A stretch of 64,000 nucleotides of DNA from positions 23,901-87,900 of the forward strand of contig WJJZ01000010.1 of NCBI GenBank assembly GCA_014729395.1, given 5' to 3'. The notes under the pieces were generated by a model. That model was not told the origin of the DNA and made no database searches. It saw only the letters and a program-made list of their open reading frames with translations. Positions within the stretch are counted from its first letter, which is position 1. The number at the start of each line of letters is the position of its first letter. This stretch comes from Candidatus Magasanikiibacteriota bacterium. Its GTDB lineage: Bacteria > Patescibacteriota > Patescibacteriia > Magasanikbacterales > UBA922. This document shows, one piece after another, positions 1 to 64,000 of the stretch. Position numbers and translations under genes: made by a program.

Positions 1-509
1 TTGAGTTGCATAAACTACTATCAAAAGATGATTTATTACTACAAACAGAAAAGAGAATAAAGCAAACTATATATCTACCTTTGTACGGAAGAGATAAGAC
101 AGTTTTTAAAAAAAGTGGTTTGAATCAGTGGAATGCAGGAGGAAGAGATCGACACCCTAATGAAGTCTATATTCCTATCCCAGCAGAAATTCATAAAAAC
201 TTTCCTGGATTTTTTCCAGGTAGAAATATTTCATTTTCTCTTAAATTACCAAATGGAGAAAAAATGAAATCAAAAGTCTGTCAGGACAACAACAAAGCCC
301 TCATGTCATATTCTAATAGAGAGCTTGGAGAATGGATTTTAAGAGACGTCTTGGAATTAAATGAGGGAGAGCTTTTGACCTATGAAAAGTTACAAACCTT
401 AGGGGTTGATTCCGTAAGAATTGACAAAATTAATAATTCTGAATTTGAAATAAATTTTTCCAAGACAGGAAGTTACGAAAAATTCAGAAGTACTTTTCAA
501 GTTAAGTAA
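1..509 (+). CDS. Restriction endonuclease, C-terminal fragment (ORF open to the left window edge; B3/EcoRII-N-like DNA-recognition domain, NgoFVII/BfiI-like)
   Basis: Frame is open from nt 1 and the first in-frame start is TTG at nt 6. The LNQWNAGGRDRHPNEVYIPIP motif is recalled from memory as resembling NgoFVII/BfiI-family C-terminal domains. It lies tail-to-tail with a C5-MTase and next to vsr. Family assignment is from memory, not a search. Confidence 0.4.
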   Translation, partial: ELHKLLSKDDLLLQTEKRIKQTIYLPLYGRDKTVFKKSGLNQWNAGGRDRHPNEVYIPIPAEIHKNFPGFFPGRNISFSLKLPNGEKMKSKVCQDNNKALMSYSNRELGEWILRDVLELNEGELLTYEKLQTLGVDSVRIDKINNSEFEINFSKTGSYEKFRSTFQVK

Positions 510-517
510 ATCAGCAA

Positions 518-2083
518 CTACTCTATAGCTTTTTTAATTTGTAATGCAATCGATTTTACTACTGGCACACTGACTGAATTTCCAAACTGTTTATATAGCG
601 CAGAATCAGACATATTCTTTGGCAGTTTAAAATCCATTGGAAATCCTTGAATTCTGGCACATTCAAGTGGTGTTAGTTTTCTAATTCCTTTTTTATCTCT
701 GATGATTGGAACATTGTGCCCTCCCATACCCATGTTAGCCGTAAGTGTCGGACAGACTCCTTTTTTATTTTCACGCACATATTTTCTTCGCCACTGGTAT
801 ACCGTTTCTCTGCTTTTAACTTCATCTTTTAACTTTTCATAAAGTGGTTTTCCATTATAATAGTATTTTTCATCCACTTTTTCTTCAAGTAAATCAGTGA
901 TTTTTTTTGTAAGTTTCACAGTGCCAGGAAAGTTAAATTTTTCATAGTGTTTTTTATCCTTGAAGCCAACAATATAAATTCTTTCCCTATTTTGAGGAAC
1001 ATTCCCATATTCCATGCTATTCAAAACTTTTGATTTTACATGATAACCAAGATCTTCAAGTGTCTCTAATATGATTCTAAATGTTTTTCCCTTATCATGT
1101 CCTTTTAGATTTTTCACATTTTCAAGCATAAACCCCATTGGCTGTTTTTCTTTCAAAATACGAGCAACATCATAAAACAAATTTCCCCTCCCTTTTTCAT
1201 CATCAAACCCCTGTCTATAACCAGCAATCGAGAAAGCTTGACATGGAAATCCCCCGAGTAAAAAATCAAAATCAGGAAGTTTTTTTTCATTTATCTTTTG
1301 TATATCCTCAACGAACAATTTTGTTCCATCAAAATTTAAATCATACGTATCTTTACATTGTGATTCAAAATCATTTGCAAAAACAGTTTCAAAACCAGCT
1401 TCTTCAAAACCTAACCTTATTCCCCCCACTCCTGCAAATAAATCGATTGTTTTGAAAAGTTTTGTTTTTGGTAACTGTTTTCCAAAATCTCTAATAATTT
1501 TTACTACAACCCCTTGTACTTCAACTTCTTTACGAAACATCGGTAACAAATTTTGATTTGCTGGTTGCAGTCTAAATTTATTTTTTTCACGGTATATTTT
1601 TTTAAGCGTCGCCTCATCTTTATCTATCAAAGCAACAACGGTCTGTCCATTGTCAGCAGAATCTTGTTTCTTTAAAACTACAACATCACCATCAAAAATT
1701 CCATCTTCAACCATACTATCACCGGCAACTCTCAAAGCGTATAGTTGTTCTGGATCAAAATAAGTATCTCTAGCTATGTTAATAGTTTCGCCCTTCGTCT
1801 CAAGAGCTTCAATTGGCTGACCAGCAGCGATTGTACCAACAAGTGGAATATCTATAGAATCCACTTTACCAGGTTTTCTGACACCAAGACCCCGTGTGGC
1901 ATTTTCATCTTTAGTAATGTATCCTTTTTCGATCAACGCATTTACATGTTGATAAACACCCGACAAGGCCTTCAACTTTAGATGTTTCCTCAACTCCTCA
2001 AAAGTTGGCGAGAAACCTTTTTTTTCTATAAATGACTCGATGTAATCTAAAATTTGTTTTTGTCTTTTTGTAAGATTTGGCAT
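518..2083 (-). CDS. LexA-like repressor (wHTH + S24 self-cleaving peptidase) fused to DNA (cytosine-5)-methyltransferase
   Basis: Residues 1-200 align end-to-end with LexA: LTKRQ..GYI wHTH, IPLVGTIAAGQPI with the Ala-Gly site, GDSM Ser and ATLKK Lys. Residues 205-521 carry C5-MTase motif I DLFAGVGG, IV GFPCQAFS, VI ENV, VIII QNRER and X GNSVSV. Confidence 0.85.
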   Translation of the reverse strand: MPNLTKRQKQILDYIESFIEKKGFSPTFEELRKHLKLKALSGVYQHVNALIEKGYITKDENATRGLGVRKPGKVDSIDIPLVGTIAAGQPIEALETKGETINIARDTYFDPEQLYALRVAGDSMVEDGIFDGDVVVLKKQDSADNGQTVVALIDKDEATLKKIYREKNKFRLQPANQNLLPMFRKEVEVQGVVVKIIRDFGKQLPKTKLFKTIDLFAGVGGIRLGFEEAGFETVFANDFESQCKDTYDLNFDGTKLFVEDIQKINEKKLPDFDFLLGGFPCQAFSIAGYRQGFDDEKGRGNLFYDVARILKEKQPMGFMLENVKNLKGHDKGKTFRIILETLEDLGYHVKSKVLNSMEYGNVPQNRERIYIVGFKDKKHYEKFNFPGTVKLTKKITDLLEEKVDEKYYYNGKPLYEKLKDEVKSRETVYQWRRKYVRENKKGVCPTLTANMGMGGHNVPIIRDKKGIRKLTPLECARIQGFPMDFKLPKNMSDSALYKQFGNSVSVPVVKSIALQIKKAIE

Positions 2084-2175
2084 ATTATATTTTTGACTGA
2101 TTACACTACTTGGTACTATAATATATATTATACCGAAAATTAACAGAATAAAAAAGCTCTAATTATCCACACTCC

Positions 2176-2589
2176 ATGGCCGACTGCTTTACAAAAGAAA
2201 AAAGGAGTGAAGTAATGTCGAAAATAAGAAGCAAAGAGACTGAAATAGAAAAAATGGTATTCAGACACTTGAGAAAAAATAAAATTTATTTTCAAAAGCA
2301 CTATAACAAGGCTCCTGGCAAACCCGACATTGCACTACCCCAAAAAAAGAAAGCTGTATTTATTGACGGCGACTTTTGGCATGGCTGGCAATTTTCAAAG
2401 AAAAAAAGAAAACTGCCCAAAAAGTATTGGTTACAAAAGATTGAAGGCAATATCAAGCGTGATAAAAAAAATCGCGCTAAGCTTAAGCGGGATGGGTGGA
2501 AAGTTTTAAGGGTTTGGGAGCATCAATTAAAAAAAGAGGGGGGAAAATATCTGGAAAAAATTACTAAATTTTTAAAAAATTCAATATGA
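2176..2589 (+). CDS. vsr: Very short patch repair endonuclease Vsr (T:G mismatch endonuclease partnered with m5C methylases)
   Basis: TKEKRSEVMSKIRSK N-terminus plus PGKPDIALP and FIDGDFWHGW motifs characteristic of Vsr; divergent from the C5-MTase. Confidence 0.8.
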   Translation: MADCFTKEKRSEVMSKIRSKETEIEKMVFRHLRKNKIYFQKHYNKAPGKPDIALPQKKKAVFIDGDFWHGWQFSKKKRKLPKKYWLQKIEGNIKRDKKNRAKLKRDGWKVLRVWEHQLKKEGGKYLEKITKFLKNSI

Positions 2590-2595
2590 AAAAAT

Positions 2596-3492
2596 ATGAT
2601 TACCTCTCACTATGCGTTCTCAGATGACTCTTGTCATGTCAATGGAAGATATAATAGCCTTGCTCTGGTCAGCCTTCAAAAAAAAGACCTAGAAGCAATT
2701 TCGAATTCATTTGTGGAACTACTTAATGAGTCTGGAATAAAAAAAGAATTTAAATGGGAAAAAGTAAAAAATGCAAAATATCGTTTAGCAGGCGAGAAAA
2801 TTATAAATTTAGTATTTAAATATCAAGCAAAATTAAGAATAGATGTTGTTATCTGGGATTTGGAAGATCAGCGTCATAAAAACATAAAAGGTTGTGATGA
2901 TGCAGAAAATTTAGTTAGAATGTATTATCATTTGGTTTCAACAACTCTTTCACGAAAATGGCCAGTGGCTAATAATTGTTGGCGGTGGCATCCAGACAAA
3001 CAATCTTCTGTATGTTGGAATTTATTGCAGGATTGTATAACTACAAAAAAACATCATCGCACTGCGGATTTATTAAATCAAAATCCAAATTTTGAACAAG
3101 TTAATCTAAAAAGTGTAATACCATCGGAATCATGTAAATATCCATTGATACAGCTAGCAGATTTATTTGCTGGAATGGGCTCATATTCTTATGGCCACAA
3201 TGAATTATATAAAATTTGGAAAAATCAAAATACACGACAAATATCCATGTTTGATGTACCAAAACATAAATTTAGCAATGGAGAAATGGAAAAATTCACT
3301 TTGTTGAGTAAATTTGATAAAATATCTAAAGAAAACAAATTAAAAATTGCCTTACTATCAACCTGCGGATTAAAATCACATAATCCGAACTGTTTTGTTA
3401 ACTTTTGGCCGTACACTCCACAACACAAGTTTGACAAAGCACCAACGAAAATTAGAATGTGTGATTGTTATCGAAAAGATTCACCCCTTTAA
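2596..3492 (+). CDS. DUF3800-family protein
   Basis: Size about 300 aa and a QLADLFAG motif typical of DUF3800. Embedded in the R-M/Mrr cluster. Confidence 0.45.
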   Translation: MITSHYAFSDDSCHVNGRYNSLALVSLQKKDLEAISNSFVELLNESGIKKEFKWEKVKNAKYRLAGEKIINLVFKYQAKLRIDVVIWDLEDQRHKNIKGCDDAENLVRMYYHLVSTTLSRKWPVANNCWRWHPDKQSSVCWNLLQDCITTKKHHRTADLLNQNPNFEQVNLKSVIPSESCKYPLIQLADLFAGMGSYSYGHNELYKIWKNQNTRQISMFDVPKHKFSNGEMEKFTLLSKFDKISKENKLKIALLSTCGLKSHNPNCFVNFWPYTPQHKFDKAPTKIRMCDCYRKDSPL

Positions 3493-3532
3493 ACCTTCTC
3501 CCTCTATAATTAGAAAAAATAAATAATAAAAT

Positions 3533-4429
3533 ATGTCAATGCCAAAATTTGAAGAAACTATGCTACCAATACTCAAAGTTTTACGAAACGAAAAAGTTAT
3601 GTCTATGCAAGAACTAGCTGACGAACTCTTAGAAAACTACTTTAACTTAACAGAAGAAGAAAAGAAAGAGACTGTCTCAAATGGGTACAGTCGCTTTTTT
3701 GATCGTGTCAGCTGGGGGAGAACATATTTAAAAAAGGCCGGCTTATTAGAACAACCAGAGAGAAGCAAAGTTAAAATAACAAAAGAAGGTATAAAGGTTG
3801 TTTCATCTGGGATAGATGCAATTGATGTAAATTTTTTAAATCAGTACCCTTCGTTCATCGCTTTTTTAGCAGGAGGTAAACAAAAAACAAAACAAGAGGT
3901 GGGAGAAGCTATCATAAAGCAATTTTCTCCACAAGATATGGTTGATTTAGGTTTTCAAGATATCCAAGAAACATTAAAAAGCGATCTTTTGGAAAAGTTG
4001 TATAGTACAAATCCCTACTTTTTTGAAAAGGTGGTTTTAATTTTATTTCAAAAAATGGGGTATGGAGATTTTCAGGAAACATCAAAAACTGGAGATGGCG
4101 GTATAGATGGCATAATTAGTCAGGATAAATTAGGGCTAGAAAAAATATTTATTCAAGCAAAAAGATATGCTGAAGATAACAAAGTTAGAGAACCAGCAAT
4201 TAGAAATTTTATAGGTGCGATGAGTCGCGACGTTAGTAAGGGTATTTTTGTTACAACATCCACCTTTGATGAAGCAGCTGTTAAGAAAGCACGAGACGCA
4301 AACCATAAAATAATTTTGATTGATGGAGAAAAATTGACAGAATTGATGATAAAAAATAGTGTTGGCGTTCAAGTTAAAACGGTATATCAAGTAAAGGAAA
4401 TCGATAATGATTTCTTTGAAGAAGGGTAA
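3533..4429 (+). CDS. mrr: Mrr-family type IV (modification-dependent) restriction endonuclease
   Basis: N-terminal winged-helix region followed by the Mrr catalytic core: GDGGIDGII, IFIQAKRY, GIFVTTSTFD and ILIDGEKL. Confidence 0.8.
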   Translation: MSMPKFEETMLPILKVLRNEKVMSMQELADELLENYFNLTEEEKKETVSNGYSRFFDRVSWGRTYLKKAGLLEQPERSKVKITKEGIKVVSSGIDAIDVNFLNQYPSFIAFLAGGKQKTKQEVGEAIIKQFSPQDMVDLGFQDIQETLKSDLLEKLYSTNPYFFEKVVLILFQKMGYGDFQETSKTGDGGIDGIISQDKLGLEKIFIQAKRYAEDNKVREPAIRNFIGAMSRDVSKGIFVTTSTFDEAAVKKARDANHKIILIDGEKLTELMIKNSVGVQVKTVYQVKEIDNDFFEEG

Positions 4430-4452
4430 ATCATGTCAGATTATCAATATTC

Positions 4453-4466
4453 GCCCCCCCACCCCC
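4453..4466. repeat. Homopolymeric C7-A-C5 tract 38 nt upstream of the start codon at 4504
   Basis: cgcccccccaccccctcac in an otherwise AT-rich intergenic region. Confidence 0.6.
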
Positions 4467-4503
4467 TCACAAAAAAACAAACTAACCACCATAACCACAC
4501 TAT

Positions 4504-4992
4504 ATGAACGAAAAAAACTCTGAATGTTGTCCAAAATTTAACCCTGAAAAATGGGATGAAAAAACATTCAACTGGGATAATAAAAAATTTATAAAAGAAA
4601 GCCTGCCGACCTTTTTCCATATGCCTTTTCCACCCATGATCGCCAAAAAAATAACCAAAATGTGGAAAATGGCGGAAAAAGCCCAAAAAACCGAAGAAAA
4701 CAAAGAAGATGTTTTGATTTTATTTACAGATCCGCATCCTTTTAAATCGGAAATGTATTTATCTGTAACAGGTGAAGTGCCGCAGGCAAACAACACAGAA
4801 ATTTCCGGGAATTTTATTGCCAAAGTCTTTGACGGCCAATACAACGCCATCCCAAAATTTATGAAAGAAATGAACGAGTACCTGGATAAAAAAGGCAAAA
4901 AGGCAAAAAAATATTATATTCATTATGCTTATTGCCCCAAGTGTGCCAAAAAATTCGGCAATAATTATATGATCTTATTTGCTCAAGTTTAA
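4504..4992 (+). CDS. Hypothetical Cys-rich protein (paired CC..CPKC, possible Zn site)
   Basis: ORF with N-terminal ECCPKF and C-terminal YCPKCAKKF; no family recognised. Confidence 0.35.
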   Translation: MNEKNSECCPKFNPEKWDEKTFNWDNKKFIKESLPTFFHMPFPPMIAKKITKMWKMAEKAQKTEENKEDVLILFTDPHPFKSEMYLSVTGEVPQANNTEISGNFIAKVFDGQYNAIPKFMKEMNEYLDKKGKKAKKYYIHYAYCPKCAKKFGNNYMILFAQV

Positions 4993-4995
4993 AAT

Positions 4996-5376
4996 ATGAA
5001 AAAAATCACAAAAATTGCAGTTATCTTATCTATAGTTATAATTTCCGTAGTTGTAATTTTAAGAATTGGATCTTTTATGTCTCACCAAGCTCCTGTCGGA
5101 GGCAAATTTATATCACAAGTAGGTAGCGATACTCATGTTTATAACATGACTCAAAAAGAAATCGGCTCTCTACATAGTGATTATATGTGGCAAAGCCTGG
5201 TTCGGGGAATGCCCGGTTTTTTTCAATTGTGGACAAAATACAATATCAAGCGCATTGAAATACTTGATATCAATTTTGATGATGAAAATAACTGTGGCTT
5301 TTTTCATGTCAACACTTATACTAGATTCAATCGCCTAAAATCTGATAATCTGAGAGTTAGTGAACCCTGTCCATAA
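4996..5376 (+). CDS. Hypothetical protein with N-terminal transmembrane anchor
   Basis: ORF with hydrophobic N-terminus IAVILSIVIISVVVIL. Confidence 0.35.
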   Translation: MKKITKIAVILSIVIISVVVILRIGSFMSHQAPVGGKFISQVGSDTHVYNMTQKEIGSLHSDYMWQSLVRGMPGFFQLWTKYNIKRIEILDINFDDENNCGFFHVNTYTRFNRLKSDNLRVSEPCP

Positions 5377-5533
5377 GAATAACTTATTAAATTAGATAGC
5401 AGCAATTATCCGGAGAAATAAATGATAAATTCTTGTTTATTTTAAACACTTTAATTGAGCTTTTTCTATTTTTCTTTCATAAAAAAAGAATCCCCCGCAG
5501 TGTTTACAGTACCACGGGGGATGTTTATTTGAG

Positions 5534-5561
5534 CGGCCTCCTTTTTTTTTGGCCGTTTTTT
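5534..5561 (+). terminator. Hairpin CGGCC..GGCCG followed by a T-run
   Basis: cggcctcctttttttttggccgtttttt; downstream of the + gene ending at 5376. Confidence 0.35.
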
Positions 5562-5563
5562 GT

Positions 5564-5700
5564 AAAAAAAGGGCCCGCAGGCCCTTGTTAGCGCCGTAGC
5601 GTGCCCCTTTTTGCCTTCATAAAGGCGAGGCGGGACGGTGCGACCATCACCAAGAACCTCAACCATTAGTAAGATAACTATAGCATAAAAATCATTTTTT
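5564..5700 (-). ncRNA. Candidate structured small RNA, minus strand, unassigned family
   Basis: GC-rich stretch in an AT-rich genome containing stems GGUG..CACC, GCCUU..AAGGC and GCGC..GGCGC. It ends in a minus-strand intrinsic terminator (GGGCCUGCGGGCCC + U7 at 5584-5564). A second minus-strand terminator (CCCCCG..CGGGGG + AUUCUUUUUUU) sits at 5520-5482. Confidence 0.25.
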
Positions 5701-5865
5701 GTCAAGGTCCTACACCCTATGAACCAAAAACTTCTCAAATAATGCAATAAATGTAAATTTAACACCATAAAACAGTCGATATGCGATTTATCTTTGACTC
5801 GCTACTTTCGCCCGGATTTACTTAAATTTTGATTAATTTTTCGGTGTCGGCTATACTGAAATAAT

Positions 5866-6432
5866 ATGAAAAAACATTTTTTCAACAAAGCATTGCGAGT
5901 ATTATTATCAACCAATGCCATGATTTTGCTAGCTGCCGCCATGTTGGGTCCGATTTATGCACTTTTTGTAACGGAAATCGGTGGTGATTTAATGGACGCA
6001 AGTATTGCCGGAGGTATCTTTGCCTTTGTTGCCGGTCTTGTAACATTAATTTCAGGGAAATATAGTGATAGAGTAAAAGAAAACGAACTTATAGTTGTGT
6101 TGGGATATTTTATTATGGGATTGGGTTTTTTACTATATTTCTGGGTATCTTCAATAATCTTTTTATTTATTGTTCAGGCAATTATCGGTCTCGGAGAGGC
6201 AATTTACTCACCTGCTTTTGATGCTGTATATTCCAAACACATTGACGGACATAAATCCGGAACCCAGTGGGGAGTTTGGGAATCCATGAATTACTTTGCA
6301 ACCGCAATTGGGGCGGTGGTAGGCGGGGGCTTGGCCACGTTATTCGGCTTTAGAGCATTATTTATTATAATGGCAATACTCTGCTTTAGCAGTGGATTGT
6401 ATATTTATAGATTAAAGCGTAGTGTATTATAA
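5866..6432 (+). CDS. MFS-type half-size (about 6 TM) transporter
   Basis: Hydrophobic helices throughout; the MFS motif-A-like GKYSDRV loop lies between TM2 and TM3. Confidence 0.45.
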   Translation: MKKHFFNKALRVLLSTNAMILLAAAMLGPIYALFVTEIGGDLMDASIAGGIFAFVAGLVTLISGKYSDRVKENELIVVLGYFIMGLGFLLYFWVSSIIFLFIVQAIIGLGEAIYSPAFDAVYSKHIDGHKSGTQWGVWESMNYFATAIGAVVGGGLATLFGFRALFIIMAILCFSSGLYIYRLKRSVL

Positions 6433-6437
6433 AAAAT

Positions 6438-7460
6438 ATGAAAGAATCAAAAAGATACGAACCAGGATCCCCGGAAATAGCAGAAAAAGAAAACAAACCA
6501 ATCGAAATAAGACCGGAATTGCGTCAATTTTTTGAATCGGATGCTCAAGGTAGATTTTTAAACAATTTGTATACAAAAACTACAGATTGTCCCGGTTATG
6601 AGGGTGCAAAAATTCCACCATTGCGTTTAGGTAAAAATGAAGAAGATATTATGGAAGATACTGAATGCTGTCGCTATGTATATCCGGATTACAACAACCC
6701 CATTTACGACGAATCCGGAATGGATATCGGATACACTGAGATAAAAATCAAAGGAGGTCTAAAAGAATATATTATTTACGCTCCAAAGGGAAAACCGCCA
6801 CTATATGTTTTTGACAACCACAATCATGCACTTTTTGCATGGCAAGAATGCAAAGATGCGGGTTTATTATCGGACGAATCCGTACTATTACGCTTTGACG
6901 ACCACTTAGATATGAGTAGAGTTAAACCACATCATATTGGAAAACTTTCAAGAAACAAAATTAGAGAAAATTTTAGCAATAACAGCCTGACAGGAATAGA
7001 TATTGAAAATTTTACACGTTTTGCATTTGAAGACGGACTTATCAATGAAATGCTATTTATTCATGGAAGATTATCGAAAAAAAGTGACGAGCACATGTTC
7101 AATAAAAATAATCAATTACATGATTTAAATGCAGATGAAAAATTTAAGTTTCTTTCTCCGGTTTTATTTGACAAAGGACTAGATGGGTTTAAAAAGTCCT
7201 TAAAAAAAATAAAAGATAGCGGTAAAGACATAATACTGGATATTGATTTTGACGTATTTACAAAAGATTTAAGCGAAGATAAAACCCTTTTACTTGAACA
7301 GGCAATGCGTGAAGCTATTAATTTTGCGCAAGTTATTACATGCGCGACAAGTCCGGGGTACGGCAACCACACAGACAATACCAAAAGAGTAAAAAAATTT
7401 GTGAAAAATTATCTTGAGAACAAAATAGACAAAAAACAGGATAGTCAATATAATAGATGA
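6438..7460 (+). CDS. Putative metal-dependent hydrolase with arginase/deacetylase-like metal-ligand pattern (UPF0489-like)
   Basis: Spaced motifs FDNHNHA, RFDDHLD and LDIDFDVF resemble the arginase-fold H/D metal ligands. Assignment is by pattern only. Confidence 0.3.
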   Translation: MKESKRYEPGSPEIAEKENKPIEIRPELRQFFESDAQGRFLNNLYTKTTDCPGYEGAKIPPLRLGKNEEDIMEDTECCRYVYPDYNNPIYDESGMDIGYTEIKIKGGLKEYIIYAPKGKPPLYVFDNHNHALFAWQECKDAGLLSDESVLLRFDDHLDMSRVKPHHIGKLSRNKIRENFSNNSLTGIDIENFTRFAFEDGLINEMLFIHGRLSKKSDEHMFNKNNQLHDLNADEKFKFLSPVLFDKGLDGFKKSLKKIKDSGKDIILDIDFDVFTKDLSEDKTLLLEQAMREAINFAQVITCATSPGYGNHTDNTKRVKKFVKNYLENKIDKKQDSQYNR

Positions 7461-7632
7461 AAGGCCTACCATAATATATACACAAAAATATTTATCATTA
7501 AAATCTTTACGGACAAATCTCTATAATATTTTTTTACTATAGTTTAGGATTTAAAACGCTTAATAAGATTCAACAATCATAATCTGTAATAAAGTATATA
7601 AATAAATAACTAATTCATAAATAAAAAGACTT

Positions 7633-8130
7633 ATGGAACAAGAAAAAACAAATTTGGGCATACTAATCCTCGCAGTCATAATCACAGCGATAGTTGTGGG
7701 TACGGGCGTTTATTACTTTCTCAATAAATCTAATGAACCAAACAAACCTGTTTACGAAAATAAAAATGAAGTAGAAACAACAACAGCAAACACCTATCAA
7801 ACTTCGCAAAAATCATTAATTGATTATTACGAAACAAGAGTTGACCGTGAAACACTTGGAGAAAATGATAATTTCTTGATGAAGACTCCAGATGAATTAG
7901 GATTTAAAGAAATTGCCAAAATAAAAATTGAATGCCCGGAAAATCCTGATGGACCATGCGGAGGTAATTTATTAATTTTATCACAAAAATCCCTACATTC
8001 AGGTATTCAAGAATTTTATTTTGCACAAGCAGGTGGTGCCGGTTATACCTATTACGGACCATTCTTTGACGACTTGGAAAGACTGGTTGAGGAAAGCAAG
8101 TCGATCGAATCTCTTACAGAAATTTACTAA
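7633..8130 (+). CDS. Hypothetical membrane-anchored protein
   Basis: N-terminal TM segment LGILILAVIITAIVVGTGVYYFL. Confidence 0.35.
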   Translation: MEQEKTNLGILILAVIITAIVVGTGVYYFLNKSNEPNKPVYENKNEVETTTANTYQTSQKSLIDYYETRVDRETLGENDNFLMKTPDELGFKEIAKIKIECPENPDGPCGGNLLILSQKSLHSGIQEFYFAQAGGAGYTYYGPFFDDLERLVEESKSIESLTEIY

Positions 8131-8293
8131 AATCACTGATACCGGCAAAACAATAATAACCGACAGCAATCTATTATACTGATGTCATGCTTCAGTTGTG
8201 CCCGATCGTAGATATATGAAATCTATTAAGTTGAGCTTGGATTTATTTATTCCCAGGTACTAAACCCTCTATTTTAATAAATCATACTAATTT

Positions 8294-8863
8294 ATGGCAA
8301 TAAAGTTCAAAAACCAACTTAAGGGCAAAAGACTGACGCTAAAAAGAACGAAACCAAGTTTAAAAATGGCTAAAATCATGTTTAAAGTTATAGACGAAAA
8401 TCGCAAACATCTGGAACCATGGTTTCCATGGCCAAAATTAACACTAAAAGTCGAAGATAGTTTAAAATACTTATTTGACAAAGAAGAAGAAACTGAAAAA
8501 GGTAAAAAAATTGAATATGGTATTTATATTAATAATGAATACATAGGAAATATTTCAATTTTTGACATACATGATAAAAATAAATCTGCTGAAATCGGCT
8601 ATTGGTTGTCATCTGCTCATACCAGAAATGGCTATATGACCGAAGCGTTAAAAATCCTGGAAAAAGAAGCTTTTGAAAGATTAAAATTGAATAGACTACA
8701 AATAAAAATTGATGAAAAAAATAAGGCGTCTTTAGGATTGGCCAAAAAATGTGGCTATACGTGTGAAGGAAAATATAGAGAAGATTCTTTTAGTGAGTAT
8801 TTTAATGAATTTGTTAATTCAGTGGTTTATTCAAAATTAAGGTCAGAGTATAAAAAAAGATAA
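8294..8863 (+). CDS. GNAT family N-acetyltransferase (RimJ/RimL-like)
   Basis: EIGYWL..RNGYMTEA..AF.RL.LNRLQIKIDEKNKASLGLAKKCGY is the acetyl-CoA binding core of RimL-type GNATs. Confidence 0.7.
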   Translation: MAIKFKNQLKGKRLTLKRTKPSLKMAKIMFKVIDENRKHLEPWFPWPKLTLKVEDSLKYLFDKEEETEKGKKIEYGIYINNEYIGNISIFDIHDKNKSAEIGYWLSSAHTRNGYMTEALKILEKEAFERLKLNRLQIKIDEKNKASLGLAKKCGYTCEGKYREDSFSEYFNEFVNSVVYSKLRSEYKKR

Positions 8864-8995
8864 AATAAAAAAATGATATTCGACCCTCTCCCCGTATTCT
8901 CGTTATAATCTTTTGCGTTCAGAGTTCTATTATTTTACAAGGGCAATTGGATTCTATTAATCAACTAAAAAGATAATTAAATAAAATTTATCACA

Positions 8996-11065
8996 ATGAA
9001 AAACTACAAATGTCCGAAATGCGGAATGAAATATAAAAAACCGGGAAAATGTTCTATGGATGGGGCCAAGTTGGTAAAAAATAAAAATACCGAGGATAAT
9101 AATACTTCGCATAAATCACACGACCACACTGAACATCACAAACACATGATAAAAGACTTCAAAAAACGATTTATTGTTTCCGCTATCGTCACTTTTCCGA
9201 TAATTATACTCTCACCATTAATCCAAAATTTGCTTGGTCTTTCAATAGATTTCAGAGGAGAAAAATATGTATTATGGATATTATCCACTTTCATCTTTTT
9301 TTATGGTGGGTGGCCGTTTTTAAAAGGAATTTTTGAGGAGCTAAGGAAAAAACAACCCGGAATGATGACATTGATAGCTCTTGCTATTTTTGTCGCTTTT
9401 GTTTACAGCTCGGCAGTAGTATTTGGCTTGGAAGGAAAGCTCTTTTTCTTGGAATTAGCAACACTGATTGACATCATGCTCCTTGGTCACTGGTTGGAGA
9501 TGAAATCCGTAATTGGTGCTTCCAAAGCCTTGGAAAAACTGGCCGAACTGCTACCTGATACGGCTCACCTAAAAGAAAATGGTGACATTAAAAAAATTAA
9601 AATTTCCGAGTTAAAAAAAGATGATATTGTACTGATAAAAGCCGGCGAGAAAATACCGGCCGACGGTGTAATAGTCAAAGGTGAAACTCACATTAACGAA
9701 TCAATGTTGACCGGTGAGTCCAAACCTGTAAAAAAATCAAAAAATGACGAAGTTATCGGCGGTTCAATTAATGGTGACGGCGTACTTGAAGTCAAAATAA
9801 AAAACATTGCTGATGATTCCTATCTAAACAAAGTCATAGATTTGGTAAAAAAAGCTCAGCAATCAAAATCAAAAACACAAAGATTGGCCGATACCGCCGC
9901 CAAGTGGCTTACTATTATTGCCATAGCTACCGGTGTGGTCACCTTTGTATACTGGATCATATTTGGCCCTGATTTGGCATTTGCAATAGAAAGAATGGCC
10001 ACCGTGATGGTTATCACCTGCCCTCATGCTTTGGGCTTGGCTATCCCTCTGGTGACTGCGGTCTCTACATCACTTTCCGCCAAAAACGGTTTGTTGATCA
10101 GAAACAGAACCGCTTTTGAAAATTCCAGAAAAATCACAAATATTGTTTTCGACAAAACCGGTACATTAACCAAAGCTGAATTCGGAGTAAAATCAATTAA
10201 AATATTCAATGATGATTATAATGAAAAAAAGATTATTCAACTGGCGGCCGCACTTGAAAAAAATTCAGAACATCCGATTGCAAAAGGTATTAGAGCGGAA
10301 TTGGATAAACATGAGACAGATGCGTTGGAAGTTTCAGATTTTCAAATACTAAAAGGCAAAGGGGTAAAAGGAAAAATAGATAATAAAACAATAAAACTGG
10401 TAAGTGAAAAATATCTCAGCTCAAAAAATATTAATATCCCTGAAAGCAACGAAACCGGCACTCTTGTTTATGTATTGATAGACAATGAACCTGTCGGATT
10501 AATCATCCTGGCTGACAAAATTAGAAAAGATTCCGCTGAAGCAGTGAAACAATTGCAAAAATCCGGAATTAAGTGTTGGATGCTTACCGGAGATAATGAA
10601 AAAATAGCGGAAAATGTTTCCACTGAGCTAGGTTTGGATGGTTTTTTCGCCGAGGTACTGCCGCATGAAAAACAGGAAAAAATCAAAGAACTGCAAGACA
10701 ATGGAGAATTTGTAGCTATGGCCGGAGACGGTGTAAACGATGCTCCCTCACTTGCCCAAGCCGATATTGGCATAGCGGTCGGATCAGGTACCGATGTTGC
10801 CGCGGAAACGGCTGATATTATTCTGGTTGATAGCAATCCAAAAGATATTAATTCACTGATACTCTTTGGAAAGGCAACTTACAGCAAAATGATCCAAAAC
10901 CTCTTCTGGGCAACCGGTTATAATGTAATTGCAATTCCTTTGGCAGCCGGAGTATTGTACAGTTTTGGATTTGTAATCTCACCCGCTCTTGGCGCCGCGC
11001 TGATGAGTTTAAGTACCGTAATAGTCGCTATAAATGCAAAGTTTCTTAAGGTAAAAAAAGCTTGA
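8996..11065 (+). CDS. P1B-type heavy-metal (copper, CopB-like) translocating ATPase
   Basis: DKTGTLT, TGDN and GDGVNDAP motifs, a CPH transmembrane metal motif (ITCPHALG), and a His-rich N-terminus (HKSHDHTEHHKHM) with a CxxC zinc ribbon. Confidence 0.9.
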   Translation: MKNYKCPKCGMKYKKPGKCSMDGAKLVKNKNTEDNNTSHKSHDHTEHHKHMIKDFKKRFIVSAIVTFPIIILSPLIQNLLGLSIDFRGEKYVLWILSTFIFFYGGWPFLKGIFEELRKKQPGMMTLIALAIFVAFVYSSAVVFGLEGKLFFLELATLIDIMLLGHWLEMKSVIGASKALEKLAELLPDTAHLKENGDIKKIKISELKKDDIVLIKAGEKIPADGVIVKGETHINESMLTGESKPVKKSKNDEVIGGSINGDGVLEVKIKNIADDSYLNKVIDLVKKAQQSKSKTQRLADTAAKWLTIIAIATGVVTFVYWIIFGPDLAFAIERMATVMVITCPHALGLAIPLVTAVSTSLSAKNGLLIRNRTAFENSRKITNIVFDKTGTLTKAEFGVKSIKIFNDDYNEKKIIQLAAALEKNSEHPIAKGIRAELDKHETDALEVSDFQILKGKGVKGKIDNKTIKLVSEKYLSSKNINIPESNETGTLVYVLIDNEPVGLIILADKIRKDSAEAVKQLQKSGIKCWMLTGDNEKIAENVSTELGLDGFFAEVLPHEKQEKIKELQDNGEFVAMAGDGVNDAPSLAQADIGIAVGSGTDVAAETADIILVDSNPKDINSLILFGKATYSKMIQNLFWATGYNVIAIPLAAGVLYSFGFVISPALGAALMSLSTVIVAINAKFLKVKKA

Positions 11066-11228
11066 TGAAATAAATTATTTTGACATCCTCACCCGATTGA
11101 CTATAATAGATGATATTAAGTTTTAATTATAGAAAATATAGCTATGGATGAAAAAAACCTACAAAAACTTTTGGGGAAAGCCAACAAATATATAAAAAAA
11201 TCCGGACAATATCATTGATCCCTATGAT

Positions 11229-11507
11229 ATGACCTTTGTCTGGGTAAGTGAAAGAATAAGTAAGAACGTGGATAGAAATTTAGTTGGTGAAACCGTAGCT
11301 TCCGTATCAGAAGATCCAAGAGGTATTCAAGATTTTGAAAAAATGAACATAGAGGCGACAACGGTTGATTACAATGTCAAAGAAAAAGAAATTTTTTTTA
11401 AAGCCGGACCCAATAAAAATAAAAAAGCTTTAATAAACTTTGTAGTGATAGAATTTGATGGTCAGCCCTATCTGGTAACCAAAATTAAAAAATACGAAAA
11501 AAAATAA
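11229..11507 (+). CDS. Hypothetical protein
   Basis: ORF only. Confidence 0.25.
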   Translation: MTFVWVSERISKNVDRNLVGETVASVSEDPRGIQDFEKMNIEATTVDYNVKEKEIFFKAGPNKNKKALINFVVIEFDGQPYLVTKIKKYEKK

Positions 11508-11509
11508 AT

Positions 11510-11728
11510 ATGAAAATCATCATAATATTCGCTCTTGGTATTATAATGCTGGCCGGGGCTCTTGTAATAAATATAATAGCCTCCCGCATCGGTTTTTTAA
11601 CATGGTACGATTTTTTAGATAACTATAAACAAGCGGATTTTAAAGCATATTTTTGGCTTTTTTTAATTTACCCCATGCTTTTGGGAATTATTGCCTATAT
11701 AGGGGTTAAATTATTAAATATAATATAG
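11510..11728 (+). CDS. Small membrane protein (2 TM)
   Basis: Two hydrophobic helices; immediately follows the previous ORF. Confidence 0.3.
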   Translation: MKIIIIFALGIIMLAGALVINIIASRIGFLTWYDFLDNYKQADFKAYFWLFLIYPMLLGIIAYIGVKLLNII

Positions 11729-11788
11729 TACTTTTGAGATATTTTTGTTATAATAACTATATATATTGATATATAGTTTTTTTATATT

Positions 11789-12340
11789 ATGCCCGACCAA
11801 AGCAACCAAGAACCACAAAGTAATGTTTTTAAACCCGAACCGATTAAACCAACAGCAAACATAGAACAAAATGAGCAAGTAAGTAAAGATATTATAGAAG
11901 AACCAAAAGAACTCTCTGCAACAGACGTCCAAGAACAAAAAGAATCCGAACCTAATGTCCAAGAAGCATCGCAGCAAGCTATTCAAGAGCGAAAAGATAG
12001 TGGATTGAAACACAAAATAAAGAGAAAGAAAAAAAAGACCTATAGTGCCATCCCCCAAACAAGGGATGAATTGTCATTGCAAATAGAAAAAATTATGGAA
12101 GAAGGATTGGATGAGGCTTTTGAGTCTTTAACCCCCACCCAAAAACAAGAATTTAAGATCAAAGGGGAAGAAACAGCTATAAAAATCAGAAATTTACTTC
12201 GTTCTGCCAAAGTTAAGGTAAAAGAAGTATTTACACTGATTATTGAATGGCTAAAGATATTACCCGGAGTAAATAAATTTTTTTTAGAACAAGAAGCAAA
12301 AATTAAAGCCGACAAAATACTTTCTTTAAGAAAAAAATAA
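11789..12340 (+). CDS. Hypothetical acidic/charged protein
   Basis: ORF ends 5 nt before the VirD4-like ATPase gene. Confidence 0.35.
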   Translation: MPDQSNQEPQSNVFKPEPIKPTANIEQNEQVSKDIIEEPKELSATDVQEQKESEPNVQEASQQAIQERKDSGLKHKIKRKKKKTYSAIPQTRDELSLQIEKIMEEGLDEAFESLTPTQKQEFKIKGEETAIKIRNLLRSAKVKVKEVFTLIIEWLKILPGVNKFFLEQEAKIKADKILSLRKK

Positions 12341-12344
12341 GATT

Positions 12345-14924
12345 ATGATCCAATTTACCGGATCTCCGGTTTCACAATCATTTTCCAACAACGCCGGGAT
12401 ACTTAACGATCCACTTTTTTTCTATGCAATTATAGCTGTTGTCAGCATATTCATATTTCTATCATTTCTTTTCATTTTAAGAGCTTTATTACGGTTTAAA
12501 TCCAGACAAAGCAAAGCATTTAATCGAGTTGTACTGCAAATAACCGTACCAAAAGAAAAAAAATCTGAGGGTACCGGCGGCCAAGGTTCTCAAGAAGACA
12601 GACTGGAACAAATAAAAGAAGAAATAGGTCTGACTGAAACGGTTTTTGCGGCTATTGCCGGTATAAAGCCACAGGGAGGCATCAGTAGCTGGCTGCGCGG
12701 CAGAAACGACCACACCAGTTTTGAGATGGTAATGCATGAAGGTTTGATATACTTTTATGTTTCCGTTCCCGACAGAATGCATAGCTTCATTGAACAGCAA
12801 ATTCATGCTCAATACCCTTATGCTCATATTGAAAAAATGAGTGATTATAATATTTTTTCAAAAAACAGTTCTATTGTCGGAGCATATCTAAAAAGTAGCG
12901 CCCCGGCCGTTTTCCCGCTAAAAACATACAAATCCATGGAAGCCGACCCTCTATCGACCATTCTCAACGTCTTGGCGAAAGTCAGAGAAAATAACAGCTC
13001 GGCTGCCATTCAATTTACGGTCAGACCGGCGAATAAAAACTGGCGCAGCAAAGGAGTCAGCATCGTAAGAGAAGTAAAAAAAGGAAAAAAATTCGAAGAC
13101 GTAGTATCCGGCTCCAAATTTATGAAGGCCCTGAAAATAGTTGGCCAAGGAGTTGGAGAGCAAGTAAAAAGCCCGGAAACTCTTCAGAGAGAAAAAGACA
13201 AAGATCATTACCAACTTTCCGCCATGGAAGAAGAGATGCTAAAAGGCATTGAGGAAAAAATATCCAAAGGTGGAATGCAAGCTACAATCAGGCTTATAAG
13301 TGTATCAGACGATGAAAGTACCGCTCGATTGAATTTAGACAATCTAATAAATGCCTTTTCTCAATTTAATTTGTATAGATATGGAGCCAGTTTTAAAGCG
13401 ATTGTACCCAAAACCCAGTCAAAACTGATCAGAGACTTTATTTACCGATCCTTTAGTGAAAAATACAACATGATTCTAAATACGGAGGAAATGTCCAGTT
13501 TATGGCATTTACCTCTTCACTCTACCGAAGCACCAAATATAAAGTGGCTAACAGGTCGAAAGGCTCCCCCACCCCCGAATATACCGACAGAAGGACTTTT
13601 AATCGGTTTTGTAGAGTATCGAGGACAAAAAACAAATATTTATATGAAAGAAGCCGATAGACGCCGTCATATGTATTTAATCGGTAAGTCCGGTGGTGGT
13701 AAATCCGTATTTATTGCCAAAATGGCTGTCCAAGATATCCATAATGGCAAGGGCGTCTGTGTGGTAGATCCTCATGGTGATTTGGTAGAATATGTTTTGA
13801 GTCACATTCCAAAAGAGAGAGCTGACGATGTTATTATTTTTGATCCTTCCGATGTGGAGCGCCCGATCGGTCTAAACATGCTAGAGGCAAAATCTGAAGA
13901 CCAAAAAGATTTTGCGGTGCAAGAAATGATTTCCATTTTTTACAAACTCTTCCCTCCTGAAATGATCGGCCCCATGTTTGAACATAATATGCGAAATGTC
14001 ATGCTGACTTTGATGGCTGATTTGAAAAATCCGGGAACTGTAATTGATATTCCTCGCATGTTTACGGATGACGAATATGTAAAAAAATATTTGGCAAAGC
14101 TGAAAGATCCGGTTGTACGAGCGTTTTGGGAAAAAGAAATGGCAAAAACAAGTGATTTTCATAAATCAGAAATGCTTGGTTATCTTATTTCCAAAGTCGG
14201 CCGTTTTGTGGAAAATGAAATGATGAGAAATATAATGGGCCAGCAAAAATCGGGTTTTGACTTCCGAGAAGTAATGGACCAAAACAAAATATTGCTTGTG
14301 AACTTAGCCAAAGGTAAAACCGGAGAAGTTAATGCCAAACTGCTTGGCCTGATTGTTGTAGCAAAACTGCAAATGGCCGCTTTGGCAAGAGCTGATATGC
14401 CCGAAGAACAAAGAGATGATTTTTATTTATATATAGATGAGTTTCAAAACTTTGTTACTGATTCCATTTCCACTATCCTCTCTGAAGCCAGAAAATATAA
14501 ACTAAATTTAATTATCGCCCATCAATACATGGGCCAGTTGACAGATGATAAAGGACGAGCTGATATTAGAGACGCAGTCTTGGGTAATGCCGGTACGATT
14601 TGTTCAGCCAGGATAGGTCCGGACGACGCTGAAATACTGGCAAAAGAATTTGCTCCGACCTTTGGTTCCTATGATCTTTTGAATGCTCCCGAATATTCTT
14701 GGTATACAAAGATGTTAATTGATAATACAGCCTCCAAACCGTTCTTAATGCAAACTTTCCCACCGGAAGAAGGTAGTACAGAGCTCGGCTCGGCCATCAA
14801 AGAATTATCAAGATTAAAATTTGGTCGAGACCGTCGTATTGTTGAAGCGGAAATAATGGATCGTACCAAAATCGGACAGCCCGAAAGCCAAGGCAACACA
14901 GAAGCGGCAGAAGCCAGCCTGTGA
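12345..14924 (+). CDS. VirD4/TraD/TraG-family (FtsK/HerA superfamily) P-loop ATPase with N-terminal TM segment
   Basis: Walker A GKSGGGKS, Walker B LYIDEFQNF, an N-terminal TM helix, and size 859 aa. Matches what is usually annotated as a type IV secretion system DNA-binding domain protein in CPR genomes. Confidence 0.6.
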   Translation: MIQFTGSPVSQSFSNNAGILNDPLFFYAIIAVVSIFIFLSFLFILRALLRFKSRQSKAFNRVVLQITVPKEKKSEGTGGQGSQEDRLEQIKEEIGLTETVFAAIAGIKPQGGISSWLRGRNDHTSFEMVMHEGLIYFYVSVPDRMHSFIEQQIHAQYPYAHIEKMSDYNIFSKNSSIVGAYLKSSAPAVFPLKTYKSMEADPLSTILNVLAKVRENNSSAAIQFTVRPANKNWRSKGVSIVREVKKGKKFEDVVSGSKFMKALKIVGQGVGEQVKSPETLQREKDKDHYQLSAMEEEMLKGIEEKISKGGMQATIRLISVSDDESTARLNLDNLINAFSQFNLYRYGASFKAIVPKTQSKLIRDFIYRSFSEKYNMILNTEEMSSLWHLPLHSTEAPNIKWLTGRKAPPPPNIPTEGLLIGFVEYRGQKTNIYMKEADRRRHMYLIGKSGGGKSVFIAKMAVQDIHNGKGVCVVDPHGDLVEYVLSHIPKERADDVIIFDPSDVERPIGLNMLEAKSEDQKDFAVQEMISIFYKLFPPEMIGPMFEHNMRNVMLTLMADLKNPGTVIDIPRMFTDDEYVKKYLAKLKDPVVRAFWEKEMAKTSDFHKSEMLGYLISKVGRFVENEMMRNIMGQQKSGFDFREVMDQNKILLVNLAKGKTGEVNAKLLGLIVVAKLQMAALARADMPEEQRDDFYLYIDEFQNFVTDSISTILSEARKYKLNLIIAHQYMGQLTDDKGRADIRDAVLGNAGTICSARIGPDDAEILAKEFAPTFGSYDLLNAPEYSWYTKMLIDNTASKPFLMQTFPPEEGSTELGSAIKELSRLKFGRDRRIVEAEIMDRTKIGQPESQGNTEAAEASL

Positions 14925-14967
14925 TAATTAAAAATTTAAAATTATAAATGCAAAATAATTTTATCTG

Positions 14968-14985
14968 TTTTGCATTTTTAATTTA
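14968..14985. repeat. 18-bp direct repeat, copy 1 (TTTTGCATTTTTAATTTA)
   Basis: Exact copy at 15401-15418 flanking the other side of the four-helix-bundle gene. An adjacent 8-bp inverted repeat atgcaaaa..ttttgcat lies at 14948-14975. Confidence 0.7.
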
Positions 14986-14991
14986 ATAAAA

Positions 14992-15372
14992 ATGACAAAA
15001 ATATCCAAAAATGAAGGAGTTCATTTTACAAAAATTGACATCTGGCAAAGAAGTTTTAATTTTGCAATTAAAATTATCCAATTATGTGATACACTACCAA
15101 ATAACCAAAAAACATGGATATTAACAAGACAAATTATTCGTTCATCGACATCAATTTCAGCAAATTTAGCAGAAGGTAGTGGTGGAAGCACTAAAAAAGA
15201 ATTTATTCGCTATGCAGATATATCTAGAAAATCTGCACTTGAAACATATAATTGGCTATTATTTATTGAAAAAATTTTTAAATTAAGTGAAATTAACTCT
15301 GAAATCAAAAAAGAAAATGTTGAGATAATAAAAATTCTAAGTAAAATTGTAATAAATTCTAAAAAAAGTTAA
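14992..15372 (+). CDS. Four-helix-bundle protein (23S rRNA intervening-sequence protein family)
   Basis: SISANLAEGSG..S.KEF..Y..IS..SA.E core typical of TIGR02436-type proteins; size 126 aa. Confidence 0.75.
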   Translation: MTKISKNEGVHFTKIDIWQRSFNFAIKIIQLCDTLPNNQKTWILTRQIIRSSTSISANLAEGSGGSTKKEFIRYADISRKSALETYNWLLFIEKIFKLSEINSEIKKENVEIIKILSKIVINSKKS

Positions 15373-15400
15373 AAATATATATTTTGTGAGTTATTTTGCA

Positions 15401-15418
15401 TTTTGCATTTTTAATTTA
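15401..15418. repeat. 18-bp direct repeat, copy 2 (TTTTGCATTTTTAATTTA)
   Basis: Exact match to 14968-14985. Confidence 0.7.
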
Positions 15419-15525
15419 TAATTTTAATTCACATCTTATTCCCATTTCTTCCCCTGTTTATCTTGTCAAAAGACAAAAAAAATTGCATACTTAATGGCAC
15501 AAACTAAAAATAAACATAAAAAAAT

Positions 15526-16275
15526 ATGAACTCGATCTCGGATATAATTTCGGACAAGTCTGACGATATAGCTGATGAAAATACAGGCAATACTGACTCA
15601 AAAACAATGGATTACTCAACAAATTTTTTACAAAACCAACCTGACGCACCGACTACTCCACCCCATCAAGACAGTATCAGCACACCGGCCACTGAACTTG
15701 ATGATCAAACTGATACAGATAGTCATGGTCAGGATAATATTAATACAAATAAAAACGAAAACCCAAATATTGATATAATAAAAAATAAATTATACCGATT
15801 AAAAGACGAGCTTGACTCTATAATCCGAACACTCGATAAAAACACGATATCCGAAAACACAAGTTCCAATAAAACCGATCCGGATGAAAAAATACTGGAA
15901 AGTGGTGAAAGGATTGTTGAAGGAGTGTTTGACGGAGAAAAAATGATTGGACCCGATGGCAAAGAGTATTCCGTACCTCCGAACTATGCCAGTAAATCCA
16001 AATTGGTTGAAGGAGATATGATGAAGCTTACCATCACCAATAATGGATCATTTATTTATAAACAGATCGGACCGGTGGAAAGAGATAGACTAGTGGGTGA
16101 AATAGTCGCTTTGGAAAATGATGAATACAGCGCTCTGTGTGAAGGAAAAACATATAAGATATTAACCGCATCAGTTACTTTTTATAAAGGAAAATCCGGT
16201 GATGAAGTTGTGTTGCTTGTACCAAAAGACGGCTCCAGTAATTGGGCCGCTGTGGAAAACATTATATCTTGCTAA
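15526..16275 (+). CDS. Hypothetical protein with acidic low-complexity N-terminus
   Basis: ORF only. Confidence 0.35.
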   Translation: MNSISDIISDKSDDIADENTGNTDSKTMDYSTNFLQNQPDAPTTPPHQDSISTPATELDDQTDTDSHGQDNINTNKNENPNIDIIKNKLYRLKDELDSIIRTLDKNTISENTSSNKTDPDEKILESGERIVEGVFDGEKMIGPDGKEYSVPPNYASKSKLVEGDMMKLTITNNGSFIYKQIGPVERDRLVGEIVALENDEYSALCEGKTYKILTASVTFYKGKSGDEVVLLVPKDGSSNWAAVENIISC

Positions 16276-16277
16276 GT

Positions 16278-18062
16278 TCAAGTATAAATTATATCTGCCG
16301 CTCTTTGTTTGGAACCGCGTAATATCATCACATCTTTCTTTTCTCCATCAATTTCACGTTCGCCTATTTTAATAGGCCAACTCTTATCGTCAGCATAATA
16401 ATCCATTGGTGAAATTCCGTAATTATACGGAAATATTTTTTTTAATAAAGTCTTCCAAGTTAAAGCATCTTCCTCTTGCATTACGGTTGAAAACTTATTC
16501 AATGACTCCGAAACTTCTCTGTATACTTTATTCCCTTCTTCGGACATACTAATAACTGTTGGTAATTTTAAATCGCTGATTACCTGAAGTAATTCGGTGA
16601 CTGCTTCTCTGCCATCCTTTTGTTTGCTGATTTCCAAAATTTTCTTTACAACTTCTTTTACTAATTTTTCAATCAATAAGCTGAATGTATTGTCTTTATT
16701 TTTACTGCCTTTACAAAAATCATTAACAAATGTAAGTTTATCAAGGTCATTTTTCTCCATTGCTCTTTCCGCCAAAACATCAGCCAGTTCATTTACTTCC
16801 AAACTATTCTCATCTTTCTTATCATATTCATCACCGATTGTAATCAGGTCTTCGTTGCCGTGAGTGTTTAAGTAAATTACAGAATCACCTTCGCTATATT
16901 TTATAAAATTCAATATGCCATTTACATATTTATCCGCCTTGCCACCGGAAGCGGCATCTAAAAGACTTATTTTTTCCACTCCGGCCGCCTTTATACTTTC
17001 TTCGATCTGTAAAATATCAAACTCGGGTATATAATTTCCATATTCGTCTACATCCAATTTTTTTGAACCATAACCGAATAAAAGAAAATTGTTTGTTTCA
17101 GGACCAAAAATCTCTTTTTCATTTTCTAATAAATTATTATAATCTTGCAATTCCTCCATCAATAATGACGGTAAATGTTCTTCGTCTTCATCTAAAAAGC
17201 GTCTTTTGACTATTGCCTTTTTCAACAATAAATAGGATTCAGCCAGTTTTAAATTATTTTCACTTGATTGCAAAATTTTTCTAATCTCTGGGTTGTCCAA
17301 ACTATTTCTAAATTCCGCCATTTTTTCTTTGTCAGACCAACCCGGATACTCGGTAATATTAGCTTTGATCTCTTGTTTTGAATACCTTGCACTCAAATTT
17401 CTTGGTCTATAATTTAAATTCCTTCTCGGGTCAATTTCCCAGGATTCGATCTCGTCTGATTTCGGTAAAAAATCAGTACTATAAACACTGCCATGTTCAT
17501 ACGGCAAAACGTCTCTATCTATTACGCTCCTTTTCTTGTCATACATTTGTTTTTTTGAGAAAAATTCATATACAAAATGGTGACAACCTAAATCAGCCAA
17601 GTGTCTGTAGATTTCATTCAGCCTGTCAAATGTACTGGCATCCAGCCCCTCTTCATAATCCAATTCATATGCTTTTTCCAAAAATCCGGAAATATTGCCG
17701 CCAAGTTTGTCTGACATGATTTTTTTTATCTCCAATTCATTTTCAACCGTTCTTTCAAGCTTTGAGCCGTAATTTCTATTTGTCTCATGCACCAATCCTT
17801 CTAAAAGTTCCTTATATTCTTTAAATTCAGCTTCGGTCATTTCTTTTTCTGATATAAATTCAACCAACCTCTCCAAATACGGCCCTAACGTGCCGGCTCC
17901 AATTGCTGCACCGGCCGCTCCATAACCCATTAATTTCAAAAATTTGCGTCGACTCATGTCCGCTTCGGGTGTTTTTTCAATTTTTTTCTCTTCAACATTT
18001 TCTACATCCTCTGATATCTTTTCCCAGTTCTTTTTTCCAAATATTTTTTCAAAAAAGGCCAT
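16278..18062 (-). CDS. Secreted protein with twin-arginine (Tat) signal; caspase-like Cys peptidase signature possible
   Basis: MSRRKFLKLMGYGAAGAAIGAGTL Tat signal at residues 36-60, so the true start is probably near 17957. An HG (YLNTHGNE) followed about 50 aa later by DFCKGS resembles a clostripain/caspase-type His-Cys dyad. Confidence 0.45.
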   Translation of the reverse strand: MAFFEKIFGKKNWEKISEDVENVEEKKIEKTPEADMSRRKFLKLMGYGAAGAAIGAGTLGPYLERLVEFISEKEMTEAEFKEYKELLEGLVHETNRNYGSKLERTVENELEIKKIMSDKLGGNISGFLEKAYELDYEEGLDASTFDRLNEIYRHLADLGCHHFVYEFFSKKQMYDKKRSVIDRDVLPYEHGSVYSTDFLPKSDEIESWEIDPRRNLNYRPRNLSARYSKQEIKANITEYPGWSDKEKMAEFRNSLDNPEIRKILQSSENNLKLAESYLLLKKAIVKRRFLDEDEEHLPSLLMEELQDYNNLLENEKEIFGPETNNFLLFGYGSKKLDVDEYGNYIPEFDILQIEESIKAAGVEKISLLDAASGGKADKYVNGILNFIKYSEGDSVIYLNTHGNEDLITIGDEYDKKDENSLEVNELADVLAERAMEKNDLDKLTFVNDFCKGSKNKDNTFSLLIEKLVKEVVKKILEISKQKDGREAVTELLQVISDLKLPTVISMSEEGNKVYREVSESLNKFSTVMQEEDALTWKTLLKKIFPYNYGISPMDYYADDKSWPIKIGEREIDGEKKDVMILRGSKQRAADIIYT

Positions 18063-18113
18063 AATTTTGTTTTATATTAATGTTATTTTACCCTATTTTA
18101 ACCTATTTTTCAA

Positions 18114-18145
18114 TAAAAAAAGACCACACAAAATAAAATGGTGGT
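18114..18145 (-). terminator. Intrinsic terminator (GACCAC..GUGGUC + U-run)
   Basis: Hairpin plus T7 on the minus strand downstream of the gene ending at 18172. Confidence 0.45.
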
Positions 18146-18171
18146 CTAAAGCATCGAAAGAGCGGAAACAA

Positions 18172-18591
18172 TTATCCGACTTTCTCCCGTGCCGCCATTG
18201 ATGCGGCATTGTGATACAGGCCGTGAGCTTCTTCTGAGTCAAGGCAAACTTTCAGAGGGACTACGTCGCTTCTTTCTCTTTCAAGCATCATGACCAAGCG
18301 AGAAATATTACTCTTCATCCCCAGCATAAGTTTTCCCGAATCATCCAATAAATTCCTATAGTTCTCAATTTCTTGATCACACTCATCAAGGTCTTCAGGA
18401 TGAAGGATTTTGGGTTTCTTGTGTAAACCGGATGAAATGTATATACCTTGCAAAATTTTCGTTATCTCACACAAATGTCGCTTGACCCTGCGAAGTTCCA
18501 GTACGAGTTCTTTTTTCTCGTTCACGGTGCACCTCCTATGCACAAAGGTTTGTAAAAAACTGTTGTTTATTATATAATCATGGTTTATCAT
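18172..18591 (-). CDS. Hypothetical protein
   Basis: ORF downstream of folD on the same strand. Confidence 0.35.
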   Translation of the reverse strand: MINHDYIINNSFLQTFVHRRCTVNEKKELVLELRRVKRHLCEITKILQGIYISSGLHKKPKILHPEDLDECDQEIENYRNLLDDSGKLMLGMKSNISRLVMMLERERSDVVPLKVCLDSEEAHGLYHNAASMAAREKVG

Positions 18592-18606
18592 AAAAAAGTC
18601 AATCTG

Positions 18607-19458
18607 TCAAGATCCCTTTACATCTCGCCCGGCACACATTACTGTGTTCAAAAGCAATCTTGCTACAGTAATCGGACCGATTCCGCCCGGGGTTGGAGTT
18701 ACATAGTCGGCCTTTTTTTTCACCTCTTCAAAATCAACATCACCGCGAATTTTATTTTCATCAAAGTGGATACCGGTATCGATTACTATCGTACCATCAC
18801 TCACCATGTCGGCCGACAAAATATCTTTCTTTCCAACTGCTGTTGCTATTACATCAGCTCGCAAGCATTTTTCTTTTATATTTTTTGTAAATTCATTGCA
18901 GGTGGTTACACTCGCCCCGGCATTTATCATCATAATGGCCAAAGGTTTACCAACCAAGGCTCCTGTCCCGATGATTATCACCTCTTTCCCTTTGACATTA
19001 AAATTTATTTCTTCAAGAACATTCATAACAGCGGCCGGTGTGGGTGGAGTAATATAGTTGGTGTGCTTAACCAGTTTACCCAAATTAGCATCGGTCAAAC
19101 AGTCAACATCAAGCTCCGGTTTTATGGCGTTTAAGACTCTGGGTGTGTATAGGTGATCCGGTAATGGAATTTGTACAATTAGTCCGCTTAAAGTTTTATC
19201 AGACTGAATTTTTTCTATTTCTTTTACAATATCTTCCATAGAAATATCAGCGTCAAAATGAAATAGTTCAAACTCAATCCCAACACTGCCGGCAGCTTGT
19301 TCTTTTTTCTTTACATATTTTTTTGAAGGCTTGTCATCACCAATCAAAACAACCGCCAGCTTGGTATTAATCCCCTGCTTTTTCAGCTCTTTTACTTTTG
19401 TCGCTGTTTTCTGATTGATTTTTTTTGCAATCGCCTTGCCGTCAATAATATTATTCAT
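18607..19458 (-). CDS. folD: Bifunctional methylenetetrahydrofolate dehydrogenase/cyclohydrolase
   Basis: Full-length FolD: KKYV, PLP..L, GTGALVGKP and TPTPGGIGP motifs. Confidence 0.9.
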   Translation of the reverse strand: MNNIIDGKAIAKKINQKTATKVKELKKQGINTKLAVVLIGDDKPSKKYVKKKEQAAGSVGIEFELFHFDADISMEDIVKEIEKIQSDKTLSGLIVQIPLPDHLYTPRVLNAIKPELDVDCLTDANLGKLVKHTNYITPPTPAAVMNVLEEINFNVKGKEVIIIGTGALVGKPLAIMMINAGASVTTCNEFTKNIKEKCLRADVIATAVGKKDILSADMVSDGTIVIDTGIHFDENKIRGDVDFEEVKKKADYVTPTPGGIGPITVARLLLNTVMCAGRDVKGS

Positions 19459-19513
19459 ATTTTATTACAATATAGAGGTCTCTATACTAGCACAAGAATA
19501 TAATTATTTCAAG

Positions 19514-19544
19514 TAAAAAACCGCTCTGTAGAGCGGTTTATTTT
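19514..19544 (-). terminator. Intrinsic terminator (ACCGCUC-UACA-GAGCGGU + U-run)
   Basis: Downstream of the minus gene ending at 19547. Confidence 0.5.
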
Positions 19545-19546
19545 AT

Positions 19547-20191
19547 CTAGCAACCCAATTCCGACAGACAATTTTGTCTTCCTTCCTCGCTTTGTTCAAA
19601 ATCGCATATCGAGCACATATCCTCTGAATTACTAAAATCCATATTCTCTAAAGTATTGGTAAAATTTTCAATCTGATCCAGAAAATCCGCAAACTCAACA
19701 TCTTTTGGCGGAATCAATAGTGAACTGTCTTTTTTCCATTTTTTACAACTAAAATCAAATTTTTCCTCCAAATCAACTTTTCCACCTTGGGCCAAATCTG
19801 AATTTTCTTTATATTTCTCTCCCATATCCTCCATTTCTTTTATGTTCATTTTTAAACCACTCTCCTGCTCGGTTGACCAAGTATAAATCCATTCGCCATC
19901 GCTTATCATATGGAACTTCATATCCTGCATACCTTCTCCGGTCATTGTGATTTCGCTATCCACTCTAAATCTTTCTCCATCTATATACATTGTTTGTTTA
20001 TACTCCCCTTCTGTTTCTTCATCCAATAAATTCATCTCACATTTTAAAGTTTTACCCATGCTCATCATTTCTTTTAATGATGTTTGATCATAATCTTTAT
20101 ATTCTTCTTCTTGTTCCACCTGAGGCTGATTAGCGTTATTTGATGAAGTCTCATCATTTTTATCACAGGCTCCGCCGACACTGATTCCCAA
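19547..20191 (-). CDS. Hypothetical secreted/lipoprotein-like protein
   Basis: ORF; the in-frame upstream extension encodes a signal-peptide-like KITLLISIIFVLGISVGGAC, so the start is probably upstream of the reported TTG with a non-ATG codon. Confidence 0.35.
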   Translation of the reverse strand: MGISVGGACDKNDETSSNNANQPQVEQEEEYKDYDQTSLKEMMSMGKTLKCEMNLLDEETEGEYKQTMYIDGERFRVDSEITMTGEGMQDMKFHMISDGEWIYTWSTEQESGLKMNIKEMEDMGEKYKENSDLAQGGKVDLEEKFDFSCKKWKKDSSLLIPPKDVEFADFLDQIENFTNTLENMDFSNSEDMCSICDFEQSEEGRQNCLSELGC

Positions 20192-20440
20192 AACGAATAT
20201 TATTGATATTAATAGTGTAATTTTTTCATATATATTTAATTAATAATACAAAGATGAATATATTTAAATTTATTTGCGAAATTTATTATATCATATACAA
20301 ATAAACAGCGCACGCTAAGCTATAGTTATAAAAAAATAATAAAAGCTGTTTTTTTGTTGAAGTTTTATACTGGAATAATAACACCTGTTCTGGACAAAGG
20401 CAAGAATGGTAAGTTAAAATCTATTTTTTAAAGTGTCTAG

Positions 20441-20465
20441 GCAAAAACCGACTCTTCAGTCGGTT
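20441..20465 (-). terminator. Intrinsic terminator (AACCGACU..AGUCGGUU + U5)
   Basis: Minus-strand hairpin downstream of the gene ending at 20510. Confidence 0.4.
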
Positions 20466-20509
20466 ATGTACTCCGCTCCCTATGTAGGACGATTTTCGAA
20501 CTGTTTTGG

Positions 20510-21088
20510 CTAATTTAGATATTCATTAATTTGTTTAAGTGCTTCATCATGTTCCTTTTTATGTCCCCCTATTCCAGTTGTTATTTCCAATATTTCTTTT
20601 GCTCTTTGAACATATTCTTTCCAATCCTCTTCTTCATTAAGATACTTGCACTCACCAATAGCAAACCAAGTAAACGGAAACTTGGGATAATCTACAATTG
20701 CAATCTTGTACTTATTCATTGATTCTTTTGTACATCTATATTTTATCAAATCATTTTGTTTAAAATAAGTACCTTCTAGTAGTTTGTACAACGAGTCATT
20801 TGTGCCAAATCCCGTATTGTCCAAATCTTGGGTAAAGCCATTAAAACCAAGCTTTGATATATAAAAATATTCTTTAACATCATCTATTTCTTTATCCTTT
20901 TTTGTTAAATCATCTTTTAATCTTTCGATCTCTGTATGAGTGCTGGCGATATTAATCACAGCGATTGTGGCGGACAAAATTATAATTATTGCAAATAATA
21001 TTTTAACCATTTTTTTATTTGCAAATTTTGTCAATCCCACCAAAGACACCGACGTTGCAAATATAACTACTAAAAATTCCAAAAACAT
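20510..21088 (-). CDS. Hypothetical membrane protein
   Basis: Two N-terminal TM helices. Confidence 0.35.
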   Translation of the reverse strand: MFLEFLVVIFATSVSLVGLTKFANKKMVKILFAIIIILSATIAVINIASTHTEIERLKDDLTKKDKEIDDVKEYFYISKLGFNGFTQDLDNTGFGTNDSLYKLLEGTYFKQNDLIKYRCTKESMNKYKIAIVDYPKFPFTWFAIGECKYLNEEEDWKEYVQRAKEILEITTGIGGHKKEHDEALKQINEYLN

Positions 21089-21148
21089 ATTTTAATATAA
21101 AACAATCGAGCGCAACCTCGTTTGTTTTTAACCCAAACGGGTCACTAG

Positions 21149-21219
21149 CTCGGGAGCAGGGATTTGAACCCCGATAGCCAGGACCAGAACCTGGAGTCCT
21201 ACCATTAGACGACTCCCGA
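21149..21219 (-). tRNA. tRNA-Gln (anticodon CUG)
   Basis: Hand-folded cloverleaf with 7-bp acceptor UCGGGAG/CUCCCGA, D-arm GUCU/GGAC, anticodon stem CCAGG/CCUGG with loop UUCUGGU, T-arm CGGGG-UUCAAAU-CCCUG and discriminator G; CCA is not encoded. Confidence 0.75.
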
Positions 21220-21240
21220 ATTTTTTTACAATAACGCTAT

Positions 21241-22842
21241 TCAGACTACTTCTCCGCCAAAAGCGGCAGCCAATTTATGAATTTCATCATTATTGTCATT
21301 TGATTTTAACGAATCTTCCGGACTATCCATTTCAACTTCAAAACAAATTTCGCAATCAAGCAGTTTGCCCAATTTAGTCCTAACACTTTCACAAAAACTA
21401 CCACTATCCAGTTTATCTTTGTAAATCGCAAAAGCGGTACTTAGTTTAATATTATTATCCGTTACCGCCTTTGGTGTACAATTTTTCAAAACTATGGCCA
21501 ATGATGGCGACTCTGATTCGGTTTGTATTATTAATTCTTTCCATTTTTTAACCACTTTGTCAAGGTCAAGGTTTGTTTTTGTAGATTTTTTATTACTTGT
21601 GAGCTCTTTATCTTCGATAGTATTCTTGACTGAATTATTTGGATTATCGTTATTTGTACTCAGCTCTTCTTTTTCAGAATTAGCATCTTTACTGTCTTTT
21701 TTATTGTTTTCATCGGTATTATCATCTTTTTTGTCCAAATTCTCTTCCGGCTGATTTTCTGCCGCTCTATCCAACAATAATAATTCCAAAGGCAGTTGCG
21801 GCAATGGAGAGCTGCTGATATTGTTTTTTCTTGCTATTGCCATATCAATTATTTTCACCAATTCACTATCATCAATCATCGTTGATAATTCTTTTATTTT
21901 TTTTAATACAGTCTTGCTCAAATCCAGTCCAATACTTTGCATTTTTATATTATGTTTGGCAATAACCATAACTCGCAGCAATTCAATTAAATCATGAAAA
22001 AACTGTTTAATGTTGACACCTTCTTGGACTTGTCTGTTAATCAACTCCAACCCGTCGCCAATTCTCTTATTTATTAATATTTCCAAAAAATCATATACAT
22101 CTTCCACATTGGAAATCGGCAAAACAAGTGCTGCTATGTCGGTTGATATATTCTTTTCACCTGTTGCCATAATTTGATCCAGCAAACTGACCGCATCTCT
22201 CACACAACCATCGCTTTTATTTATTATTCTCTCAACCACATCTTTATCGATTTTTACTCCTTCTTTTTTACTGATATTTTTTAAGTGTGCAGCTAACTCA
22301 TCATATGGAACTTTATGAAAATTAAATCGCTGACACCGAGAAATTATTGTTTCCGGAATCTTGTGCAATTCGGTTGTCGCCAAAACAAATATCACATGCT
22401 CGGGTGGTTCTTCCAGTGTCTTCAAAAGCGCATTAAACGCACTGGTCGAAAGCATGTGAACTTCGTCTATTATAAAAACCTTATATTTTGATTTTGTAGG
22501 TTTAAACTGTGCATTATCTATAATATTTTCCCGAACATTATCTACTCCCGTATGACTGGCCGCATCTATTTCTATTATATCGATCGCTCTTGAATTTTTG
22601 ATATCAACGCAGGAATCACAATCATTACAAGGTTCGGACTCGTTTTCCTTTCTTTTTTCGCAATTTACCGCCATAGCCAAAATACGAGCAATTGTAGTTT
22701 TACCAATACCCCTGGCTCCGGAAAAAAGATAAGCATGGCTGATAGTGTTAGCCATAACCTGGTTGGATATTGTTTTGGTAACATGAGATTGTCCTACGAC
22801 TTCAGTGAATTTTTGTGGTCGATGAGTGTGATATAGGGCCAT
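21241..22842 (-). CDS. dnaX: DNA polymerase III subunit gamma/tau
   Basis: GARGIGKTT Walker A, CxxC zinc module, DEVHML and SRCQ motifs; low-complexity C-terminal region. Confidence 0.9.
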   Translation of the reverse strand: MALYHTHRPQKFTEVVGQSHVTKTISNQVMANTISHAYLFSGARGIGKTTIARILAMAVNCEKRKENESEPCNDCDSCVDIKNSRAIDIIEIDAASHTGVDNVRENIIDNAQFKPTKSKYKVFIIDEVHMLSTSAFNALLKTLEEPPEHVIFVLATTELHKIPETIISRCQRFNFHKVPYDELAAHLKNISKKEGVKIDKDVVERIINKSDGCVRDAVSLLDQIMATGEKNISTDIAALVLPISNVEDVYDFLEILINKRIGDGLELINRQVQEGVNIKQFFHDLIELLRVMVIAKHNIKMQSIGLDLSKTVLKKIKELSTMIDDSELVKIIDMAIARKNNISSSPLPQLPLELLLLDRAAENQPEENLDKKDDNTDENNKKDSKDANSEKEELSTNNDNPNNSVKNTIEDKELTSNKKSTKTNLDLDKVVKKWKELIIQTESESPSLAIVLKNCTPKAVTDNNIKLSTAFAIYKDKLDSGSFCESVRTKLGKLLDCEICFEVEMDSPEDSLKSNDNNDEIHKLAAAFGGEVV

Positions 22843-23016
22843 AAAATGGCTTAATTAAGCGTAAAAAAAATTTATAAATTCAATATTGAATTACAGTCAA
22901 AGCAATCGCTATTATATAACAAATTATCCAGTTGGTAAATGGCTATATTTTTTTATTGCCTTTAGGTATATGTTGTGTTATACTGTGGATAAGTTTATTT
23001 TTAATATAAAAAACTT

Positions 23017-23274
23017 ATGCCAAGGAAAGCTAATCCAGCTCTAATGAAGCCAATGAAGTTGAGTGAAGAATTAGAAGCTGTAGTTGGTAAAGGTCCGATG
23101 CCACGCTCCCAAGTGGTCAAGAAAATGTGGGAATATATTAAGAAGCATGATTTACAAAATCCTGAAAACAAAAGAAATATCATGGCTGACGATAAATTAA
23201 GACCAATATTCAATGGCAAAGATGAGGTTAGCATGTTTGAAATGACAAAATTGGTATCCGGTCATTTGAGCTAA
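23017..23274 (+). CDS. SWIB/MDM2 domain protein
   Basis: 85 aa; MKPMKLSEELEAVVG..MPRSQVVKKMWEYIKKHDLQNPENKR is a classic SWIB domain. Confidence 0.7.
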   Translation: MPRKANPALMKPMKLSEELEAVVGKGPMPRSQVVKKMWEYIKKHDLQNPENKRNIMADDKLRPIFNGKDEVSMFEMTKLVSGHLS

Positions 23275-23290
23275 ATAAAATAATAAATTA

Positions 23291-23314
23291 CCCCGCTCTT
23301 ATGCGGGGTTTTTT
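23291..23314. terminator. Intrinsic terminator CCCCGC-UCUUAU-GCGGGG + U6
   Basis: Lies between convergent SWIB (+) and dus (-) genes. Confidence 0.6.
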
Positions 23315-24261
23315 ATTTTTCTCAATATTATCTCCAAATCTTTCCGACTCCTTACTTTCACCAACTCGGATCTGATTTTTTTTATATTCCTGATTCCGGG
23401 CATTCTGTTAGCTTTGAAATACCATAAAAGATGCTTCCTAAAACTGATAAGACTACCCTCTCCATAGTGTTTTTCGTGAAGCTCGCCATGTCGCAAAATT
23501 ACATTTATCTTTTGGTCCGAACTGATTTGTCGCTCCCCCTCTAAAAAAATCCAGGGATTACCCAAAGCTCCACGCCCGATCATTATCCCGTCCACCCCAC
23601 TCTGCCGAATGCATTCTTCCATATCGAAATTATTTTTAATATCCCCGTTAGCAATTACCGGTATGGACAAAATATTTTTGACTTTGCCGATTTGCTTCCA
23701 ATCCGATTGACCTTGAAAACCTTGTTTTCTTGTTCTTCCGTGGATACATATCAAATCTGCCCCCGCCTCTTGGAGCTTTGGTGCAAATTTTAAAATTTCC
23801 GCTTTGTCAGACCAGCCCAACCTGGTTTTTACACTTATTTCAACACCCAAATCCGCCCGTTTAAGAGATTTTATGATTGATACCGCCCTGTTATGGTCTT
23901 TTAGCAATGCCGCCCCCGCCAGACCTTTCTTTGCAATCTTAGGTACGGGACAACCCATGTTAATATCAATTCCATCAGGGGAAAACCTATCCATGATAAT
24001 TTTTGCGGATTCAGTTATTACTTTTGGCTCTGATCCGAACACTTGTTGAATAATTGGTCTTTCTTTATTACTAATTTTACACATCTTCAGTGTTTTTTCA
24101 TTTTCTCTAACAATTGCTTCACTGCTTACCATTTCACGATATATTATAAAATCATTTCCAGCAACTTCTCTACACACTGTACAAAAAGGAGCATCCGTCA
24201 TATCAGCCATGGGAGCAAGTATTTTTAAATATTTATTTTTTGTATTTTTTTCAAACCACAT
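23299..24261 (-). CDS. dus: tRNA-dihydrouridine synthase
   Basis: LAPMADMTD, NMGCP and HGRTR motifs of the Dus family. Confidence 0.85.
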   Translation of the reverse strand: MWFEKNTKNKYLKILAPMADMTDAPFCTVCREVAGNDFIIYREMVSSEAIVRENEKTLKMCKISNKERPIIQQVFGSEPKVITESAKIIMDRFSPDGIDINMGCPVPKIAKKGLAGAALLKDHNRAVSIIKSLKRADLGVEISVKTRLGWSDKAEILKFAPKLQEAGADLICIHGRTRKQGFQGQSDWKQIGKVKNILSIPVIANGDIKNNFDMEECIRQSGVDGIMIGRGALGNPWIFLEGERQISSDQKINVILRHGELHEKHYGEGSLISFRKHLLWYFKANRMPGIRNIKKIRSELVKVRSRKDLEIILRKIKNPA

Positions 24262-24318
24262 ACAATAATATGCTATAATTAAAACAATATATCATTATTC
24301 CTTAATATTCAAGTATCT

Positions 24319-25488
24319 ATGGAATTTACTGGAAACACTTTGTTAATTTTATTAATTATATTGTCAATCGGACTTATCGTTCCGGAACTGGTAAAAAGAA
24401 TCCGCCTACCCTATGTATCCGTAATCATTTTGGCCGGCGCATTGCTGGGACCAAACGGTTTAAATTACATTGAATTTAATGAAACAATATATTTTCTCGG
24501 CTTTTTGGGAATGACATTTCTTATGTTAATGGCCGGTTTGGAAAGTGATTTGGATAATATTACAAAATCAAAGTATAAAATATTTATAATGGCTTTTTTG
24601 AACGGTTTTATACCTTTTATATCAGGCATAGTAATTGCCACTTTATTCGGTTATGATATCGCTACCAGCCTACTCATCGGAGTTGTTTTTATTTCGTCCT
24701 CGGTAGCTGTCATTGTACCCCTTTTGGAAGGTAAAGGCGGCATTAAAAAAAGCTCAGCCAATCTCATGCTTTCGGCTGTCATGGTAACCGATATTATCTC
24801 TCTTATCGCGCTAGGTTTTATCTTTCAAAATACAGATAAAATAACGCTATTACCCCTACCCTTTTATTATATTATTCTTTTTATATCTTTACCCGTACTA
24901 TTTTATATTGTACCAAAATTTACCAATTTTGAATTAAGAAAAAGATTCCACAAACAAGACAAATTAGAAAGTAGAATAAGATTTATTATAGTAATTTTAA
25001 TAGGTGTACTGGTTTATTTTAGCGTACTAGGAATGCACCCAATATTAGCTGCGTTTTTGGCGGGATTATCTCTTTCCGGAGTTATTAAAAAAGATAAATC
25101 AGGTTTAATCTTTGCCAAGATACATACTATTGGCTACGGTTTGTTCGTACCGGTATTCTTTTTTATCGTTGGTATGGACATTGACTTATCAATATTTACA
25201 GAATTAAATTATTCATTATTGCTTATTTTTGCAATAATTGCCGGATCTATTCTAAGTAAGTTTTTTAGCGGTTTTATCGCCGGAAAATTGGCAAAACTCA
25301 ACAACAAAGAATCCACCCTATTCGGATCAATAACCACCACTCAGCTCACAACCACTCTTGCGGTAACCTATACCGCTTCTTCACTCGGTCTCATAGACTC
25401 AAATTTAAATACCGCAATCGTATTGCTCGCGGTTATAACAACATTTATGGGACCAACTATGTTTTTGTGGTTTTCAAAAAATAAATAA
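24319..25488 (+). CDS. Cation:proton antiporter (CPA family, Kef/NhaP-like)
   Basis: About 12 TM helices; the N-terminal LGPNGL..MAGLE region is typical of CPA1/2. Confidence 0.7.
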   Translation: MEFTGNTLLILLIILSIGLIVPELVKRIRLPYVSVIILAGALLGPNGLNYIEFNETIYFLGFLGMTFLMLMAGLESDLDNITKSKYKIFIMAFLNGFIPFISGIVIATLFGYDIATSLLIGVVFISSSVAVIVPLLEGKGGIKKSSANLMLSAVMVTDIISLIALGFIFQNTDKITLLPLPFYYIILFISLPVLFYIVPKFTNFELRKRFHKQDKLESRIRFIIVILIGVLVYFSVLGMHPILAAFLAGLSLSGVIKKDKSGLIFAKIHTIGYGLFVPVFFFIVGMDIDLSIFTELNYSLLLIFAIIAGSILSKFFSGFIAGKLAKLNNKESTLFGSITTTQLTTTLAVTYTASSLGLIDSNLNTAIVLLAVITTFMGPTMFLWFSKNK

Positions 25489-25589
25489 ACTTATCCACAA
25501 TTAAAAAATAATTTATTTAAGTCCAGCAAAAAATTTTTATATTTGCATAAAAGAATTCTACATGTCATAATATAAACATTAAAACTACG

Positions 25590-25828
25590 ACTTACCTGTG
25601 GAAGTTGGGTTAAATTCCCACACTGTGCCGCAACGGTAATCCGTCTTCGTCACGCTTTGAAGTGACTATACCGGACAAGATCTCATCTCACTGGGACTTG
25701 ACCGGGCAGCCCTATACAAAGTTTAGGGTGAAGTCGGGAGTCCGGTCTTCAGATAAGTTAATTGATCCTCTGGATCAATCCCGAGCAGGATATATATACA
25801 CACAACTTGCCTTCCGGGAAGTTTTTTA
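25590..25828 (+). promoter_or_regulatory. Candidate cobalamin riboswitch-like leader with intrinsic terminator expression platform
   Basis: GC-rich 240 nt in an AT-rich genome. Resembles the cobalamin core: GGUUAAAUUCC (cf. GGUGnnAAUCC), CACACUGU / CUCACUGGGA (cf. GCCACUG) and GACUUGACCGGGCAGCC (B12-box-like). Ends in hairpin AACUUGCCUUCCGGGAAGUU + U6 (25804-25827), 25 nt before the ATG at 25851. Downstream genes are DUF4430 and alpha/alpha-toroid proteins. Confidence 0.35.
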
Positions 25829-25850
25829 GTTGCTTATTTAAGAAAAAAAC

Positions 25851-26519
25851 ATGATCAAAAAATTTATTCAAAATAATAAATTTACATTGTTCATTTGGTT
25901 TAGCATGTTAATTTTAATGTTTGTAACAGGATATTATACTTATGAGGATAAAATTAACTTTTACAAAGCTCTTTCAAAAATAAATATAGAAGCTAAAAGT
26001 ATACAAAACTCTATACAAAATATAGAAATAGACAAAAATTCAGAAAATGCTCTTTTAGAAAATAATTTAGATGAAAGTAGCTCTTATCTTAAGCCATCCT
26101 CAACGAAAGTATACACTACTGTAGACAATTTTAAGATATCACAGGATGGTTCTGTTGCTACAAGTAATCCAAAAACAAACAATAATACAGAAAATAAGAC
26201 AAATCTTACATCCACTGAAAATTTGTCTATCACTCTCAAGGTCAATAATAAACAATATTTGGCTAAACTAAACAACAGCAGTACTGTATACGATCTAATG
26301 GAACACTTGCAAGAAGAAAGTGATTTTAAATTTAGTGGAGTTGAGTATGATTATTTAGGCTTTTTCGTTGAGTCTATAGCGAATATAAAAAATGATCCTT
26401 ACACCGGAAAATATTGGATATACTATGTAAACAATAAAAAAGCGACCATGGGCATATCCAATAGGCTATTAAAAAATAATGACGTAATCGAATGGAAATA
26501 TGAACAAGAGGAACTATAA
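25851..26519 (+). CDS. DUF4430-domain protein (beta-domain like that of transcobalamin/intrinsic factor), N-terminal TM anchor
   Basis: C-terminal 80 aa (LKVNNKQY..YWIYYVNNKKATMGIS..NNDVIEWKYE) fit the DUF4430 beta-grasp pattern; N-terminal TM helix. Confidence 0.5.
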   Translation: MIKKFIQNNKFTLFIWFSMLILMFVTGYYTYEDKINFYKALSKINIEAKSIQNSIQNIEIDKNSENALLENNLDESSSYLKPSSTKVYTTVDNFKISQDGSVATSNPKTNNNTENKTNLTSTENLSITLKVNNKQYLAKLNNSSTVYDLMEHLQEESDFKFSGVEYDYLGFFVESIANIKNDPYTGKYWIYYVNNKKATMGISNRLLKNNDVIEWKYEQEEL

Positions 26520-28986
26520 AAGTCCTGTCCTCGTTGCCCTTTTTACAATTATAATAATACTTTTTTCTGCAGAATCCGCATTTGCCAGTACCAATACCAC
26601 TTCAACAGATTCAAATTTGGAAACAAGTTCAAGTACCACTATTACCGATAACTCAATTGAGCTTGAAAGTTCATCAACCACCGAACAATTAAGTATAAAC
26701 ACATTGATGAATTCAAGTACTTCAACTGTTGACAGCACTAGCTCGAGTACCACAAATTCCTTTATAAGTTTGGGATCAAAATCTGATGAGATCATATCAT
26801 CAGAGGCCAGTGTCGAAGAAGCCACTGATTTATACACAAAACATATAAGTTTCAATCTGCGCTTAGGTGATGAATATGTGATAACTGAGGAGATTAATCT
26901 AAGTACGACCACCTACTCAGACCAAATCAATAATATTGAATACGACTTGGCTACTACCGGTACGGTTTTTTCCGCTCTTGTGCAAGCTGATAATTTATCT
27001 GAAAAATTCAGTATTAGTAATGCACAGTATAACGCAGAATTTGATAGTTTTTATATTGCCTGCCTGGAAATTGATGAAAATGGAGAAAACACTGAATACT
27101 GCGATAATTGGAATTATGTGGTTGACGATGAATACCCTTCAATCGGAATGGATAAATATGAACTGAATGGCGAAGAAAATGTTTATGTATATTTTTCTAC
27201 ACCATGGAAAATTACGACAAAGCATAATGAAGTCGAGGTTAATAGCACAACCACTGTTAAAACATGGCGCTATGCCTATAATGATCCCAATACCGAATGG
27301 GAAGCAGATCCTAATACGATGATTGACATTTCTCAGCCAAACGCAAGTTCTACCGGTTGGTGGGATGAGAATTTAACAGTATCTACCACTTATTCAAACG
27401 AAGATGGGTTTGCAGAACTGATTTTTTCAGAGCCGGGTATTTACAATATTAAAATCACTTCTTCCGACTGGACTAAATGGAGTCAGCCGGTACAAATAAA
27501 TGTTATTAATCAAACCAACCAAACTGTAACTTCCACCCTACAAACCGATTCCGCTACGGTTTCTACACAATCGACAAATTCTTATTCATCTACTTCCGAT
27601 AATGAATTGATTTCCAACACTGATATCGAAGAAGCAGCTAATCGAATATTATCATTTTTGGAATCAGAACAAGACCAATCGGGAAAAATCAAAGATGGCG
27701 GTACAAGTGACTGGAGTACGATTTCTTTCGGAGCAGCCGATATTGACTCGGATACCATAAAAAAAGAAGGTAAGTCATTGATTGATTATGTAAAAGACCG
27801 CGAATTGACCGAAACTAACGAGATTAATCTTTGTGCTGCTTATCCCAGACATATATTGGCTTTGTTGGCCGGCGGAATCGAGTCTGATGATCAACAAATA
27901 AAAAATTTAAGAGAAAAAATTGAAAATGACTGCTACGAATTGGAGAATGATAATAATTATGGGGAAATCGGAATCAATGACGATGTTTTTGCTCTTATTG
28001 CTTTAATTGCAAGTGGTTCTGACACCAAAGACAATCAAATATTAACTGATATATTAAACGAAATTAGCGATGACCAGACAGAAGATGGTGCATTTACTTG
28101 GGTAGGATTTCCTAGCGCTGATATTACCGGAGCTGTAATAAACACTCTTATCTACTCCAAAGAAAATGATATTGAAATTGATGAAAATTTGATTGATAAT
28201 GCACGCCAATACTTAAAAGAAACCCAGCTGGATGATGGCGGTTGGGGTATGGATGATAGTGATGTTCTCACAACATCATGGGTAATGATGGGAATAAACG
28301 CCCTTGGTGAAGATCAGCTTGATTGGCAGACCGATAGCGGAAAAAACCCTTGGTATGTACTGGTACAAAATTTGAATGATGAAGGATATTATGAATCCGA
28401 ATACTATACGGATGAAGTGGATTGGTTTGCAACCAAACATGCTGTTCCGGCTCTTTTGGGTAAAAGTTGGCCGATAGTATTTGAATCCGATAATGAGGAA
28501 AACCCAAACTCAAATACTACCCCATCTGAGACAAAGCCTGAAAACACCTCCGACGAAATAACCGACAACACTAGCACATCCACCACAGACAACATAACGA
28601 CCGATGATTCTGTTACCACTGAAAAAGATGAGCATACGAAATCCCCCACTTCCACACCGGCAGACGATGTAATTACAGATCCCAAAGAATATACTCCTCA
28701 AAACAACTTAAACATCAAAGGTTCAGGTGATTATAATTATGAACCTGCTATCGAAAAAAGTGATGACGCAAGTGATGAAAATGAAGTATTTGAAACGGTT
28801 GAACCGGATAAAATCGGACCCGAAGCAATAGATAAACCAACCACAACCAATAGTGATTTGGACCTGGATATAATAGGATTAATAAGAGAAAATCTACGAA
28901 AAATATTCTTTCTCATTACCGCCCTAACCGGAATTATGACAGTTCATGTAATCGGTAAATACATTCAACATAGAAAAAATAAATAA
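26500..28986 (+). CDS. Large surface protein: signal peptide, S/T-rich linker, alpha/alpha-toroid (prenyltransferase/terpene-cyclase-like) repeats, C-terminal TM anchor
   Basis: Signal peptide VLVALFTIIIILFSAESAFA; repeated Q..DG.W-type motifs (QDQSGKIKDGGTSDWS, QTEDGAFTW, QLDDGGWGMDD); T/D-rich stalk; C-terminal TM IFFLITALTGIMTVHVIG. Start overlaps the upstream gene by 20 nt. Confidence 0.55.
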   Translation: MNKRNYKSPVLVALFTIIIILFSAESAFASTNTTSTDSNLETSSSTTITDNSIELESSSTTEQLSINTLMNSSTSTVDSTSSSTTNSFISLGSKSDEIISSEASVEEATDLYTKHISFNLRLGDEYVITEEINLSTTTYSDQINNIEYDLATTGTVFSALVQADNLSEKFSISNAQYNAEFDSFYIACLEIDENGENTEYCDNWNYVVDDEYPSIGMDKYELNGEENVYVYFSTPWKITTKHNEVEVNSTTTVKTWRYAYNDPNTEWEADPNTMIDISQPNASSTGWWDENLTVSTTYSNEDGFAELIFSEPGIYNIKITSSDWTKWSQPVQINVINQTNQTVTSTLQTDSATVSTQSTNSYSSTSDNELISNTDIEEAANRILSFLESEQDQSGKIKDGGTSDWSTISFGAADIDSDTIKKEGKSLIDYVKDRELTETNEINLCAAYPRHILALLAGGIESDDQQIKNLREKIENDCYELENDNNYGEIGINDDVFALIALIASGSDTKDNQILTDILNEISDDQTEDGAFTWVGFPSADITGAVINTLIYSKENDIEIDENLIDNARQYLKETQLDDGGWGMDDSDVLTTSWVMMGINALGEDQLDWQTDSGKNPWYVLVQNLNDEGYYESEYYTDEVDWFATKHAVPALLGKSWPIVFESDNEENPNSNTTPSETKPENTSDEITDNTSTSTTDNITTDDSVTTEKDEHTKSPTSTPADDVITDPKEYTPQNNLNIKGSGDYNYEPAIEKSDDASDENEVFETVEPDKIGPEAIDKPTTTNSDLDLDIIGLIRENLRKIFFLITALTGIMTVHVIGKYIQHRKNK

Positions 28987-28989
28987 TGC

Positions 28990-29541
28990 TTGTCTTTAAT
29001 AAATATGTTCGATAAAACAAATATTTGGATTATGGTGGCACTGCTTATGTTACTTGGTTTCGCAACCAGATTACTGCCCCATCCACCAAATTTCACACCG
29101 ATAGCGGCAATAGCCATTTTTGGAGGTTTGTATTTACCAAAATACTTGTCTGTTGTAATTCCCATTGCGGTGATGCTGGTTGGAGATATAGTTATTGGAT
29201 TTTATAATCCCTACGTTATGATATCGGTCTATGTAGGCTTTATATTATGTGTTGTATTAGCCTTGATTATTCGTAAAAAGAAAAAAATTCACTACATACT
29301 TGGTACAACCGTCTTCGGATCCATATTATTTTTTTTACTTACGAATATGGCTGTATGGGCTTTTGGTACACTCTATCCACATAGTTTGGCAGGATTGATA
29401 GAGAGCTATACCATGGCCATTCCTTTTTTTAGGAATAGTTTGTTGGGAGACTTGTTTTATGTAGGTGTGCTGGTTGGTGGATTTGAAACGGTCAAATATT
29501 TTTTGTTAAATAATAAAAAAATAGAGCAAAAAATAATCTGA
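28990..29541 (+). CDS. Small polytopic membrane protein (5-6 TM), ECF S-component/BtuM-like candidate
   Basis: 183 aa with LLPHPPNFTPIAAIAIFGG followed by 4-5 further TM helices; last gene of the putative operon before the terminator. Confidence 0.4.
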   Translation: MSLINMFDKTNIWIMVALLMLLGFATRLLPHPPNFTPIAAIAIFGGLYLPKYLSVVIPIAVMLVGDIVIGFYNPYVMISVYVGFILCVVLALIIRKKKKIHYILGTTVFGSILFFLLTNMAVWAFGTLYPHSLAGLIESYTMAIPFFRNSLLGDLFYVGVLVGGFETVKYFLLNNKKIEQKII

Positions 29542-29566
29542 TCTAAAAAAAATAAGAATAAAAAAA

Positions 29567-29604
29567 CCCCGGACCAGTGAAATGGTGCGGGGTTTGTGGT
29601 TTTT
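29567..29604. terminator. Bidirectional intrinsic terminator (CCCCG..CGGGG flanked by A7 and U-run)
   Basis: aaaaaaaccccggaccagtgaaatggtgcggggtttgtggttttt between convergent genes. Confidence 0.6.
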
Positions 29605-29621
29605 GTATCTTTCACACCTCC

Positions 29622-29819
29622 TTACTTTGTACCAAGGAAACCAGGCCAACCGCCCTTTTTCTTCCAAACATCTGAATAGGTTTGGTGTGGACCAGACGGG
29701 AGACGGAGGTCCTGTTTGTAGCCTTTGATATATCCTCTAGAGGTTTTAAACCCCAAAGCCTGGGCAGCTTTGGAAGCTTCTTCCCAAGTTTCGTAGAAAC
29801 TAATTATTTTTTTACCCAA
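29622..29819 (-). pseudogene. Frameshift-separated fourth copy of the helicase C-terminal repeat
   Basis: Encodes GKKIISFYETWEEASKAAQALGFKT..GGWPGFLG, identical in pattern to repeats 1-3 of the upstream helicase. Separated by a +1 frameshift in a G3 (vs G2) run near 29835. Confidence 0.5.
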
Positions 29820-31392
29820 GAAACCAGGCCAACCGCCCTTTTTCTTTCCAGACCTCGGAGTAACTATTATTCGGGTCAGATGGAAGACGGAGGTCTTTTC
29901 TGTAGTGTTCTTGGTATTCTGTTTTAGTTTTAAACCCCAAAGCCTGGGCAGCTTTGGAAGCTTCTTCCCAGGTTTCGTAGAAACTAATTATCTTCTTACC
30001 CAAGAAACCAGGCCAACCGCCTTTTTCTTTCCAGACCTCGGAGTAACTCTTATTCGGGTAAGATGGAAGACGGAGGTCTTTTCTGTAGTGTTCTTTGTAT
30101 TCTGTTACAGTTTTAAACCCCAAAGCTTGTGCAGCTTTGGAGGCTTCTTCCCAGGTAGGGTAGAAATTCCGAGACAGCATAACATCAACATAGTCGAGAA
30201 TCCCGACAACCTCTTCCAAGTACTCATCATAGAACACCTTAAAGCCGGTTGAGACCTCTCTCACATCGGTGTCATAATCATCCCGAAGGCCGACAGAAAC
30301 CAGCTGTCCGATGAATTCCAAGCGCCGGTAGGTGCCGACAAAGTCCATGACAACCACTTTTTGCTTGTCTCTGGTCTTGCGCAGACCTCGACCGAGCTGC
30401 TGGTACCAGACTACGGCGCTTCTGGTTGAACGCAGGAAGACGATCAGGTCAACAGTGGGGATGTCAATTGCTTCATTGAACATATCCACCGTGAGTAGTG
30501 TCCGAATCTCTCCTCTTTGAAACGCTTGGAAGCGCTCTTTGAGAGTCTTTGTCTTGAGGCCCGAATGGTATGACACAGCCTCGGGAAAGTATTTGTTGAC
30601 TCTCCTAAGGTGGCTGATCGAACGACAGAAAATGACCGCCTGTTTGTCAGCAACCGACTGCTCGGCTTTGACAGTTTCGGCAATCGCTTCCAGTTTTTCA
30701 ACTAGAAAGAGATTTTTGTCAAGTTTTGTCTTTGAAATGGAGCGGTCCTCTTGCCTGACTCTCTCGATGAGATCTTGTATAACCTCTCTTGAGATGTTGT
30801 CGGTCAAGAGCCGGTACTCCACCTCAGCCAGCCACTCGTTGTCAGCGAGTGCCTCTTTCAAGCCGTAGGAGTATACCTCGTCTCCAAAGATATCCCTGAT
30901 ATCAAGACCATCTCCCCTGAAAGGAGTAGCGGTCATACCAAGCATGAACCGGGGTGTGAAGTAGTCGATGATTTCCTTGTAGGTCTCTGCATGAGAATGA
31001 TGAGCCTCGTCTACGATGACAAGAGAAAACTCATCCTCTTCCAGCTCCCAAACAAGGCTTTCCTGCATGGTCTGAAAAGTACTAAGGAGCACCGTGGCAT
31101 CCTTATCTTCTTTGACCACGCCATTGACAATCGAGATGCCGGGCTTGTCCTCAAGACTGAAGAGAGCCTCTTCAAACTCCTGTTTGGCCTGATACAGCGG
31201 GTCGGTCATATGAAGGATAAAGAGAACTTTACCTCCATAATTTTCCAACCAATAGCGAATGATGTTGCCGGCGAGCACTGTCTTGCCCAAGCCGGAGGCC
31301 ATGGAAATTAGAACAGTTTTGAATCCACTGCTCACGGCCTCAAGGATAGCCGACTTAGCTTCTTCCTGATAAGGTCTGAGTGTTTTCATCAC
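29812..31392 (-). CDS. SF2 (DEAH/ResIII-type) helicase with C-terminal tandem 60-aa repeats
   Basis: Motif I MASGLGKT, motif II VIVDEAHH, motif III TATP, motif VI QQLGRGLR; followed by three repeats of ETWEEASKAAQALGFKT..EY..YRKDLRLPS.PN.SYSEVWKEKGGWPGFLG. Confidence 0.8.
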   Translation of the reverse strand: MMKTLRPYQEEAKSAILEAVSSGFKTVLISMASGLGKTVLAGNIIRYWLENYGGKVLFILHMTDPLYQAKQEFEEALFSLEDKPGISIVNGVVKEDKDATVLLSTFQTMQESLVWELEEDEFSLVIVDEAHHSHAETYKEIIDYFTPRFMLGMTATPFRGDGLDIRDIFGDEVYSYGLKEALADNEWLAEVEYRLLTDNISREVIQDLIERVRQEDRSISKTKLDKNLFLVEKLEAIAETVKAEQSVADKQAVIFCRSISHLRRVNKYFPEAVSYHSGLKTKTLKERFQAFQRGEIRTLLTVDMFNEAIDIPTVDLIVFLRSTRSAVVWYQQLGRGLRKTRDKQKVVVMDFVGTYRRLEFIGQLVSVGLRDDYDTDVREVSTGFKVFYDEYLEEVVGILDYVDVMLSRNFYPTWEEASKAAQALGFKTVTEYKEHYRKDLRLPSYPNKSYSEVWKEKGGWPGFLGKKIISFYETWEEASKAAQALGFKTKTEYQEHYRKDLRLPSDPNNSYSEVWKEKGRLAWFLG

Positions 31393-31535
31393 TGACTCTC
31401 CTATGTGAAAGTTTTGTTTTTGAATGTACGATTAACGGCTAAGTTTAGTATAAAATTGAAATTTTGTCAAGTTAAATAAAATATCCCTATTTTTAGGGAT
31501 ATTTTTGAATAATTTTTGTCTAATTATAGCCTAAT

Positions 31536-33161
31536 TTACTTATCAATCGCTGCCTTTATAAACTCTCGAAACAGCGGATGTGGCTTCATCGGACGAGATT
31601 TGAATTCCGGATGAAACTGAGTACCCACAAAGAAAGGATGATTTTCTAACTCGACTATTTCCACTAAATCGGCATCTTTGTTCATACCAACCACTTTCAA
31701 GCCGGCTTTATCCACTTCATCTCGATAATCATTATTAAATTCGTATCTGTGACGATGACGTTCGCTGATTTTTTCTTCACCATAGGCGCGCTTTACCATC
31801 GAAGATTCTTTCAGACTGCAATCATAAGCACCTAAACGCATAGTTCCTCCATATCTATTTTCTTTTACATTTTTTGCCTGATTTGGATTTATGTGAATTA
31901 CAGGTTCAGGTGTATCCGGATCCATCTCAACCGTATTTGCATTTGTTTTACCCAGTACATTTCTCACAAACTCTACCGAAGCTAATTGCATACCATAACA
32001 CAATCCCAAATACGGTACTTTATTTTCTCTTGCATAACGGATTGCTTCGATAATTCCCTCCACACCTCTTGTACCAAAACCACCAGGAACAATAATCCCA
32101 TGATAATCTGATAATTTTTTTATACTATCGGATTCATTTTCAAAATCTTCTGAATCCACCCAATCCAATTCAGGCTCGACACCATTAAACCAGGCAGCAT
32201 GTTTTATTGCTTCGATTACCGATATATATGAATCAGCCAAAGTAAATTCTCCAGTTCCGAAGTATTTTCCAACTACGGCGATCTTTATTTTTTTATCCAA
32301 ATTATCTATTTTTGAAACAAAAGATTGCCAGGTCGACATGTCACTTTCTCTATTGTCAATTTTCAACTTGTTTAAGAGTTTATTACCAATATCCTGTTCT
32401 TCTAATTTCAAAGGAATTTCATAAATGGAAGAGACATCCGGTGCGGAAATACAATTATCACGAGGGATACCACAGTGTATTGCCAATTTCTCTCTTCGTG
32501 GCTGATCCAATTCAAACTGGCCTCTAGCTATCAACATGTCAGCATTCAAACCGGCACTGTTTAAGGCTCTTGAAGCATGCTGGGTCGGCTTGGTTTTCAT
32601 TTCACCCAGATGTTTTGGTACAGGCAAATAGCTAACCAGAACAAAGGCTACATTATCCGGATTTTTCAATCTCATTCTTCTTCCTGCTTCTAAAAATAAA
32701 ATATTTTCATATTCACCCACGGTTCCGCCAACTTCAATGATTGTAATATCCGCATCATGCATATCCGCAGAGGTTTCAATTCGTCTTATTATTTCTTCCG
32801 GAATATGGGGTACAACCTGAACACATTTTCCATTGTATTTCATTGTTCGTTCATTCTCTATTACAGTCAAATAAACACGTCCGGTTGTCATATAATTTAT
32901 GGAGCCCAGACTGGTGTCCAAAAAGCGTTCATAGTTGCCCATATCCTGATCCGTCTCATCGCCATCATCTGTTACAAATACTTCACCATGCTCTGTAGGG
33001 TTCATCGTACCGGCATCAACATTCACATAAGGGTCCACCTTTAATGCGGTTACCTTAAAACCTTTGGTTCTAAAAATTGCCCCCAAAGATGCCGTGGTTA
33101 CACCTTTTCCAACACCACTCAATACACCTCCCACTACAAATATGTACTTTCTTTGTTTCAT
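31536..33161 (-). CDS. pyrG: CTP synthase
   Basis: GVGKG P-loop, synthetase domain and C-terminal GATase (GLCYGMQ, H..E). Start taken at MKQRKY, 9 codons inside the ORF. Confidence 0.9.
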   Translation of the reverse strand: MKQRKYIFVVGGVLSGVGKGVTTASLGAIFRTKGFKVTALKVDPYVNVDAGTMNPTEHGEVFVTDDGDETDQDMGNYERFLDTSLGSINYMTTGRVYLTVIENERTMKYNGKCVQVVPHIPEEIIRRIETSADMHDADITIIEVGGTVGEYENILFLEAGRRMRLKNPDNVAFVLVSYLPVPKHLGEMKTKPTQHASRALNSAGLNADMLIARGQFELDQPRREKLAIHCGIPRDNCISAPDVSSIYEIPLKLEEQDIGNKLLNKLKIDNRESDMSTWQSFVSKIDNLDKKIKIAVVGKYFGTGEFTLADSYISVIEAIKHAAWFNGVEPELDWVDSEDFENESDSIKKLSDYHGIIVPGGFGTRGVEGIIEAIRYARENKVPYLGLCYGMQLASVEFVRNVLGKTNANTVEMDPDTPEPVIHINPNQAKNVKENRYGGTMRLGAYDCSLKESSMVKRAYGEEKISERHRHRYEFNNDYRDEVDKAGLKVVGMNKDADLVEIVELENHPFFVGTQFHPEFKSRPMKPHPLFREFIKAAIDK

Positions 33162-33215
33162 AAATACTTTTTTTATATAAAAAAACAAAAACCCCTCCGT
33201 GAGGAGGTAGTTTTA

Positions 33216-33662
33216 TTAGGCTTCGTTGATAATTATTGATAAGCTCGCTTCCAAGCCGTGAGACAATGTAACTTTTGCCTCGTGCTCGCCCAAATCCTTT
33301 ATCGGGCTTGGCAGATCTATTTGTCTTGGTTTTATAGTAACACCCAACTTTTCTTTTATATTTTGAGCTATTTTATTTGTTGATAATGCGGCATACAACG
33401 TTCCGTTGCTATTTACTTTGGCATCAATCTCCAACTCGGCACCATCAAGTTTGGCGGCCTTTTTTTGCTCTTCTTTCAAATCTCTTTCCATTTGTTTTAC
33501 TTTCTTTTTGGTTTCTTGCTGAAGTCTATTCATTACGTGATCACTAGCCGGCTTTGCCAAACCTTTTTTTAACAAAAAATTACGAGCGTATCCATCGGCT
33601 ACCTCTTTAATGTCACTTTTCTTTCCTGTTCCGGGAACATCTTTTAATAATATTACCTTCAT
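33216..33662 (-). CDS. rplI: 50S ribosomal protein L9
   Basis: [28 protein letters not shown]-domain of L9. Confidence 0.9.
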
Positions 33663-33874
33663 ACTTTGTTATAATAGCATAAAGCTTGAAAATAGTGCAA
33701 GGAGGTGATAGTATAGTTTTAAAAGAAACGAATACTATTGATGTAAGAAATATGAAAACTACGAAATTACGAAAAAACATTTAAGAAGGTTTTCGTGATT
33801 TTGTAATGACCTAAGGCTGATTTGTATTTAATATATTACTTTTTACACTAAAAATTACAAAGAATAATTCTTAT

Positions 33875-34723
33875 ATGAAATCAGGTTTTGTTGTCCTTGT
33901 CGGACGCTCAAATGTGGGTAAATCTACACTATTAAACACACTGGTGGGTACAAAAATAGCTGCTACCAGTTTTAGGGCCCAGATGACCCGCCACATCATT
34001 CACGGAGCCATGAACACCCCCGAGGGTCAGGCAGTTTTTTTGGATACTCCGGGAGTTTTTAAGGATAAAAAAAATTTACTAAGTGCCAAGCTCACAAACA
34101 AAGCCAAAGAAGCTTTGGAAGGCATTGACCTGATCATTTATGTTGTTGACCCTACTCGAGAAATTGGTGACGAAGAACGAGCTGTCTATGGTATGATTCG
34201 TCATCTTGATATACCAAAATTGCTTGTAATAAATAAAAGTGACTTACCGGAACTGCAAAGAAAGCATCAAAAAAGTTATGAACTTTGGAAAAAAGACTTT
34301 GATGAAATGTTTATCCTATCTGCATTAAAAGCAAGCCACATCAAACCTCTAAAAGACAAAGTAATTGAACTTTTGCCGGAAGGAGAACCTATTTACAAAG
34401 AAAACCAGATCACTAATGTAGATAACTACTTTTGGGTCGCTGAAATAATACGTGAAAAAATATTCTCTGTATTGGAAAAAGAAATTCCCTATGCAGTTAC
34501 GGTGGAAGTGGATAATATTGAAGAAAAGCCGGATATAATTGTAATTTCAGCTCGCATTTTGACTGAAGCCGATCGCTATAAAAAAATAATAATTGGCCGA
34601 AAGGGTCTAAAAATTAAAGAAATCGGTCAGATGGCCAGAAAAGAACTGGAACAAGCCCTAAATAAAAAAATCTTCCTGGAATTGGAAGTGGAGATTGATA
34701 AACATTGGGTAGAGAGGGTTTGA
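33875..34723 (+). CDS. era: GTPase Era
   Basis: G1 GRSNVGKST, G3 DTPG, G4 NKSD and a C-terminal KH domain. Confidence 0.9.
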   Translation: MKSGFVVLVGRSNVGKSTLLNTLVGTKIAATSFRAQMTRHIIHGAMNTPEGQAVFLDTPGVFKDKKNLLSAKLTNKAKEALEGIDLIIYVVDPTREIGDEERAVYGMIRHLDIPKLLVINKSDLPELQRKHQKSYELWKKDFDEMFILSALKASHIKPLKDKVIELLPEGEPIYKENQITNVDNYFWVAEIIREKIFSVLEKEIPYAVTVEVDNIEEKPDIIVISARILTEADRYKKIIIGRKGLKIKEIGQMARKELEQALNKKIFLELEVEIDKHWVERV

Positions 34724-34752
34724 GAACTATGTAAAATCGAGATCAACAATTC

Positions 34753-35163
34753 ATGGAACTGGCAATAGATGAGGCCTTGCATTCAAATGAACCTCTAAAG
34801 TGTGGGGTTGTTATTACCAGGGATGATATTGTAATAGCCAAACAACATAATTCTCAAAGACTCTCTAATGATGCGACTTCACATGCTGAAATTAGAGCTG
34901 TTAGAAAAGCTGGACAAAAATTACAAAACAAAAATTTAAACGGATGTACAGCTTTTTGTACTTGTGAACCATGTATCATGTGCCTTTCGGCTCTTTGTTT
35001 TGCGAAAATTGATAAATTATTTTATGGTCTATCACTTAAAGACGTTTCACCAAAAGAAAAATCTATAAGTATAGATATATACACCTTTTTAAAAGAAGCA
35101 CCTTATAAATTTGAAGTGGTCAAAAATTTTATGAAAGATGAATGTAAAAAAACACTTTTATAA
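34753..35163 (+). CDS. CMP/dCMP-type zinc deaminase (TadA/RibD-deaminase-like)
   Basis: HAEIRAV and CEPCIMC zinc-binding motifs; adjacent to rib genes, so a RibD-deaminase role is possible. Confidence 0.6.
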   Translation: MELAIDEALHSNEPLKCGVVITRDDIVIAKQHNSQRLSNDATSHAEIRAVRKAGQKLQNKNLNGCTAFCTCEPCIMCLSALCFAKIDKLFYGLSLKDVSPKEKSISIDIYTFLKEAPYKFEVVKNFMKDECKKTLL

Positions 35164-35634
35164 ATCTTTTTGCATTTTTCCCAATAAAGCCATTTCAATC
35201 GCGCTTAATCCCCACTCATAACCATTATTTTTCTTTCCGCTTGATCTTTCAATTGCTTGTTCTTCTGTAAGGCAGGTCAAAACTCCAAAAATTACCGGTA
35301 TGTCTGTTTCCAAATTCAGACGAGTTATGCCTTGTGTCACAGCTTCGGCAATATATTCAAAATGCATTGTTTCTCCTTTTATGAGAGACCCCAAACAAAC
35401 AACAGCATCAACCTGTTGTTTTTTTATCAATTTAGAAGCTGCAAAAGGCAATTCATAAGAGCCGGGAACTTCATAAACAATTATATTTTCTTCCTTTACA
35501 TTGGAATCAAGCAAAGCCTGCTTACATTTTTCCAGCAATGGATCTGTAATAAAAGAATTCCATCGGGATTTTGCAATCCCAATTTTTAAGTCACTCCCAT
35601 CCAAGTTTTTAAACTCAATTCCTTTCATACACAA
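35158..35634 (-). CDS. ribH: 6,7-dimethyl-8-ribityllumazine synthase
   Basis: KIGIAKSRWN..VPGSYELP..VVCLGSLIKGETMHFEYI is the RibH core. Confidence 0.85.
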   Translation of the reverse strand: MCMKGIEFKNLDGSDLKIGIAKSRWNSFITDPLLEKCKQALLDSNVKEENIIVYEVPGSYELPFAASKLIKKQQVDAVVCLGSLIKGETMHFEYIAEAVTQGITRLNLETDIPVIFGVLTCLTEEQAIERSSGKKNNGYEWGLSAIEMALLGKMQKDL

Positions 35635-35736
35635 CCAACAGTCGGCAGTTCACAGCCTGCAGACGTTGTTTTAATTATATATTAATTGTGAATAATACAC
35701 TGTTGTTAATTCTTCCTTACGGTCTATGACCAACAA

Positions 35737-36348
35737 TCAACAACGTCTGTTGGCTGCTGGCGGTTGGCGGTTGGCTGTAATGACATACTTTGCCAACATA
35801 TCAAATTCAATATTAACTTTATCGCCTATTTTTAATCGCCCCAGAGTTGTGTTTTTCAAAGTATATTCAATCAGTGAAACCGTAAATCCACTTTCTTCAA
35901 CTCTTGCCACTGTCAAACTCACCCCATCAACCGCAACTGACCCTTCCGGGGTAATGTATTGCATCCACTCTGATGGAATTTTGATACTCACGAGCTTATT
36001 ATCTCCTTCCGCAACAATATTTTCCACCTTACCTACACAATCAACATGACCATAAACAAAATGACCACCGATTTCATCACCAACTTTAAGTGAAGTTTCC
36101 AGATTTACTTTATCACCAATTTTTTTTTGCCCAAGAGAAGTCTTTCGCAAAGTCTCGGGCATAACTTCAAAAAAAATTTTACCATCTTTTTTTTCAAAAA
36201 CTGTTAAGCAAACACCGCTATTACAAATACTTGCCCCAAATTCAACTCTCGAAGCTGCGTCAAGCTCTTTTATAACAAAAATAAAGCCTTGAGCTTTTGG
36301 CTTTATCTCAACTATCTCCCCCATTTCTTTAATTATTCCTGAAAACAT
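35737..36348 (-). CDS. ribE: Riboflavin synthase alpha subunit
   Basis: MFSGII N-terminus and duplicated lumazine-binding barrels (GASICNSGVCLTV / GSVAVDGVSLTV). Confidence 0.85.
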   Translation of the reverse strand: MFSGIIKEMGEIVEIKPKAQGFIFVIKELDAASRVEFGASICNSGVCLTVFEKKDGKIFFEVMPETLRKTSLGQKKIGDKVNLETSLKVGDEIGGHFVYGHVDCVGKVENIVAEGDNKLVSIKIPSEWMQYITPEGSVAVDGVSLTVARVEESGFTVSLIEYTLKNTTLGRLKIGDKVNIEFDMLAKYVITANRQPPAANRRC

Positions 36349-36447
36349 ACTACAAATACTTTAATATCCTGATATTCGGATAATTCAGATTTTCGTATTT
36401 ACTAATGATCTTATTATAAAACCTGTTGGATATATCCATAGATCCGC

Positions 36448-36469
36448 ACCTGCCTGCCGGCAGGCAGGT
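36448..36469. repeat. Perfect 22-bp GC-rich palindrome ACCTGCCTGCCGGCAGGCAGGT (copy 1 of 2), flanked by GATCCG direct repeats (36441-36446 and 36478-36483)
   Basis: Exact palindrome; the 20-bp core recurs at 44008-44027. Confidence 0.7.
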
Positions 36470-36499
36470 TATCAAAAGATCCGAATCTCAATGTCAAAA

Positions 36500-36844
36500 T
36501 TACTCAAATATTCCCCTTATCATTTCCAAATCTCTTTCTATTTTTTCTTTTAATTCATATTGAGAATTATAGCGACACATTTCACTCACTTTTTGAATCG
36601 GCTCAACTTCTATATATGTTCCATAGAAATCTCCACCTTTATAATCGATCAAATGAACCTCAACTTTCCAAGGACTGCTCTGAATAGCCAATGCCCCCTG
36701 GTATTTTTTTCGTCTTAAACCAACCCACACCGCGTAGACACCACTTTCCAGGTCAATTTTTCTTTTCGGTGTATCAAGATTGGCTGTCGGATAGCCTATT
36801 TTTTTACCTATCTCATCACCGCGTATTACAATACCGCTAAACAT
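36500..36844 (-). CDS. Riboflavin kinase (monofunctional RibF C-terminal-domain homolog)
   Basis: GDEIGKKIGYPTANL..E.HL pattern of riboflavin kinase; 114 aa. Confidence 0.65.
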   Translation of the reverse strand: MFSGIVIRGDEIGKKIGYPTANLDTPKRKIDLESGVYAVWVGLRRKKYQGALAIQSSPWKVEVHLIDYKGGDFYGTYIEVEPIQKVSEMCRYNSQYELKEKIERDLEMIRGIFE

Positions 36845-36908
36845 AATGTAGAATCTAAAATTTGGTATTTGGAATCCGGAATAATCTTAAAATAAAAACA
36901 TCTAAATT

Positions 36909-38168
36909 CTATTGTTTTAATATTTCAATTGCTTTTTCCATACCTTTATCATTAATAATATTTTCACCATCAGTCCCTTCGGCCACAAACATCTCTTCAA
37001 CAATAACATCCGGCATTATACCTTCCTCATCAATTTGTCTGTCATTTGGAGTATACCATCTGGCTACTGTCAATTTAAGGGCGGATCCGTCAGATAATGT
37101 TTCAAAATCTTGTACAGATCCTTTTCCAAAAGTCTGCACACCAACAATGGTTGCCAAGCTGTAATCTTGCAGAGCACCGGCAACTATTTCAGATCCGGAG
37201 GCGGTTCCGCCATCTACCAAAATAACAGTTGGTATATCGGCAAATCTATGCTTACCTCTGCTTTTATATTCATTGACTCGTCCGTCGCTGTATCTTTCCC
37301 GAACTATAACACCGCTTTCCACCCACTCTCCGGCCACATCTACCGATGTTTGAAGGAAACCTCCCGGGTTGCTGCGCAAATCAAGAATCACCCCTTTTGG
37401 AGAATTCATGATTATTTCTCTAACCGCTTTATCAAACTCAGTCCATGTGTCCTCATTAAAATAACTGATTCTCAAATAATATAAATCATTTTCTTTTTGT
37501 TCCCAAGATACGGTTGGTACGTTAATTGTGTCCCTCACAATACTAACTTCTTCGATTTCATCATACCCATCATGGCTGACAGTCAAGACTACCTCACTAC
37601 CCTTTGGACCGCGTATTTTGCTGACAGCCTCGTCAAGAGATAATTCAAAAGTATCTTCTCCATCAATTGCATAAACCTTATCACCGGCTTGTAAACCGGA
37701 TTTTTCCGCCGGTGAATCCGGCAACGGAGCAATAATTGTCAATTGTTCATTTCTAATTCCAATTTCCGCACCAATGCCCTCAAATTCACCCGCTAAATCC
37801 TTTACAAATTCTTCTGCCTTTTTTGGTCTAAAATAAACAGAATAAGGGTCTTTAAGCCCTGAAACCAAGCCCTCCATTGCTCCATAATATAAATCTTCAT
37901 CATTTACAGGCTGTACTACATATTTTTCCTTAATTTTATCCCATAATTCCCAAAACTGATCAAAGTCCAATTCATCGGATTTTCCATTTTTATATAAATT
38001 TAAAACCTGGGCTACTTCCACACTACCATCATCATTTATTATTTTTTGATCATTATTCCAAGATAAACCAACTAAAAGTCCAAATCCAAAAGTCAGTATA
38101 GCCAAACTTACAGGTATAATTGTTTTCGTTGTATATTTTTTTACAAAAAATTTCATATTAATCGTCAA
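36909..38168 (-). CDS. Carboxyl-terminal processing (S41) protease
   Basis: N-terminal TM, PDZ domain, GVILDLRSNPGG and FGKGSVQ catalytic motifs. Confidence 0.85.
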   Translation of the reverse strand: MTINMKFFVKKYTTKTIIPVSLAILTFGFGLLVGLSWNNDQKIINDDGSVEVAQVLNLYKNGKSDELDFDQFWELWDKIKEKYVVQPVNDEDLYYGAMEGLVSGLKDPYSVYFRPKKAEEFVKDLAGEFEGIGAEIGIRNEQLTIIAPLPDSPAEKSGLQAGDKVYAIDGEDTFELSLDEAVSKIRGPKGSEVVLTVSHDGYDEIEEVSIVRDTINVPTVSWEQKENDLYYLRISYFNEDTWTEFDKAVREIIMNSPKGVILDLRSNPGGFLQTSVDVAGEWVESGVIVRERYSDGRVNEYKSRGKHRFADIPTVILVDGGTASGSEIVAGALQDYSLATIVGVQTFGKGSVQDFETLSDGSALKLTVARWYTPNDRQIDEEGIMPDVIVEEMFVAEGTDGENIINDKGMEKAIEILKQ

Positions 38169-39459
38169 TTCTCTTAATATTTACACCGATTGTTTGTAAT
38201 CGACCGGCTAAGTCCTCATAACCCCTCTCGATTACATAAATGTTTCGCATAATAGATTTTCCTTTGGCCGCAATCATTCCAATCAAAAGAGCCATGGCCG
38301 GCCTTATCCCATCGGGGGCAATCAGTTCTCTTGCCTTTAAATCGGTTTTACCTTCTACAAACACCCTGTGCGGATCCAGTAATGTTACATTTGCCCCCAG
38401 TTTGGAAAATTCTAAAAAATAGATAGTTCTGTTTTCAAAAACCCAATCATGGATCAATGTTCTTCCTTCTGCTTGGGTGGCGATTGGGACAAAAAATGGA
38501 ACATTGTCTATATTTATACCCGGAAAAGGCATTCCGTGAATTTTATCCGGCAATGCGGTTAATTTTGATGGTAAAATTTCAATATCAACTATATTGAACT
38601 TTTTATTTTTTGATAATCTTTTATTTTTTAATTTGAATTCTTGACCCATTACTCTTAGCTTCTCCAACTCAAGTTCCAAAAAATCGAGTGGACAATTTTC
38701 AATTAATAATTTTGAATTTGTAGTTATGGCAAGAGCAATAAAAGCCATAGCCTCCAGCGGATCCGGCATAATGCTGTACTCAATCGGATTTAAATTCTCA
38801 ACTCCTTCAATTTCCAGAGTATTGGTACCAATTCCCTTTATTTTCGCTCCGGCTTTATTTAAAAAATAACACAGATCCTGAACCATATAATTTGCCGATG
38901 CGAATTTTATCGTAGTCTTGCCTTTGGCCATAGCTGCGGCCATGATTGTATTTTCACTCGGAGTATCTCCGGATTCATACATAACTACTTCCGTCCCTCT
39001 TATCTTACCATTCTCAACTAAATAATGATCATCCTTTGACTCTATGTTTATACCCATTTTCTCCAACGCAAACAAATGGGGTCTAATTGTTCTCAAACCC
39101 AATTTACAACCCCCGGATCGATACAATTTATATTTTTTTACACGAGCAGACAGTGCTCCAAAAAACATTAATGATGAACGCACTTTCATGCATGCATCTT
39201 TGTCTATTTTTTCCAATTTTAATTTAGCACTACTATCAATTTCCAGACTATGATCATCTAGCCAATCATATTTAACACCGATACTTGACAAAATTTCTAA
39301 AATTCTGTTGACTTCTTCAATCTTAGGCATATCATGTAAAATCAGCTTTCCTTTTATCATTGTACTGGCACAAAGAATAGCAACAGCCGAATTTTTGGCT
39401 GTGTTGACTTTAATTGAACCTTTGACTTGTTTACCGCCCTCAATAACAAATGTTGCCAT
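38158..39459 (-). CDS. murA: UDP-N-acetylglucosamine 1-carboxyvinyltransferase
   Basis: EPSP-synthase-fold protein with MurA N-terminus (G.VKGSIKV.TAKNSAVAIL) and the RP..H and DLxGR-like segments. Confidence 0.85.
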   Translation of the reverse strand: MATFVIEGGKQVKGSIKVNTAKNSAVAILCASTMIKGKLILHDMPKIEEVNRILEILSSIGVKYDWLDDHSLEIDSSAKLKLEKIDKDACMKVRSSLMFFGALSARVKKYKLYRSGGCKLGLRTIRPHLFALEKMGINIESKDDHYLVENGKIRGTEVVMYESGDTPSENTIMAAAMAKGKTTIKFASANYMVQDLCYFLNKAGAKIKGIGTNTLEIEGVENLNPIEYSIMPDPLEAMAFIALAITTNSKLLIENCPLDFLELELEKLRVMGQEFKLKNKRLSKNKKFNIVDIEILPSKLTALPDKIHGMPFPGINIDNVPFFVPIATQAEGRTLIHDWVFENRTIYFLEFSKLGANVTLLDPHRVFVEGKTDLKARELIAPDGIRPAMALLIGMIAAKGKSIMRNIYVIERGYEDLAGRLQTIGVNIKRIDD

Positions 39460-39544
39460 AATAATTGATAAATACTGATAAATACGCTATGATTATATCG
39501 TAGATAAAATAATAAATCAAATAAAAAAACTATAAAATTTATTT

Positions 39545-40882
39545 ATGTCTCCGAATAAAAATCGTCTAAATCGACCTATTAGATTGGCAATAATGATCAG
39601 TCTGATTTTTTTATTTTTTATAATATCACCAATTGTTATTCTATATACTACGGGTTATAGATATGATTTTAATAATCGAGAAATATATAAAACAGGTGTG
39701 ATCAGTATCGATGCGGAACCGGAAGATGCCAAAGTTTATCTAAATGATGTTCAGATAAATAAATCCATGCCGATAAGGTTGACTAATCGTGCACCGGGTA
39801 CTTATAAACTGAAAATTCAAAAAGAGGGATATAAAGATTGGGAAAAAGACATCACAGTTGAAAGCACAAAGACAACCTATATAAGAGATATAACTCTTTT
39901 CAAAGATGCTCTGCCTGTCAATATATTGGAAAATATTACCGGAAATATAAAAGATGTGTATTCATCCTATGATGGAAAATATATTCTATTAATAATCGAA
40001 GAAGAAGGTCTTCATGAAATTAAAATTTATAATACCGAGACAGAAGAAATCAATACAATAGCAAGGCGAAACGATGACGATGAAATTGATATCAGCTGGT
40101 CTCCATATAGTAATTATGTATTGATAAAAACCATAAAAAATAATACCACACAAATACAAATACTAAATGTGGAAGACCTGCACTCGGCAAATAACATAAC
40201 AACGGAAAATTTTCAAAATGTTGATTATCAATGGCAAGAAAATACTTTGGCACCTTCTCTTTTTATCAATGACAATGGTATTATTTACCGCATGACAGCT
40301 AACTTTATTAATGAATTTGCCAAAGTTACTTCCACCGATATATGGTATTTTGACAATAATAACGAACTCTGGGTTTATAAAAACAATCCTTCAAGTCTGC
40401 AAAATACCGGTAGAGATAATTTATATTATTCAGTACCTAAAAATATAAATAAAATCGTTGATATAAACGACAGCAGAGCCATTCTTGCATCAGAAAATCA
40501 AGTGTATGTGCTTAATTTAAATGATGATAATGAAAATAATATAACCAAAATTGACTCAAAAGAAATGTTTTTCAACAATAACACCAAAGAGTGGATTTGT
40601 TGGTCAGATTTCGAAATTTGGTCAATTTATGAAAATGGCAATATAAAACTTCTAAATCGAACCGGAGACAAAAATAAATTTATTCGGCCCATGGATGAAT
40701 ACGGCGTTTTGGTGGTTGCCACAGAAAACTCCATTTACGGTTTTAATCCCGGATATTATATAACCCATCAATTATTCTACGGCGAACAAATTGATAAAAT
40801 CGCTGTAAACAAAAAAACCAGGTATATTTATTTCCTGGGAAAAGTCGGACAAAAAAAAGGTTTGTTTAAACTGGAGTATTAA
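39545..40882 (+). CDS. PEGA-domain membrane-anchored protein with beta-rich C-terminal region
   Basis: N-terminal TM; ISIDAEPEDAKVYLNDVQ is a PEGA motif. Confidence 0.5.
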   Translation: MSPNKNRLNRPIRLAIMISLIFLFFIISPIVILYTTGYRYDFNNREIYKTGVISIDAEPEDAKVYLNDVQINKSMPIRLTNRAPGTYKLKIQKEGYKDWEKDITVESTKTTYIRDITLFKDALPVNILENITGNIKDVYSSYDGKYILLIIEEEGLHEIKIYNTETEEINTIARRNDDDEIDISWSPYSNYVLIKTIKNNTTQIQILNVEDLHSANNITTENFQNVDYQWQENTLAPSLFINDNGIIYRMTANFINEFAKVTSTDIWYFDNNNELWVYKNNPSSLQNTGRDNLYYSVPKNINKIVDINDSRAILASENQVYVLNLNDDNENNITKIDSKEMFFNNNTKEWICWSDFEIWSIYENGNIKLLNRTGDKNKFIRPMDEYGVLVVATENSIYGFNPGYYITHQLFYGEQIDKIAVNKKTRYIYFLGKVGQKKGLFKLEY

Positions 40883-40939
40883 ATACTTATACTACGCAGC
40901 CCAATAGTATTTGCTTATTGCAGTCAAGTTGTTTTTTTA

Positions 40940-42025
40940 TTATATCTCAATAATAGTCTTATCACCGATAATCATTTTATGTCCTTCAACATCGGTTTGA
41001 CTTCTTTTAACAAGATTGGCTCCCTTTCCAATTAAACTCTCAAAAATTCTCTTTTCACAGTCAATATTCGCATTTTCCAAAATAATGGAATCATTAATTT
41101 TGGCTTTTTTTACAGTTGAACCTTGCCCAAGACTGACATATGGTCCTATAGTACAATCTTCCAAAACACAATTCGCACCGATAATAACCGGCCCTATTAT
41201 TTTTACATTCTCGGCAATTTTTGTACCAATACCAATCTCAACATTTCCTTTTATATCACAGTTATCATAATTTTGTGCCTGATTGTTGTTAAAATCAAAT
41301 TTATCAAGCAATAACTTACTGGCAATCAGTAAATCAGCCGGTTTACCCGTATCTTTCCACCAACCGGTAATTTCTTTATAACCGACTTTTTTACCGGTTT
41401 TCAAAAAATGTGAATGGATACTTGATATTTCATACTCACCTCGATCGCTTTTCTCTATATTTTCATAAGCTTCAAAGAAAACTTCGGGTCCATATATATA
41501 AATACCGGTCACCGCATAATTATTTGGTGGTGTATCCGGTTTTTCCCAAACATCAACCAAGCGACCGCTATCATCAAACACTGGCACACCAAATCGCTCA
41601 GGGTCATTTACTTTTGACAATGCCAACATACAATCATGATTTCCGCTATTAAACTCTTTTACCATATCGACTACACCCCCCAACAAAACATTATCGGATA
41701 AATAAAACATAAAAGGATCATCGCCAATAAATCTTTCAGCCTGTTTTACAACATGTGCAATTCCCTGAGGCCCGCCTGTTTGTTCAAAAAATTTTATCTT
41801 TATACCCCAGTGACCGCCATCCCCGATATTTTGCCGCAGAGAATCTTCACCCGGATTGGTATTGATATATATTTCTTCAATTCCGGCTTCCACCGCTTTT
41901 TCGATAGCATGAAAAATCATTGGTTTATTGGCAAGCGGCAATAAGTGCTTATTTATTGTTGTCGTGATCGGGTGCAGCCTGGTGGCCCTGCCTCCTCCCG
42001 TTAAAATTGCTTTTCTAATTCTCAT
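40940..42025 (-). CDS. Sugar-phosphate nucleotidyltransferase, long form with C-terminal left-handed beta-helix (glucose-1-P thymidylyl/uridylyltransferase-like)
   Basis: AILTGGGRATRL and L..P..K.M signature; C-terminal hexapeptide repeats. Confidence 0.75.
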   Translation of the reverse strand: MRIRKAILTGGGRATRLHPITTTINKHLLPLANKPMIFHAIEKAVEAGIEEIYINTNPGEDSLRQNIGDGGHWGIKIKFFEQTGGPQGIAHVVKQAERFIGDDPFMFYLSDNVLLGGVVDMVKEFNSGNHDCMLALSKVNDPERFGVPVFDDSGRLVDVWEKPDTPPNNYAVTGIYIYGPEVFFEAYENIEKSDRGEYEISSIHSHFLKTGKKVGYKEITGWWKDTGKPADLLIASKLLLDKFDFNNNQAQNYDNCDIKGNVEIGIGTKIAENVKIIGPVIIGANCVLEDCTIGPYVSLGQGSTVKKAKINDSIILENANIDCEKRIFESLIGKGANLVKRSQTDVEGHKMIIGDKTIIEI

Positions 42026-42067
42026 AATTTTTATTTCACTAGTACATCTAAATTTGTGTAGATTATA

Positions 42068-43168
42068 TTACCAAAAAATTATTCTGATTATTATACTGTA
42101 ATAAACTTTCATTATAGGGTTGGCAAAATTTGTCAGTAAAGGATTTTTCATTTCTTTTTCCTGAAACAATATTTCAGATTTGGTATTTTTTAATAATATT
42201 TTATCTTTTACTTTTCTTAATTTTTGTATTTTTTTTCTTTTCTTTAGCCATTTTTTCAAATTGCTTATGTTCAGCCAGTATTTATAAACACGCAACCTCT
42301 CTCTGCTATAACCTTTTTTTAAACTAAAATACCACAAACCCAACTCCAAAACAAAGGCCATTGGCAACAACATTATCAACGTAGCAAATTTAAAGTAAAG
42401 CAGCATTACAGCATGACGATTCCTTTCCATCAAAAAAAATTTTTTCATGCTGCGACCAAATTGATATTTATGAAAAAATACTGAATCACTGGAAAGCATA
42501 ATTTTATATCCGGCCAAACGCATCCTCAGAGATATTTCCAAATCCTCGTGATACATAAAAAAATCTTCATCCCATAAACCCATCTTATCGACCAGGCTAA
42601 GCCTCAACATCATCGCTGCACCGCTCGCATAATCAATTTTTTTGAGTTTAGGTAAATCCACTTCATTTTTCTTTTTACCATACTTATCACAAAAACCGAA
42701 ACCGAGATAATGAAAACTATTGCCGGCACTATTTATCAATTCCGTGTCCGGATAAAGAAGCATAAGTGACTGTAAAATAGCGATTTGTTTATCATGCTCC
42801 ATAGCGTCTACCAACGGTCTGATTGCATTGGAAGCTAAAAAGCCATCGTTATTGTGAAAATATATATAATCAAAATCATTTTTTACCGCCCACTCGGCAC
42901 CTTTGTTATTGCCCCCCGCAAAACCTAAATTTTCCTTTTGCGACAAAATTGTAATAGAAGGTAGTTCATTACCGGACAATGGCATTACATGCTCGTTAAT
43001 ATAGCGGACAAAAGATCCGTCTTCCGGGTGCGGGTTACTTACGATAATCAACTCCATTCTATCTTTAGGATAATCAATTTTTTTTAAAGCGGAAACAGCA
43101 TCATTTATATATGACTCATTATGATAATACAATAAATATACGATTGCCACTTTAGGATTTTGATTCAT
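42068..43168 (-). CDS. Family 2 glycosyltransferase
   Basis: GT2 DxD context (HNNDG) and the Q..R..LAGY region. Confidence 0.65.
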   Translation of the reverse strand: MNQNPKVAIVYLLYYHNESYINDAVSALKKIDYPKDRMELIIVSNPHPEDGSFVRYINEHVMPLSGNELPSITILSQKENLGFAGGNNKGAEWAVKNDFDYIYFHNNDGFLASNAIRPLVDAMEHDKQIAILQSLMLLYPDTELINSAGNSFHYLGFGFCDKYGKKKNEVDLPKLKKIDYASGAAMMLRLSLVDKMGLWDEDFFMYHEDLEISLRMRLAGYKIMLSSDSVFFHKYQFGRSMKKFFLMERNRHAVMLLYFKFATLIMLLPMAFVLELGLWYFSLKKGYSRERLRVYKYWLNISNLKKWLKKRKKIQKLRKVKDKILLKNTKSEILFQEKEMKNPLLTNFANPIMKVYYSIIIRIIFW

Positions 43169-43985
43169 AATACTTTTTATTACCCTTCCATTTCCACATA
43201 TAGCGAAACCAGCTTTTTATATGAATTCTGGCTAATTTATTTTTTAACAGAGCCCTTACGACTCCGGGAACTTTGGCCGAACCACGACCGTGTGAATGCT
43301 TTATTACTATATCATGTACATAATATACAGGCCAACCTGATTCCCACATACGCCTGCACAAGTCACTGTCTTCGGCATACATAAAAAAACTTTCATCAAA
43401 TAAGCCAACCTCTTCCAATGCTGCGCTTCTTGCAAACATTGCCGAACCCATTACCCAATCTACCGGTATGGTTTGTTTATGGTCAAAGTCCATCATCAAA
43501 AATTTATTTTTAATTTTCTTGCCCATACCCCGTTCACCCAGCTTGGTGCGGCTGAATATTGGTTGAAAGAAAACCGGAAAACGATAGCATGAATATTGTA
43601 ATGACCCGTCCGGATATATAATTTTTGGTCCAATTAATCCGATTTTTGTATTTTTTTCCATAAAATCATACATTTTTCGAATTGTATTTGCATTTTCAGG
43701 AAATATCGTATCCGGATTTAGTATAAATTGATATTTGGCTGCATGACGTTTTATACCAATATTCTGAGACATACCAAAACCCAAATTCTTTGATTGAGCT
43801 ACAAAATCCATATTCGGGTATTTTTTTCTTATAAATTCACCCACATCATCATTGGAATCATTATCAATCAAAACAATATTTACGTTCAAAGCCGAATTTT
43901 TTATATCATTGGACAATGAAGCAAGACATTTTTCAATGTCATCTTTCATCTTGTAGTTTACAATTGATATGTTTATGTCCTTCAT
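43152..43985 (-). CDS. Family 2 glycosyltransferase
   Basis: ISIVNY..IDNDSND..GF..N.G GT2 motifs. Start taken at MKDINIS; the longer ORF would run through the upstream palindrome. Confidence 0.7.
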   Translation of the reverse strand: MKDINISIVNYKMKDDIEKCLASLSNDIKNSALNVNIVLIDNDSNDDVGEFIRKKYPNMDFVAQSKNLGFGMSQNIGIKRHAAKYQFILNPDTIFPENANTIRKMYDFMEKNTKIGLIGPKIIYPDGSLQYSCYRFPVFFQPIFSRTKLGERGMGKKIKNKFLMMDFDHKQTIPVDWVMGSAMFARSAALEEVGLFDESFFMYAEDSDLCRRMWESGWPVYYVHDIVIKHSHGRGSAKVPGVVRALLKNKLARIHIKSWFRYMWKWKGNKKYYESKS

Positions 43986-44007
43986 AATATTATAATGCGG
44001 ATATACG

Positions 44008-44027
44008 CCTGCCTGCCGGCAGGCAGG
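44008..44027. repeat. Perfect 20-bp GC-rich palindrome CCTGCCTGCCGGCAGGCAGG (copy 2 of 2), flanked by CGGAT direct repeats
   Basis: Identical to the core at 36449-36468; CGGAT at 43998-44002 and 44044-44048. Confidence 0.7.
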
Positions 44028-44200
44028 GATGCATCCAGATTTACGGATTGTTTGGTGTATAACCCGATAATATATATTGTTATCCAATATTCGTATCAAC
44101 AAAATTTTCGAATTTGTTAATAATACCTTGGACCAAAATTATACTATCCATGAATCCGGACCTGTCCCGCTGTGGCGGGATTATCTGTATATCCGAATCG

Positions 44201-45280
44201 TTACATCCACCAACGGCGCAACTCACGCCAATTGCTTTTTTTCATCTTATTTACCGCGGAGCGTCTTTTTTTCAAAAAATCCATAGAATTGAACAGATCC
44301 TTCAATCCAAGCAATACTCTTCTATCAATAAATAGATAATACATGAACTTTTGTAATTCATACCATAAAATCCAAGGAAAATCAAGTATAAAATTTTGCC
44401 AGTATTCATTTTTATATAAGGTAGCCAGATGATTTTTATAGCTATAATACTTTACAAAAAAACTTTGTTTTGCCTTCCTCCTATGATTCGATATTCGATT
44501 GTCATTTAAAAATCTTTCGCATGTTCTATCATGAAAAGCTACTGACGATAGCAACATTACAGATTGTCGTCCACTAATTCGTAACCTGTAGGCCAAATCA
44601 ACATCCTCTTTATAGGATTTATAAGACTCATCGAACAATTTAGCATTTTCATAAACTATATTTTCGATATCTGATTTTCTATAAAAAACCAATGCCCCTG
44701 ATAAACCAAATACTTCAATATTGTTCAAACTTCTCAATTTTGCGATCATTTTATTTTTTGATTGGTTTGACCAAATCTCACCGCTTAATTGGTCTACCAC
44801 TTGTCTATTTCTTCTAACTTTTAAACCAAGGGAGTCTATTTTTAAACTAAAACTTTTGTGAAGTCCGCTTTTTTTATTGTTGTCTGGATCTGATGCAACT
44901 TTATTAAAATTCCATTTCAATAATCTGGGTGCGACAGCTGTAATATGAGGGTGATCATCAAGATATTTAACCATGTTATGAATGCAATTCGAAGGTAAAT
45001 AAATATCTTGGTTTATTATTGCAAAATAATCTGTATTTGTTTTTTTATATAACTTATTATGACCCCCGGAAAAACCGCTATTATCTTTACTTTCATATAT
45101 TTTTGTTTGAACACCTAAATTACTCGCTTCATTTTCAATCAATTTAAGGGTATCATCTTCAGAATTATTATCCCATACTTGCAATTTCCAATCCTTAAAA
45201 CTTTGCTTTTTAAGAGAATCAAAAAGATAAGGGATATATTTTGATCCGTTCCAGGTAACAAGATTTACGGTTAACTTCAT
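44201..45280 (-). CDS. Family 2 glycosyltransferase
   Basis: VTWNGSKY..DNNSED GT2 N-terminal motifs. Confidence 0.65.
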   Translation of the reverse strand: MKLTVNLVTWNGSKYIPYLFDSLKKQSFKDWKLQVWDNNSEDDTLKLIENEASNLGVQTKIYESKDNSGFSGGHNKLYKKTNTDYFAIINQDIYLPSNCIHNMVKYLDDHPHITAVAPRLLKWNFNKVASDPDNNKKSGLHKSFSLKIDSLGLKVRRNRQVVDQLSGEIWSNQSKNKMIAKLRSLNNIEVFGLSGALVFYRKSDIENIVYENAKLFDESYKSYKEDVDLAYRLRISGRQSVMLLSSVAFHDRTCERFLNDNRISNHRRKAKQSFFVKYYSYKNHLATLYKNEYWQNFILDFPWILWYELQKFMYYLFIDRRVLLGLKDLFNSMDFLKKRRSAVNKMKKSNWRELRRWWM

Positions 45281-46122
45281 AATGATTTATTGAACCATGC
45301 AAGTAGCAACCCCACCGGCCTAAACATAGCAATCCATACCCAACTGTACCATGGTTTCCATTTTTTAAAATATTTAAACATACTTTTTGTAAACTGTTTT
45401 TGTTTCCAGAGAGATTCGCGTTTCTTAAAACTTGAACCCACGTAATCAACGCATGTTATTATCGGAGTATAAACAACTTTATAACCATGTTTTTTGGCTT
45501 CCCGACAAAGATCCACATCTTCAAACCAAATAAAATACCGTGGATCAAAACCCCAACCAAGTTCTTCTATCAATTCTCTGCGTACCAACATAAATGAACC
45601 CCGAAGCGAATCCACCTCTTGCTCTAACTCCGGATCAAAATTTTTCATTAAATAATTATCTAAAATATTTGGAAAAATATGATGGATTTTAAAAATCATA
45701 GCGAGCATCTCCCGGGTTTTTGGAAACCTTCTTGGTCCGGCATCAAAATCAAATTCTCCATTTTTATCTATCAATTTACATCCGGCAATTCCAACGTCAT
45801 TTTTTTCTTCCATCCAGTCAACTATTTTTTTAAGACTGTCTTCCTTTAATCTCATATCGGGATTTAAAAATAGAATAAATTTTCCGGATGAAGTTTTTAC
45901 TCCCTGATTATTAGCCGCTGAAAAGCCTTTATTCCCTTTATTTTTAATTAATTTAACATTTTTAAATTTATCTTCAATTATTTGTGTTGTATTATCTGTG
46001 GAACCATTGTCAACTATAATTTGTTCATAATTTAGCCCGGCTGCGCCTAAAACAACCGAACTAATTTGTTCAGCTATTTTATCTGCCGAATTCCATGTGA
46101 CCGTAATAATAGATAAATCCAT
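45277..46122 (-). CDS. Family 2 glycosyltransferase
   Basis: SIITVTWNSADKI..IVDNGSTD..DMRL GT2 motifs. Confidence 0.75.
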   Translation of the reverse strand: MDLSIITVTWNSADKIAEQISSVVLGAAGLNYEQIIVDNGSTDNTTQIIEDKFKNVKLIKNKGNKGFSAANNQGVKTSSGKFILFLNPDMRLKEDSLKKIVDWMEEKNDVGIAGCKLIDKNGEFDFDAGPRRFPKTREMLAMIFKIHHIFPNILDNYLMKNFDPELEQEVDSLRGSFMLVRRELIEELGWGFDPRYFIWFEDVDLCREAKKHGYKVVYTPIITCVDYVGSSFKKRESLWKQKQFTKSMFKYFKKWKPWYSWVWIAMFRPVGLLLAWFNKSL

Positions 46123-46224
46123 AAGTAATTGGTATTTTAGACTAAATTTAGGATAATTTCAAGATTAAAAAACAGCTAGAATATCTTAGCTGAAGTATTT
46201 AAAATGTTAGCTATTATTATTTTA

Positions 46225-46632
46225 TTAATTTTTTTTCTTATTAGATATCAAATTCTCTAAAAAAACAATGTCTTCTTTAGATCCTATCTCATATTGCTTA
46301 AATAATTCAATTTGCTTTTTCTTAAATTCTTTTTCTCTCTTTTGACTTCTGTCTAATCGCTTAAATATTTCAGAGGTCTGGTCCGCTAGCTTATCGTCTA
46401 TGTATGACTTTAAGTCATGCTCCTGTGTATAAAATCGTTTATCGATCTGTTCGAAGCGATCATCCACCATATCGAATCGTTTATCGATCTGTTCGAAGCG
46501 ATCATCAATCAAATCGGATATTTTCGGAATTAAAAATTGATCTGTGTATTCTAATAAAACTTCCAGGGTCACAGCCCTATTCAAATCTGATTCATTACGT
46601 GATTCTTTTTTATTGTCTTTAATATAATTCAT
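46225..46632 (-). CDS. Hypothetical coiled-coil protein with internal tandem repeat (DDRFEQIDKRF x2)
   Basis: ORF; 33-bp tandem DNA repeat at about 46440-46510. Confidence 0.35.
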   Translation of the reverse strand: MNYIKDNKKESRNESDLNRAVTLEVLLEYTDQFLIPKISDLIDDRFEQIDKRFDMVDDRFEQIDKRFYTQEHDLKSYIDDKLADQTSEIFKRLDRSQKREKEFKKKQIELFKQYEIGSKEDIVFLENLISNKKKN

Positions 46633-46697
46633 ACAAATAAATTATATCCCGATGATATAATTCGGTCAAATAAAATTCGTATAAATTTTTTCTAAAT

Positions 46698-47567
46698 TTA
46701 ACAACTCAAGACTTCATCTGAATTTTTTCCTTGTTTTTTCATTCTCGCATATTTTTCCATTACATCTCTCATTGCTTCGTGGACTTCACGCATTTCTATA
46801 CCGATTTTTTCTAAATTTTCCGAATTCAAAAAATTGTTTGATCGGCCCTTTTTTGCCAGACCTTGCTCAACAAGTTCTTCATTATTTATCCACTTATTAC
46901 TATGGCTTGGATCAACAAATTCTTTGTAGAGCTCTATTATTTCACGGTGTTTTAAAGTACCCGGATTTGTAACATGAAAAATTCCACTCGCTTTTTTTTC
47001 CATCAACTTGTAAAAAACATCTACCATATCGTCTATTATGGTCACGCTGTTTTCCACATCAATTACTTTGGGGAAACTAGCCAACTTGTCTATCATGTTA
47101 TTTGCCGAAGGAATATAATCAATCGGCATTCTAATTCGCGCTATGCCAATATTTTCCATAGTGGAAAGTACCAGATCGGCAGCCCATTTGGCTTTTGAAT
47201 AAACCGCTTTTGGATTGCCAAAATCAGACTCTCGCCATTTTTTATCTTTGTGTGGCGAGTCGCCATAAAAAATACATCCCGAACCAATATGTAATAAATA
47301 AACTCCTCTTTTTTGACAGGCTTCCGCCAAAATAATCGGCAATTTGGTATTTCCAACTATTGTTTCCATTTGGTGGTCTTCACACCAATCAACATTTGGC
47401 TTTCCTCGAACACCGGCGGCATTTAAAATTGCGTCCGGCTGGTGCTCGTCAATCAAATCCAAGACATCTTTTTTAGAATTGATGTGCTTTTCTGCCAAAA
47501 CAGAACCGGGCCATGCTTTTGCACACCTGTTTCCAATATAACCTTTACCGATTATTAGTATTTTCAT
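46698..47567 (-). CDS. NAD(P)-dependent sugar epimerase/reductase (dTDP-4-dehydrorhamnose reductase-like)
   Basis: Rossmann N-terminus MKILIIGKGYIG and YSKAK catalytic pair; follows rmlB. Confidence 0.6.
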   Translation of the reverse strand: MKILIIGKGYIGNRCAKAWPGSVLAEKHINSKKDVLDLIDEHQPDAILNAAGVRGKPNVDWCEDHQMETIVGNTKLPIILAEACQKRGVYLLHIGSGCIFYGDSPHKDKKWRESDFGNPKAVYSKAKWAADLVLSTMENIGIARIRMPIDYIPSANNMIDKLASFPKVIDVENSVTIIDDMVDVFYKLMEKKASGIFHVTNPGTLKHREIIELYKEFVDPSHSNKWINNEELVEQGLAKKGRSNNFLNSENLEKIGIEMREVHEAMRDVMEKYARMKKQGKNSDEVLSC

Positions 47568-47572
47568 ACAAC

Positions 47573-48580
47573 TTATCTATTAATATACTGTTTTTTATAA
47601 TAATCACGATAATCACCTGAACGAACATCGTCTATCCAATTTTTATTATTTTGATACCAGTCAACAGTTGACCGCAAACCATCCTTAAAACCTATCAATG
47701 GTTCCCACCCCATTTCGGAGGCTATTTTACCATAATCAATAGAATATCTTCTATCATGACCGGGTCTGTCTTTTACATATTCAATATATGAATCATCTTT
47801 ATCCATTAGCTGGATCAGTGTCTTTGTTAGATATAGATTGGTTATTTCACTGTCCTTGCCACCAAGACAATAAGTCTCCCCTTCTTTTCCTTTGTGAATA
47901 ATCATATCAATACCCCTCACATGATCATCTACATGAATCCAGTCTCTTATTTGCTGCCCATCTCCATATACCGGTACTTTTTTATCTTCAAACAAATTAC
48001 AAATAAAAAGAGGTATGATTTTTTCCGGAAATTGATATGGTCCGTAATTATTTGAGCAATTTGATATCGTAACAGGTACTTTGAATGTATGAAAATATGC
48101 CCTTACCAAGTGGTCGGCCGCCGCTTTTGAAGCGGAATAAGGGTTTCGCGGATTGTATGGCGTCATTTCATCAAACGAAGGATCATCAGGACCCAATGCG
48201 CCAAAAACCTCGTCAGTAGAAATATGATGAAATCTCTTATCATATTCTTTTGCCGCCTCCAATAATACCTGTGTGCCCTGAACATTGCTTTTAATAAAAA
48301 TACTCGAATCCATTATTGACCTATCCACATGTGTTTCAGCAGCAAAATTTACCACTACATCAACATCTTTTACCAAATCAAAAACTAAATTCTTGTCACA
48401 AATATCACCTTTAATAAATTTATAATTGGCGCTTCCTTCCAATTTTTTTACATTTTTTAAATTGGCGGCATAATTCAGCTTATCCAAATTAATTATATTG
48501 TAATCCGGATATTTTTCCGCCAAATAAAGTATAAAATTTGATCCTATAAATCCGGCTCCGCCACAAATTAAAATTTTCAT
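47573..48580 (-). CDS. rfbB: dTDP-glucose 4,6-dehydratase
   Basis: GGAGFIGSN, STDEVFG and YSASKAAADHL motifs of RmlB. Confidence 0.85.
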   Translation of the reverse strand: MKILICGGAGFIGSNFILYLAEKYPDYNIINLDKLNYAANLKNVKKLEGSANYKFIKGDICDKNLVFDLVKDVDVVVNFAAETHVDRSIMDSSIFIKSNVQGTQVLLEAAKEYDKRFHHISTDEVFGALGPDDPSFDEMTPYNPRNPYSASKAAADHLVRAYFHTFKVPVTISNCSNNYGPYQFPEKIIPLFICNLFEDKKVPVYGDGQQIRDWIHVDDHVRGIDMIIHKGKEGETYCLGGKDSEITNLYLTKTLIQLMDKDDSYIEYVKDRPGHDRRYSIDYGKIASEMGWEPLIGFKDGLRSTVDWYQNNKNWIDDVRSGDYRDYYKKQYINR

Positions 48581-48634
48581 AAATAATTTTTAGACAAAAA
48601 AATTATATCATGCAATATACAAATATTCAAACCA

Positions 48635-49036
48635 TTATTTTTTTATTATATATTCAAAATCATCCCCGGACCTAAGTCTTTTATTGCTAAACATAACCAA
48701 AACCGCCGAATCTAAACCCACATTTGCAGTCGCATGAGAAACCAAGGGCGGTATGTGAATGACTTGCTTAGCCGGTAAAATATTTATATCTGTTCTTTTT
48801 TTAGTCTTAACATGTTCAAAGTATCCTTTTATGGATCCGGACTCTGCATACATCATCAAAAAAGTATCTCGATGATAATAATTTCCCGTTACCACTCCGG
48901 GCTCAATCATCAATCTGGATATATAGACACCGCCGACTTTCACGGAAGATAGAATTCTGCCACTTTTTTGTTCGTCAGGCACAAATTCAAAAACCTTTAC
49001 AAAATGACCGCCGGGAGTCTTTTTTTTAGAGGCCAT
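48635..49036 (-). CDS. Cupin-fold sugar-nucleotide ketoisomerase/epimerase-like protein (WxcM/FdtA-like)
   Basis: 133-aa cupin following the rml genes; the H-rich YYHRD segment is a possible metal site. Confidence 0.45.
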   Translation of the reverse strand: MASKKKTPGGHFVKVFEFVPDEQKSGRILSSVKVGGVYISRLMIEPGVVTGNYYHRDTFLMMYAESGSIKGYFEHVKTKKRTDINILPAKQVIHIPPLVSHATANVGLDSAVLVMFSNKRLRSGDDFEYIIKK

Positions 49037-49054
49037 ATATTTAGGTCTTAATGC

Positions 49055-49975
49055 TTATTTTTTATAAATATAATCTTTAATATCTGCCAGAGGGTATTCA
49101 TTATGAAAAGCAATTTTTTCAGGTAAATCATCCAATGGAAAATAATCAAAATCATCCATTTCCACATTTTTTATAAAATTATGTGATTTAATTTTAGCAA
49201 AATAAAATGATACAACATCTGCGGCTTTGGGATGTTTGGCCCTATCTGAATATACTTGAAACAATACACCCATTTCACTTTCTACCCCAAGCTCTTCTCT
49301 AATCTCTCTTTTTAGGCAATCTTCAATTGTTTCGCCAACATAAATATGACCACCGGGAAAATCCCAAAAACCCACATATGGAGGTTGAATTCTCCTTGCC
49401 AATAAAATTTCCTTTTTTTCGTTTAAAATAATGGCGTTAGTCGCAAATCGAGGATATTCGTTTTGAACTATATATGTATAATCTTTATTAAAATATTCAC
49501 TGTATATTCTTCTGTTGCTGGGAATTAATTGCCCTTCTTTTTTCTTTTTCAAATAAGTAAGTGCGATCAAGCCATGATTAAACGCCAGAGGGTGCTCTGC
49601 CAGTTTTTCCAATGTGAGCCATTTAAAATCACTCACTTCGGGATTGATTTTTAACTCTCCTTTTTTTATTTTAACTTCAAAAGCCACCTGAACTACAAAA
49701 AATCTTGGATCCGGAGGAGGATTCATAGACGGATCAGCAAATATATCTATTAAATTTTTAATTTCTACATCAAGTCCGGTTTCTTCTTTTACTTCACGAA
49801 GTACTGTATGTTCAATATTATTGTCACCAACCTCAACTCTCCCCCCAACCAAAGTCCAAAAACCCTTAAATGGAGACACATCTCTTTTAACCAATAAAAT
49901 CTCATCCTTTTCATTGAGAATGACAGCATCTATGCATGGAACCGGATGATCTGATTGTTCTGTATATTTATACAT
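49055..49975 (-). CDS. Tandem-Nudix hydrolase (two Nudix boxes)
   Basis: GGRVEVGDNNIEHTVLREVKEETGL and GGHIYVGETIEDCLKREIREELGV. Start taken at MYKYTEQ. Confidence 0.7.
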   Translation of the reverse strand: MYKYTEQSDHPVPCIDAVILNEKDEILLVKRDVSPFKGFWTLVGGRVEVGDNNIEHTVLREVKEETGLDVEIKNLIDIFADPSMNPPPDPRFFVVQVAFEVKIKKGELKINPEVSDFKWLTLEKLAEHPLAFNHGLIALTYLKKKKEGQLIPSNRRIYSEYFNKDYTYIVQNEYPRFATNAIILNEKKEILLARRIQPPYVGFWDFPGGHIYVGETIEDCLKREIREELGVESEMGVLFQVYSDRAKHPKAADVVSFYFAKIKSHNFIKNVEMDDFDYFPLDDLPEKIAFHNEYPLADIKDYIYKK

Positions 49976-49976
49976 A

Positions 49977-50516
49977 TTATTTACTAAGAAAATAATGCCT
50001 GGTGATAGACCATGCGGCCATGGTCTGTCCGCACCAGATATCATTGTTTATTACCATTCTGTCCACCTCTTCCGGGTACCTGCAAATCACTTCGATCTCC
50101 TCCTCATCATCAGATTCTATTTCTGTTTGATTTTCCACTTTTGCCAAAAAAATATGTGACTTATCTTTGAATAGACCGTTCGAAGCTTGAAATTCACCAA
50201 CTTTTATAAAATCAGAAGCTATATAACCGGTTTCTTCTTGTAACTCCGATGCTGCGGTTTTGACAGGACTGGAACCCTGTCTTATTCCCCCGCCCGGAAA
50301 TTCAATACTGTTTTTGCTTTCCAGATATCTATATTGCATTACTAGCACCAAACGCCCATCAGATAAGATCGGCACAACCATGGACATTCCGTTTGTTAAA
50401 CCGTAATAGTAATCACCATATTTGCCGTTCGCATATACAAGCCGATCATGCATATATTTCCACCAAGGATTCTCATCTATTATTTCTTCGCTGATTTTTT
50501 TTATCTTATTTAGCAT
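49977..50516 (-). CDS. Nudix hydrolase (ADP-ribose pyrophosphatase-like)
   Basis: Nudix box GGGIRQGSSPVKTAASELQEETGY. Confidence 0.7.
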   Translation of the reverse strand: MLNKIKKISEEIIDENPWWKYMHDRLVYANGKYGDYYYGLTNGMSMVVPILSDGRLVLVMQYRYLESKNSIEFPGGGIRQGSSPVKTAASELQEETGYIASDFIKVGEFQASNGLFKDKSHIFLAKVENQTEIESDDEEEIEVICRYPEEVDRMVINNDIWCGQTMAAWSITRHYFLSK

Positions 50517-50547
50517 AAATTAATAAAAATAATCCATCTAAAATGGA

Positions 50548-50958
50548 TTATTGCGCATTAAAATATTTTGCTACCTCCTCTACTGTTTCGTCACCCGGGT
50601 GGTTTACAATGGAATGCATGTTTCCACCGCCATCGTCTCGCCAGCGAGGTAAAATATGAACATGCATATGTGGTACCACTTGACCGCCGGCTGAATTTTG
50701 ATTCCAGCCGACATTGTACCCGTCGGGCTTTAATTTTTCATCTATACGCTGCATAGTTTTTTTGGTAGCAACGAATAGTAACTTTAAAGACTCATCACTT
50801 AGTCCAAAGGGATTTTTCGCATGTTCTTTGGGAATTACGACCGTATGACCTTTGCATCTGGGGTTAACATCCAAAAAAGCAAGATTATTTTCATCTTCAT
50901 ATATAATATGCGCAGGGATTTCCTTATTTATTATTTTACAAAAAATACATTCTTCCAT
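50548..50958 (-). CDS. HIT-family hydrolase
   Basis: CIFCKI zinc-ribbon-like N-terminus and HMHVHILPR histidine triad. Confidence 0.8.
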   Translation of the reverse strand: MEECIFCKIINKEIPAHIIYEDENNLAFLDVNPRCKGHTVVIPKEHAKNPFGLSDESLKLLFVATKKTMQRIDEKLKPDGYNVGWNQNSAGGQVVPHMHVHILPRWRDDGGGNMHSIVNHPGDETVEEVAKYFNAQ

Positions 50959-50964
50959 AAGACA

Positions 50965-53244
50965 TTAAAACTTCCAAATTATTATATTTTCTTCATAAAT
51001 TGCCTCCGAACCTATTATAACATCAATTGACTGTCTTTTGTCAATTGATTTTACATATTGTGAATCCAAGACTAAAAAGCAGTTATTTTTTTGTGATATT
51101 TCCTTTGCTTTTGCCAAAAATTCTTTGTTCGGTTTATTTTTTAATTTATTAAAAATTTCCACTCTTTCGGATTGCCCAAATTGATAATCAATTGGAAAAC
51201 CACCGCCAACAATGCGCGAGCCGGAAACCCCTTCAAGAGCCAACAAAAACCAAGTATCAGCCACAACACAGACACTATTGATACTATTATTTTGGATATG
51301 CTTATTCAAAAATAATGCGGCTTCATGTTCATTTTGTGATACCACTCTCATATCCGGACCGGATGTATAACTAACAGTGGCAAAAAGCGAGGAAATTAAT
51401 AATGAAATAGTCACTATTATTTTGTGTTTATAGCTATTTTTATACAGATGCGAAGAAGATTTTAGAAGGGAAAATACAGCCGTTAATAATAAGATAATAA
51501 AAACTAAAGCCAATATATGGTCCAATCTGCGCACAAATAATCGATCCCCGGACATAAAAAACCAGCCTATTATATAGGCGCCAAAACTTAAGCAAAAAAA
51601 TGCCGATATGAAAAAATTGTGCAGTCTGTATTTTTTGACGACCAGAATATAAAAACCATAAAAAATTAACAACCAAAAAATAATCATTAGCGGAATCAAA
51701 AAATAACGCCAACTGTTAAATAAATTACTTACGAAAGCATAATCCGGTGTATGATTGTAAAAAATATTTCCAATAACAATGTCATGCGACCTGATTGCTG
51801 TTGCATAGTACCATCCGCTAAATACTCCTATGAATTTTTTAAACTGATCCATCCAATTGAAATTTAAATCAATTATACTGATCTTGCTGATAAGTTCTAT
51901 CACAGGAATGAGAGTGCCTAATAAAATCAACAAACCGATTTTAAAAGCTACAAATATATGGTCGTTCTTTATTTTATTTATTGCCTTGTAAATTAAAACC
52001 GATAACAATAGAATTACCAACAAAACCAAATGCAAGGTATAACCCAATAACAAAATAGCTGTAAGTCCAAGGCAAAAATATAATTGTCTTTTTTGTTTTT
52101 CTTGAAAATATTGAATCCAAAATATTATCGCAAGCATAAAAAAAATAAAACCCAAACTAACCGGCACTGATAAAGAACCCAAGGCCTGAAAAGTAAATAA
52201 AAATGTACTCACCCAAGCTAAAATTACACCGGCCCGCCAATTTCTGAATATTAAATGACCCAGCCTAAATAACATTAAGGGAAGAAAAAAAGACCAAAGA
52301 ATCGGCATTAACCAGCGATTAATATCTACCAAATCAATATGTAAGCTTTGAGATAATAATGAATTCGCCGACCAAAAATGTGAGTAAGCAAATTTTTGCG
52401 GTACAAAAAAAACTTCCGGTAAATCAATATTCATAACTTCGATCCAACGCGCTTCGGGACCAATTAAAACCGGAGGAACAAACTCCTCAGACAATATTGC
52501 TTTTTCCGTTCCCAACAAACGCCAAACATCTCCTCCCCAAGGCAAACTATGAGACAGAGGTAGATATGAATGCAGCAACAGACTGAAGGAAAACAAAAAA
52601 ATTAAAAGTTTTTTAATACCAGTATTTGAAAATATCAAAAGACCCAATATAAATATCAACAAAAAAAATACTACGGGGTAATATTGATTTATTGCCTGCC
52701 AAGGAGACATTAAAGCCTCATTACTTTTTGAATCGAATAACAAATAAAAACCACAAAATAAAAGTGATAAAAAAATAATTTGCAGAGGCCAAACACCACT
52801 AAAGACCTTCAGGCTGTTGTTGTCTATATGAGAAATAATTTTTTTATTCTTTATTTTTTTGTAATTTTCTATGGTCAGCAGATCGAGTAAAAAAATAAAT
52901 AAAAAAGAAATTCCAAAGCATAACCACACAATGAAGTAAGTGGATTTATAAAAGCTAACAAATATAGAAAGACAAAAAACAAGTGACGCAAAAGACAGTA
53001 AAAGCGCCAAAATTTGTTTCTCAAAATAGATTGATTTTATGTGAAAAAACTTTTGAATTACAGATTGCCAGTACAATGATGTACAAAATATATAAACTGC
53101 AAAAACCAATACACCTATATAAGCAATCTGCCAAAAAAACATATTTAAATACAAAAAAAACAAACTTAACAATAAGACTGCTGCGTAAATATATTTATTT
53201 TTTTTGTTTTTAAATGCCATGAGCGAACAAACTAATGATGGCAA
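50965..53244 (-). CDS. Large polytopic membrane protein (more than 12 TM plus C-terminal soluble domain), GT-C-like glycosyltransferase candidate
   Basis: Architecture only. Confidence 0.35.
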   Translation of the reverse strand: MPSLVCSLMAFKNKKNKYIYAAVLLLSLFFLYLNMFFWQIAYIGVLVFAVYIFCTSLYWQSVIQKFFHIKSIYFEKQILALLLSFASLVFCLSIFVSFYKSTYFIVWLCFGISFLFIFLLDLLTIENYKKIKNKKIISHIDNNSLKVFSGVWPLQIIFLSLLFCGFYLLFDSKSNEALMSPWQAINQYYPVVFFLLIFILGLLIFSNTGIKKLLIFLFSFSLLLHSYLPLSHSLPWGGDVWRLLGTEKAILSEEFVPPVLIGPEARWIEVMNIDLPEVFFVPQKFAYSHFWSANSLLSQSLHIDLVDINRWLMPILWSFFLPLMLFRLGHLIFRNWRAGVILAWVSTFLFTFQALGSLSVPVSLGFIFFMLAIIFWIQYFQEKQKRQLYFCLGLTAILLLGYTLHLVLLVILLLSVLIYKAINKIKNDHIFVAFKIGLLILLGTLIPVIELISKISIIDLNFNWMDQFKKFIGVFSGWYYATAIRSHDIVIGNIFYNHTPDYAFVSNLFNSWRYFLIPLMIIFWLLIFYGFYILVVKKYRLHNFFISAFFCLSFGAYIIGWFFMSGDRLFVRRLDHILALVFIILLLTAVFSLLKSSSHLYKNSYKHKIIVTISLLISSLFATVSYTSGPDMRVVSQNEHEAALFLNKHIQNNSINSVCVVADTWFLLALEGVSGSRIVGGGFPIDYQFGQSERVEIFNKLKNKPNKEFLAKAKEISQKNNCFLVLDSQYVKSIDKRQSIDVIIGSEAIYEENIIIWKF

Positions 53245-53833
53245 AGCCGATGGCTATACCAAAAATCCAGGCAGCAATTGTGAGTAAAAGTGGAAATTCA
53301 AGTAATAATGCCAATAAAGTAACAAAAACAGCCGTAACTTGCAAAATCATTTTTATTTTACCCCAAACATTAGCCATTCGAACCGTTTTAAACTTGTATT
53401 TGGCTACGAGAGCGGAAAAAATAAAAACTATTTCAATTATTAAAATTGTTACACCCAAGACAAAAGAAAAATTCTCAAAAACCAGAAGTATAACCATTGA
53501 ACCTACCAAAAATTTATCGGCCAACGGATCAATTAATTTACCAAATTGTGTTATTTTGTTTTTGGTTCTGGCCAAAGATCCGTCAATCGCATCAGTGCTG
53601 GCCACTAATAAAAAAAATACTATTCCAATTTTATAGCTTCCAAATACAATAATCAAAAAAACTACCGGTGTAGCAATAATTCGAAAAATACTGATTTTAT
53701 TTGGTGTTATTGACTCGGGAAAATATTGCAATAATCCTTTGTATAGCAACTTGTCATGGATATGAACCTCTTCGGCCTTCATGAATCTAAACAAATCACT
53801 ATGATTTCTTATAAATTTGTCTATATAAAACAT
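53210..53833 (-). CDS. CDP-alcohol phosphatidyltransferase
   Basis: DAIDGSLAR..GKLIDPLAD matches D-x2-DG-x2-AR..G-x3-D-x3-D. Confidence 0.75.
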   Translation of the reverse strand: MFYIDKFIRNHSDLFRFMKAEEVHIHDKLLYKGLLQYFPESITPNKISIFRIIATPVVFLIIVFGSYKIGIVFFLLVASTDAIDGSLARTKNKITQFGKLIDPLADKFLVGSMVILLVFENFSFVLGVTILIIEIVFIFSALVAKYKFKTVRMANVWGKIKMILQVTAVFVTLLALLLEFPLLLTIAAWIFGIAIGFAIISLFAHGI

Positions 53834-53873
53834 ATCAGTCCTGATTGGATAGAAAAATTTGCCTTAATATGCT

Positions 53874-55967
53874 ATGATTTTAGTATATTTCAAAGGCATG
53901 TCTTACATAAAATATATCACAATCAATTGTATTTGCCTAGCCGGAATTGCCGTCGGTTTGTATTTTGATCAATTTACTTTGCCGGGTTTATTTTTCGCCA
54001 TTTTTTTATTGATTTTAATATCTTTTTATATAACAAAATTAAATTTCTTAAAATTGGCAAAATGGAATTTTTTTTGGACGATAACAATGATGATTTTGAT
54101 TTTAATAATCATTCACTCAACAATATATTTTTTTTATAAAAGCAATCCCTTCACAATATTTATTACTTTTTTAATCTTATCTTTTATTGGGCTATTTTTT
54201 TATCAAAAAAAATATCGATTTCATTTGACAAAACCTAAGTTTAATTTAAAAAATAAATTTAATCGTTTGGATTTATTATTTCTTTTAATCTTATTATGTC
54301 AAATCATTTTATTATATGTTCTCCAAAACAAAGCCACAACAGATGCTCTGGGATCACCATGGCCCATATTCGGTTCAAGGTTTTTTTGGTTTTACGGATT
54401 TAGTACTGCTATTTTAATTTTTTACAGTTTTGTAAAAACCAATAAATATTTATGGTTAGTATCGGTATCCATTCATTATTTAATCAGTCTGGGAATTATT
54501 ACTTTTGTATACCCGCTTGGCTGGGGATATGATCCATTTTTGCATCGAGCTGCGGAAAAGTATATTTTTGAATTTGGCGCAGCCATTCCAAAAACGCCTT
54601 TTTATATCGGTCAATATGTTATTGTCAATATTTTAGCTCACCTAACAAATCTACCAATAAAAATCATAGATATTTATTTGGTTCCCGTTCTAAGCTCGAT
54701 CTTGTTACCCATTTCCGTTTATTTTGGGACAAGATACGGCTTAAAATTAAGTGAAAAATTATCACGACTTTCGGCAATAATCATTTTGTTGTATCCGTTC
54801 AAAACAATGGTAGTTACCACGCCATATAATTTGGCAAACACTTTTACATTGACAAGCATTTTTTTGTCATTGTTAATGATTAATAATAAAAAAAATTGGA
54901 TACCGTCATTGCTATTTGCTGTGCTGGCAGTACTAACACACCCACTGGTTGGTATTTTTGCCATAATTTTATTTATACTTATCTTATTAAATAAAATCTT
55001 AATAAACAAAAAAAGAATTGTTTTATCCGTGATATCAGTAGTGTCATTTTTTATAATTCCCATTCTATTTATCATTTATGGACAAATTGGCGGAACAAAT
55101 ATTGAAATTGTATTTAATTTGGATAATTTTATAAATTTATTTCGTGAACCATACTATTTTATTAATCGCCCGGCTCATTGGATTTTGGATCTTGTTTATT
55201 TATACAGATTTTTTATTCCAGGGATAATAATAGCCTTCTCTATATCCGTGTTCATGTACAAAGAAAAAAAAGGTTTATATTTATATTTACTAATGTCTCT
55301 GATAATTTTAATAAATGTTTTTATCTTAAGCTCATTTATTAAATTTAAACAGCTAAACAGCTTTGAACAAATACAGTACTCGCAAAGACTCATCCACTCA
55401 TGTTTATTTTTTATTCTTCCGTTGTTTATTATCGGATTAATAAAAACGATCAGATTGGTCAAGAATAAAAAAAATATTTATTTTGTCACTTTGTTTGCTC
55501 TTTCGATCCCGCTTACAACTTCCCTCTACTTAAGCTACCCCCAAAAAAACCCAATTGTTCATTTTCCGGCTTACAATGTAACCGATTCTGACTATACTGC
55601 TATCGAATATATTAACAATAGCGCAGGCGATCATGACTATGTTGTGTTGTCGAATATCTTAACCGCAGCCGCAGCTATTGAAAAATATGGCTTTTCAAAT
55701 TATTTTGACACAGACAAAGGAAAATTATTTTACTATTCAATACCATCAGGAAGTCCTCTGGCGGAACTGTATTCCAAAATGCTATATAAAGGACAACAGC
55801 GCATTTATATGGAAAAAGCAATGGAGCTCACAAAAACAAATAAATCTTTTTTTGTAATGACATCTTATTGGCATAATTCAAAAGAAATTATTAATGGCGC
55901 CAAAAATACTGCGGATAGCTGGTATTCGATAGATAATAAAGTATGGGTATTTGAGTATTTTAAGTAA
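53874..55967 (+). CDS. Large polytopic membrane protein, paralogous in architecture to 50965-53244 (GT-C-like candidate)
   Basis: About 13 TM helices plus a C-terminal soluble domain. Confidence 0.35.
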   Translation: MILVYFKGMSYIKYITINCICLAGIAVGLYFDQFTLPGLFFAIFLLILISFYITKLNFLKLAKWNFFWTITMMILILIIIHSTIYFFYKSNPFTIFITFLILSFIGLFFYQKKYRFHLTKPKFNLKNKFNRLDLLFLLILLCQIILLYVLQNKATTDALGSPWPIFGSRFFWFYGFSTAILIFYSFVKTNKYLWLVSVSIHYLISLGIITFVYPLGWGYDPFLHRAAEKYIFEFGAAIPKTPFYIGQYVIVNILAHLTNLPIKIIDIYLVPVLSSILLPISVYFGTRYGLKLSEKLSRLSAIIILLYPFKTMVVTTPYNLANTFTLTSIFLSLLMINNKKNWIPSLLFAVLAVLTHPLVGIFAIILFILILLNKILINKKRIVLSVISVVSFFIIPILFIIYGQIGGTNIEIVFNLDNFINLFREPYYFINRPAHWILDLVYLYRFFIPGIIIAFSISVFMYKEKKGLYLYLLMSLIILINVFILSSFIKFKQLNSFEQIQYSQRLIHSCLFFILPLFIIGLIKTIRLVKNKKNIYFVTLFALSIPLTTSLYLSYPQKNPIVHFPAYNVTDSDYTAIEYINNSAGDHDYVVLSNILTAAAAIEKYGFSNYFDTDKGKLFYYSIPSGSPLAELYSKMLYKGQQRIYMEKAMELTKTNKSFFVMTSYWHNSKEIINGAKNTADSWYSIDNKVWVFEYFK

Positions 55968-56034
55968 ATATAATCTAATTAAAAAACCCACTTTTACGCA
56001 GGTTTTAAAAAAAGAACATCTATTCTTGATCGAC

Positions 56035-56721
56035 TTAGCCCCAACTTTTCCTAAGATTTGATATTATCTGTTCCTGGATAACCTTAGATAAACCTCTGCA
56101 ACCGTTGAAAGTCGCTTCTGAAATATCAGTTCCGGCAAGAGAAGCCTTTTCAAAATTAGCCTCGTCAAATCGTGTATTTACTGCGGAAACTCTTTGCAGA
56201 GTAGCAGACTTCAAATTCGCTCCAAAAAACTCACTATCATCTAAGAATGATCCATTAAAATTTGCCTCCTGAAATTGACCACCGGCCATAAAAGCATGGT
56301 AAAGCTTGGCTCTGCTAAAAATTGTATACCTACCTTGTGCTTCTACCAAACATGCGCCATACAAATTAGCGTTAGTAAAATTACATCCGGTAATCACACT
56401 GCAATAAAGATTGCAATGCCTCATATCAGCGTTAGAAAAATTAACATCCGCTAAGCTCGCATCATCAAGATGCGCTCGAACCAAGCTTGCACCCACAAAA
56501 CTACATCCATCCATCACAGTATCTTGCAGCAGAGCACCATCAAGGATTACTCCATCAAAATTTACACCCAACAACACCGTCCTTTGTAAATCCACTCCGA
56601 TTAGATCAAGTTGTCCGATGTTATTTTGTGACCTCCAATGTTCAAATTCATCCACATCACCATGCTTTAACATGGAAACGGCTAAATTTTTGACTTCTTT
56701 GGTTCTTCCGCCGTTTTTCAT
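56035..56721 (-). CDS. Pentapeptide-repeat protein
   Basis: Continuous A(D/N)LxG-type pentapeptide repeats (ANLYGACLVEAQ, ANFNGSFLDDSEFFGANLKSATL); GC content visibly higher than flanks. Confidence 0.8.
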   Translation of the reverse strand: MKNGGRTKEVKNLAVSMLKHGDVDEFEHWRSQNNIGQLDLIGVDLQRTVLLGVNFDGVILDGALLQDTVMDGCSFVGASLVRAHLDDASLADVNFSNADMRHCNLYCSVITGCNFTNANLYGACLVEAQGRYTIFSRAKLYHAFMAGGQFQEANFNGSFLDDSEFFGANLKSATLQRVSAVNTRFDEANFEKASLAGTDISEATFNGCRGLSKVIQEQIISNLRKSWG

Positions 56722-56913
56722 TTTGCACCTCCTTTGTTTGTGAATTTATATTAATATACAAATGTAATCACTGTCAACAATAAAAAATAATTTTTTTTAA
56801 ATTTATTATTCTGAAGACAAATTTATTTGTTTAATAAAATTCACACATATTCGATTTAAAAAAGCCACCAACCGTTTAATAACGGTGGTGGCTGTAAGTG
56901 TCAAACTGTCAAT

Positions 56914-57642
56914 TCAAGCCGCCCAGCTCTCGTTAAGAGCTTTTTGGGCGGCATGGCGGACTTCGCCACAAAGACCTACACACCCGTACAGGTTTGCCTG
57001 TTCAGGTGAAAGATCCCCCGGGTCAGACCCGGTGAAGTCAGCCCACCTCAAGTCAACATTGATAAATGTTGCAGACCCGAGGTGTGAATTGAAAAAACTT
57101 GTTGACCGGAGCGTCGTCATCACGAAATCGACGCTTTCAAGGCAAGCCCTGAAAAACTCAACTTCGATCATACTGCTCTCCTGGAATTTCGCGTGCCCCA
57201 ATAGGGCCTCTGCGAAATTGCTCCGCGAGAGTTCGCAATTTAGAAAATTGCAAAACTCCAAATTGGATTTTGACAAATTTGCATTTAGCAGGTTGCAATT
57301 CACAAAGGAACTGCCCTGCAAATTAGCACCCCCTAAATTGACACTGCGCAAGTTTACTGACTCAAAATTTAATCCGCTTAGATCAACCCACTCCAGATTG
57401 ATCCCTACGAGACAAACACTCGAAATGTCAAGGCGAAAAATTTCACCATAATCTTCCAGACTTTTTCTCCAACGGTTGAACTCCTCGACCATCCCATTCT
57501 TGAGGAAATGGAGGGCCTTTCGGGAATTCGTCCAGCGATGGATTGTAGCTATAGTGACGATAATCCAAGTTTTCAAAAGGGTCATGTCTTCCTCCTTGTT
57601 TTGTTGTTTTGAAATAACAAATGACTGTAAATAATAGCACAA
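56914..57642 (-). CDS. Pentapeptide-repeat protein (paralog of 56035-56721)
   Basis: Pentapeptide repeats (VNLRSVNLGGANLQGSSFVNCNLLNANLSKSNLEFCNF); GC-rich; start may be at MTLLKTW (about 57585). Confidence 0.75.
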   Translation of the reverse strand: MCYYLQSFVISKQQNKEEDMTLLKTWIIVTIATIHRWTNSRKALHFLKNGMVEEFNRWRKSLEDYGEIFRLDISSVCLVGINLEWVDLSGLNFESVNLRSVNLGGANLQGSSFVNCNLLNANLSKSNLEFCNFLNCELSRSNFAEALLGHAKFQESSMIEVEFFRACLESVDFVMTTLRSTSFFNSHLGSATFINVDLRWADFTGSDPGDLSPEQANLYGCVGLCGEVRHAAQKALNESWAA

Positions 57643-57697
57643 ATAATGCCCATTGTCAAGGGATTTATCTAAATATGTTACTAAATTTAGTATAATT

Positions 57698-58894
57698 TTA
57701 AGCTATATATAATTTTTCCAATCTTTCAACATACTCTTTTTGTCCCAGTCCTTCTAAAAATTTGGCGGTACCATTGCTCATTTGATCAACTCTATCCCTG
57801 TTTTTAAAACACCACTCTATTCTTTCTTTTAGGGAATCCTTGTCACCGGCTTTAAAAGTCCAGCCGTTTTCTCCGGCTTGAATTAGCTCGGCAATACCTT
57901 CTATATCACTCGCCAAGACCGGAATACCAAAAGAAAAACTCTCAAATATTACAGTCGGTGAATTCTCATAGCATAAAGAAGGTACAATCATAACATCCAT
58001 TTTTTTAAATATTTCAGGCAAATTTTCTCTTGCTATGCGACCATAAATTTTTATATCGGATGAATTGGCCGGAATCTTTTTTATATCCTTAAGTTTTGAG
58101 CCATCACCAACAACATGAAGGTTTACCGGAACAAAATTTTCCTTTTTAAATTCCAAAAAAGTATCCACTAAAAAAGGAACGCCCTTGTGTTCTTCAATTT
58201 GGCCTAAATACAAAAAATTCAATATTTCGCTATCTTTGTATCCTTGTATCTTGGCGTGCTGCTCAAACGTTATCGGATTTCTAAGCATCACCCTTTTTGA
58301 ATTGGGGAAAAAACCTCGTTTATGATAAAAATCCAACAAAAACTGAGATGGAGAAATTACTACGTCAGGTGAACCAAGCAATACCTTCATAAGCCAGGAA
58401 TAAATTTTTACATGAATTCCCGTATAACGCCAATCGTCTTGTTTTTCTTTTAAAATTATACCGCTCGGTTCAACCAGCTGAACGTCGTGAACAGTATGAA
58501 AATGTCTTAAATTAAGTCTTCTAATTATCCATGGTGTTAAAAATCCCAAACCCATAAAATTATGAGTATGAACGACATCGGGATTTTCTTTTATTAAAAT
58601 TTTTTTAATATATCCGGCTGATCCGAAATGAAAAATATCTATGACATGCCAAATTAACCTTTTAAACCAATGGTAATTATGAGCTTCAGTATAAAAAAAG
58701 AGGTTTTTTGGTCTAAACCTATACGTTGTCAACCTTGTATCCATTTCACAATACGAACCTCCGGCCGGTGATGTGGTAATTACAACCACTTCATGATCCT
58801 TTTTTAACAAACCATTCACAGTTTTTGCCACTACTTGCTCAGCGCCTCCACGGGCATATGGCGGATAAAGATTGTTTATTATACATATTTTCAT
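57698..58894 (-). CDS. Family 1 (GT4) glycosyltransferase
   Basis: ARGGAEQVV N-terminus and C-terminal E..FGI..LEA-type GT4 motif (ESFSFGIPVLASD). Confidence 0.8.
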   Translation of the reverse strand: MKICIINNLYPPYARGGAEQVVAKTVNGLLKKDHEVVVITTSPAGGSYCEMDTRLTTYRFRPKNLFFYTEAHNYHWFKRLIWHVIDIFHFGSAGYIKKILIKENPDVVHTHNFMGLGFLTPWIIRRLNLRHFHTVHDVQLVEPSGIILKEKQDDWRYTGIHVKIYSWLMKVLLGSPDVVISPSQFLLDFYHKRGFFPNSKRVMLRNPITFEQHAKIQGYKDSEILNFLYLGQIEEHKGVPFLVDTFLEFKKENFVPVNLHVVGDGSKLKDIKKIPANSSDIKIYGRIARENLPEIFKKMDVMIVPSLCYENSPTVIFESFSFGIPVLASDIEGIAELIQAGENGWTFKAGDKDSLKERIEWCFKNRDRVDQMSNGTAKFLEGLGQKEYVERLEKLYIA

Positions 58895-59096
58895 ACAAAA
58901 CTAATTATAGGCAGTTGTGGGCTTTTTTGCAACTTGAACACAGTTTGAACACAATGTATCAAGATTTCCGTTGAAGAAAAAAAGGAAATCAGGTAAGATA
59001 TTAAAACAAAACCGTTAACTAGAGAATGGAAACCGGCTGATTGGTTTTTTATAACTGATCAAGCTTCAATCACCAGCCACTAATCATCCAACTTAT

Positions 59097-60542
59097 ATGC
59101 CCGACATCACCGACATAGAAAAAATTCCCCCACAAAACCTGGAAGCGGAAATGTCTTTACTGGGCTCTATTTTGCTTGATAAAGATGCTATGATAAAAAT
59201 TGCCGATATGGTTGATATGGCTGATTTTTACAGTAATGCCAATGCAAACATATTTGAAACCATGACCGAATTGTACAATAAAAATGAGGTTATTGATGTA
59301 TTAACTTTAGGTAACAGATTGGAAGAAAAAGGCTTATTAAAAAAAATAGGCGGACGCAGCTATTTGGTAGAATTATCAAATACTACACCAACCGCCACTC
59401 ATATAAAACAATACGCTGAAATAATTAGACGCAAGTCCACATTAAGAAAATTATTAAAGGCTGCGCATGAAATTACGGGCTTGGGCTACAAAGAAGATGT
59501 TGAGGATGTTGATTCTTTATTGGACGAAGCTCAACAATCTATTTATTCAGTCACACAAAAGCATCTTAAAAAAACATTCTCACCCATTAGAGGTGTATTA
59601 AATAATGCATTTGAAAGAATTGATGAATTACACCGAGAAAAAGGTAAATTACGCGGTGTACCGACAGGTTTTTCACAACTTGATAATCTGTTGGCCGGTA
59701 TGCAGAAATCAGATCTCATAATTTTGGCGGCCAGGCCCTCTGTTGGTAAAACCGCCTTTGTCTTGGACATTGCCAGAAATGTTGCTGTCAGATCAAAAAA
59801 GACTGTTGGAATTTTTTCACTTGAAATGAGCAAGGAGCAGCTGGTAGATAGAATGCTTTGTGCGGAAGCGGGTGTTGATTTGTGGAAAATGAGAACGGGA
59901 AATTTGTCTGATAAACCGGGTAGTGATGATTTCCCCAAGATTGGTCAAGCAATGGGTGTTTTGTCAGAAGCTTCGGTGTTTATCGATGACACGCCCGGAA
60001 ATACAGTCATGCAAATACGAACCAAAGCCAGGCGACTCCAAGCTGAACACGGTCTGGGCCTAATGATAATCGACTATATGCAGCTCATGGAATCTCATTC
60101 AAGGCGATCATCGGATAGCCGAGTTCAAGAGGTGGCTGAAATGAGTAGAAATTTAAAGGGAATAGCCAGAGAATTGAATGTTCCGGTTCTGGCTTTGTCT
60201 CAGCTTTCTAGAGCTGTAGAACAAACAAAACCGGCCATACCAAAGTTGTCACATCTCCGTGAATCTGGTAGTATTGAACAAGATGCAGACGTTGTGATGT
60301 TTATATATAGAAAAGCGGCTGACCGTAATTATCGTCTTGAGGACATACCACCTGATGAAAGACATATCGCTGAAATTCATATTGCAAAGCATAGAAACGG
60401 GCCTACCGGACAGGTAAAATTATTCTTTGATGAAACCAGAGCCAGTTTCAAAAATCTGGATACGCATTTTGAAAAAACAGCCCCACCTCCACCGCAAAAT
60501 CAAGCAAAACCCCATTCAGAACCGGCAGTACCAAAGTTTTAA
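59097..60542 (+). CDS. dnaB: Replicative DNA helicase
   Basis: DnaB N-domain (NLEAEMSLLGSIL), Walker A ARPSVGKTAF, Walker B IIDYMQL and the arginine finger region. Confidence 0.9.
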   Translation: MPDITDIEKIPPQNLEAEMSLLGSILLDKDAMIKIADMVDMADFYSNANANIFETMTELYNKNEVIDVLTLGNRLEEKGLLKKIGGRSYLVELSNTTPTATHIKQYAEIIRRKSTLRKLLKAAHEITGLGYKEDVEDVDSLLDEAQQSIYSVTQKHLKKTFSPIRGVLNNAFERIDELHREKGKLRGVPTGFSQLDNLLAGMQKSDLIILAARPSVGKTAFVLDIARNVAVRSKKTVGIFSLEMSKEQLVDRMLCAEAGVDLWKMRTGNLSDKPGSDDFPKIGQAMGVLSEASVFIDDTPGNTVMQIRTKARRLQAEHGLGLMIIDYMQLMESHSRRSSDSRVQEVAEMSRNLKGIARELNVPVLALSQLSRAVEQTKPAIPKLSHLRESGSIEQDADVVMFIYRKAADRNYRLEDIPPDERHIAEIHIAKHRNGPTGQVKLFFDETRASFKNLDTHFEKTAPPPPQNQAKPHSEPAVPKF

Positions 60543-60651
60543 AAAGCCTAAAAAATCAGAAAGGCCAAAAAGGCTTGAAAGGCTCCGGTTACCAACCGTT
60601 TTGTAGCCTTTTAAGCATTTCCGGCATTTTAAGCCTTTTAAGTATTTATAT

Positions 60652-60954
60652 ATGTTCAACAAACTAAAACAATTTAAAGATTTACGCTCACAAGCAAAAG
60701 ATCTTCAAAGCAAATTAGCCGAAGAGACAATTACTGTTTCTGAAGCAGGTGGAAAAGTAAAAATGACCATGGATGGTAATCTAAAAATTACCGACTTGGA
60801 TATTGATAAAGAAATGCTGAATCCCGATAAAAAACAAAAACTTGAATCAGCCATTAAGGACGCCCATGCAAGTGCTACAAAGAAAATGCAAAGAACAATG
60901 GCGACCAAAATGAAAGAAATGGGCGGACTCCCGGAAATACCGGGAATGTCCTAA
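60652..60954 (+). CDS. ybaB: Nucleoid-associated protein YbaB/EbfC
   Basis: 100 aa; the KMQ..L...E..G.AGGG-V pattern of YbaB. Confidence 0.85.
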   Translation: MFNKLKQFKDLRSQAKDLQSKLAEETITVSEAGGKVKMTMDGNLKITDLDIDKEMLNPDKKQKLESAIKDAHASATKKMQRTMATKMKEMGGLPEIPGMS

Positions 60955-61006
60955 GCATACGAAATAAAAAAACACAGATACTCACTCCTGTTATGTTTTG
61001 TAAATT

Positions 61007-61609
61007 ATGGCTTATTCAAGTCCGATAGAAAATTTAATACAAGCTTTTTCCAAACTTCCTTCAGTGGGTCAAAAAACTGCTGAAAGGTTTGTTTTTTATT
61101 TACTGAAATCAGGTAAAAAAGATGTTGCACAATTAACTCTGGCTCTAAAAGAATTAATTCAAAATATAAAAAGTTGTGAACAATGTTGGGATTTTACTGA
61201 TTCTGAAATTTGCAGTGTATGTTCGGATAGATCGAGAGATCAATCCATTATCTGCGTAGTTAGCGAACCCCAAGGTGTCCAGGTAATAGAAAAAACAAAT
61301 GAATATAATGGACTTTATCATGTATTACGCGGCACAATTAGAGCTGACGATATAGATAGTCATAAATATTTAAAAATTGATGAGTTAATGAAAAGAATCA
61401 AATTGCAAAAAACCAAAGAAATTGTCTTGGCAATGAACCCCGACATCAATGGAGAAACTACGATGATGTTTTTGGAAAATCAGATAAAACAACTGGATCC
61501 CGGTGCCAAAGTAACCAGACTTGTGCGTGGCCTGCCCATGGGGGCGGATTTGCATTATGCCGATGAAATAACTCTAGCCAGTGCATTGAAAAACAGAATT
61601 GAAAACTAA
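61007..61609 (+). CDS. recR: Recombination protein RecR
   Basis: HhH LPSVGQKTAERF, C4 zinc finger CEQC..CSVC, and a Toprim domain. Confidence 0.9.
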   Translation: MAYSSPIENLIQAFSKLPSVGQKTAERFVFYLLKSGKKDVAQLTLALKELIQNIKSCEQCWDFTDSEICSVCSDRSRDQSIICVVSEPQGVQVIEKTNEYNGLYHVLRGTIRADDIDSHKYLKIDELMKRIKLQKTKEIVLAMNPDINGETTMMFLENQIKQLDPGAKVTRLVRGLPMGADLHYADEITLASALKNRIEN

Positions 61610-61620
61610 AAAAAGTAAAA

Positions 61621-61660
61621 ACCGTTGCAGTACAACGGTTTTATTATTACTCTTTTATTT
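61621..61660. terminator. Bidirectional intrinsic terminator (AACCGUUG-CAGUA-CAACGGUU with U-runs both sides)
   Basis: Between convergent recR and rplU. Confidence 0.6.
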
Positions 61661-61969
61661 TGCTTCTTTGACTTTGATTTTGGTGTAATGCTGCCTGTGC
61701 CCTTTTACTCGTTTATATCGGACCTTTCTTTTAAACTTAACGACCCTGACTTTTTTATTTCTACCCTGTTCCTCTACTGTTGCGGCAATACTGACACCAT
61801 CCAAATAAGGTTTACCGATTTTTACATCTGAACCATCATCTTTGGCAAGTAGCAAAACTTTATCAAAAACAATATCTTGACCGGGTTCGCCTTCAACTTT
61901 TTCAATCTTTATACTATCTCCGGTCTTTATTAAGTATTGCTTTCCACCATTATCTATTACTGCAATCAT
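61655..61969 (-). CDS. rplU: 50S ribosomal protein L21
   Basis: MIAVIDNGGKQYLIK..G..IK.EK and a basic C-terminus. Confidence 0.9.
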   Translation of the reverse strand: MIAVIDNGGKQYLIKTGDSIKIEKVEGEPGQDIVFDKVLLLAKDDGSDVKIGKPYLDGVSIAATVEEQGRNKKVRVVKFKRKVRYKRVKGHRQHYTKIKVKEAK

Positions 61970-62069
61970 ATTTAGTAAAATTATTTATAATATTGGGAAA
62001 CGCGAATATTATACATAATCAAGGCAAAAATGTCAAGAATAAAGCAACAAACAATATAATATATAATAA

Positions 62070-62540
62070 TTATTCGCTTATGACTTTGATATTATCGCCT
62101 ATATTTAGATTATTTTCATCAACCCACCCGGCCGGTATTTCCAGTACAATATTTGCCTCGGTTCGTGGTGCGTATTTTTTCAAAGCCCCTTCACTTACAT
62201 TCGGTTCAACAGGCACATTTGGTGCTATATCGACAATAGTATTTCCTTTTATCCACACAATATCGATTGAAAACTTCATATCCCTCATTACAATTATCGG
62301 TTTCTCCTCACCTCTAAATAAAAACAACATAGCGTCTTTATCACCAAGTGATTCTCGTCCACCCAGACCCTTATACAAATGATAAGGTGTCTTGGCTACC
62401 AGTACCTCTAGCTCCTCACCTTTTAATTCAATTACCGCTTCAGGCCATCGTAATTGAAGTAAGTTAATAATCAAAAAAGAAAGTAGAAATAATCCAAGTA
62501 TTATTAACTGAAATTTTGTTAATTTTCTTTTCTTTTTCAT
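62070..62540 (-). CDS. DUF192-domain protein with N-terminal TM anchor
   Basis: AMLFLF..MRDMKFSIDIVWI..G.IVDI and LEIPAGW fit the DUF192 pattern. Confidence 0.55.
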   Translation of the reverse strand: MKKKRKLTKFQLIILGLFLLSFLIINLLQLRWPEAVIELKGEELEVLVAKTPYHLYKGLGGRESLGDKDAMLFLFRGEEKPIIVMRDMKFSIDIVWIKGNTIVDIAPNVPVEPNVSEGALKKYAPRTEANIVLEIPAGWVDENNLNIGDNIKVISE

Positions 62541-63616
62541 GACAATTTTCTATTATTTTTCTCTTTTAATGAAAACCAAAAACCGACCAGCAACATAAGT
62601 AATAACAAGAACATCAGTGCAATCAATTTTTGAGAGCTTTGTAAAAACAATGTCGTTAAACCAAACAAAAAAGATATTGAATACATTAATAAAACCGCCT
62701 GTTTTTGCGAAAGACCGGACTCCAACAATTTAAAATGTAAATGTTCTTTGTCACCGATATAAATCGGCTGTTTTCTTTGAAATCTTTTGATGAAAACTCT
62801 GACTACATCAAGCATAGGAATACCTACAACCAATAAAGTGGTGGCAATTTTACCACCTGATATTATTGCCAATGAACCCAACATAAAACCCGTAAACAAA
62901 CTCCCGCCTTCACCTAAAAAAATTTTAGCCGGATGCCAATTCCATACCAAAAACCCCAAAACCGCACCGGTTAAAATAATTGACAACAAGGCAATCTCGG
63001 GTTGAAACCATTGTTTTTGTAAACTCAGAAAAAAAACCATCAAAGCCCCAATACTAACAATTCCGGCCACCAGTCCATCCAAGCCATCTAAAAATTTTGT
63101 TGTAAACATCATGCCCAAAAGCCAAAAAAATACCAATATATCCGCAACTACTACCCAATTACCCAATCCATCAATCGGTATTTTAATTATATCCAAAGAA
63201 ATAACACCCCCAAGTGGATTGGTAATAATATGAGGGCCAATCCCAAAGGCAATAATACTTAGGGCTGCTAAAATTGGAAAAATGATTTGAATTCTAGCTC
63301 TCAGAGAATATTTATCATCCAAAAAACCACCAATCATTAAAATAATACTCCCTACAAAAAGTCCATAAATCTGCTTTGCTGTAATATCACCACCGAATTT
63401 ATTACCTACAAAGTGTAAATAAAAAATCACTATAAAGAAAGATGAAAAAATTGCCAAACCACCCCCCAAAGGAATTTTTTTCTTGTGAATTTTTCGAGAT
63501 TTTGCCTTTGGTTTATCAATTATTTGCCAAGTGATCATTATATGCCGGACTACCGCTGTCAAAATAACCGATAACAAAAAAGTTAACAGGAAATAACCAA
63601 TATACATAACTATCAA
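62537..63616 (-). CDS. MraY/WecA-family polyprenyl-phosphate sugar-1-phosphate transferase
   Basis: 10-11 TM helices; DDKYSL and LDGLDGLVAG motifs. Confidence 0.75.
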   Translation of the reverse strand: MIVMYIGYFLLTFLLSVILTAVVRHIMITWQIIDKPKAKSRKIHKKKIPLGGGLAIFSSFFIVIFYLHFVGNKFGGDITAKQIYGLFVGSIILMIGGFLDDKYSLRARIQIIFPILAALSIIAFGIGPHIITNPLGGVISLDIIKIPIDGLGNWVVVADILVFFWLLGMMFTTKFLDGLDGLVAGIVSIGALMVFFLSLQKQWFQPEIALLSIILTGAVLGFLVWNWHPAKIFLGEGGSLFTGFMLGSLAIISGGKIATTLLVVGIPMLDVVRVFIKRFQRKQPIYIGDKEHLHFKLLESGLSQKQAVLLMYSISFLFGLTTLFLQSSQKLIALMFLLLLMLLVGFWFSLKEKNNRKLS

Positions 63617-63717
63617 TGTTTTAGGTTCCTCGAACTTTACTAAATTAGTATTATTTGGTATTTTCTAATATATCGCAACATCAAAGATCTTTCAATTTTA
63701 AATCAAAGGAGTGAGTC

Positions 63718-64000
63718 ATGTCTCAAGAACATAGAAAAAATACGTCAGAAAACCAGAATAATTTCTATCTTTTTGTTGATTATGAACGAATCGTTCGTGT
63801 ATTCTTTCATCCTAGAGATATCACATGCGCAGTAATGGCATTATTTAAAATATCCGGAGTACTGAATGAAAAAAATGATTCAGAAAAACTAAAAAAGATA
63901 GAAGTTGAAAAAGGAGATCCGGAAACTATTATAATAGCTGTTCATTTTATTAAATCTGTCAGTATTGATGAGGACAACAACGAAACCTGCATGGAGATAG
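63718..64000 (+). CDS. Hypothetical protein (3' end truncated by the window)
   Basis: ORF open to the right edge. Confidence 0.3.
   Translation, partial: MSQEHRKNTSENQNNFYLFVDYERIVRVFFHPRDITCAVMALFKISGVLNEKNDSEKLKKIEVEKGDPETIIIAVHFIKSVSIDEDNNETCMEI

Follow-up and report, generated by a model that had tools for sequence, protein, structure and literature searches.

The first 4429 positions of the window (i.e., the whole 64,000-nt stretch of a Magasanikbacteria genome analyzed here) carry a real restriction-modification (R-M) and repair island, composed of the C-terminal part of a type II restriction endonuclease (REase) gene, a convergent gene encoding a LexA-C5 methyltransferase (MTase) fusion, a divergent vsr gene, and genes of DUF3800 and Mrr proteins (Table 1). 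We propose, with a probability of roughly 55%, that this is an R-M module with LexA autorepression and RecA-stimulated release, which would provide damage-triggered restriction alleviation and homeostasis. An earlier note on this DNA had claimed five consecutive defence or modification-repair genes, with Vsr divergent from the MTase and followed by DUF3800 and then Mrr; all five ORFs and this arrangement were confirmed, and in the Pfam search of each protein suggested there all of them matched the expected families or domains (Vsr by TIGR00632). The note named a LexA-MTase in its title but underplayed the fusion, whose LexA and MTase domains are encoded by one ORF.

Table 1. Features of the island and their positions in the window.
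Feature	Position	Strand	Basis
REase, C-terminal part	1..509, frame from base 3 (ORF 3..509)	+	RE_NgoFVII_C, PADLOC REase_II PDLC03479, L081 homologue
Spacer between convergent stops, 8 nt	510..517	.	sequence
LexA-C5 MTase fusion, 521 aa, single ORF	518..2083	-	Pfam, NCBIfam, PDB matches
C5-MTase domain, residues 210-518	530..1456	-	DNA_methylase (PF00145, 2.4e-97), M.HhaI
Catalytic Pro280-Cys281	1241-1246	-	PC motif
S24 self-cleavage and dimerisation domain, residues 80-194	1502..1846	-	Peptidase_S24 (PF00717, 2.3e-28)
Predicted general base Lys161	1601-1603	-	codon checked in sequence
Predicted nucleophile Ser123	1715-1717	-	codon checked in sequence
Predicted cleavage site Ala87-Gly88	1820-1825	-	codons checked in sequence
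LexA winged-helix DNA-binding domain, residues 1-65	1889..2083	-	LexA_DNA_bind (PF01726, 1.9e-16)
vsr promoter	-35 TTGACT 2093-2098, -10 2117-2122	+ (rightward)	sequence, promoter scan
16-nt palindrome TATAATATATATTATA	2117..2132	.	TATAAT -10 box in each direction
Fusion promoter -10	2127-2132	- (leftward)	sequence
Candidate operator TTCTGT-N5-TTCGGT, period-11 direct repeat	2132..2148	-	single exact site in 64 kb
DnaA box TGTGGATAA	2163..2171	-	exact reverse complement of consensus TTATCCACA
vsr	2176..2589	+	TIGR00632, 1CW0
DUF3800 gene	2596..3492	+	PF12686, PADLOC PDC-M04A
mrr	3533..4429	+	Mrr_N and Mrr_cat, PADLOC mREase_IV

The fusion clears the NCBIfam LexA equivalog TIGR00498 (186 bits vs. 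a cut-off of 111). In the PDB, its residues 2-199 matched full-length LexA and its residues 210-518 matched M.HhaI (2e-61), with a variable linker (196-209, about 14 residues) between the two parts. As judged from the sequence, the LexA part is a complete repressor with intact self-cleavage residues, and its predicted recognition helix is S41-G-V-Y-Q-H46. Relatives of the fusion were found by tblastn in at least 306 of 369 pattern matches in GTDB species genomes, almost all of them of Patescibacteria, and the best 80 of these at least 306 relatives, essentially full-length fusions, were retained for the analysis of loci. Because at least 306 species-level genomes carry the fusion, it is not an assembly artefact, and its conservation indicates a real protein under selection. 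More than 120 full-length homologue clusters show 67-94% identity, and at a 50% identity level the fusion makes up essentially one cluster. The identity of the LexA domain across the family is only 47-82%, whereas A87, G88, S123, and K161 are each invariant in 187/187 distinct fusion sequences, as is the PC motif; in LexA, the Ala-Gly, Ser, and Lys residues serve cleavage rather than DNA binding. Within the MTase, conservation reaches at least 98% at 136 of 312 positions, and the target-recognition region (about residues 428-470) hardly varies across the family. No published description of a LexA-methylase fusion design was found in the literature.

The REase ORF runs in from the left edge of the window and encodes the C-terminal 168 residues of the enzyme; it matched RE_NgoFVII_C (Pfam, 2e-16) and positions 222-373 of the 376-position PADLOC profile PDLC03479 (1e-50). 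In the closest relative, L081, the enzyme is complete (373 aa, L081:4803-5924), and its residues 207-373 share 89% identity with the visible part, so that about 206 residues of the N-terminus are missing from the window; the promoter and the N-terminal half of the REase, as well as the left island boundary, are beyond its edge. The N-terminal half of the L081 enzyme matched no Pfam nuclease model and, by sequence, no solved structure. The visible part is a B3-like DNA-binding domain (RE_NgoFVII_C), within which lies the motif NQWNAGGR..EVYIPIP cited by the earlier note, whose recognition of an REase is borne out by the Pfam, PADLOC, and L081 matches. Its further view that the tail-to-tail REase and C5-MTase form an R-M pair, rather than the MTase being an orphan, also held. 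A nuclease-type gene converges on the MTase stop, and by its gene arrangement the pair is a conserved R-M module, not chance neighbours, because a convergent gene lies downstream of the fusion in 80 of 81 loci and several of these encode recognisable REases. The gap is mostly 3-15 nt, although a few loci have up to about 80 nt and in others the genes overlap by a few nt, and the partners belong to at least eight unrelated families, including the Bsp6I family (PF09504), the NgoFVII_C family, PDDEXK_5, and PADLOC REase_II models. A terminator scan of the spacer in the window found no terminator-like hairpin. As in the C-R operons of convergent R-M systems with a C protein (e.g., Esp1396I), a small XRE/HTH_3 gene (about 73 aa) precedes the REase, by 5-19 nt, in 15 of 80 related loci; such a gene is, however, absent in L081 and not within the window, and methylase control is here assigned to the methylase's own LexA domain, not to a C protein.

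Vsr, a member of the very-short-patch T:G mismatch endonuclease family, scored 109 bits with TIGR00632 (cut-off of 97.85) and matched E. coli Vsr (1CW0, 2.6e-16); the equivalents of Asp51 and His69 are retained, whereas the zinc ligands are lost and Asp replaces His64. As in E. coli Dcm-Vsr, an m5C methylase adjoins a Vsr-family endonuclease that would repair T:G mismatches from deamination, but the dcm and vsr genes overlap in one operon, while here the methylase and vsr genes are divergent, and Dcm is without the restriction partner that the fusion methylase has. The DUF3800 gene begins 6 nt after vsr, and its product (PF12686, 31 bits vs. a cut-off of 21; PDC-M04A, 1e-14) has an RNase H2-like fold with 3puf_A as the top structural match, keeps the QxxD motif (Q186, D189), and is predicted to be a metal-dependent nuclease. 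Its homologues occur in three contexts in which the gene follows a DNA methyltransferase gene or vsr. Pfam family and fold are shared with the DUF3800 proteins of type VII retrons and a Cas12a2 sub-branch, whose genes follow a reverse transcriptase or Cas gene instead of vsr; 3puf_A was also the top match for DUF3800 in PMC7736814, and the RNase H fold of DUF3800 proteins was reported in PMC10910872. Mrr, a type IV modification-dependent restriction endonuclease, matched Mrr_N (5.9e-25) and Mrr_cat (1.2e-35) of Pfam and, over its full length, mREase_IV of PADLOC (9.6e-66).

Outside the R-M pair, the surroundings are not conserved in the 80 genome-scan loci: Vsr adjoins the fusion in about 13 (divergent, 58-68% identity), Mrr in one, and DUF3800 in none, and the five-gene island as a set is particular to the present genome. 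A distant relative, L048, also shows the order REase/LexA-MTase/Vsr/Mrr (fusion 66% and Mrr 40% identical), which argues that Mrr and the m5C methylase are probably compatible. To the right of mrr lie genes of a Bact_hydrolase, an MFS transporter, a GNAT acetyltransferase, and a P-type ATPase; since there is no recognisable defence gene among those directly following, the right end of the island is placed at about 4430. No recA gene was found in the 64-kb window.

The candidate operator is located between the -35 and -10 of the fusion promoter, abutting the -10 box, and this is its sole exact copy in the window. In 870 kb of loci, all 50 matches of the equivalent repeat TTCGG-N6-TTCGG lie at most 120 nt upstream of a fusion gene, with no operator repeat away from fusion genes. 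Four operator classes correspond one-to-one to four recognition-helix classes in 73/73 loci; counted as independent events at clade level, however, these are about 3-4 changes rather than 73. Helices of class SGxYQH occur with TTC(A/T)GY-N5-TTCNGT alone, and one operator class is inverted and shifted downstream of the -10 box. The usual targets of LexA dimers are inverted repeats, which speaks against the proposed operator, but direct-repeat operators are known for alphaproteobacterial LexA (GTTCN7GTTC). The rightward vsr promoter scores 11/12 in the promoter scan, and the distance from the end of the vsr-strand -10 to the operator is 6-13 nt both in the window and in seven of nine Vsr-bearing loci, a conserved geometry that supports control of vsr. 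Repression of its own promoter by the fusion appears well supported, and the vsr-DUF3800-mrr unit is probably repressed too. The DnaA box is separated by 5 nt from the start codon of vsr and, on the fusion strand, precedes the operator by about 20 nt; TGTGGAWAA occurs upstream of 40 fusion genes, on the same strand and at 159x the density in the rest of the loci, and is kept in sub-clades with altered operator and recognition helix. This conservation suggests that the replication initiator provides a second input.

Methylases repressing their own promoter through an N-terminal helix-turn-helix are an established class (PMC3874152). Like the SsoII, Ecl18kI, EcoRII, MspI, and ScrFIA MTases, the fusion is a type II C5-MTase with an N-terminal DNA-binding domain, and in SsoII-type systems the operator likewise overlaps the methylase promoter (PMC3874152). 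In contrast to their helix-turn-helix of about 70 residues, the fusion carries a complete LexA of about 200 residues with an intact self-cleavage domain, and its candidate operator is a period-11 direct repeat; moreover, the SsoII-type REase gene is divergent, whereas here it is convergent, so the shared intergenic region serves vsr. The winged-helix domain plus S24 is that of LexA and LexA-like self-cleaving repressors, the S24 domain with its Ala-Gly site and Ser/Lys dyad is shared with LexA, lambda CI, SXT SetR, and UmuD-type proteins, and a private operator on a mobile module is shared with RecA-sensing phage and ICE repressors. Unlike LexA-like repressors of mobile elements, the fusion is joined in-frame to an enzyme, shows no regulon beyond its own promoter (window and 870 kb of loci), and would control an R-M module instead of a switch for lysogeny or transfer.

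We infer that the methyltransferase target is most likely GCNGC or its GCSGC subset. Bsp6I cuts GCNGC and NgoFVII cuts GCSGC, and the family shares with GCNGC-specific R-M systems (Bsp6I, Fnu4HI, NgoFVII) the partner REases of the Bsp6I and NgoFVII C-terminal families and the avoidance of GCNGC in flanks, although the window REase, of predicted specificity, matches NgoFVII in the C-terminal B3-like domain only (Pfam). Among short palindromes, GCNGC was avoided most strongly in the pooled loci (observed/expected 0.58, z = -23.7; 0.63 without R-M genes), with values of 0.38-0.72 in all eight REase classes vs. 1.08 for the control CGNCG. The avoidance is absent in the present window (1.01 over 59.6 kb), and this genome may be under only recent or weak restriction pressure, or under none.

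In the proposed mechanism, the fusion would dimerise via the S24 domain and bind the repeat between its own -35 and -10, keeping methylase synthesis low; because in the window the operator occupies roughly nucleotides +1 to +25 of the vsr transcript, vsr-DUF3800-mrr would be gated as well. DNA breaks, one source of which may be self-restriction when methylation lags, would give RecA filaments, and these would stimulate self-cleavage at Ala87-Gly88 and release the DNA-binding domain. The promoter would then open, yielding more methylase and Vsr, and since the genes converge with 8 nt between them, stronger methylase transcription could interfere with that of the restriction gene. The net effect would be restriction alleviation upon damage, and homeostasis, while the divergent unit would supply repair of deaminated 5-methylcytosine, an RNase H-like-fold nuclease, and a modification-dependent nuclease.

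The damage response itself is deduced from sequence, and it is conceivable, albeit unlikely, that the LexA part only binds DNA and dimerises, its self-cleavage being idle. The private operator, the known strategy of methylase autorepression, and the lack of an SOS-type regulon in the 870 kb of loci and the window would agree with this; nevertheless, a short helix-turn-helix suffices for repression in SsoII-type systems, and such a plain autorepressor is hard to square with Ala-Gly and Ser/Lys residues that stay invariant (187/187) although the LexA part diverges to 47% identity, which points to selection for cleavage. The conserved cleavage residues would also fit a module in which self-cleavage destabilises or inactivates the methylase, so that the REase kills the cell after damage or phage replication, by the logic of abortive infection or post-segregational killing. 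The N-terminal fragment would end in Ile-Ala-Ala, similarly to the E. coli LexA fragment, whose terminal Val-Ala-Ala directs it to ClpXP. R-M systems do act as toxin-antitoxin modules (PMC3874152). We hold this suicide doubtful, as cleavage takes off residues 1-87 only and leaves the S24 and methylase part intact, loss of the repressor domain should raise transcription, and Vsr co-expression fits upkeep of methylated DNA better. If the methylase-bearing fragment behaved like E. coli LexA fragments, cleavage could still mark it for degradation, reversing the predicted outcome.

It is rather unlikely that the pair is inactive as an R-M system here, with the methylase acting alone and the restriction gene inactive or newly arrived. 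GCNGC is not avoided in the window, as opposed to the relatives' flanks (0.63), and only the DNA-binding domain of the REase is visible; on the other hand, the visible ORF is intact and 89% identical to the complete L081 enzyme, 64 kb from a single genome give a small sample, and avoidance needs time to accumulate after R-M acquisition. Highly improbable is a housekeeping role, in which the fusion would be the cell's general LexA controlling repair genes genome-wide, with the methylase incidental. The equivalog match, the NCBI annotation as LexA, the wide spread and good conservation of the fusion in Patescibacteria, and the lack of a second lexA in the 64-kb window speak for it. Yet no second operator copy was present in the 870 kb of flanks or the window, the upstream neighbours are hypervariable (62 clusters among 76), a restriction-type gene is always paired with the fusion (a convergent gene in 80/81 loci), and operator and recognition helix drift jointly between sub-clades, as expected for a private pair. 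Stand-alone LexA is also common in Patescibacteria (486 clusters), and in L016 a separate 214-aa LexA lies 1.3 kb from the fusion.

The LexA-methylase fusion is the most informative feature of the island: its design, common to hundreds of Patescibacteria, probably ties methylase output to DNA damage.

Open reading frame (ORF) analysis of the window confirmed all five genes of the island described in the earlier note, and database searches upheld not only the Vsr, DUF3800 and Mrr calls but also the identity of the restriction endonuclease (REase), which had been provisional, based on a motif and gene context. No recognisable defence gene was found just beyond Mrr. As a restriction-modification (R-M) pair accompanied by Vsr and Mrr, the island is ordinary, and it is the fusion of the methyltransferase (MTase) to LexA, together with its candidate operator, a DnaA box and the swapping of nucleases, that appears to set this module apart from the known kinds.

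Features of the module and its surroundings (positions with a locus prefix refer to the named locus, all others to the window)
Feature	Position	Strand	Remarks
REase, C-terminal half	3..509	+	extends past the window's left edge; B3-like DNA-binding domain of the NgoFVII C-terminal type
LexA-C5 MTase fusion	518..2083	-	single 521-aa ORF; LexA_DNA_bind + Peptidase_S24 + DNA_methylase
Rightward promoter	TTGACT at 2093, TATAAT at 2117	+	11/12 matches
Palindrome TATAATATATATTATA	2117-2132		gives back-to-back -10 boxes
Candidate operator TTCTGT-N5-TTCGGT	2132-2148	-	upstream of the fusion
DnaA-box-like motif TGTGGATAA	2163-2171	-	reverse complement of the DnaA-box consensus; perfect, reads TTATCCACA on the other strand
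Vsr	2176..2589	+	TIGR00632, PF03852
DUF3800	2596..3492	+	PF12686; 6 nt after Vsr
Mrr	3533..4429	+	Mrr_N + Mrr_cat; 40 nt after DUF3800
859-aa protein	12345-14924	+	T4SS-DNA_transf, TrwB, TraG-D_C; 8 kb from the island
tRNA	21149-21219		only one in the window (Rfam scan)
Other exact DnaA box	22984	+	upstream of dnaX
Other exact DnaA box	25491	-	
Other exact DnaA box	62249	-	
ResIII/SNF2-type helicase	29812-31392	-	with integrase-repeat units (INT_rpt)
C-protein-like XRE/HTH_3	L022:8147-8440	-	
C-protein-like XRE/HTH_3	L016:6636-6917	-	
Stand-alone LexA	L016:7432-8076	-	214 aa; Moraniibacteriota
DUF3800 homologue	L085:5001-5858		after a methyltransferase gene
DUF3800 homologue	L087:5001-5867		after a methyltransferase gene
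DUF3800 homologue	L089:2854-3714		after a methyltransferase gene

The methylase part of the fusion covers the whole PF00145 profile (positions 1-324 of 324, 2.4e-97) and the protein passes the dcm superfamily model of NCBIfam; its LexA part matches PF01726 (1.9e-16) and PF00717 (2.3e-28) and also passes the NCBIfam model TIGR00498 (186 bits against a cut-off of 111, profile positions 1-202 of 203). Among solved structures, residues 2-199 align with full-length LexA (3K2Z and 1JHH) and residues 210-518 with M.HhaI. Across 187 distinct fusion sequences, the PC and ENV motifs and motif I of the MTase are invariant and the methylase part is the best conserved one (136 of 312 positions at 98% or more, the target-recognition region included); the LexA part is less conserved, at 47-82% identity. 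Nevertheless, Ala87-Gly88, Ser123 and Lys161 are each present in all 187. In LexA proteins, the Ala-Gly site and the Ser/Lys dyad are required for self-cleavage, not for DNA binding, and thus self-cleavage of the fusion appears to be under selection.

A protein search returned more than 120 full-length three-domain clusters (67-94% identity), labelled as Parcubacteria, Moraniibacteriota, Paceibacterota and similar. In species-representative genomes, relatives of the fusion were found at at least 306 of the 369 stretches matched by six peptide patterns, and the best 80 of these, which encode essentially full-length fusions and mostly carry Patescibacteria labels, were kept as related loci. Clustering at 50% reduced the fusion family to what is essentially one sequence, an indication that it arose once. 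Several fusion-bearing MAG records (L002, L004, L009, L011, L015, L073 and others) are titled Gammaproteobacteria, Bdellovibrionales, Saccharibacteria or Rhabdochlamydiaceae; as their fusions are 62-86% identical to those of Patescibacteria, these titles look like mislabelling or mis-binning. Among the viral contigs of IMG/VR only stand-alone methylase relatives and no fusion were found, and this search gave no sign of a phage-borne state of the module. Searches of the literature on fusions between LexA and a methyltransferase, and on the LexA of Patescibacteria/CPR, found nothing relevant.

The convergent orientation of the REase and MTase genes, read previously as that of an R-M pair, was borne out by the related loci, in 80 of 81 of which a convergent ORF ends within a few nucleotides of the fusion stop codon. 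The REase part in the window matches RE_NgoFVII_C in Pfam (2e-16) and the last 150 of 376 positions of the PADLOC REase_II model (1e-50). It is 89% identical to residues 207-373 of a complete 373-aa enzyme in the closest related locus, L081, whose fusion is 94% identical to that of the window; the complete REase sequence was drawn from there, the window holding the C-terminal half only. In a sequence search against solved structures the L081 enzyme showed no significant match, and thus no link to any solved PLD or B3 enzyme; its N-terminal half matched no catalytic-domain model in Pfam.

The convergent partners form at least eight unrelated clusters. They comprise an enzyme of the Bsp6I family at 21 loci, the window's own NgoFVII_C type at 10, a PDDEXK_5 protein, two clusters which both match one PADLOC REase model, and the clusters c1, c2 and c7 with no match in Pfam or PADLOC, which are candidate new GCNGC-type nucleases. 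Fusions sharing at least 84% identity with that of the window are paired with six partner families, so nuclease replacement far outpaces methylase divergence. A C-protein-like HTH_3/XRE protein of about 73 aa is encoded 5-19 nt upstream of the nuclease in 15 of 80 loci, spanning five nuclease families, which suggests that the C protein and the LexA-methylase constitute a conserved chassis with an exchangeable nuclease between them. The upstream neighbours of the fusion are hypervariable (62 clusters among 76); Vsr is the commonest (about 13 of 80 loci), Mrr occurs once, and DUF3800 in none of the 80.

GCNGC is cut by Bsp6I, and GCSGC is recognised by NgoFVII. In the pooled loci, GCNGC is the most under-represented short palindrome (observed/expected 0.58, z = -23.7), and the deficit persists in related loci with the R-M genes masked (0.63, with 1.08 for the control CGNCG) and in each of the eight partner classes (0.38-0.72). 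This avoidance, combined with the nearly invariant target-recognition region and the sites of Bsp6I and NgoFVII, points to methylation of GCNGC across the family. It should be stressed that avoidance is a property of the family and is absent from this genome: over 59.6 kb of the window (4430-64000) the ratio is 1.01 for GCNGC and 0.95 for GCSGC, and the words avoided there are CGNCG, CTAG and CGCG. Recent arrival of the REase or weak restriction may lie behind this difference.

Despite its variable upstream genes, the fusion travels with a period-11 direct repeat located between a -35-like hexamer and TATAAT, which in most loci reads TTTCGGT-N4-TTTCGGT. The pattern TTCGG-N6-TTCGG occurs 50 times in 870 kb of loci, each time no more than 120 nt ahead of a fusion gene. 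Both copies change together in sub-clades: one has TTTTCTA-N4-TTTTCTA, and another an inverted TCGAAA-N5-TCGAAA located after the -10 box. In 73 of 73 loci, each repeat class goes with exactly one class of recognition helix (STxH(E/Q)H, SGxYQH, STAH(H/Y)Y or STAH(H/F)H), and no mixed pairs occur; since these classes coincide with clades, the 73 loci amount to about three to four independent events. Such co-variation is what would be expected between a repressor and an operator private to it. In the window, the vsr transcript would begin just before the candidate operator, and this geometry recurs in seven of nine Vsr-bearing loci.

The DnaA-box-like motif precedes 40 fusion genes in loci L001-L084, a density 159 times that of the background. 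It typically lies about 20 nt before the repeat, or within the 5' leader in one sub-clade. In the sub-clades with a changed helix and repeat its sequence is the same and only its position is shifted, which argues that a host factor, and not the LexA domain, reads the box. The window contains three other exact DnaA boxes.

The genes added in the window were compared with known proteins. Vsr scores 109 bits with TIGR00632 (cut-off 97.85) and 2e-22 with PF03852, and aligns to E. coli Vsr (1CW0) at 2.6e-16. The equivalents of the catalytic residues Asp51 and His69 are kept; His64 is replaced by Asp, and Cys66, His71 and Cys73 of the zinc site are replaced or missing. This form of Vsr without zinc ligands recurs beside other fusions (58-68% identity). 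The DUF3800 protein, 100% identical to GF349_02945 of a Candidatus Magasanikbacteria MAG, shows the family match, the RNase H2-like fold, the N-terminal acidic residue and the C-terminal QxxD motif. Its homologues (57-63% identity) lie 1-3 nt downstream of other DNA methyltransferases, either a small N6_N4 methylase or an enzyme of the Eco57I/MmeI type that follows a PLD-SNF2 helicase, which indicates a recurrent link of this family to DNA-modification modules. Mrr is a predicted type IV enzyme with an Mrr_N winged helix (5.9e-25) and a PD-(D/E)XK Mrr_cat domain (1.2e-35), full-length against PADLOC mREase_IV (9.6e-66, positions 1-315 of 317), and it also accompanies a LexA-methylase in locus L048. 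Elsewhere in the window, the 859-aa protein has domains of type IV secretion coupling proteins, and the helicase gene lies in the sole patch of raised G+C content (44.5% versus about 34%), which may be foreign DNA.

Methylases that repress themselves form a known regulatory class (PMC3874152), and literature searches for a cleavable LexA acting as a methylase self-repressor found no report. The fusion resembles SsoII-type C5 methyltransferases in bearing an N-terminal DNA-binding domain on the methylase, although here this domain belongs to the LexA family and is much larger. The SsoII-type operator overlaps the methylase promoter; the candidate operator described here is a conserved repeat between -35 and -10 which co-varies with the recognition helix. 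In SsoII-type systems a divergent REase shares the regulatory region, whereas here the REase is convergent and vsr is divergent. As in LexA/S24 repressors, the winged-helix and S24 domains, the Ala-Gly site and the Ser/Lys dyad are kept, but a stand-alone LexA has about 200 residues and the fusion, with its methylase, 521.

That the fusion serves as the housekeeping LexA of the cell is unlikely. Stand-alone LexA is common in Patescibacteria, and in L016, a fusion-bearing locus, a separate LexA, in which the Ala-Gly site, the Ser and the Lys are likewise present, lies 1.3 kb from the R-M module, so the fusion there is an extra LexA paralogue. Moreover, a multi-gene SOS regulon built on repeated operators would need further copies, and none was found beyond the fusion's own promoter in 870 kb of loci and the 64-kb window; the exact site occurs once in the window, and sites with one mismatch are at chance level (6 versus 4.9 expected). 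Three other assignments were considered and rejected: the C protein as the binder of the repeats, as about 65 of 80 loci have repeats without it; a methylation-sensitive promoter, as GCNGC is absent from positions 2084-2175; and the DnaA box as a LexA site, given its constancy where helix and repeats have changed.

Taking as established how the domains are arranged, that the cleavage residues and the pairing with nucleases are conserved, and that the promoter carries a private, co-varying repeat, we infer repression of the methylase and of vsr-DUF3800-mrr, with release triggered by RecA. The LexA part would bind the repeat, keeping the methylase and, in the window, the vsr-DUF3800-mrr unit repressed; RecA filaments would induce cleavage at Ala87-Gly88, by which both units would be derepressed, and convergent transcription over the 8-nt gap may then damp expression of the nuclease. 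The outcome might also be the opposite, with cleavage causing the methylase to be lost and the cell to die. Taken jointly, the data are tentatively read as a LexA-methylase class of R-M systems in Patescibacteria that senses DNA damage and possibly replication, to which we assign a probability of about 0.4. Its methylase would be a self-cleaving repressor turned off by RecA filaments, with self-restriction or phage-induced breaks feeding back on the balance of methylation and restriction, and the conserved DnaA box would add an input from the replication initiator. At least eight unrelated same-site nucleases would have been swapped into a fixed chassis (LexA-methylase, operator, DnaA box and sometimes a C protein), and through the operator in the window DNA damage would also govern Vsr, Mrr and the DUF3800 nuclease with its RNase H-like fold.

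R-M systems need methylation ahead of restriction, and the controls known for them are C proteins, self-repressing methylases, methylation-sensitive promoters and antisense RNA. If the proposed control is true, a methylase with a cleavable LexA adds a direct DNA-damage input and would give a type II system built-in restriction alleviation. The family is also a natural experiment, in which one nearly invariant methylase is combined with at least eight unrelated nucleases, several of them unannotated and thus candidate new GCNGC-type enzymes, and the pairs of operator and recognition helix would provide a ready-made set of LexA specificity variants. Patescibacteria have very small genomes and, to our knowledge, largely lack CRISPR; as the module is common among them, much of their defence against phages may depend on it.

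Follow-up and report, generated by a model that had tools for sequence, protein, structure and literature searches.

A LexA repressor joined in frame to a C5 cytosine methyltransferase in a predicted Type II restriction-modification cassette of Patescibacteria

The window (the whole 64-kb stretch of DNA that was analyzed) carries on its reverse strand an uninterrupted ORF of 521 codons (518..2083), encoding a 521-aa protein that comprises a full LexA joined in frame to a whole C5 cytosine DNA methyltransferase within a restriction-modification (R-M) locus. The gene is defined by its ORF, by Pfam and NCBIfam matches, and by at least 119 homologs with the same domain order. The protein begins with a LexA winged-helix DNA-binding domain (residues 1-65; 1889..2083, reverse strand; PF01726, LexA_DNA_bind, E 1.9e-16), followed by a Peptidase S24 catalytic and dimerization domain (residues 80-194; 1502..1846, reverse strand; PF00717, E 2.3e-28). 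The predicted self-cleavage bond lies between Ala87 and Gly88 (codons at 1820..1825, reverse strand), as placed by coordinates and by invariance in homologs, and the catalytic dyad of the S24 domain is formed by Ser123 (codon 1715-1717) and Lys161 (codon 1601-1603), both on the reverse strand. An inter-domain linker (residues 199-210; 1454..1489, reverse strand), which is variable in homologs and of low pLDDT, leads to the C5 methyltransferase domain (residues 210-518; 530..1456, reverse strand; PF00145, DNA_methylase, E 2.4e-97), in which the catalytic Cys281 of motif IV is encoded at 1241-1243 (reverse strand).

The first-pass annotation had described the N-terminal part as a complete LexA rather than a helix-turn-helix (HTH) alone, and this description is borne out by the two Pfam domains and by the lexA equivalog model TIGR00498, whose score of 186.2 bits exceeds the cut-off of 110.95 and of which positions 1-202 of 203 are aligned (NCBIfam); the Peptidase_S24 match accounts for the residues 80-200 region in which a protease module had been placed. 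The peptides quoted in support are all present, namely IPLVGTIAAGQPI with Ala87-Gly88, VAGDSM with Ser123 and ATLKK with Lys161, and, for the methyltransferase, GFPCQ with Cys281, ENV at residues 321-323, QNRER and GNSV. LexA structures in the PDB match residues 2-198 by sequence search. The AlphaFold model has three domains, with low confidence limited to the hinge, the linker (pLDDT <50 at residues 200-206) and the catalytic loop of the methyltransferase. The enzyme itself was likewise correctly called complete: the dcm model TIGR00675 scores 356 bits for this half (NCBIfam), motifs I (FxGxG), IV (PC), VI (ENV), VIII (QxRxR) and X (GNS) are all present, a target-recognition domain sits between motifs VIII and IX, and M.HhaI, the closest solved structure, aligns end to end (E 2e-61).

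The start of the window cuts an NgoFVII-type restriction endonuclease gene, of which the 3' part remains (1..509, forward strand; PF20731 match); it is convergent with the fusion gene, with 8 nt between its end and the fusion stop codon, and full-length homologs of 378-389 aa are encoded in two other loci (L021 and L029). Upstream and divergent lies vsr, for a very-short-patch T:G mismatch endonuclease (2176..2589, forward strand), which the first-pass annotation had already named as the divergent neighbor; Pfam and NCBIfam matches agree, and a divergent vsr adjoins the fusion gene in four further loci (L007, L020, L021 and L052). In an ORF survey, every one of the 36 fusion loci has a convergent ORF whose end is no more than about 65 nt from the fusion stop codon. 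These partner ORFs belong to seven unrelated families, three of which match restriction-endonuclease Pfam models (Bsp6I, PDDEXK_5 and NgoFVII_C), and 21 of the 36 partners are members of recognized endonuclease families; the four unannotated partner clusters gave no NCBIfam or PDB sequence matches. A tblastn search with the window's nuclease fragment had suggested that the fusions are mostly orphan methyltransferases, an idea that was rejected when annotated neighborhoods and the ORF survey revealed a convergent partner in every locus, the partners being of unrelated families. In this context the fusion gene is the methyltransferase (M) gene of a Type II system, with the convergent gene predicted from its domain to be the nuclease (R) gene.

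The fusion neighborhoods are not syntenic between loci, which fits the expectation for a mobile cassette. The window's cassette is surrounded by other defense genes (DUF3800 and Mrr), and in another fusion cassette (L084) an HTH_3 gene adjoins the nuclease gene. Among the ORFs examined within the 64-kb window there is no second LexA, second methyltransferase or SOS gene.

Target specificity can be approached through the partner nucleases. Bsp6I recognizes GCNGC. NgoFVII recognizes GCSGC (PMC4081073). These partner families suggest GCSGC or GCNGC as a candidate target of the fusion methyltransferase. The recognition loops are unlike those of M.HhaI, and recognition loop I is shorter by 7 residues, so that the target is probably not GCGC; inference of the target from the M.HhaI alignment was dropped, since these loops are not conserved. 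No avoidance of GCGC, GCNGC, GCSGC or other sites was seen in the window (observed/expected ratios of 0.8-1.1 throughout, which carry no information on the target).

The homologs of the fusion protein, at least 119 of them full-length (516-561 aa, 66-94% identity), share the same three domains, joined by a linker of 9-18 aa with 27% identity. They represent at least 119 independent protein clusters from NCBI, JGI, ENA and Logan assemblies, on contigs of up to 744 kb. The 38 fusion methyltransferases group without exception into a single patescibacterial clade, which lies among stand-alone orthologs from CPR and DPANN, a topology that points to a single origin of the fusion. That the long ORF might be an assembly chimera or a sequencing frameshift linking two separate genes, for which the overlapping stop and start codons of unfused lexA-then-M operons in related organisms could be adduced, has next to no probability and was rejected, since the same architecture recurs in so many independent clusters from several assembly sources, the linker varies in sequence as well as in length, and the fusion methyltransferases are monophyletic; the junction is genuine.

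The methyltransferase half is 55-74% identical to stand-alone orthologs in cassettes with the order M, R (NgoFVII-type) and Vsr, found in CPR bacteria, DPANN archaea, Firmicutes and viral contigs; among the 80 loci retained, viral contigs carried stand-alone orthologs only and no fusions. In the stand-alone cassettes the R gene is co-directional (M then R), whereas in the fusion clade it is convergent.

The control region of the fusion gene contains a -10 hexamer TATAAT (2127..2132, reverse strand) and a weak -35 (TTTTTT; 2150-2155, reverse strand). A predicted LexA operator fills the spacer between them. It consists of TTCTG-N6-TTCGG, a direct repeat whose period is 11 bp (2133..2148, reverse strand), is supported by comparative sequence evidence and also lies within the 5' leader of vsr; the latter gene has its own divergent sigma-70-type promoter (TTGACT-18-TATAAT, 11/12 matches; 2093..2122, forward strand). 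Upstream of the -35 is a DnaA-box-like element, TGTGGATAA (2163..2171, reverse strand), the reverse complement of the DnaA-box consensus TTATCCACA. The promoter anatomy of the fusion gene is conserved from locus to locus. The window's operator copy has one mismatch to TTCGG-N6-TTCGG, and its -35 is weak.

Exact copies of TTCGG-N6-TTCGG number 18 in about 800 kb, of which 17 are directly upstream of fusion genes and one is elsewhere. Sites with a PWM score of at least 20 occur once per locus, always within the promoter spacer, and the 938 kb of flanks contain no others; the direct repeat is absent from the 19 stand-alone methyltransferase promoters examined. The predicted operator also co-varies with the recognition helix, in fused and unfused genes alike: helices of the form S(T/G)(I/V)(H/Y)(E/Q)H pair with TTCGG-type repeats, and helices of the form STAH(Y/H/F)(Y/H) pair with TTTCTA-type repeats. 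By this co-variation the window's helix, ALSGVYQHVNAL, belongs to the TTCGG-operator class. The conserved direct repeat is therefore the predicted autoregulatory site of the fusion protein. Direct-repeat LexA boxes are known from Alphaproteobacteria (GTTC-N7-GTTC; PMC8565304).

The first-pass annotation had instead nominated a near-palindrome, GGTACTATAATATATATTATACC, as the operator. This sequence is present at 2112-2134, but it consists of two back-to-back TATAAT -10 hexamers (2117-2122, forward strand, and 2132-2127, reverse strand) and is not conserved in related loci, and it was rejected as an operator in favor of the adjoining direct repeat, which is conserved. In a metagenome-wide scan with TTTTCGGT-N5-TTCGGT, fusion promoters made up 3 of 120 matches; the others were chance matches in unrelated contigs, often high-GC or repeat-rich. 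A second perfect TTTCTA-type site in one locus (L012) lies inside a small ORF without a promoter and is probably also due to chance.

Based on these features, we posit that the fusion protein is a cleavable autorepressor that couples expression of the methyltransferase, and probably of Vsr, to DNA damage, making it a bifunctional "regulatory methyltransferase" of a Type II cassette; we assign this reading a probability of roughly 0.6. We infer operator binding, RecA-dependent cleavage and the physiological outcome as a series of steps. A LexA dimer, formed via the S24 domains, would bind the two TTCGG-like half-sites 11 bp apart; given the position of the operator in its own promoter spacer and in the vsr leader, the fusion protein would repress production of itself and probably of Vsr as well. 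On the model of LexA, RecA filaments assembled where DNA is damaged would set off self-cleavage between Ala87 and Gly88, which would detach the DNA-binding domain, lift repression and leave an S24-methyltransferase fragment. The convergent nuclease gene, with its own promoter and without the operator, would stay outside this control. We infer that cleavage would alter the R-M balance, with the methyltransferase and Vsr raised relative to the nuclease during damage and repair, a Type II version of the restriction alleviation that DNA damage induces in Type I systems.

Some points weigh against this scheme, among them the mismatch in the window's operator copy and its weak -35. The logic whereby only the methyltransferase is induced fails in the wider set of loci in which LexA is associated with R-M genes: in L286 lexA, the M gene and a HinfI-type R gene are all co-directional, and in L288 and L290 lexA precedes a DpnI-type nuclease gene. 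In addition, LexA cleavage fragments are degraded in E. coli, so that, by analogy, cleavage could destabilize the attached enzyme instead of releasing it.

Alternatively, the fusion could be the cell's general SOS repressor, acting through the same box on recA, uvr genes and others, with the methyltransferase as a passenger acquired when lexA overlapped a downstream M gene. We consider this unlikely, but it carries some weight and is compatible with a cleavable autorepressor, the two not being mutually exclusive. The full-length pass of the LexA equivalog model and the lack of a second lexA within the 64-kb window are in keeping with it, and a close unfused relative with the same operator class (L291) heads a lexA-rhuM-uvrA cluster adjoining uvrB and uvrC. 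Moreover, in two loci (L287 and L289) unfused lexA overlaps the downstream M gene by 4-17 nt, such that loss of the stop codon would easily produce a fusion. Yet even in L291 the period-11 repeat is absent upstream of uvrB and uvrC, in L081 no operator site accompanies the uvrA gene that lies 1 kb from the cassette, and operator-strength sites in the 938 kb of flanks are confined to the fusion's own promoter. The non-syntenic neighborhoods, as for a mobile cassette, also argue against a general regulator, as does the fact that seven of the eight sampled unfused relatives, and all fused ones, are tied to R-M genes.

It is improbable that the S24 domain is a mere dimerization module within a constitutive, SsoII-like autorepressor, its self-cleavage being physiologically idle. 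A two-half-site operator does require a dimer, and cleavage is dispensable for regulatory methyltransferases whose DNA-binding domain is N-terminal, as in M.SsoII, M.Ecl18kI, M.EcoRII and M.MspI, in which the N-terminal module binds and represses the enzyme's own promoter (PMC3978073; PMC2760811; PMC12707154). Against this, Ala87 is invariant in 119/119 C5 fusions, as are the Ser and Lys of the dyad; 24/24 C5 fusions retain the Ala-Gly pair, and 53/53 further LexA-methyltransferase fusions, which span five methyltransferase families, retain Ala-Gly, Ser and Lys alike. Flanking positions in the C5 fusions vary (D, N, E, S or T before Ser; A, T, S, V or R before the Ala-Gly pair), a pattern that indicates selection on catalysis and not on fold.

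More doubtful still is a suicide or abortive-infection switch, in which damage or phage would prompt cleavage, the fragment would be degraded, methylation would fall, and the stable nuclease would kill the cell. In E. coli, LexA fragments are degraded by proteases, the end of the predicted N-terminal fragment (...IAA) appears to resemble the VAA end recognized by ClpX in E. coli LexA, and the cassette lies among defense genes such as DUF3800 and Mrr. Nevertheless, cleavage would at the same time derepress synthesis of new full-length protein, and Vsr, which is a repair function, shares the control region.

As a cleavable autorepressor, the window protein resembles SsoII/Ecl18kI-type enzymes in being a C5 methyltransferase with an N-terminal DNA-binding module, a flexible linker and an operator in its own promoter, through which it is predicted to repress. 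Unlike the SsoII type, in which the module is an HTH of about 70 residues without a protease, it has a 200-residue LexA with a conserved Ser/Lys dyad and cleavage site. For SsoII and Ecl18kI, the M and R promoters diverge and overlap, and an operator between them acts as the switch, whereas in the window the R gene is convergent and without an operator, and the divergent partner is vsr. With canonical LexA the protein shares the equivalog match, cleavage site, dyad, a predicted autoregulatory site and a predicted direct-repeat operator of 11-bp period, as in Alphaproteobacteria; it is unlike canonical LexA in bearing a 310-residue C-terminal enzyme, in having its operator only at its own promoter (938 kb of flanks) and in belonging to a lineage attached to R-M genes in 7/8 unfused cases. 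The unfused lexA-M-R operons (L286, L287, L289, L292 and L293) are similar to C-protein systems, in which a small repressor or activator gene stands first in the R-M operon and times M and R expression. C proteins, however, are dimers of the Xre HTH type that lack a signal-sensing protease, and the C-boxes they bind are palindromic, whereas the window protein has a LexA-type winged helix and a predicted direct-repeat operator. The stand-alone orthologs differ in lacking the LexA module, the direct-repeat operator and the TGTGGATAA box, and in their co-directional R gene. In Type I restriction alleviation, ClpXP degrades HsdR after damage, protecting unmodified chromosomal sites that arise during repair (PMC12707154). 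The proposed outcome would likewise tip the balance against restriction once DNA is damaged, although by derepression of the modification enzyme through self-cleavage instead of by proteolysis of the restriction subunit.

A 2025 review of R-M regulation lists HTH-methyltransferase fusions and leaves LexA and S24 unmentioned. The first-pass annotation had noted no known description of a self-cleaving S24 module on a methylase; no published description was found in the searchable literature, but the fusion is abundant in public databases, where automatic annotation as "LexA" or "cytosine methyltransferase" has left it catalogued but not interpreted. The SOS network of Patescibacteria is reportedly the topic of a 2017 study by Sanchez-Osuna, Barbe and Erill. 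That study (Environ Microbiol 19:3465) falls outside the coverage of the searchable literature, within which no description of a LexA-C5 methyltransferase fusion was found.

The possible significance of such a fusion lies in the timing of modification. Type II R-M systems must hold methylation ahead of cleavage. To this end they are known to use C proteins, promoters that are sensitive to methylation, antisense RNAs, and methyltransferases to which a small HTH is fused, none of which is known to sense what state the chromosome is in. A link between the M:R balance and damage is established for Type I systems, and we know of no Type II equivalent. A cleavage-competent LexA on a methyltransferase would provide this link, which would be relevant to timing in that repair and recombination after damage create unmodified sites.

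The association of LexA with R-M genes extends well beyond the C5 fusion. Among the nearest LexA relatives there are fusions to all classes of DNA methyltransferase, and seven of the eight sampled unfused relatives stand at the head of R-M operons. In this group, R-M genes of every major type have a LexA module either fused to them or located immediately upstream, an association which suggests that genome methylation in this group is tied to the DNA-damage response. It is possible, at slightly short of even odds, that a LexA lineage of Patescibacteria has been recruited as a general controller of R-M systems, with the window gene as one stable, widespread product. Under such recruitment, a separate lexA is the first gene of operons for N6/N4, Eco57I-type and C5 methyltransferases and for DpnI-type methyl-dependent nucleases, LexA has on repeated occasions been joined in frame to each of the major DNA methyltransferase classes, and a self-cleaving, damage-sensing repressor would make methylation and restriction answer to DNA damage. 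That LexA occurs on all methyltransferase classes and opens many R-M operons suggests a regulatory strategy shared across the lineage, in a setting of very small genomes with few regulators, and a classical SOS regulon should not be assumed from a "LexA" annotation in Patescibacteria genomes. A connection to replication initiation would come from the DnaA-box-like element; 19 exact copies of TGTGGATAA occur within 130 nt upstream of 35 fusion genes, compared with 7 in the other approximately 375 kb.

The fusion gene is an uninterrupted 521-codon ORF (window 518-2083, minus strand) whose product carries the Pfam domains LexA_DNA_bind (residues 1-65), Peptidase_S24 (residues 80-194) and DNA_methylase (residues 210-518), and which matches both the NCBI curated LexA equivalog model from end to end (186 bits against a cut-off of 111) and the NCBIfam dcm model (356 bits). 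Counting from Met1, its landmarks are Ala87-Gly88, Ser123, Lys161 and the methyltransferase catalytic Cys281; the ENV, QNRER and GNSV motifs are also present in the methyltransferase half. Comparison with solved structures aligned residues 2-198 with LexA proteins and residues 209-517 with M.HhaI along the entire M.HhaI length. An AlphaFold model (mean pLDDT 80) contains three confident domains, with poorly defined regions limited to the hinge/cleavage loop, the linker and the methyltransferase catalytic loop. By every sequence-level criterion the protein is both a LexA and a C5 methyltransferase, and all of the protein features proposed in the first-pass annotation were confirmed by the Pfam, NCBIfam, landmark-residue and structure matches.

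A search of 5.8 billion proteins recovered at least 120 clusters with the identical three-domain make-up (516-561 aa; 66-94% identity), with named sources in Parcubacteria, Moraniibacteriota, Paceibacterota and other Patescibacteria, some of them on contigs of up to 744 kb. None of Ala87, Ser123, Lys161, Cys281 and the methyltransferase motifs varies across 119 full-length sequences, nor does Gly88 in a 24-sequence alignment; the inter-domain stretch ranges from 9 to 18 residues, with only 27% identity among homologs. In a tree of the methyltransferase half, the fusions (38/38) group in a single clade that branches from within stand-alone CPR-bacterial and DPANN-archaeal orthologs. The number of homologous clusters, the variable linker and the single clade establish that the junction is real and exclude an artefactual ORF. 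Two stand-alone methyltransferases of Candidatus Nanosyncoccus (L030, L032) lie inside the fusion clade; neither has the LexA part, the operator or the upstream DnaA-box-like element (hereafter box), indicating that the regulatory module was lost secondarily. Only stand-alone orthologs, and no fusions, occurred among the 80 viral loci retained.

The LexA half is itself part of a wider association with R-M genes. When it was searched alone against 1.84 billion representative proteins, its closest relatives (45-77% identity across residues 1-200) were N-terminal modules of 270-890-aa proteins. All 53 of these have both LexA domains with the invariant Ala-Gly, Ser and Lys, and C-terminally they carry DNA methyltransferases from each of the major families: N6_N4_Mtase (30 members), Eco57I-type (7), D12/Dam-class (5), N6_Mtase (5), MmeI-type (4) and C5 (3). 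In one protein of the representative library (P0121, 777 aa), the LexA module precedes a C5 methyltransferase domain and then part of an Eco57I-type methyltransferase domain. Many unfused Patescibacteria LexAs (195-211 aa) also emerged when these LexA modules served as a search profile. Of eight unfused lexA genes inspected, all on longer contigs, seven open an R-M operon. In these operons lexA precedes an N6_N4 methyltransferase and a HinfI-type nuclease (L286), overlaps an Eco57I/N6 methyltransferase (L287 and L289, one of them with a convergent DraIII-type nuclease), precedes an N6_N4 methyltransferase (L293), or stands immediately before a gene for a DpnI-type methylation-dependent nuclease, without a methyltransferase (L288 6001-7412; L290 6001-7414), apparently a Type IIM/IV restriction enzyme under a LexA-type repressor. 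In the remaining operon (L292 5001-7123), lexA, vsr and a C5 methyltransferase are co-directional and face a convergent 282-aa gene; this is an unfused counterpart of the window gene set, with a methyltransferase 33% identical to that of the window. The eighth gene (L291) is the first of a lexA-rhuM-uvrA cluster beside uvrB and uvrC. The stop/start overlaps of 4-17 nt in the two overlapping lexA-methyltransferase operons offer a simple route to repeated in-frame fusion. The L293 locus also encodes, 4 kb from its R-M-linked lexA, a second, divergent winged-helix and S24 protein of 213 aa (449-1090, minus strand). This protein reads NCG at the cleavage position, also has GHSM and NIKKF, and could represent either that genome's true SOS repressor or a repressor from a prophage.

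The window (G+C 35%) is ordinary Patescibacteria chromosome with dnaX, dnaB, pyrG and cell-envelope genes, and the fusion gene belongs to a small island of defence genes. The NgoFVII-type nuclease gene (1-509, truncated by the window start) is convergent with it and ends 8 nt from the fusion stop. On the other side vsr is divergent, and after it come genes for a DUF3800 protein and a complete Mrr (Mrr_N and Mrr_cat; 2596-4429). Mrr, a methylation-dependent nuclease, adjoins a C5 methyltransferase here, and therefore their two specificities must be compatible. A survey with the window nuclease as probe suggested that most fusions are orphan methyltransferases; this was overturned by annotated neighbourhoods, in which the convergent neighbour is a Bsp6I-type nuclease, a PDDEXK_5 nuclease with an HTH gene, or an unannotated protein (one locus each). 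In an ORF survey, all 36 complete loci had a convergent ORF whose end lies no more than about 65 nt from the fusion stop, mostly abutting or overlapping it. Across the loci compared (L001-L031, L052, L055, L081-L085 and window 1-509), these partners fall into seven unrelated clusters. Three (21 loci) match endonuclease families (Bsp6I-type, PDDEXK_5 and NgoFVII-type); four have no Pfam or NCBIfam match, nor did one representative searched in the PDB. Sister methyltransferases, nearly identical in L016/L010 and L019/L031, have different partners, and therefore the R slot turns over fast while the LexA-M gene persists. Bsp6I recognizes GCNGC, and two partner nuclease families suggest that the methyltransferase target is GCSGC or GCNGC. 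The target of NgoFVII is GCSGC (PMC4081073). In stand-alone orthologs R is co-directional with M, in the layout M-R(-Vsr). Flanking genes vary from one fusion locus to another, as expected for a mobile cassette. In L084 (11581-12260) and also L085, a 73-aa C-protein-like HTH_3 gene precedes the convergent PDDEXK_5 nuclease gene, so that the L084 cassette would carry two separate controllers. Elsewhere in the window, a VirD4/TraG-like type IV coupling protein (12345-14924) and a ResIII/SNF2 helicase with C-terminal integrase-repeat (INT_rpt) units (29812-31392) hint at mobile-element remnants.

Alignment of the regions upstream of about 30 fusion genes revealed a conserved promoter, consisting of the box TGTGGATAAC, about 8 nt, a -35 resembling TTGatt, a 17-bp spacer and TATAAT. 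The spacer is a direct repeat, TTCGGT-N5-TTCGGT, with a period of 11. The fetched loci, about 800 kb in all, contain 18 exact copies of TTCGG-N6-TTCGG, 17 of them directly upstream of a fusion gene. With a weight matrix, every fusion locus yields a single score of at least 20, at its promoter; the rest of the 938 kb scanned, the nuclease promoters and a neighbouring uvrA included, yields none. Both the direct repeat and the box are missing from the 19 stand-alone methyltransferase promoters. All eight unfused lexA genes have a period-11 repeat in their own promoter. A subfamily with TTTCTA repeats has the recognition helix STAH(Y/H)Y, versus S(T/G)(I/V)(H/Y)(E/Q)H otherwise, and this pairing of repeat type and helix is seen again in the unfused LexA relatives. 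The direct repeat is thus the predicted operator of the LexA domain, with the co-variation as the best available evidence. Direct-repeat LexA boxes, also with an 11-bp period, are known from Alphaproteobacteria (PMC8565304). In the window, the predicted operator (2133-2148, minus strand, one mismatch) lies between the -10 of the fusion gene (2127-2132) and the box (2163-2171); a strong divergent vsr promoter (TTGACT-18-TATAAT) occupies 2093-2122, and the predicted operator therefore falls in the vsr leader. The palindrome at 2112-2134, initially put forward as the operator, consists of two back-to-back -10 hexamers and is unconserved where vsr is missing.

The fusion is therefore a conserved bifunctional protein in an R-M cassette, with a conserved predicted operator that co-varies with its recognition helix. 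From these three features, with the operator in the promoter spacer, we infer autorepression, in which the protein would repress M and, in the window, also vsr. The main alternative, that the fusion serves as the cell's SOS repressor and its enzyme half is a passenger, is compatible with autorepression; the uvr-linked relative (L291) shows that this LexA lineage can act in such a capacity, and we regard this alternative as rather unlikely. Strict conservation of the cleavage bond and dyad in more than 170 fusions spanning five methyltransferase families, while neighbouring positions vary, argues that self-cleavage is in use. Cleavage as a suicide switch is possible and found no support, and a role of S24 purely in dimerisation fits poorly with the invariant catalytic residues. 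For the autorepressor, the trigger would be activated RecA, by analogy with LexA; self-cleavage would detach the DNA-binding domain and relieve repression of M and vsr, and the convergent nuclease gene, without an operator, would be unaffected. The predicted outcome is a higher M:R ratio during DNA damage and repair. This would be a Type II analogue, in outcome and not in mechanism, of the alleviation of restriction already described for Type I systems (PMC12707154).

The closest known proteins, alike in outline, are the regulatory C5 methyltransferases M.SsoII, M.Ecl18kI, M.EcoRII and M.MspI, in which an N-terminal HTH of about 70 residues represses the M promoter (PMC3978073, PMC2760811, PMC12707154). 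The fusion instead has a full LexA with protease, and its predicted operator is not between divergent M and R promoters, the defining layout of the M.SsoII type; on these two defining features, module type and operator location, it falls outside that type. Within the searchable literature, a scope that leaves out the 2017 Patescibacteria SOS-network study, no paper ties LexA/S24 to a DNA methyltransferase or to R-M control, and a 2025 review of R-M regulation makes no mention of such a link (PMC12707154). Copies of the fusion are numerous in the databases, auto-labelled as LexA or cytosine methyltransferase.

The box, TGTGGATAA(C) or TTTTCCACA/TGTGGAAAA, is conserved adjoining or overlapping the -35 of fusion-gene and R-M-linked lexA promoters, at approximately -76 to -88 from the start codon in the fusion loci (L001-L031, L052, L081-L084) and also at the unfused lexA loci L286, L288, L290, L292 and L293. 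Exact copies number 19 in 35 promoters, versus 7 in the remaining ~375 kb. Among the eight unfused lexA promoters examined, the box is absent from the one that is uvrA-linked (L291), and all seven that are R-M-linked have a variant (TGTGGATAAC, TTATCCACA or TTTTCCACA). Through the box, expression may be tied to DnaA and the initiation of replication.

Follow-up and report, generated by a model that had tools for sequence, protein, structure and literature searches.

The sequence analysed comes from a metagenome-assembled genome of Candidatus Magasanikbacteria (Patescibacteria/CPR); we refer to the whole 64-kb stretch as the window. The locus described here is a 489-nt gap with a plus-strand gene on either side. 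The flanking proteins are NCBI MBD3311429-32 (GF349_02960-02975), encoded on a contig of 295,853 bp. The features of the gap and its borders are as follows, with positions counted from the first letter of the window:

4504-4992, plus strand: Bact_hydrolase gene, the first gene of a two-gene unit (operon 4504-5376)
4996-5376, plus strand: ORFan gene of 126 aa, the last gene of the operon 4504-5376
5466-5768, minus strand: annotated hypothetical protein GF349_02965 (MBD3311430.1), 100 aa, from the NCBI annotation
5482-5530, both strands: T1, predicted bidirectional terminator, stronger on the minus strand
5531-5561, plus strand: T2, predicted intrinsic terminator of the 4504-5376 operon, GAGCGGCC-N12-GGCCGUUU with a U-run ending at 5561
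5562-5586, minus strand: T3, predicted intrinsic terminator in the minus orientation only, AAGGGCC-UGCG-GGCCCUU followed by a U-run; predicted 3' end of a small RNA
5587-5670, minus strand: predicted body of the small RNA, about 62% GC, with modelled hairpins P1, P2 and a small cUACGg hairpin
5592-5601, minus strand: small cUACGg hairpin, RNAfold model
5613-5626, minus strand: P2, GCCUU-UAUG-AAGGC, RNAfold model
5627-5660, minus strand: P1, an interrupted hairpin, RNAfold model
5705-5677, minus strand: candidate sigma-70-type extended -10 promoter, TTGACA (5705-5700), a 17-nt spacer and TGcTATAGT
5866-6432, plus strand: half-size MFS transporter gene, 188 aa, the downstream flank of the gap

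No relative of the 126-aa neighbor was found among GTDB genomes, among JGI metagenomes or in a set of 5.8 billion proteins. The hydrolase has relatives across phyla at about 70-76% identity, and in the one relative examined (P0006, six contigs) the gene context is unrelated. The half-MFS gene is 56-83% identical to genes in MAGs labelled Nomurabacteria, Saccharibacteria, Peribacteria, Gammaproteobacteria, Methanosarcinales and Woesearchaeota, and in its relatives, drawn from 11 genomes, similarity ends exactly at the gene borders. Hence, this gene looks like a widely transferred single-gene unit, and the hydrolase shows the same pattern; taken as a pair, the two recur at 60-82% identity in unrelated phyla and in archaea. 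The 11 genomes have nothing in common upstream of the MFS gene; one weak upstream match, in a Nomurabacteria MAG (L001), is a near-identical consensus promoter that precedes an 82-aa gene. At 90% clustering, each of the four local proteins is a singleton, which indicates that no close relative of this genome is among the collections searched.

We note two observations on the upstream side of the gap. At 5202-5224 on the plus strand, the 126-aa ORFan contains a terminator-like hairpin and a T7 run (TCGGGGAATGCCCGG TTTTTTT); it could serve operon attenuation, or it could indicate that the ORFan is not a real gene. Between that gene and T1, plus-strand positions 5423-5446 hold a 7-codon mini-ORF, ATGATAAATTCTTGTTTATTTTAA, with a GGAG ahead of it at a 6-nt spacer (GGAGAAATAAATG). 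Shine-Dalgarno-like motifs such as this GGAG are very scarce in the window, and the mini-ORF may be due to chance.

Mean GC content in the window is 35%, with a standard deviation of 7% in 100-nt windows, and positions 5530-5682 reach 60% over 100 nt. The window has 27 intergenic regions that measure 80 nt or more; ranked by their 80-nt GC peak, the three highest are (i) the gap, at 0.65; (ii) the tRNA-Gln region, at 0.59; and (iii) an island at 25600-25742, probably a cobalamin riboswitch, at 0.55. A first-pass annotation of this DNA had pointed out the elevated GC and three strong hairpins within it, and all three are present: CCCCCG (5492-5497) faces CGGGGG (5515-5520) across 17 nt; CGGCC (5534-5538) faces GGCCG (5551-5555) across 12 nt and is followed by T6 (5556-5561); and GGGCC-CGCA-GGCCC occupies 5571-5584. 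Each of them folds beyond its shuffles. All hairpin z-scores given here are relative to dinucleotide shuffles, with the two strands folded separately. Over a 251-nt region the minus strand folds at -87.6 kcal/mol (z = -4.5), versus -75.6 kcal/mol (z = -3.5) for the plus strand, and the 40-nt windows 5569-5608 and 5485-5524 are the third and fifth strongest minus-strand folds in the whole window. A simple terminator search returned 15 terminator-like sites in the 64 kb, four of which fall within 5490-5585.

The same annotation read two of the hairpins as intrinsic terminators of the minus strand, and their minus-strand tails are U7 (the complement of 5564-5570) and AUUCUUUUUUU (the complement of 5481-5491), as it had written them. 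In T1 (hairpin at 5482-5522), a GC-rich stem is preceded by an A-run and followed by a T-rich run. Read as the minus strand, T1 forms a 12-bp stem that includes G-U pairs (-19.6 kcal/mol, z = -4.4), followed by UUCUUUUUUU; on the plus strand it forms 8+3 bp (-16.0 kcal/mol, z = -3.4), followed by UGUUUAUUU. T2 (hairpin at 5533-5561) folds at -12.2 kcal/mol (z = -4.2) on the plus strand with U6 after it, and at -8.3 kcal/mol without a U-tract on the minus strand. T3 has a minus-strand stem of 7 bp, five of them G-C, closed by a UGCG loop (-13.6 kcal/mol, z = -3.7); its plus-strand tail, UUGUUAGC, is a poor U-tract. By its sequence, the locus is a convergent transcription junction with three intrinsic terminators.

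These strand preferences divide what had been presented as one element. T2 is the predicted terminator of the plus-strand operon and T1 is common to both strands, so only T3 can be assigned to the minus strand alone. Folding well on both strands, T1 resembles the bidirectional terminators of convergent genes, as do sites in the window at 19518-19539, 33192-33207 and 61618-61642. In contrast to such terminators, T3 is one-directional and has no annotated gene to terminate. It is alone among the 15 sites in that it neither follows a same-strand gene nor forms the reverse face of a hairpin that does. We reasoned that, as the single exception among the intergenic terminators of the window, T3 points to some minus-strand transcript that is terminated here.

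The first-pass annotation had likewise proposed a minus-strand transcript ending at this place, and besides the orphan T3 the proposal gains support from a promoter-like site on the same strand at 5705-5677. Its TG lies at 5685-5684 and its -10 hexamer at 5682-5677, and it scores 11/12 with the TG in addition. Sites scoring at least 11/12 number nine in the window, versus 3.45 +/- 2.0 in first-order Markov simulations; those that also carry the TG number two, against 0.27 expected. Five of the eight other sites precede the start of a same-strand ORF by no more than about 100 nt, with starts at 2176, 3533, 7633 (an unannotated 165-aa ORF), 46632 (minus) and 57642 (minus), which suggests that this consensus is used in the organism. 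The second TG-bearing site precedes a pentapeptide-repeat gene at 56914-57642. The distance from the promoter to T3 on the minus strand is about 108 nt. The site is a consensus match and, on our reading, would fire.

Taken together, these sequence features lend good support to a minus-strand transcription unit. Transcription would start at an A at 5670, 7 nt past the -10 hexamer of the extended -10 promoter, cross about 84 nt of GC-rich sequence and end at T3 (about 5562), giving a product of about 105 nt. T1 would act as a back-up stop for this small RNA, with a read-through product of about 185 nt, and the plus-strand operon 4504-5376 would stop at T1 first and then at T2. The predicted start at 5670 is where the GC-rich sequence begins, and the T3 end at about 5562 is where it stops. 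In sequence, the unit has two marks of a small-RNA gene: (i) its own promoter on the same strand, and (ii) a same-strand Rho-independent terminator within about 50-300 nt. We put the probability that the GC-rich stretch is a genuine non-coding RNA gene, about 105 nt long and a singleton, at roughly 55%; the exact ends of the RNA, and its having a function, are what we infer from these features.

Folded as a 110-nt transcript that includes T3, the candidate reaches -46.4 kcal/mol (z = -3.3). This signal is confined to the terminators. Taken by itself, the body (5587-5671, minus strand) is no more stable than composition-matched shuffles (z = -0.39, with 61 of 200 shuffled sequences equalling or surpassing it), and its stability exceeds that of genome-typical sequence only because it is GC-rich, so that GC content is the sole signal of the body. 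The further stems that the first-pass annotation had listed at 5590-5700 thus do not stand out from chance. One string that it gave there, GCGCUACGGCGC, is in fact ACGCUACGGCGC, with a 3-bp CGC/GCG stem and a UACG loop. Modelled hairpin P1 contains two G-U pairs that become A-C mismatches on the plus strand, which favors the minus strand.

What such an RNA might do can be suggested with low confidence only. It may be a trans-acting regulatory or protein-binding RNA that works through its unpaired 5' tail (UACUAAUGGUU) and an A-rich linker (AAAAAGGGG), and we speculate that the high GC content would favor a protein-binding or scaffold role over that of a classic seed-pairing small RNA. When the small RNA was scanned for base-pairing targets against 59 translation-initiation regions of the window, its best energy (-37.4) was no better than that of shuffled RNAs (-35.0 +/- 3.1). 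Because no minus-strand gene lies downstream, the small RNA is not a leader.

We searched for known RNA families and for relatives of the element. Scanned against Rfam 15 (4227 models), the whole window contains only tRNA-Gln (21149-21219) at the gathering score, and ARAGORN likewise found only this tRNA-Gln in the window. Consistent with the first-pass annotation, which could not match the element to SRP RNA, 6S, tmRNA or RNase P RNA, none of these, nor a tRNA, appears in Rfam searches of 5350-5900 at E up to 10. The top Rfam match over the element, SpF22 sRNA, scores 18.8 bits versus a gathering score of 55 and aligns to the terminator hairpins only. Neither self-BLAST nor a single-sequence covariance model found a second copy in the 64-kb window, and no long inverted repeats flank the element. 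BLAST against phages and plasmids matched generic terminators only. RNA pattern searches, with one degenerate pattern for metagenome contigs and another four for viral contigs, gave 0 matches, and a covariance model run unfiltered on the window and the 11 loci of MFS relatives found no relative. This absence of homologues says little either way, because no close relative of the genome is among the collections searched.

Two origins for the gap were considered and rejected. An integron cassette array with attC sites does not fit, as several of the gaps between genes measure 3-6 nt, genes have their own promoters and no RYYYAAC/GTTRRRY cores flank the element. A tRNA or tmRNA 3'-end remnant at an island border is not indicated either, since a T-loop is absent and neither RNA gives a signal, even at E up to 10.

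Several other features of the window deserve mention. The GC-rich intergenic island at 25600-25742 (plus strand) matches the cobalamin riboswitch model RF00174 at 20.4 bits (E = 0.003), below the gathering score of 31.5. Downstream of the island are a DUF4430 gene (25851-26519), an 828-aa ORF and a DUF6580 gene (28990-29541), and the island is probably a divergent B12 riboswitch for a B12-related uptake operon, missed at the Rfam gathering threshold. At 29743-30156, a 183-nt tandem repeat is present in 2.3 copies that are 94% identical; these are INT_rpt units at the C-terminus of a ResIII/helicase gene (29812-31392, minus strand), and the repeat runs past the stop codon into the GC-rich intergenic stretch 29542-29811. 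The ResIII/helicase gene is itself unusually GC-rich (GC3 = 0.55), which suggests foreign origin. At 518-2083 (minus strand), a LexA DNA-binding domain, a Peptidase_S24 self-cleavage domain and a C-5 cytosine DNA methylase, the last of them complete, are united in one 521-aa ORF; judged by these domains, an SOS-type repressor and a methyltransferase are fused here, which is unusual. This ORF adjoins DUF3800 and Mrr restriction genes.

An account without any functional RNA is less likely. Here, the terminators would insulate the plus-strand operon from antisense or pervasive transcription, the GC-rich 84 nt would be a foreign or decayed leftover, and the promoter-like site would be fortuitous or drive a short meaningless transcript. 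Such an account is consistent with a body that folds like its shuffles, with the lack of a homologue in any search, and with neighbors that are either ORFans or single-gene units spread by horizontal transfer, with homology that ends at gene borders. Promoter-like hexamers are also common in AT-rich DNA; 12 sites scoring at least 9/12 lie within 1.2 kb. However, a site of 11/12 with a TG is expected only 0.27 times per window, yet this one stands 108 nt upstream of the only orphan terminator of a single orientation. The GC-rich stretch, moreover, exactly fills the space between the promoter and T3, and the other two GC-rich islands of the window are a tRNA and a probable riboswitch. These points count against this account.

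The gap might instead encode a small protein, either the 100-aa GF349_02965, which NCBI calls as a gene, or a shorter ORF of 66 aa. We consider this improbable. When 1.84 billion representative proteins were searched exhaustively with HMMER, the only match was GF349_02965 itself, and the protein has no Pfam match. Its reading frame starts 63 nt upstream of the -35 box of the only good promoter, crosses T3, an A9 run and T1, and reaches its stop codon (5466-5468) 16 nt beyond the T1 U-tract. Because the stop codon lies beyond both minus-strand terminators, a transcript that ended at T3 would lack one. GC content by codon position is 0.45/0.39/0.41 versus a local gene norm of about 0.45/0.31/0.27, unlike that of genes here.

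The shorter version draws on local habits of translation initiation. Shine-Dalgarno-like motifs (GGAG, GAGG or AGGA) precede only 2 of the 47 gene starts in the window, so that genes here are almost free of them. A -10-like hexamer ends 5-11 nt before the ATG at 13/47 starts, suggesting leaderless mRNAs, and at seven starts a TATAAT-like hexamer directly abuts the ATG (TAAAAT in four). With so few Shine-Dalgarno motifs and -10 boxes so near the ATG, the minus-strand ATG at 5666, which lies 10 nt after the -10 box and in frame with GF349_02965, could in principle start a near-leaderless 66-aa ORF. The 66-aa ORF, however, shares the terminator problem and the lack of homologues of the longer one: either version would have to be translated through T3 and T1 (z about -3.7 or below, each with a U-run) and through A9. 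The first-pass annotation had noted the 100-aa ORF and doubted it, and this doubt proves well founded; GF349_02965 is probably a false gene call placed over the terminators and the small-RNA candidate.

An antitoxin RNA of a type I pair, or another cis-antisense RNA, is a very improbable alternative. It would converge with a small toxin ORF on the plus strand, such as 5433-5591, or else with the 126-aa gene at its 3' end. The pairs fst/RNAII and bsrG/SR4 have a convergent arrangement with a shared bidirectional terminator, and the candidate is like such antitoxin RNAs (SR4/bsrG, RNAII/fst) in its convergent layout and shared terminators. Among the Rfam noise are weak matches to BsrG (E = 1.1) and sok (E = 4.4), and a partly hydrophobic 52-aa ORF on the plus strand (5433-5591) overlaps the terminators. 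The scores of these matches, however, are 13.0 against a gathering score of 55 for BsrG and 11.7 against 59 for sok, neither of them significant. The 52-aa ORF begins with TTG, matches no Pfam family and lacks a clear transmembrane helix, and no toxin is recognizable. T3 would halt the RNA before the plus-strand terminators, which makes a cis-antisense or type I antitoxin role unlikely. The primary transcript would be clear of the opposite one, overlapping only the last 30 nt (5562-5591) of the 52-aa ORF, and most transcripts would be antisense to nothing.

Least credible is a plus-strand cis-regulatory leader, for example a riboswitch, for the MFS gene at 5866: a GC-rich structured segment does lie about 200 nt upstream of this transporter gene and its plus-strand body has z = -1.5, but any plus-strand transcript would first have to pass T1 and T2, with no plus-strand promoter between T2 and the body, and the body is followed by neither a terminator nor a sequestering element. 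The MFS gene, moreover, carries a -10 box of its own 8 nt ahead of its ATG, and its relatives share nothing upstream, as described above.

With these alternatives weighed, we return to the stand-alone small RNA. In length (about 100 nt), intergenic position, possession of its own promoter and a 3' end made of a GC-rich hairpin and a U-run, the candidate is like Spot 42, MicF and RoxS/RsaE. The micF gene is transcribed divergently from ompC, and the candidate stands in the same relation to the transporter gene. Unlike Spot 42, MicF and RoxS/RsaE, the candidate matches no Rfam family in sequence or structure, is far GC-richer than its own genome and has no target found in the window. Many Patescibacteria are believed to lack Hfq. 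In layout, the candidate would be a stand-alone bacterial small RNA gene, one that belongs to no described RNA family.

A second comparison concerns discovery by base composition. In genomes rich in AT, GC-rich islands are an established guide to genes for non-coding RNA (PMC6429828), and the element resembles the GC-IGR/DIMPL candidates of Stav et al. 2019 (PMC6429828) in being a long GC-rich intergenic region of an AT-rich genome. In the window, the tRNA and the probable cobalamin riboswitch come out by this criterion as well. Such candidates were accepted only when many representatives showed covariation (PMC6429828); unlike those, the element in the window is a singleton, with a body no better than shuffles.

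A bolder version of the small-RNA reading is improbable. The RNA would be the founder of a lineage-specific class of structured RNAs in Patescibacteria, perhaps one that sequesters a protein or serves as a scaffold, and its apparent uniqueness would reflect the lack of sequenced close relatives. Patescibacteria have tiny genomes, and to our knowledge almost nothing is known of trans-acting RNAs in them.

As a candidate from a single genome, the element is of limited wider significance. Within the window, scans for GC content and terminators recover RNA genes, in that the tRNA, the probable B12 riboswitch and the candidate make up the top three. If the small RNA is real, the false protein annotation GF349_02965 would be corrected, and the locus would be among the very few promoter-to-terminator small RNA genes proposed for a bacterium of the Candidate Phyla Radiation.

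Follow-up and report, generated by a model that had tools for sequence, protein, structure and literature searches.

Introduction

The described systems closest to the locus analysed here are the intervening sequences (IVSs) of 23S rRNA genes that carry an open reading frame (ORF). The IVS of Coxiella is 428-444 nt long and is built as a 28-bp terminal-inverted-repeat stem with the S23p (PF05635) ORF in its loop; RNase III cuts in the middle of this stem, and the GC content of the element is below that of the genome (PMC4990558). The abstract of this study mentions results suggesting that S23p is not made, and the paper considers the origin, mobility and purpose of rRNA IVSs, and of the conserved ORF in them, to remain unclear (PMC4990558). 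PF05635 ORFs are also carried by rRNA insertions of CPR bacteria (PMC11270868), and the homologous four-helix-bundle (4HB) fold and family is found in Avd of diversity-generating retroelements (DGRs) (PMC10053308). In addition, the family includes free-standing genes, which are accessory and strain-variable (PMC8700078). No anatomy or mobility mechanism for such free-standing genes was found in the literature, nor, within an incomplete coverage of it, any description of flanking arms on PF05635 members outside rRNA.

The present analysis concerns a 4HB gene in the window, i.e. the whole 64-kb stretch of DNA that was analysed, located between a TraG-like gene and a gene termed p249 (Table 1). 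The original prediction had described this gene as bounded by an exact 18-bp direct repeat and had suggested either a small cassette inserted by site-specific or target-duplicating recombination, or duplicated promoter/operator sites. The reading favoured here, with a probability of roughly 0.6, is that of a hairpin cassette of the IVS type that carries an additional arm unit and is located in an mRNA operon. The 4HB ORF would occupy the loop of a long AT-rich stem, and the cassette is co-directional with the TraG-like gene and p249, whose spacer it occupies. The flanking inverted arms, the co-travel of arms and ORF, and the ORF-less derivatives described below come from 14-16 loci.

Table 1. 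Features of the 4HB cassette and its surroundings (window coordinates)
Feature	Position	Strand	Remarks
VirD4/TraG-type coupling-protein ATPase gene, 859 aa	12345..14924	+	Pfam PF02534, PF10412, PF01935, PF12696
Left arm (IR-L)	14926..14958	+	AATTATAAATGCAAAA as good unit, plus a degenerate unit
Copy B of the 18-mer	14968..14985	+	exact match; extra right-arm-type unit, 6 nt before ATG
4HB protein gene, 126 aa, PF05635 / TIGR02436 (23S rRNA IVS protein / Avd-like)	14992..15372	+	profile matches
Right arm (IR-R)	15391..15423	+	ATTTTGCA as partial unit (15393-15400), then copy C (15401-15418)
Start of p249 leader, conserved host spacer ATTCACATCTTATTCCCATTTCTTCCCC	15427..15454	+	marks the right boundary of the cassette
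Extended -10-like box TGCATACT	15484..15491	+	outside the cassette; promoter-like match TTGTCA-17-CATACT
p249, 249 aa	15526..16275	+	conserved in Magasanikbacteria; no Pfam/NCBIfam family

Gene content and comparison with known systems

The TraG-like gene, the 4HB gene and p249 all lie on the + strand, and the stop codon of the TraG-like gene (14922-14924) adjoins the left arm. This gene has 160 orthologous loci in Ca. Magasanikbacteria, with identities of 58-74%. The four-helix-bundle gene that had been placed between the repeats is a clear member of its family: the protein matches PF05635 with 89.4 bits (cut-off 33.8; E 2e-25) over profile positions 2-105 of 106 and TIGR02436 with 98.2 bits (cut-off 24), well above the curated thresholds and across the whole domain. 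Relatives in the PDB, as judged by sequence similarity alone, are 2RLD (E 1e-13) and 2GSC (E 2e-6), both deposited with five chains; these free-standing TIGR02436/PF05635 genes likewise combine clear sequence membership with a length of about 120 aa. The nearest homologue of the 4HB protein is 64% identical, near-identical copies were not seen, and an exact-sequence look-up of the protein gave no contigs on record. The dN/dS ratio was taken from closer homologue pairs, the synonymous sites of the window's own gene being saturated, and amounts to 0.10-0.13 in pairs with unsaturated sites, which corresponds to purifying selection. This sets the cassette ORF apart from Coxiella S23p, as far as the latter is characterized in the abstract of that study.

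The GC content drops to 21-27% across the 4HB gene compared to 36-44% in the flanks (0.23 for the gene versus 0.35 for the window). The 64-kb window contains no rRNA, with Rfam yielding only one tRNA, and no second 4HB gene. A domain scan of genes from 2176 to 18062 gave neither a transposase nor an integrase, the 4HB ORF is the sole ORF of the cassette, and PADLOC defence-system models gave no match.

The cassette shares with the ORF-bearing 23S rRNA IVSs of Coxiella burnetii and Leptospira a size of ~430-500 nt, terminal complementary sequences that would form a long enclosing stem of ~28-33 bp, and a PF05635 ORF in the loop. Further shared properties are a putative co-transcription with the host RNA, the lower GC content, a sporadic presence and the existence of short ORF-less hairpin versions at the same sites. 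However, the cassette is part of a TraG-like operon, where it has a protein-coding gene on either side, and is not in a 23S or 16S rRNA gene, where an IVS replaces the loop of helix 9, 25 or 45; it is therefore named an IVS-type cassette in an mRNA operon instead of an IVS. It also differs in the additional arm unit, which creates the 18-bp direct repeat, and in that excision by RNase III is only a presumed step here.

The 4HB gene is not the Avd of a DGR: its immediate neighbours are the TraG-like gene and p249 instead of a reverse transcriptase; a template/variable repeat pair, sought as a long near-repeat, is absent from positions 14000-16500. Integron cassettes carry a single 3' attC and are arrayed by intI/attI, whereas here repeats are found on both sides, no array is formed and no integrase is encoded among the neighbours scanned.

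The 18-mer and its copies

The exact direct repeat TTTTGCATTTTTAATTTA is found at both of the positions where it had been predicted around the 4HB gene (copies B and C, Table 1). The concern that it might be a common motif was followed up within the 64-kb window, which holds only these two exact copies. The partial extra copy in front of the downstream 18-mer, ATTTTGCA, is present as well, and the inverted repeat ATGCAAAA (14948-14955)-N12-TTTTGCAT (14968-14975) upstream of the 4HB gene, for which 8-bp arms had been proposed, proves to be longer: it grows to 17-nt arms with 94% complementarity (14939-14955 / 14968-14984). The original prediction missed a third copy of the 18-mer, which is inverted: it occupies 14938-14955 of the minus strand and has 2 mismatches.

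The earlier argument that such a repeat is improbable by chance can be put in numbers. Allowing up to 3 mismatches, the 18-mer pattern has 8 matches in comparison with 1.8 +/- 1.3 in shuffled sequences, and none of 100 shuffles reaches 8. Furthermore, the longest exact repeat shared by the 100 nt upstream and the 100 nt downstream of a gene was determined for 1164 genes that came from 160 related loci or from the window itself. This control gives a median of 7 nt and a 99th percentile of 11 nt; a repeat of at least 18 nt occurs in only two genes, one of which is the 4HB gene studied here. Both controls exclude chance.

The identity of the repeated sequence becomes apparent from a related locus. 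In L163, the exact reverse complement of the 18-mer forms the left-arm unit that abuts the ATG, from which it follows that the 18-mer is an arm unit of the cassette. Judging from the sequences, it is the right-arm unit, and copy B is an extra, oppositely oriented unit upstream and not an insertion scar. The 18-bp direct repeat thus exists because one lineage carries this extra unit between the left arm and the ATG, and no equivalent of copy B was found in 15 other cassettes. Copies B and C do not differ from each other, whereas the left arm has 2 mismatches to their 18-nt complement; copy B therefore appears to be a recent copy or an inversion of an arm unit, and would have arisen through local inversion or duplication. 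The nearest relative in genome and metagenome collections reaches a TraG identity of 74% at best, too distant to reconstruct the origin of copy B in this lineage. The direct repeat itself is a detail specific to this lineage, and may mark the way in which an ORF-bearing cassette becomes an ORF-less hairpin.

A comparison of the 18-mer with viral contigs gave 27 single matches, none of which is close to a 4HB gene, and these matches were judged to be due to chance.

Inverted arms in the cassette family

The 4HB gene is enclosed by an inverted repeat, the two arms of which (IR-L and IR-R) are complementary at 85% of 33 nt, and a stretch of 26 nt (14931-14956 / 15400-15425) pairs at 88%. Both arms are built of reiterated units of the AATGCAAAA / TTTTGCATT type. 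For comparison, 4HB cassettes were gathered from the related loci, from contigs of the closest homologues (46-64% identity) and from two cyanobacterial plasmids, and were scored by local alignment of the upstream 70 nt with the reverse complement of the downstream 70 nt. The median inverted-repeat score is 31 for 14 cassettes and 13.5 for 1118 control genes (Mann-Whitney p=3e-10); 13 of the 14 exceed the 95th percentile of the controls, with the window scoring 41 (z 6.8). The direct repeats flanking the 15 other Patescibacteria cassettes are never longer than 10 nt, which makes the inverted arms, and not a direct repeat, the signature of the family. For the two homologues on cyanobacterial plasmids, the arms are either weak or at a greater distance from the gene (z scores of 2.6 and 0.1 within 70 nt), and a general occurrence of inverted arms beyond the Patescibacteria is only suggested.

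In nearly all cassettes, the arms run from the stop codon of the neighbouring gene to the ATG and resume right after the stop codon of the ORF. The Patescibacteria cassettes with readable neighbours are all co-directional with these neighbours, which fits expression by read-through. The arms consist of reiterated units of 6-8 nt that vary between loci, such as (AATGCAA)x3 / (TTTGCAT)x3 in L170, ATGAAGT units in L167 and CAAGT units in L020, while L169 carries a perfect 24-nt pair, AAATTTAAAATGCTAAATGCCAAA / TTTGGCATTTAGCATTTTAAATTT. Where one arm has changed, its partner shows the matching change, as is evident when TGCTAAATGCCAAA / TTTGGCATTTAGCA of L169 is compared with the units of L170. 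Since reiterated units render an alignment, and thereby the counting of covariation, ambiguous, partner specificity was assessed with a matrix of scores within and between cassettes; arms match their own partner better than the partners in other cassettes (permutation p=5e-5).

The type of arm goes along with the protein. TGCAAAA-type arms are found in the window and in L163, L169, L170 and L172, all at the TraG|p249 spacer and with 4HB homologues that are 56-62% identical to that of the window, but also in L161, where the cassette is located between rpsF and ssb. Similarly, ATGTATAAT-type arms accompany related genes in L173, L174 and L176, each of which is at a site of its own. As read from these sequences, arm type tracks the clade of the 4HB protein and not the site of insertion, and the arms are part of the cassette.

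Filled, empty and ORF-less sites

In about 50 of the 160 orthologous loci, the TraG-like gene is directly followed by p249 without a 4HB gene. The empty-site comparison that had been proposed earlier could be carried to the nucleotide level for a sister cassette at the same spacer, present in L020 and absent from L096, with flanks that share 85% of their nucleotides; for the cassette of the window itself, whose closest relative has 74% TraG identity, the empty site is not readable in nucleotides. The two loci differ by a block of ~470 nt that comprises both arms and the ORF. The empty site in L096, TAGTACTCAAGT|ACTTGTCCACTC (CAAGT|ACTTG), is a 10-bp palindrome, and the filled site in L020 shows no duplication. 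In L100, the cassette of L020 is present as a pseudogene that has kept its arms.

A third state of the spacer is represented by hairpins of similar units without an ORF, which occur between the TraG-like gene and p249 in L081, L008, L035, L114, L044/L115/L116, L118, L120 and L051/L052. That of L008 has a perfect 30-bp stem (dG -36.8 kcal/mol). The orthologous regions are thus polymorphic for an insertion or deletion, with filled, empty and ORF-less spacers. If copies B and C recombined in the DNA, 433 bp would be lost and an ORF-less hairpin like those at the spacers of the relatives would be left; the product of this deletion, made in silico, is predicted to fold with a dG of -20.5 kcal/mol (z -5.5). 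On this model, the direct repeat could provide the substrate by which a cassette with an ORF is turned into a hairpin without one.

Run backwards, this deletion becomes a rival model. An ORF-less hairpin would already have existed at the TraG|p249 spacer, and an ORF segment of ~415 bp (14986-15400) would have entered its right arm, thereby duplicating 18 bp of the target, or a circular intermediate would have left an 18-bp core on each side. Such an event would agree with the great rarity of an exact 18/18 repeat among the control genes and with the hairpin that results when one repeat and 415 bp are removed, which is of a kind common at this spacer in relatives. It would also agree with the reach of the left arm, which is complementary to copy C and its flank over 26 nt and to copy B over 17 nt, i.e. 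7-8 nt less on the flank of copy B, as if copy B had been severed from its original flank. However, direct repeats longer than 10 nt are found in 0 of the 15 other 4HB cassettes, and the L020/L096 pair lacks a duplication. In addition, the TGCAAAA-type arms abut the ORF in the orthologous cassettes L163, L169, L170 and L172 and recur at rpsF|ssb in L161, which argues that the arms came with the ORF and were not already present at the site. A transposase or integrase gene is absent from the cassette and its immediate surroundings. For IS elements, moreover, 18 bp is unusually long as a target-site duplication. A target repeat would lie outside the ends of the element and be seen at independent insertions, whereas the 18-mer is itself the unit of the right inverted-repeat arm. 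An origin of the repeat by target duplication, or as an att core, is consequently considered unlikely. The small inserted cassette of the original prediction survives insofar as the element is discrete and insertion-like, as seen from the ~50 loci without a 4HB gene, the L020/L096 pair and the low GC content, but not with respect to a target-duplicating or site-specific origin of its 18-bp repeat.

Promoter-like sequences around the cassette

The second suggestion of the original prediction, duplicated promoter or operator sites, can be extended to a model in which the 18-mer and the arm units are operators, iterons or promoters in front of the 4HB gene and p249, bound by a DNA- or RNA-binding protein, possibly the 4HB pentamer, that would control the two genes. 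The downstream copy does overlap a promoter-like sequence, TTTGCA-16-TATAAT (15395-15422, 10/12), upstream of p249. Arms made of reiterated 6-8-nt units resemble arrays of binding sites, and arm type co-varies with the clade of the 4HB protein. The upstream copy, however, lacks a correctly spaced -10 element and no promoter was called there, so that -35 and -10 elements are not present at both copies as expected for a duplicated sigma-70 promoter. Neither does the sequence recur at other promoters: the motif is missing from the other ~60 intergenic regions of the window, and promoter-like sites are not enriched (8 versus 5.0 +/- 2.2 in shuffled sequences). Furthermore, ORF-less hairpins of similar unit style occur where no 4HB protein is encoded nearby. 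To our knowledge, a DNA-binding function has not been established for free-standing PF05635 proteins, and a search of the literature found none either. Duplicated promoter or operator sites are therefore a weak explanation for the repeat, and a binding-site role for the arms seems very unlikely.

A further promoter-like box lies downstream of the cassette. In L170, L169, L167, L081, L020, L096 and others, the C-rich leader motif ATTCACATCTTATTCCCATTTCTTCCCC is found after the right arm or the hairpin, and the p249 leader and -10 box are kept downstream at loci with and without a cassette alike. TGnTAnAnT boxes were recognized by eye at the equivalent position in L167, L170, L169, L080 and L111, and TGCATACT is probably p249's own promoter.

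Predicted transcript structure and processing

In the predicted RNA fold of positions 14921-15440, the two arms pair around the ORF in the minimum free energy (MFE) as well as in the centroid structure. Ensemble probabilities are ~0.72-0.75 for pairing between the left and the right arm and 0.03-0.05 for pairing between the left arm and copy B, although the two forced folds are near-degenerate (-87.1 versus -86.0 kcal/mol). The stem is very AT-rich, and the fold of the whole element, predicted throughout, gains only modestly over shuffled sequences (z -2.0). The local hairpin of the left arm and copy B, with its 12-nt loop, is predicted at a dG of -14.7 kcal/mol (z -4.1). When the long-range stem forms, copy B is predicted to pair with the region of the start codon instead (14963-14980 / 14987-15004), a pairing that is also part of the MFE fold.

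By analogy with the ORF-bearing 23S rRNA IVSs, these structures suggest how the IVS-type hairpin cassette may be expressed. Read-through from the operon would transcribe the cassette, its arms would form a double-stranded RNA stem of ~30-40 bp, and RNase III would cut this stem, so that the 4HB mRNA is released from the transcript of the operon. Copy B would act as an alternative partner in this process: its pairing with the left arm would give the local hairpin, and its pairing with the AUG region would hide the start codon whenever the long-range stem forms. Processing by RNase III, the regulatory role of copy B and the way in which the cassette moves are all inferred. A signature motif of RNase III was not seen in the window, an observation that bears on the window and says nothing about the rest of the genome.

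Maintenance of the arms

With 3 G:U and 6 A:C, the mismatches between the arms are too few to decide between RNA and DNA, and their types lend no support to pairing of the sense-strand RNA. The ORF-less hairpins of L118 and L044 differ by insertions that mirror each other in the two arms, a hint of arm-to-arm copying at the DNA level. The complementarity of the arms could thus be kept in the DNA, through hairpin-templated repair, instead of by selection on the RNA.

A rival reading treats the arms as terminal inverted repeats of a non-autonomous, MITE-like DNA element, in which the 4HB gene is cargo and copy B a rearranged end, with a transposase encoded elsewhere and no role for the RNA structure. 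Apart from the mirrored insertions and the mismatch counts without an RNA signal, this reading can draw on the joint occurrence of arms and ORF at unrelated sites, on the sporadic distribution of the cassettes and on a rearrangement in L171 with breakpoints within the arms. It is difficult to reconcile with the filled and empty pair L020/L096, in which no target was duplicated, and with the single copy in 64 kb, near-identical copies being seen nowhere and the nearest homologue being 64% identical. Likewise, strict co-orientation with the operon and arms that abut start and stop codons are unexpected for a cut-and-paste element, and the arm sequences differ so widely among cassettes that one transposase could not recognize all of them. 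A MITE-like nature is therefore regarded as highly improbable. The cassettes and hairpins do resemble MITEs and REP/BIME elements as imperfect intergenic palindromes that are strain-variable and found at the 3' ends of genes in operons. However, they are composed of lineage-specific reiterated units and not of a genome-wide consensus, the window contains no other copy of the unit, and the hairpins can hold a conserved protein gene in their loop.

The rearrangement in L171 has a left junction that fits, whereas its right flank is unrelated sequence. An inversion between the arms was considered for this locus and rejected on account of this flank, with which a real rearrangement and an assembly chimera look the same.

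A possible wider class of hairpin elements

Beyond the IVS-type hairpin cassette of this locus, a more general reading, considered unlikely, may be put forward. PF05635 genes and their cognate arms might constitute a widespread class of hairpin elements, of which the rRNA IVS would be only the best-known special case. Such elements would originate in the loops of intergenic palindromes of operons, or insert there, would be excised from the transcript at the stem and would spread as arm-ORF-arm units, leaving ORF-less hairpins as products of decay. An Avd-like pentamer might recognize the reiterated 6-8-nt arm units, and mobility could make use of the excised RNA and a reverse transcriptase acting in trans. 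The reverse transcriptases of DGRs use an Avd-type cofactor and are common in Patescibacteria.

If the arm-ORF-arm unit indeed lives in ordinary mRNA operons, the location in rRNA would be incidental and the hairpin cassette would be the defining unit. The conserved spacer, which occurs filled, empty or with an ORF-less hairpin, would then provide a natural series for the gain and loss of the element. Cleavage of the stem would split the operon transcript and thereby affect expression of the TraG-like gene and p249, and the large four-helix-bundle protein family would gain a candidate nucleic-acid partner in the form of its own arms.

The spacer between the TraG-like gene and p249 also accommodates other genes in some lineages, among them genes that were named by reading their sequences and encode sigma-factor-like, pilin-like and membrane proteins.

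Related cassettes at other sites

Two other spacers of the TraG operon also hold four-helix-bundle (4HB) cassettes, namely the one upstream of the p183 homologue and the one separating this homologue from the TraG-like gene, with the flanking ORFs identified by sequence reading. The cassettes of the three loci concerned (L090, L034 and L111) are co-directional too, and each has its own arm types. A 4HB gene is also found on two cyanobacterial plasmids, Anabaena cylindrica pANACY.01 (L178) and a plasmid of Nostoc sp. TCL26-01 (L179), where it lies on the opposite strand, with cas2 on one side and cas1 on the other, and is flanked by arrays of AAAGT/ACTTT units.

Coordinates of the features discussed in this part
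Feature	Location	Description
4HB cassette in another spacer of the TraG operon	L090:4467-4874	
4HB cassette in another spacer of the TraG operon	L034:4033-4377	
4HB cassette in another spacer of the TraG operon	L111:2182-2526	
4HB cassette, L020 type	L100:4339-4790	
4HB locus compared with L170	L171:1-935	
ORF-less hairpin, first version	L118:7445-7645	
ORF-less hairpin, second version	L044:8445-8591	
Intergenic hairpin in the style of the cassette hairpins	window 60539-60641	42-nt arms, 74% complementary, 19-nt loop
Leader of p249	window 15427-15491	conserved, C-rich, TTATCCCCCAT-like
Gene cluster	window 2176-4429	Vsr-type mismatch endonuclease, DUF3800, Mrr-type restriction endonuclease

Changes in arms and cassettes

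The ORF-less hairpins of L118 and L044 are two versions of one hairpin, which differ by insertions of ~30 nt that occupy mirrored positions in both arms and are mutually complementary. This arrangement suggests templated copying from one arm to the other and not two separate events. The intergenic hairpin within the window consists of reiterated AAAAGGC-type units and separates the plus-strand ORFs 59097-60542 and 60652-60954.

The 4HB proteins of L171 and of L170, a TraG|p249 cassette with TGCAAAA-type arms, are identical. The left flank of L171 is the exact reverse complement of the p249 side of L170 (100% over 364 nt), its right flank is unrelated sequence, and both breakpoints fall within the arm units; either the arms were the site of a genuine rearrangement or L171 is an assembly chimera. 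The cassette of L100, a copy of the sister cassette that fills the TraG|p249 spacer in L020, has intact arms and in-frame stop codons in its 4HB ORF and is decaying.

The TraG|p249 junction and its surroundings

In some lineages (L001, L002, L005, L006, L016, L048 and L057), unrelated other genes are inserted at the TraG|p249 spacer, putatively, by sequence reading, a sigma-factor-like ORF of 308 aa, pilin-like ORFs and several membrane proteins. It seems that this junction is a hotspot for small insertions in general. The C-rich leader of p249 occurs at the same place in L170, L169, L167, L080, L111 and L034, and downstream of it several loci have a small GC hairpin with a T-run and a TGnTAnAnT box, an arrangement that resembles a terminator paired with a promoter between the TraG-like gene and p249. 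Approximately 10 kb upstream of the window cassette, the endonuclease gene cluster resembles a small island of defence or restriction genes.
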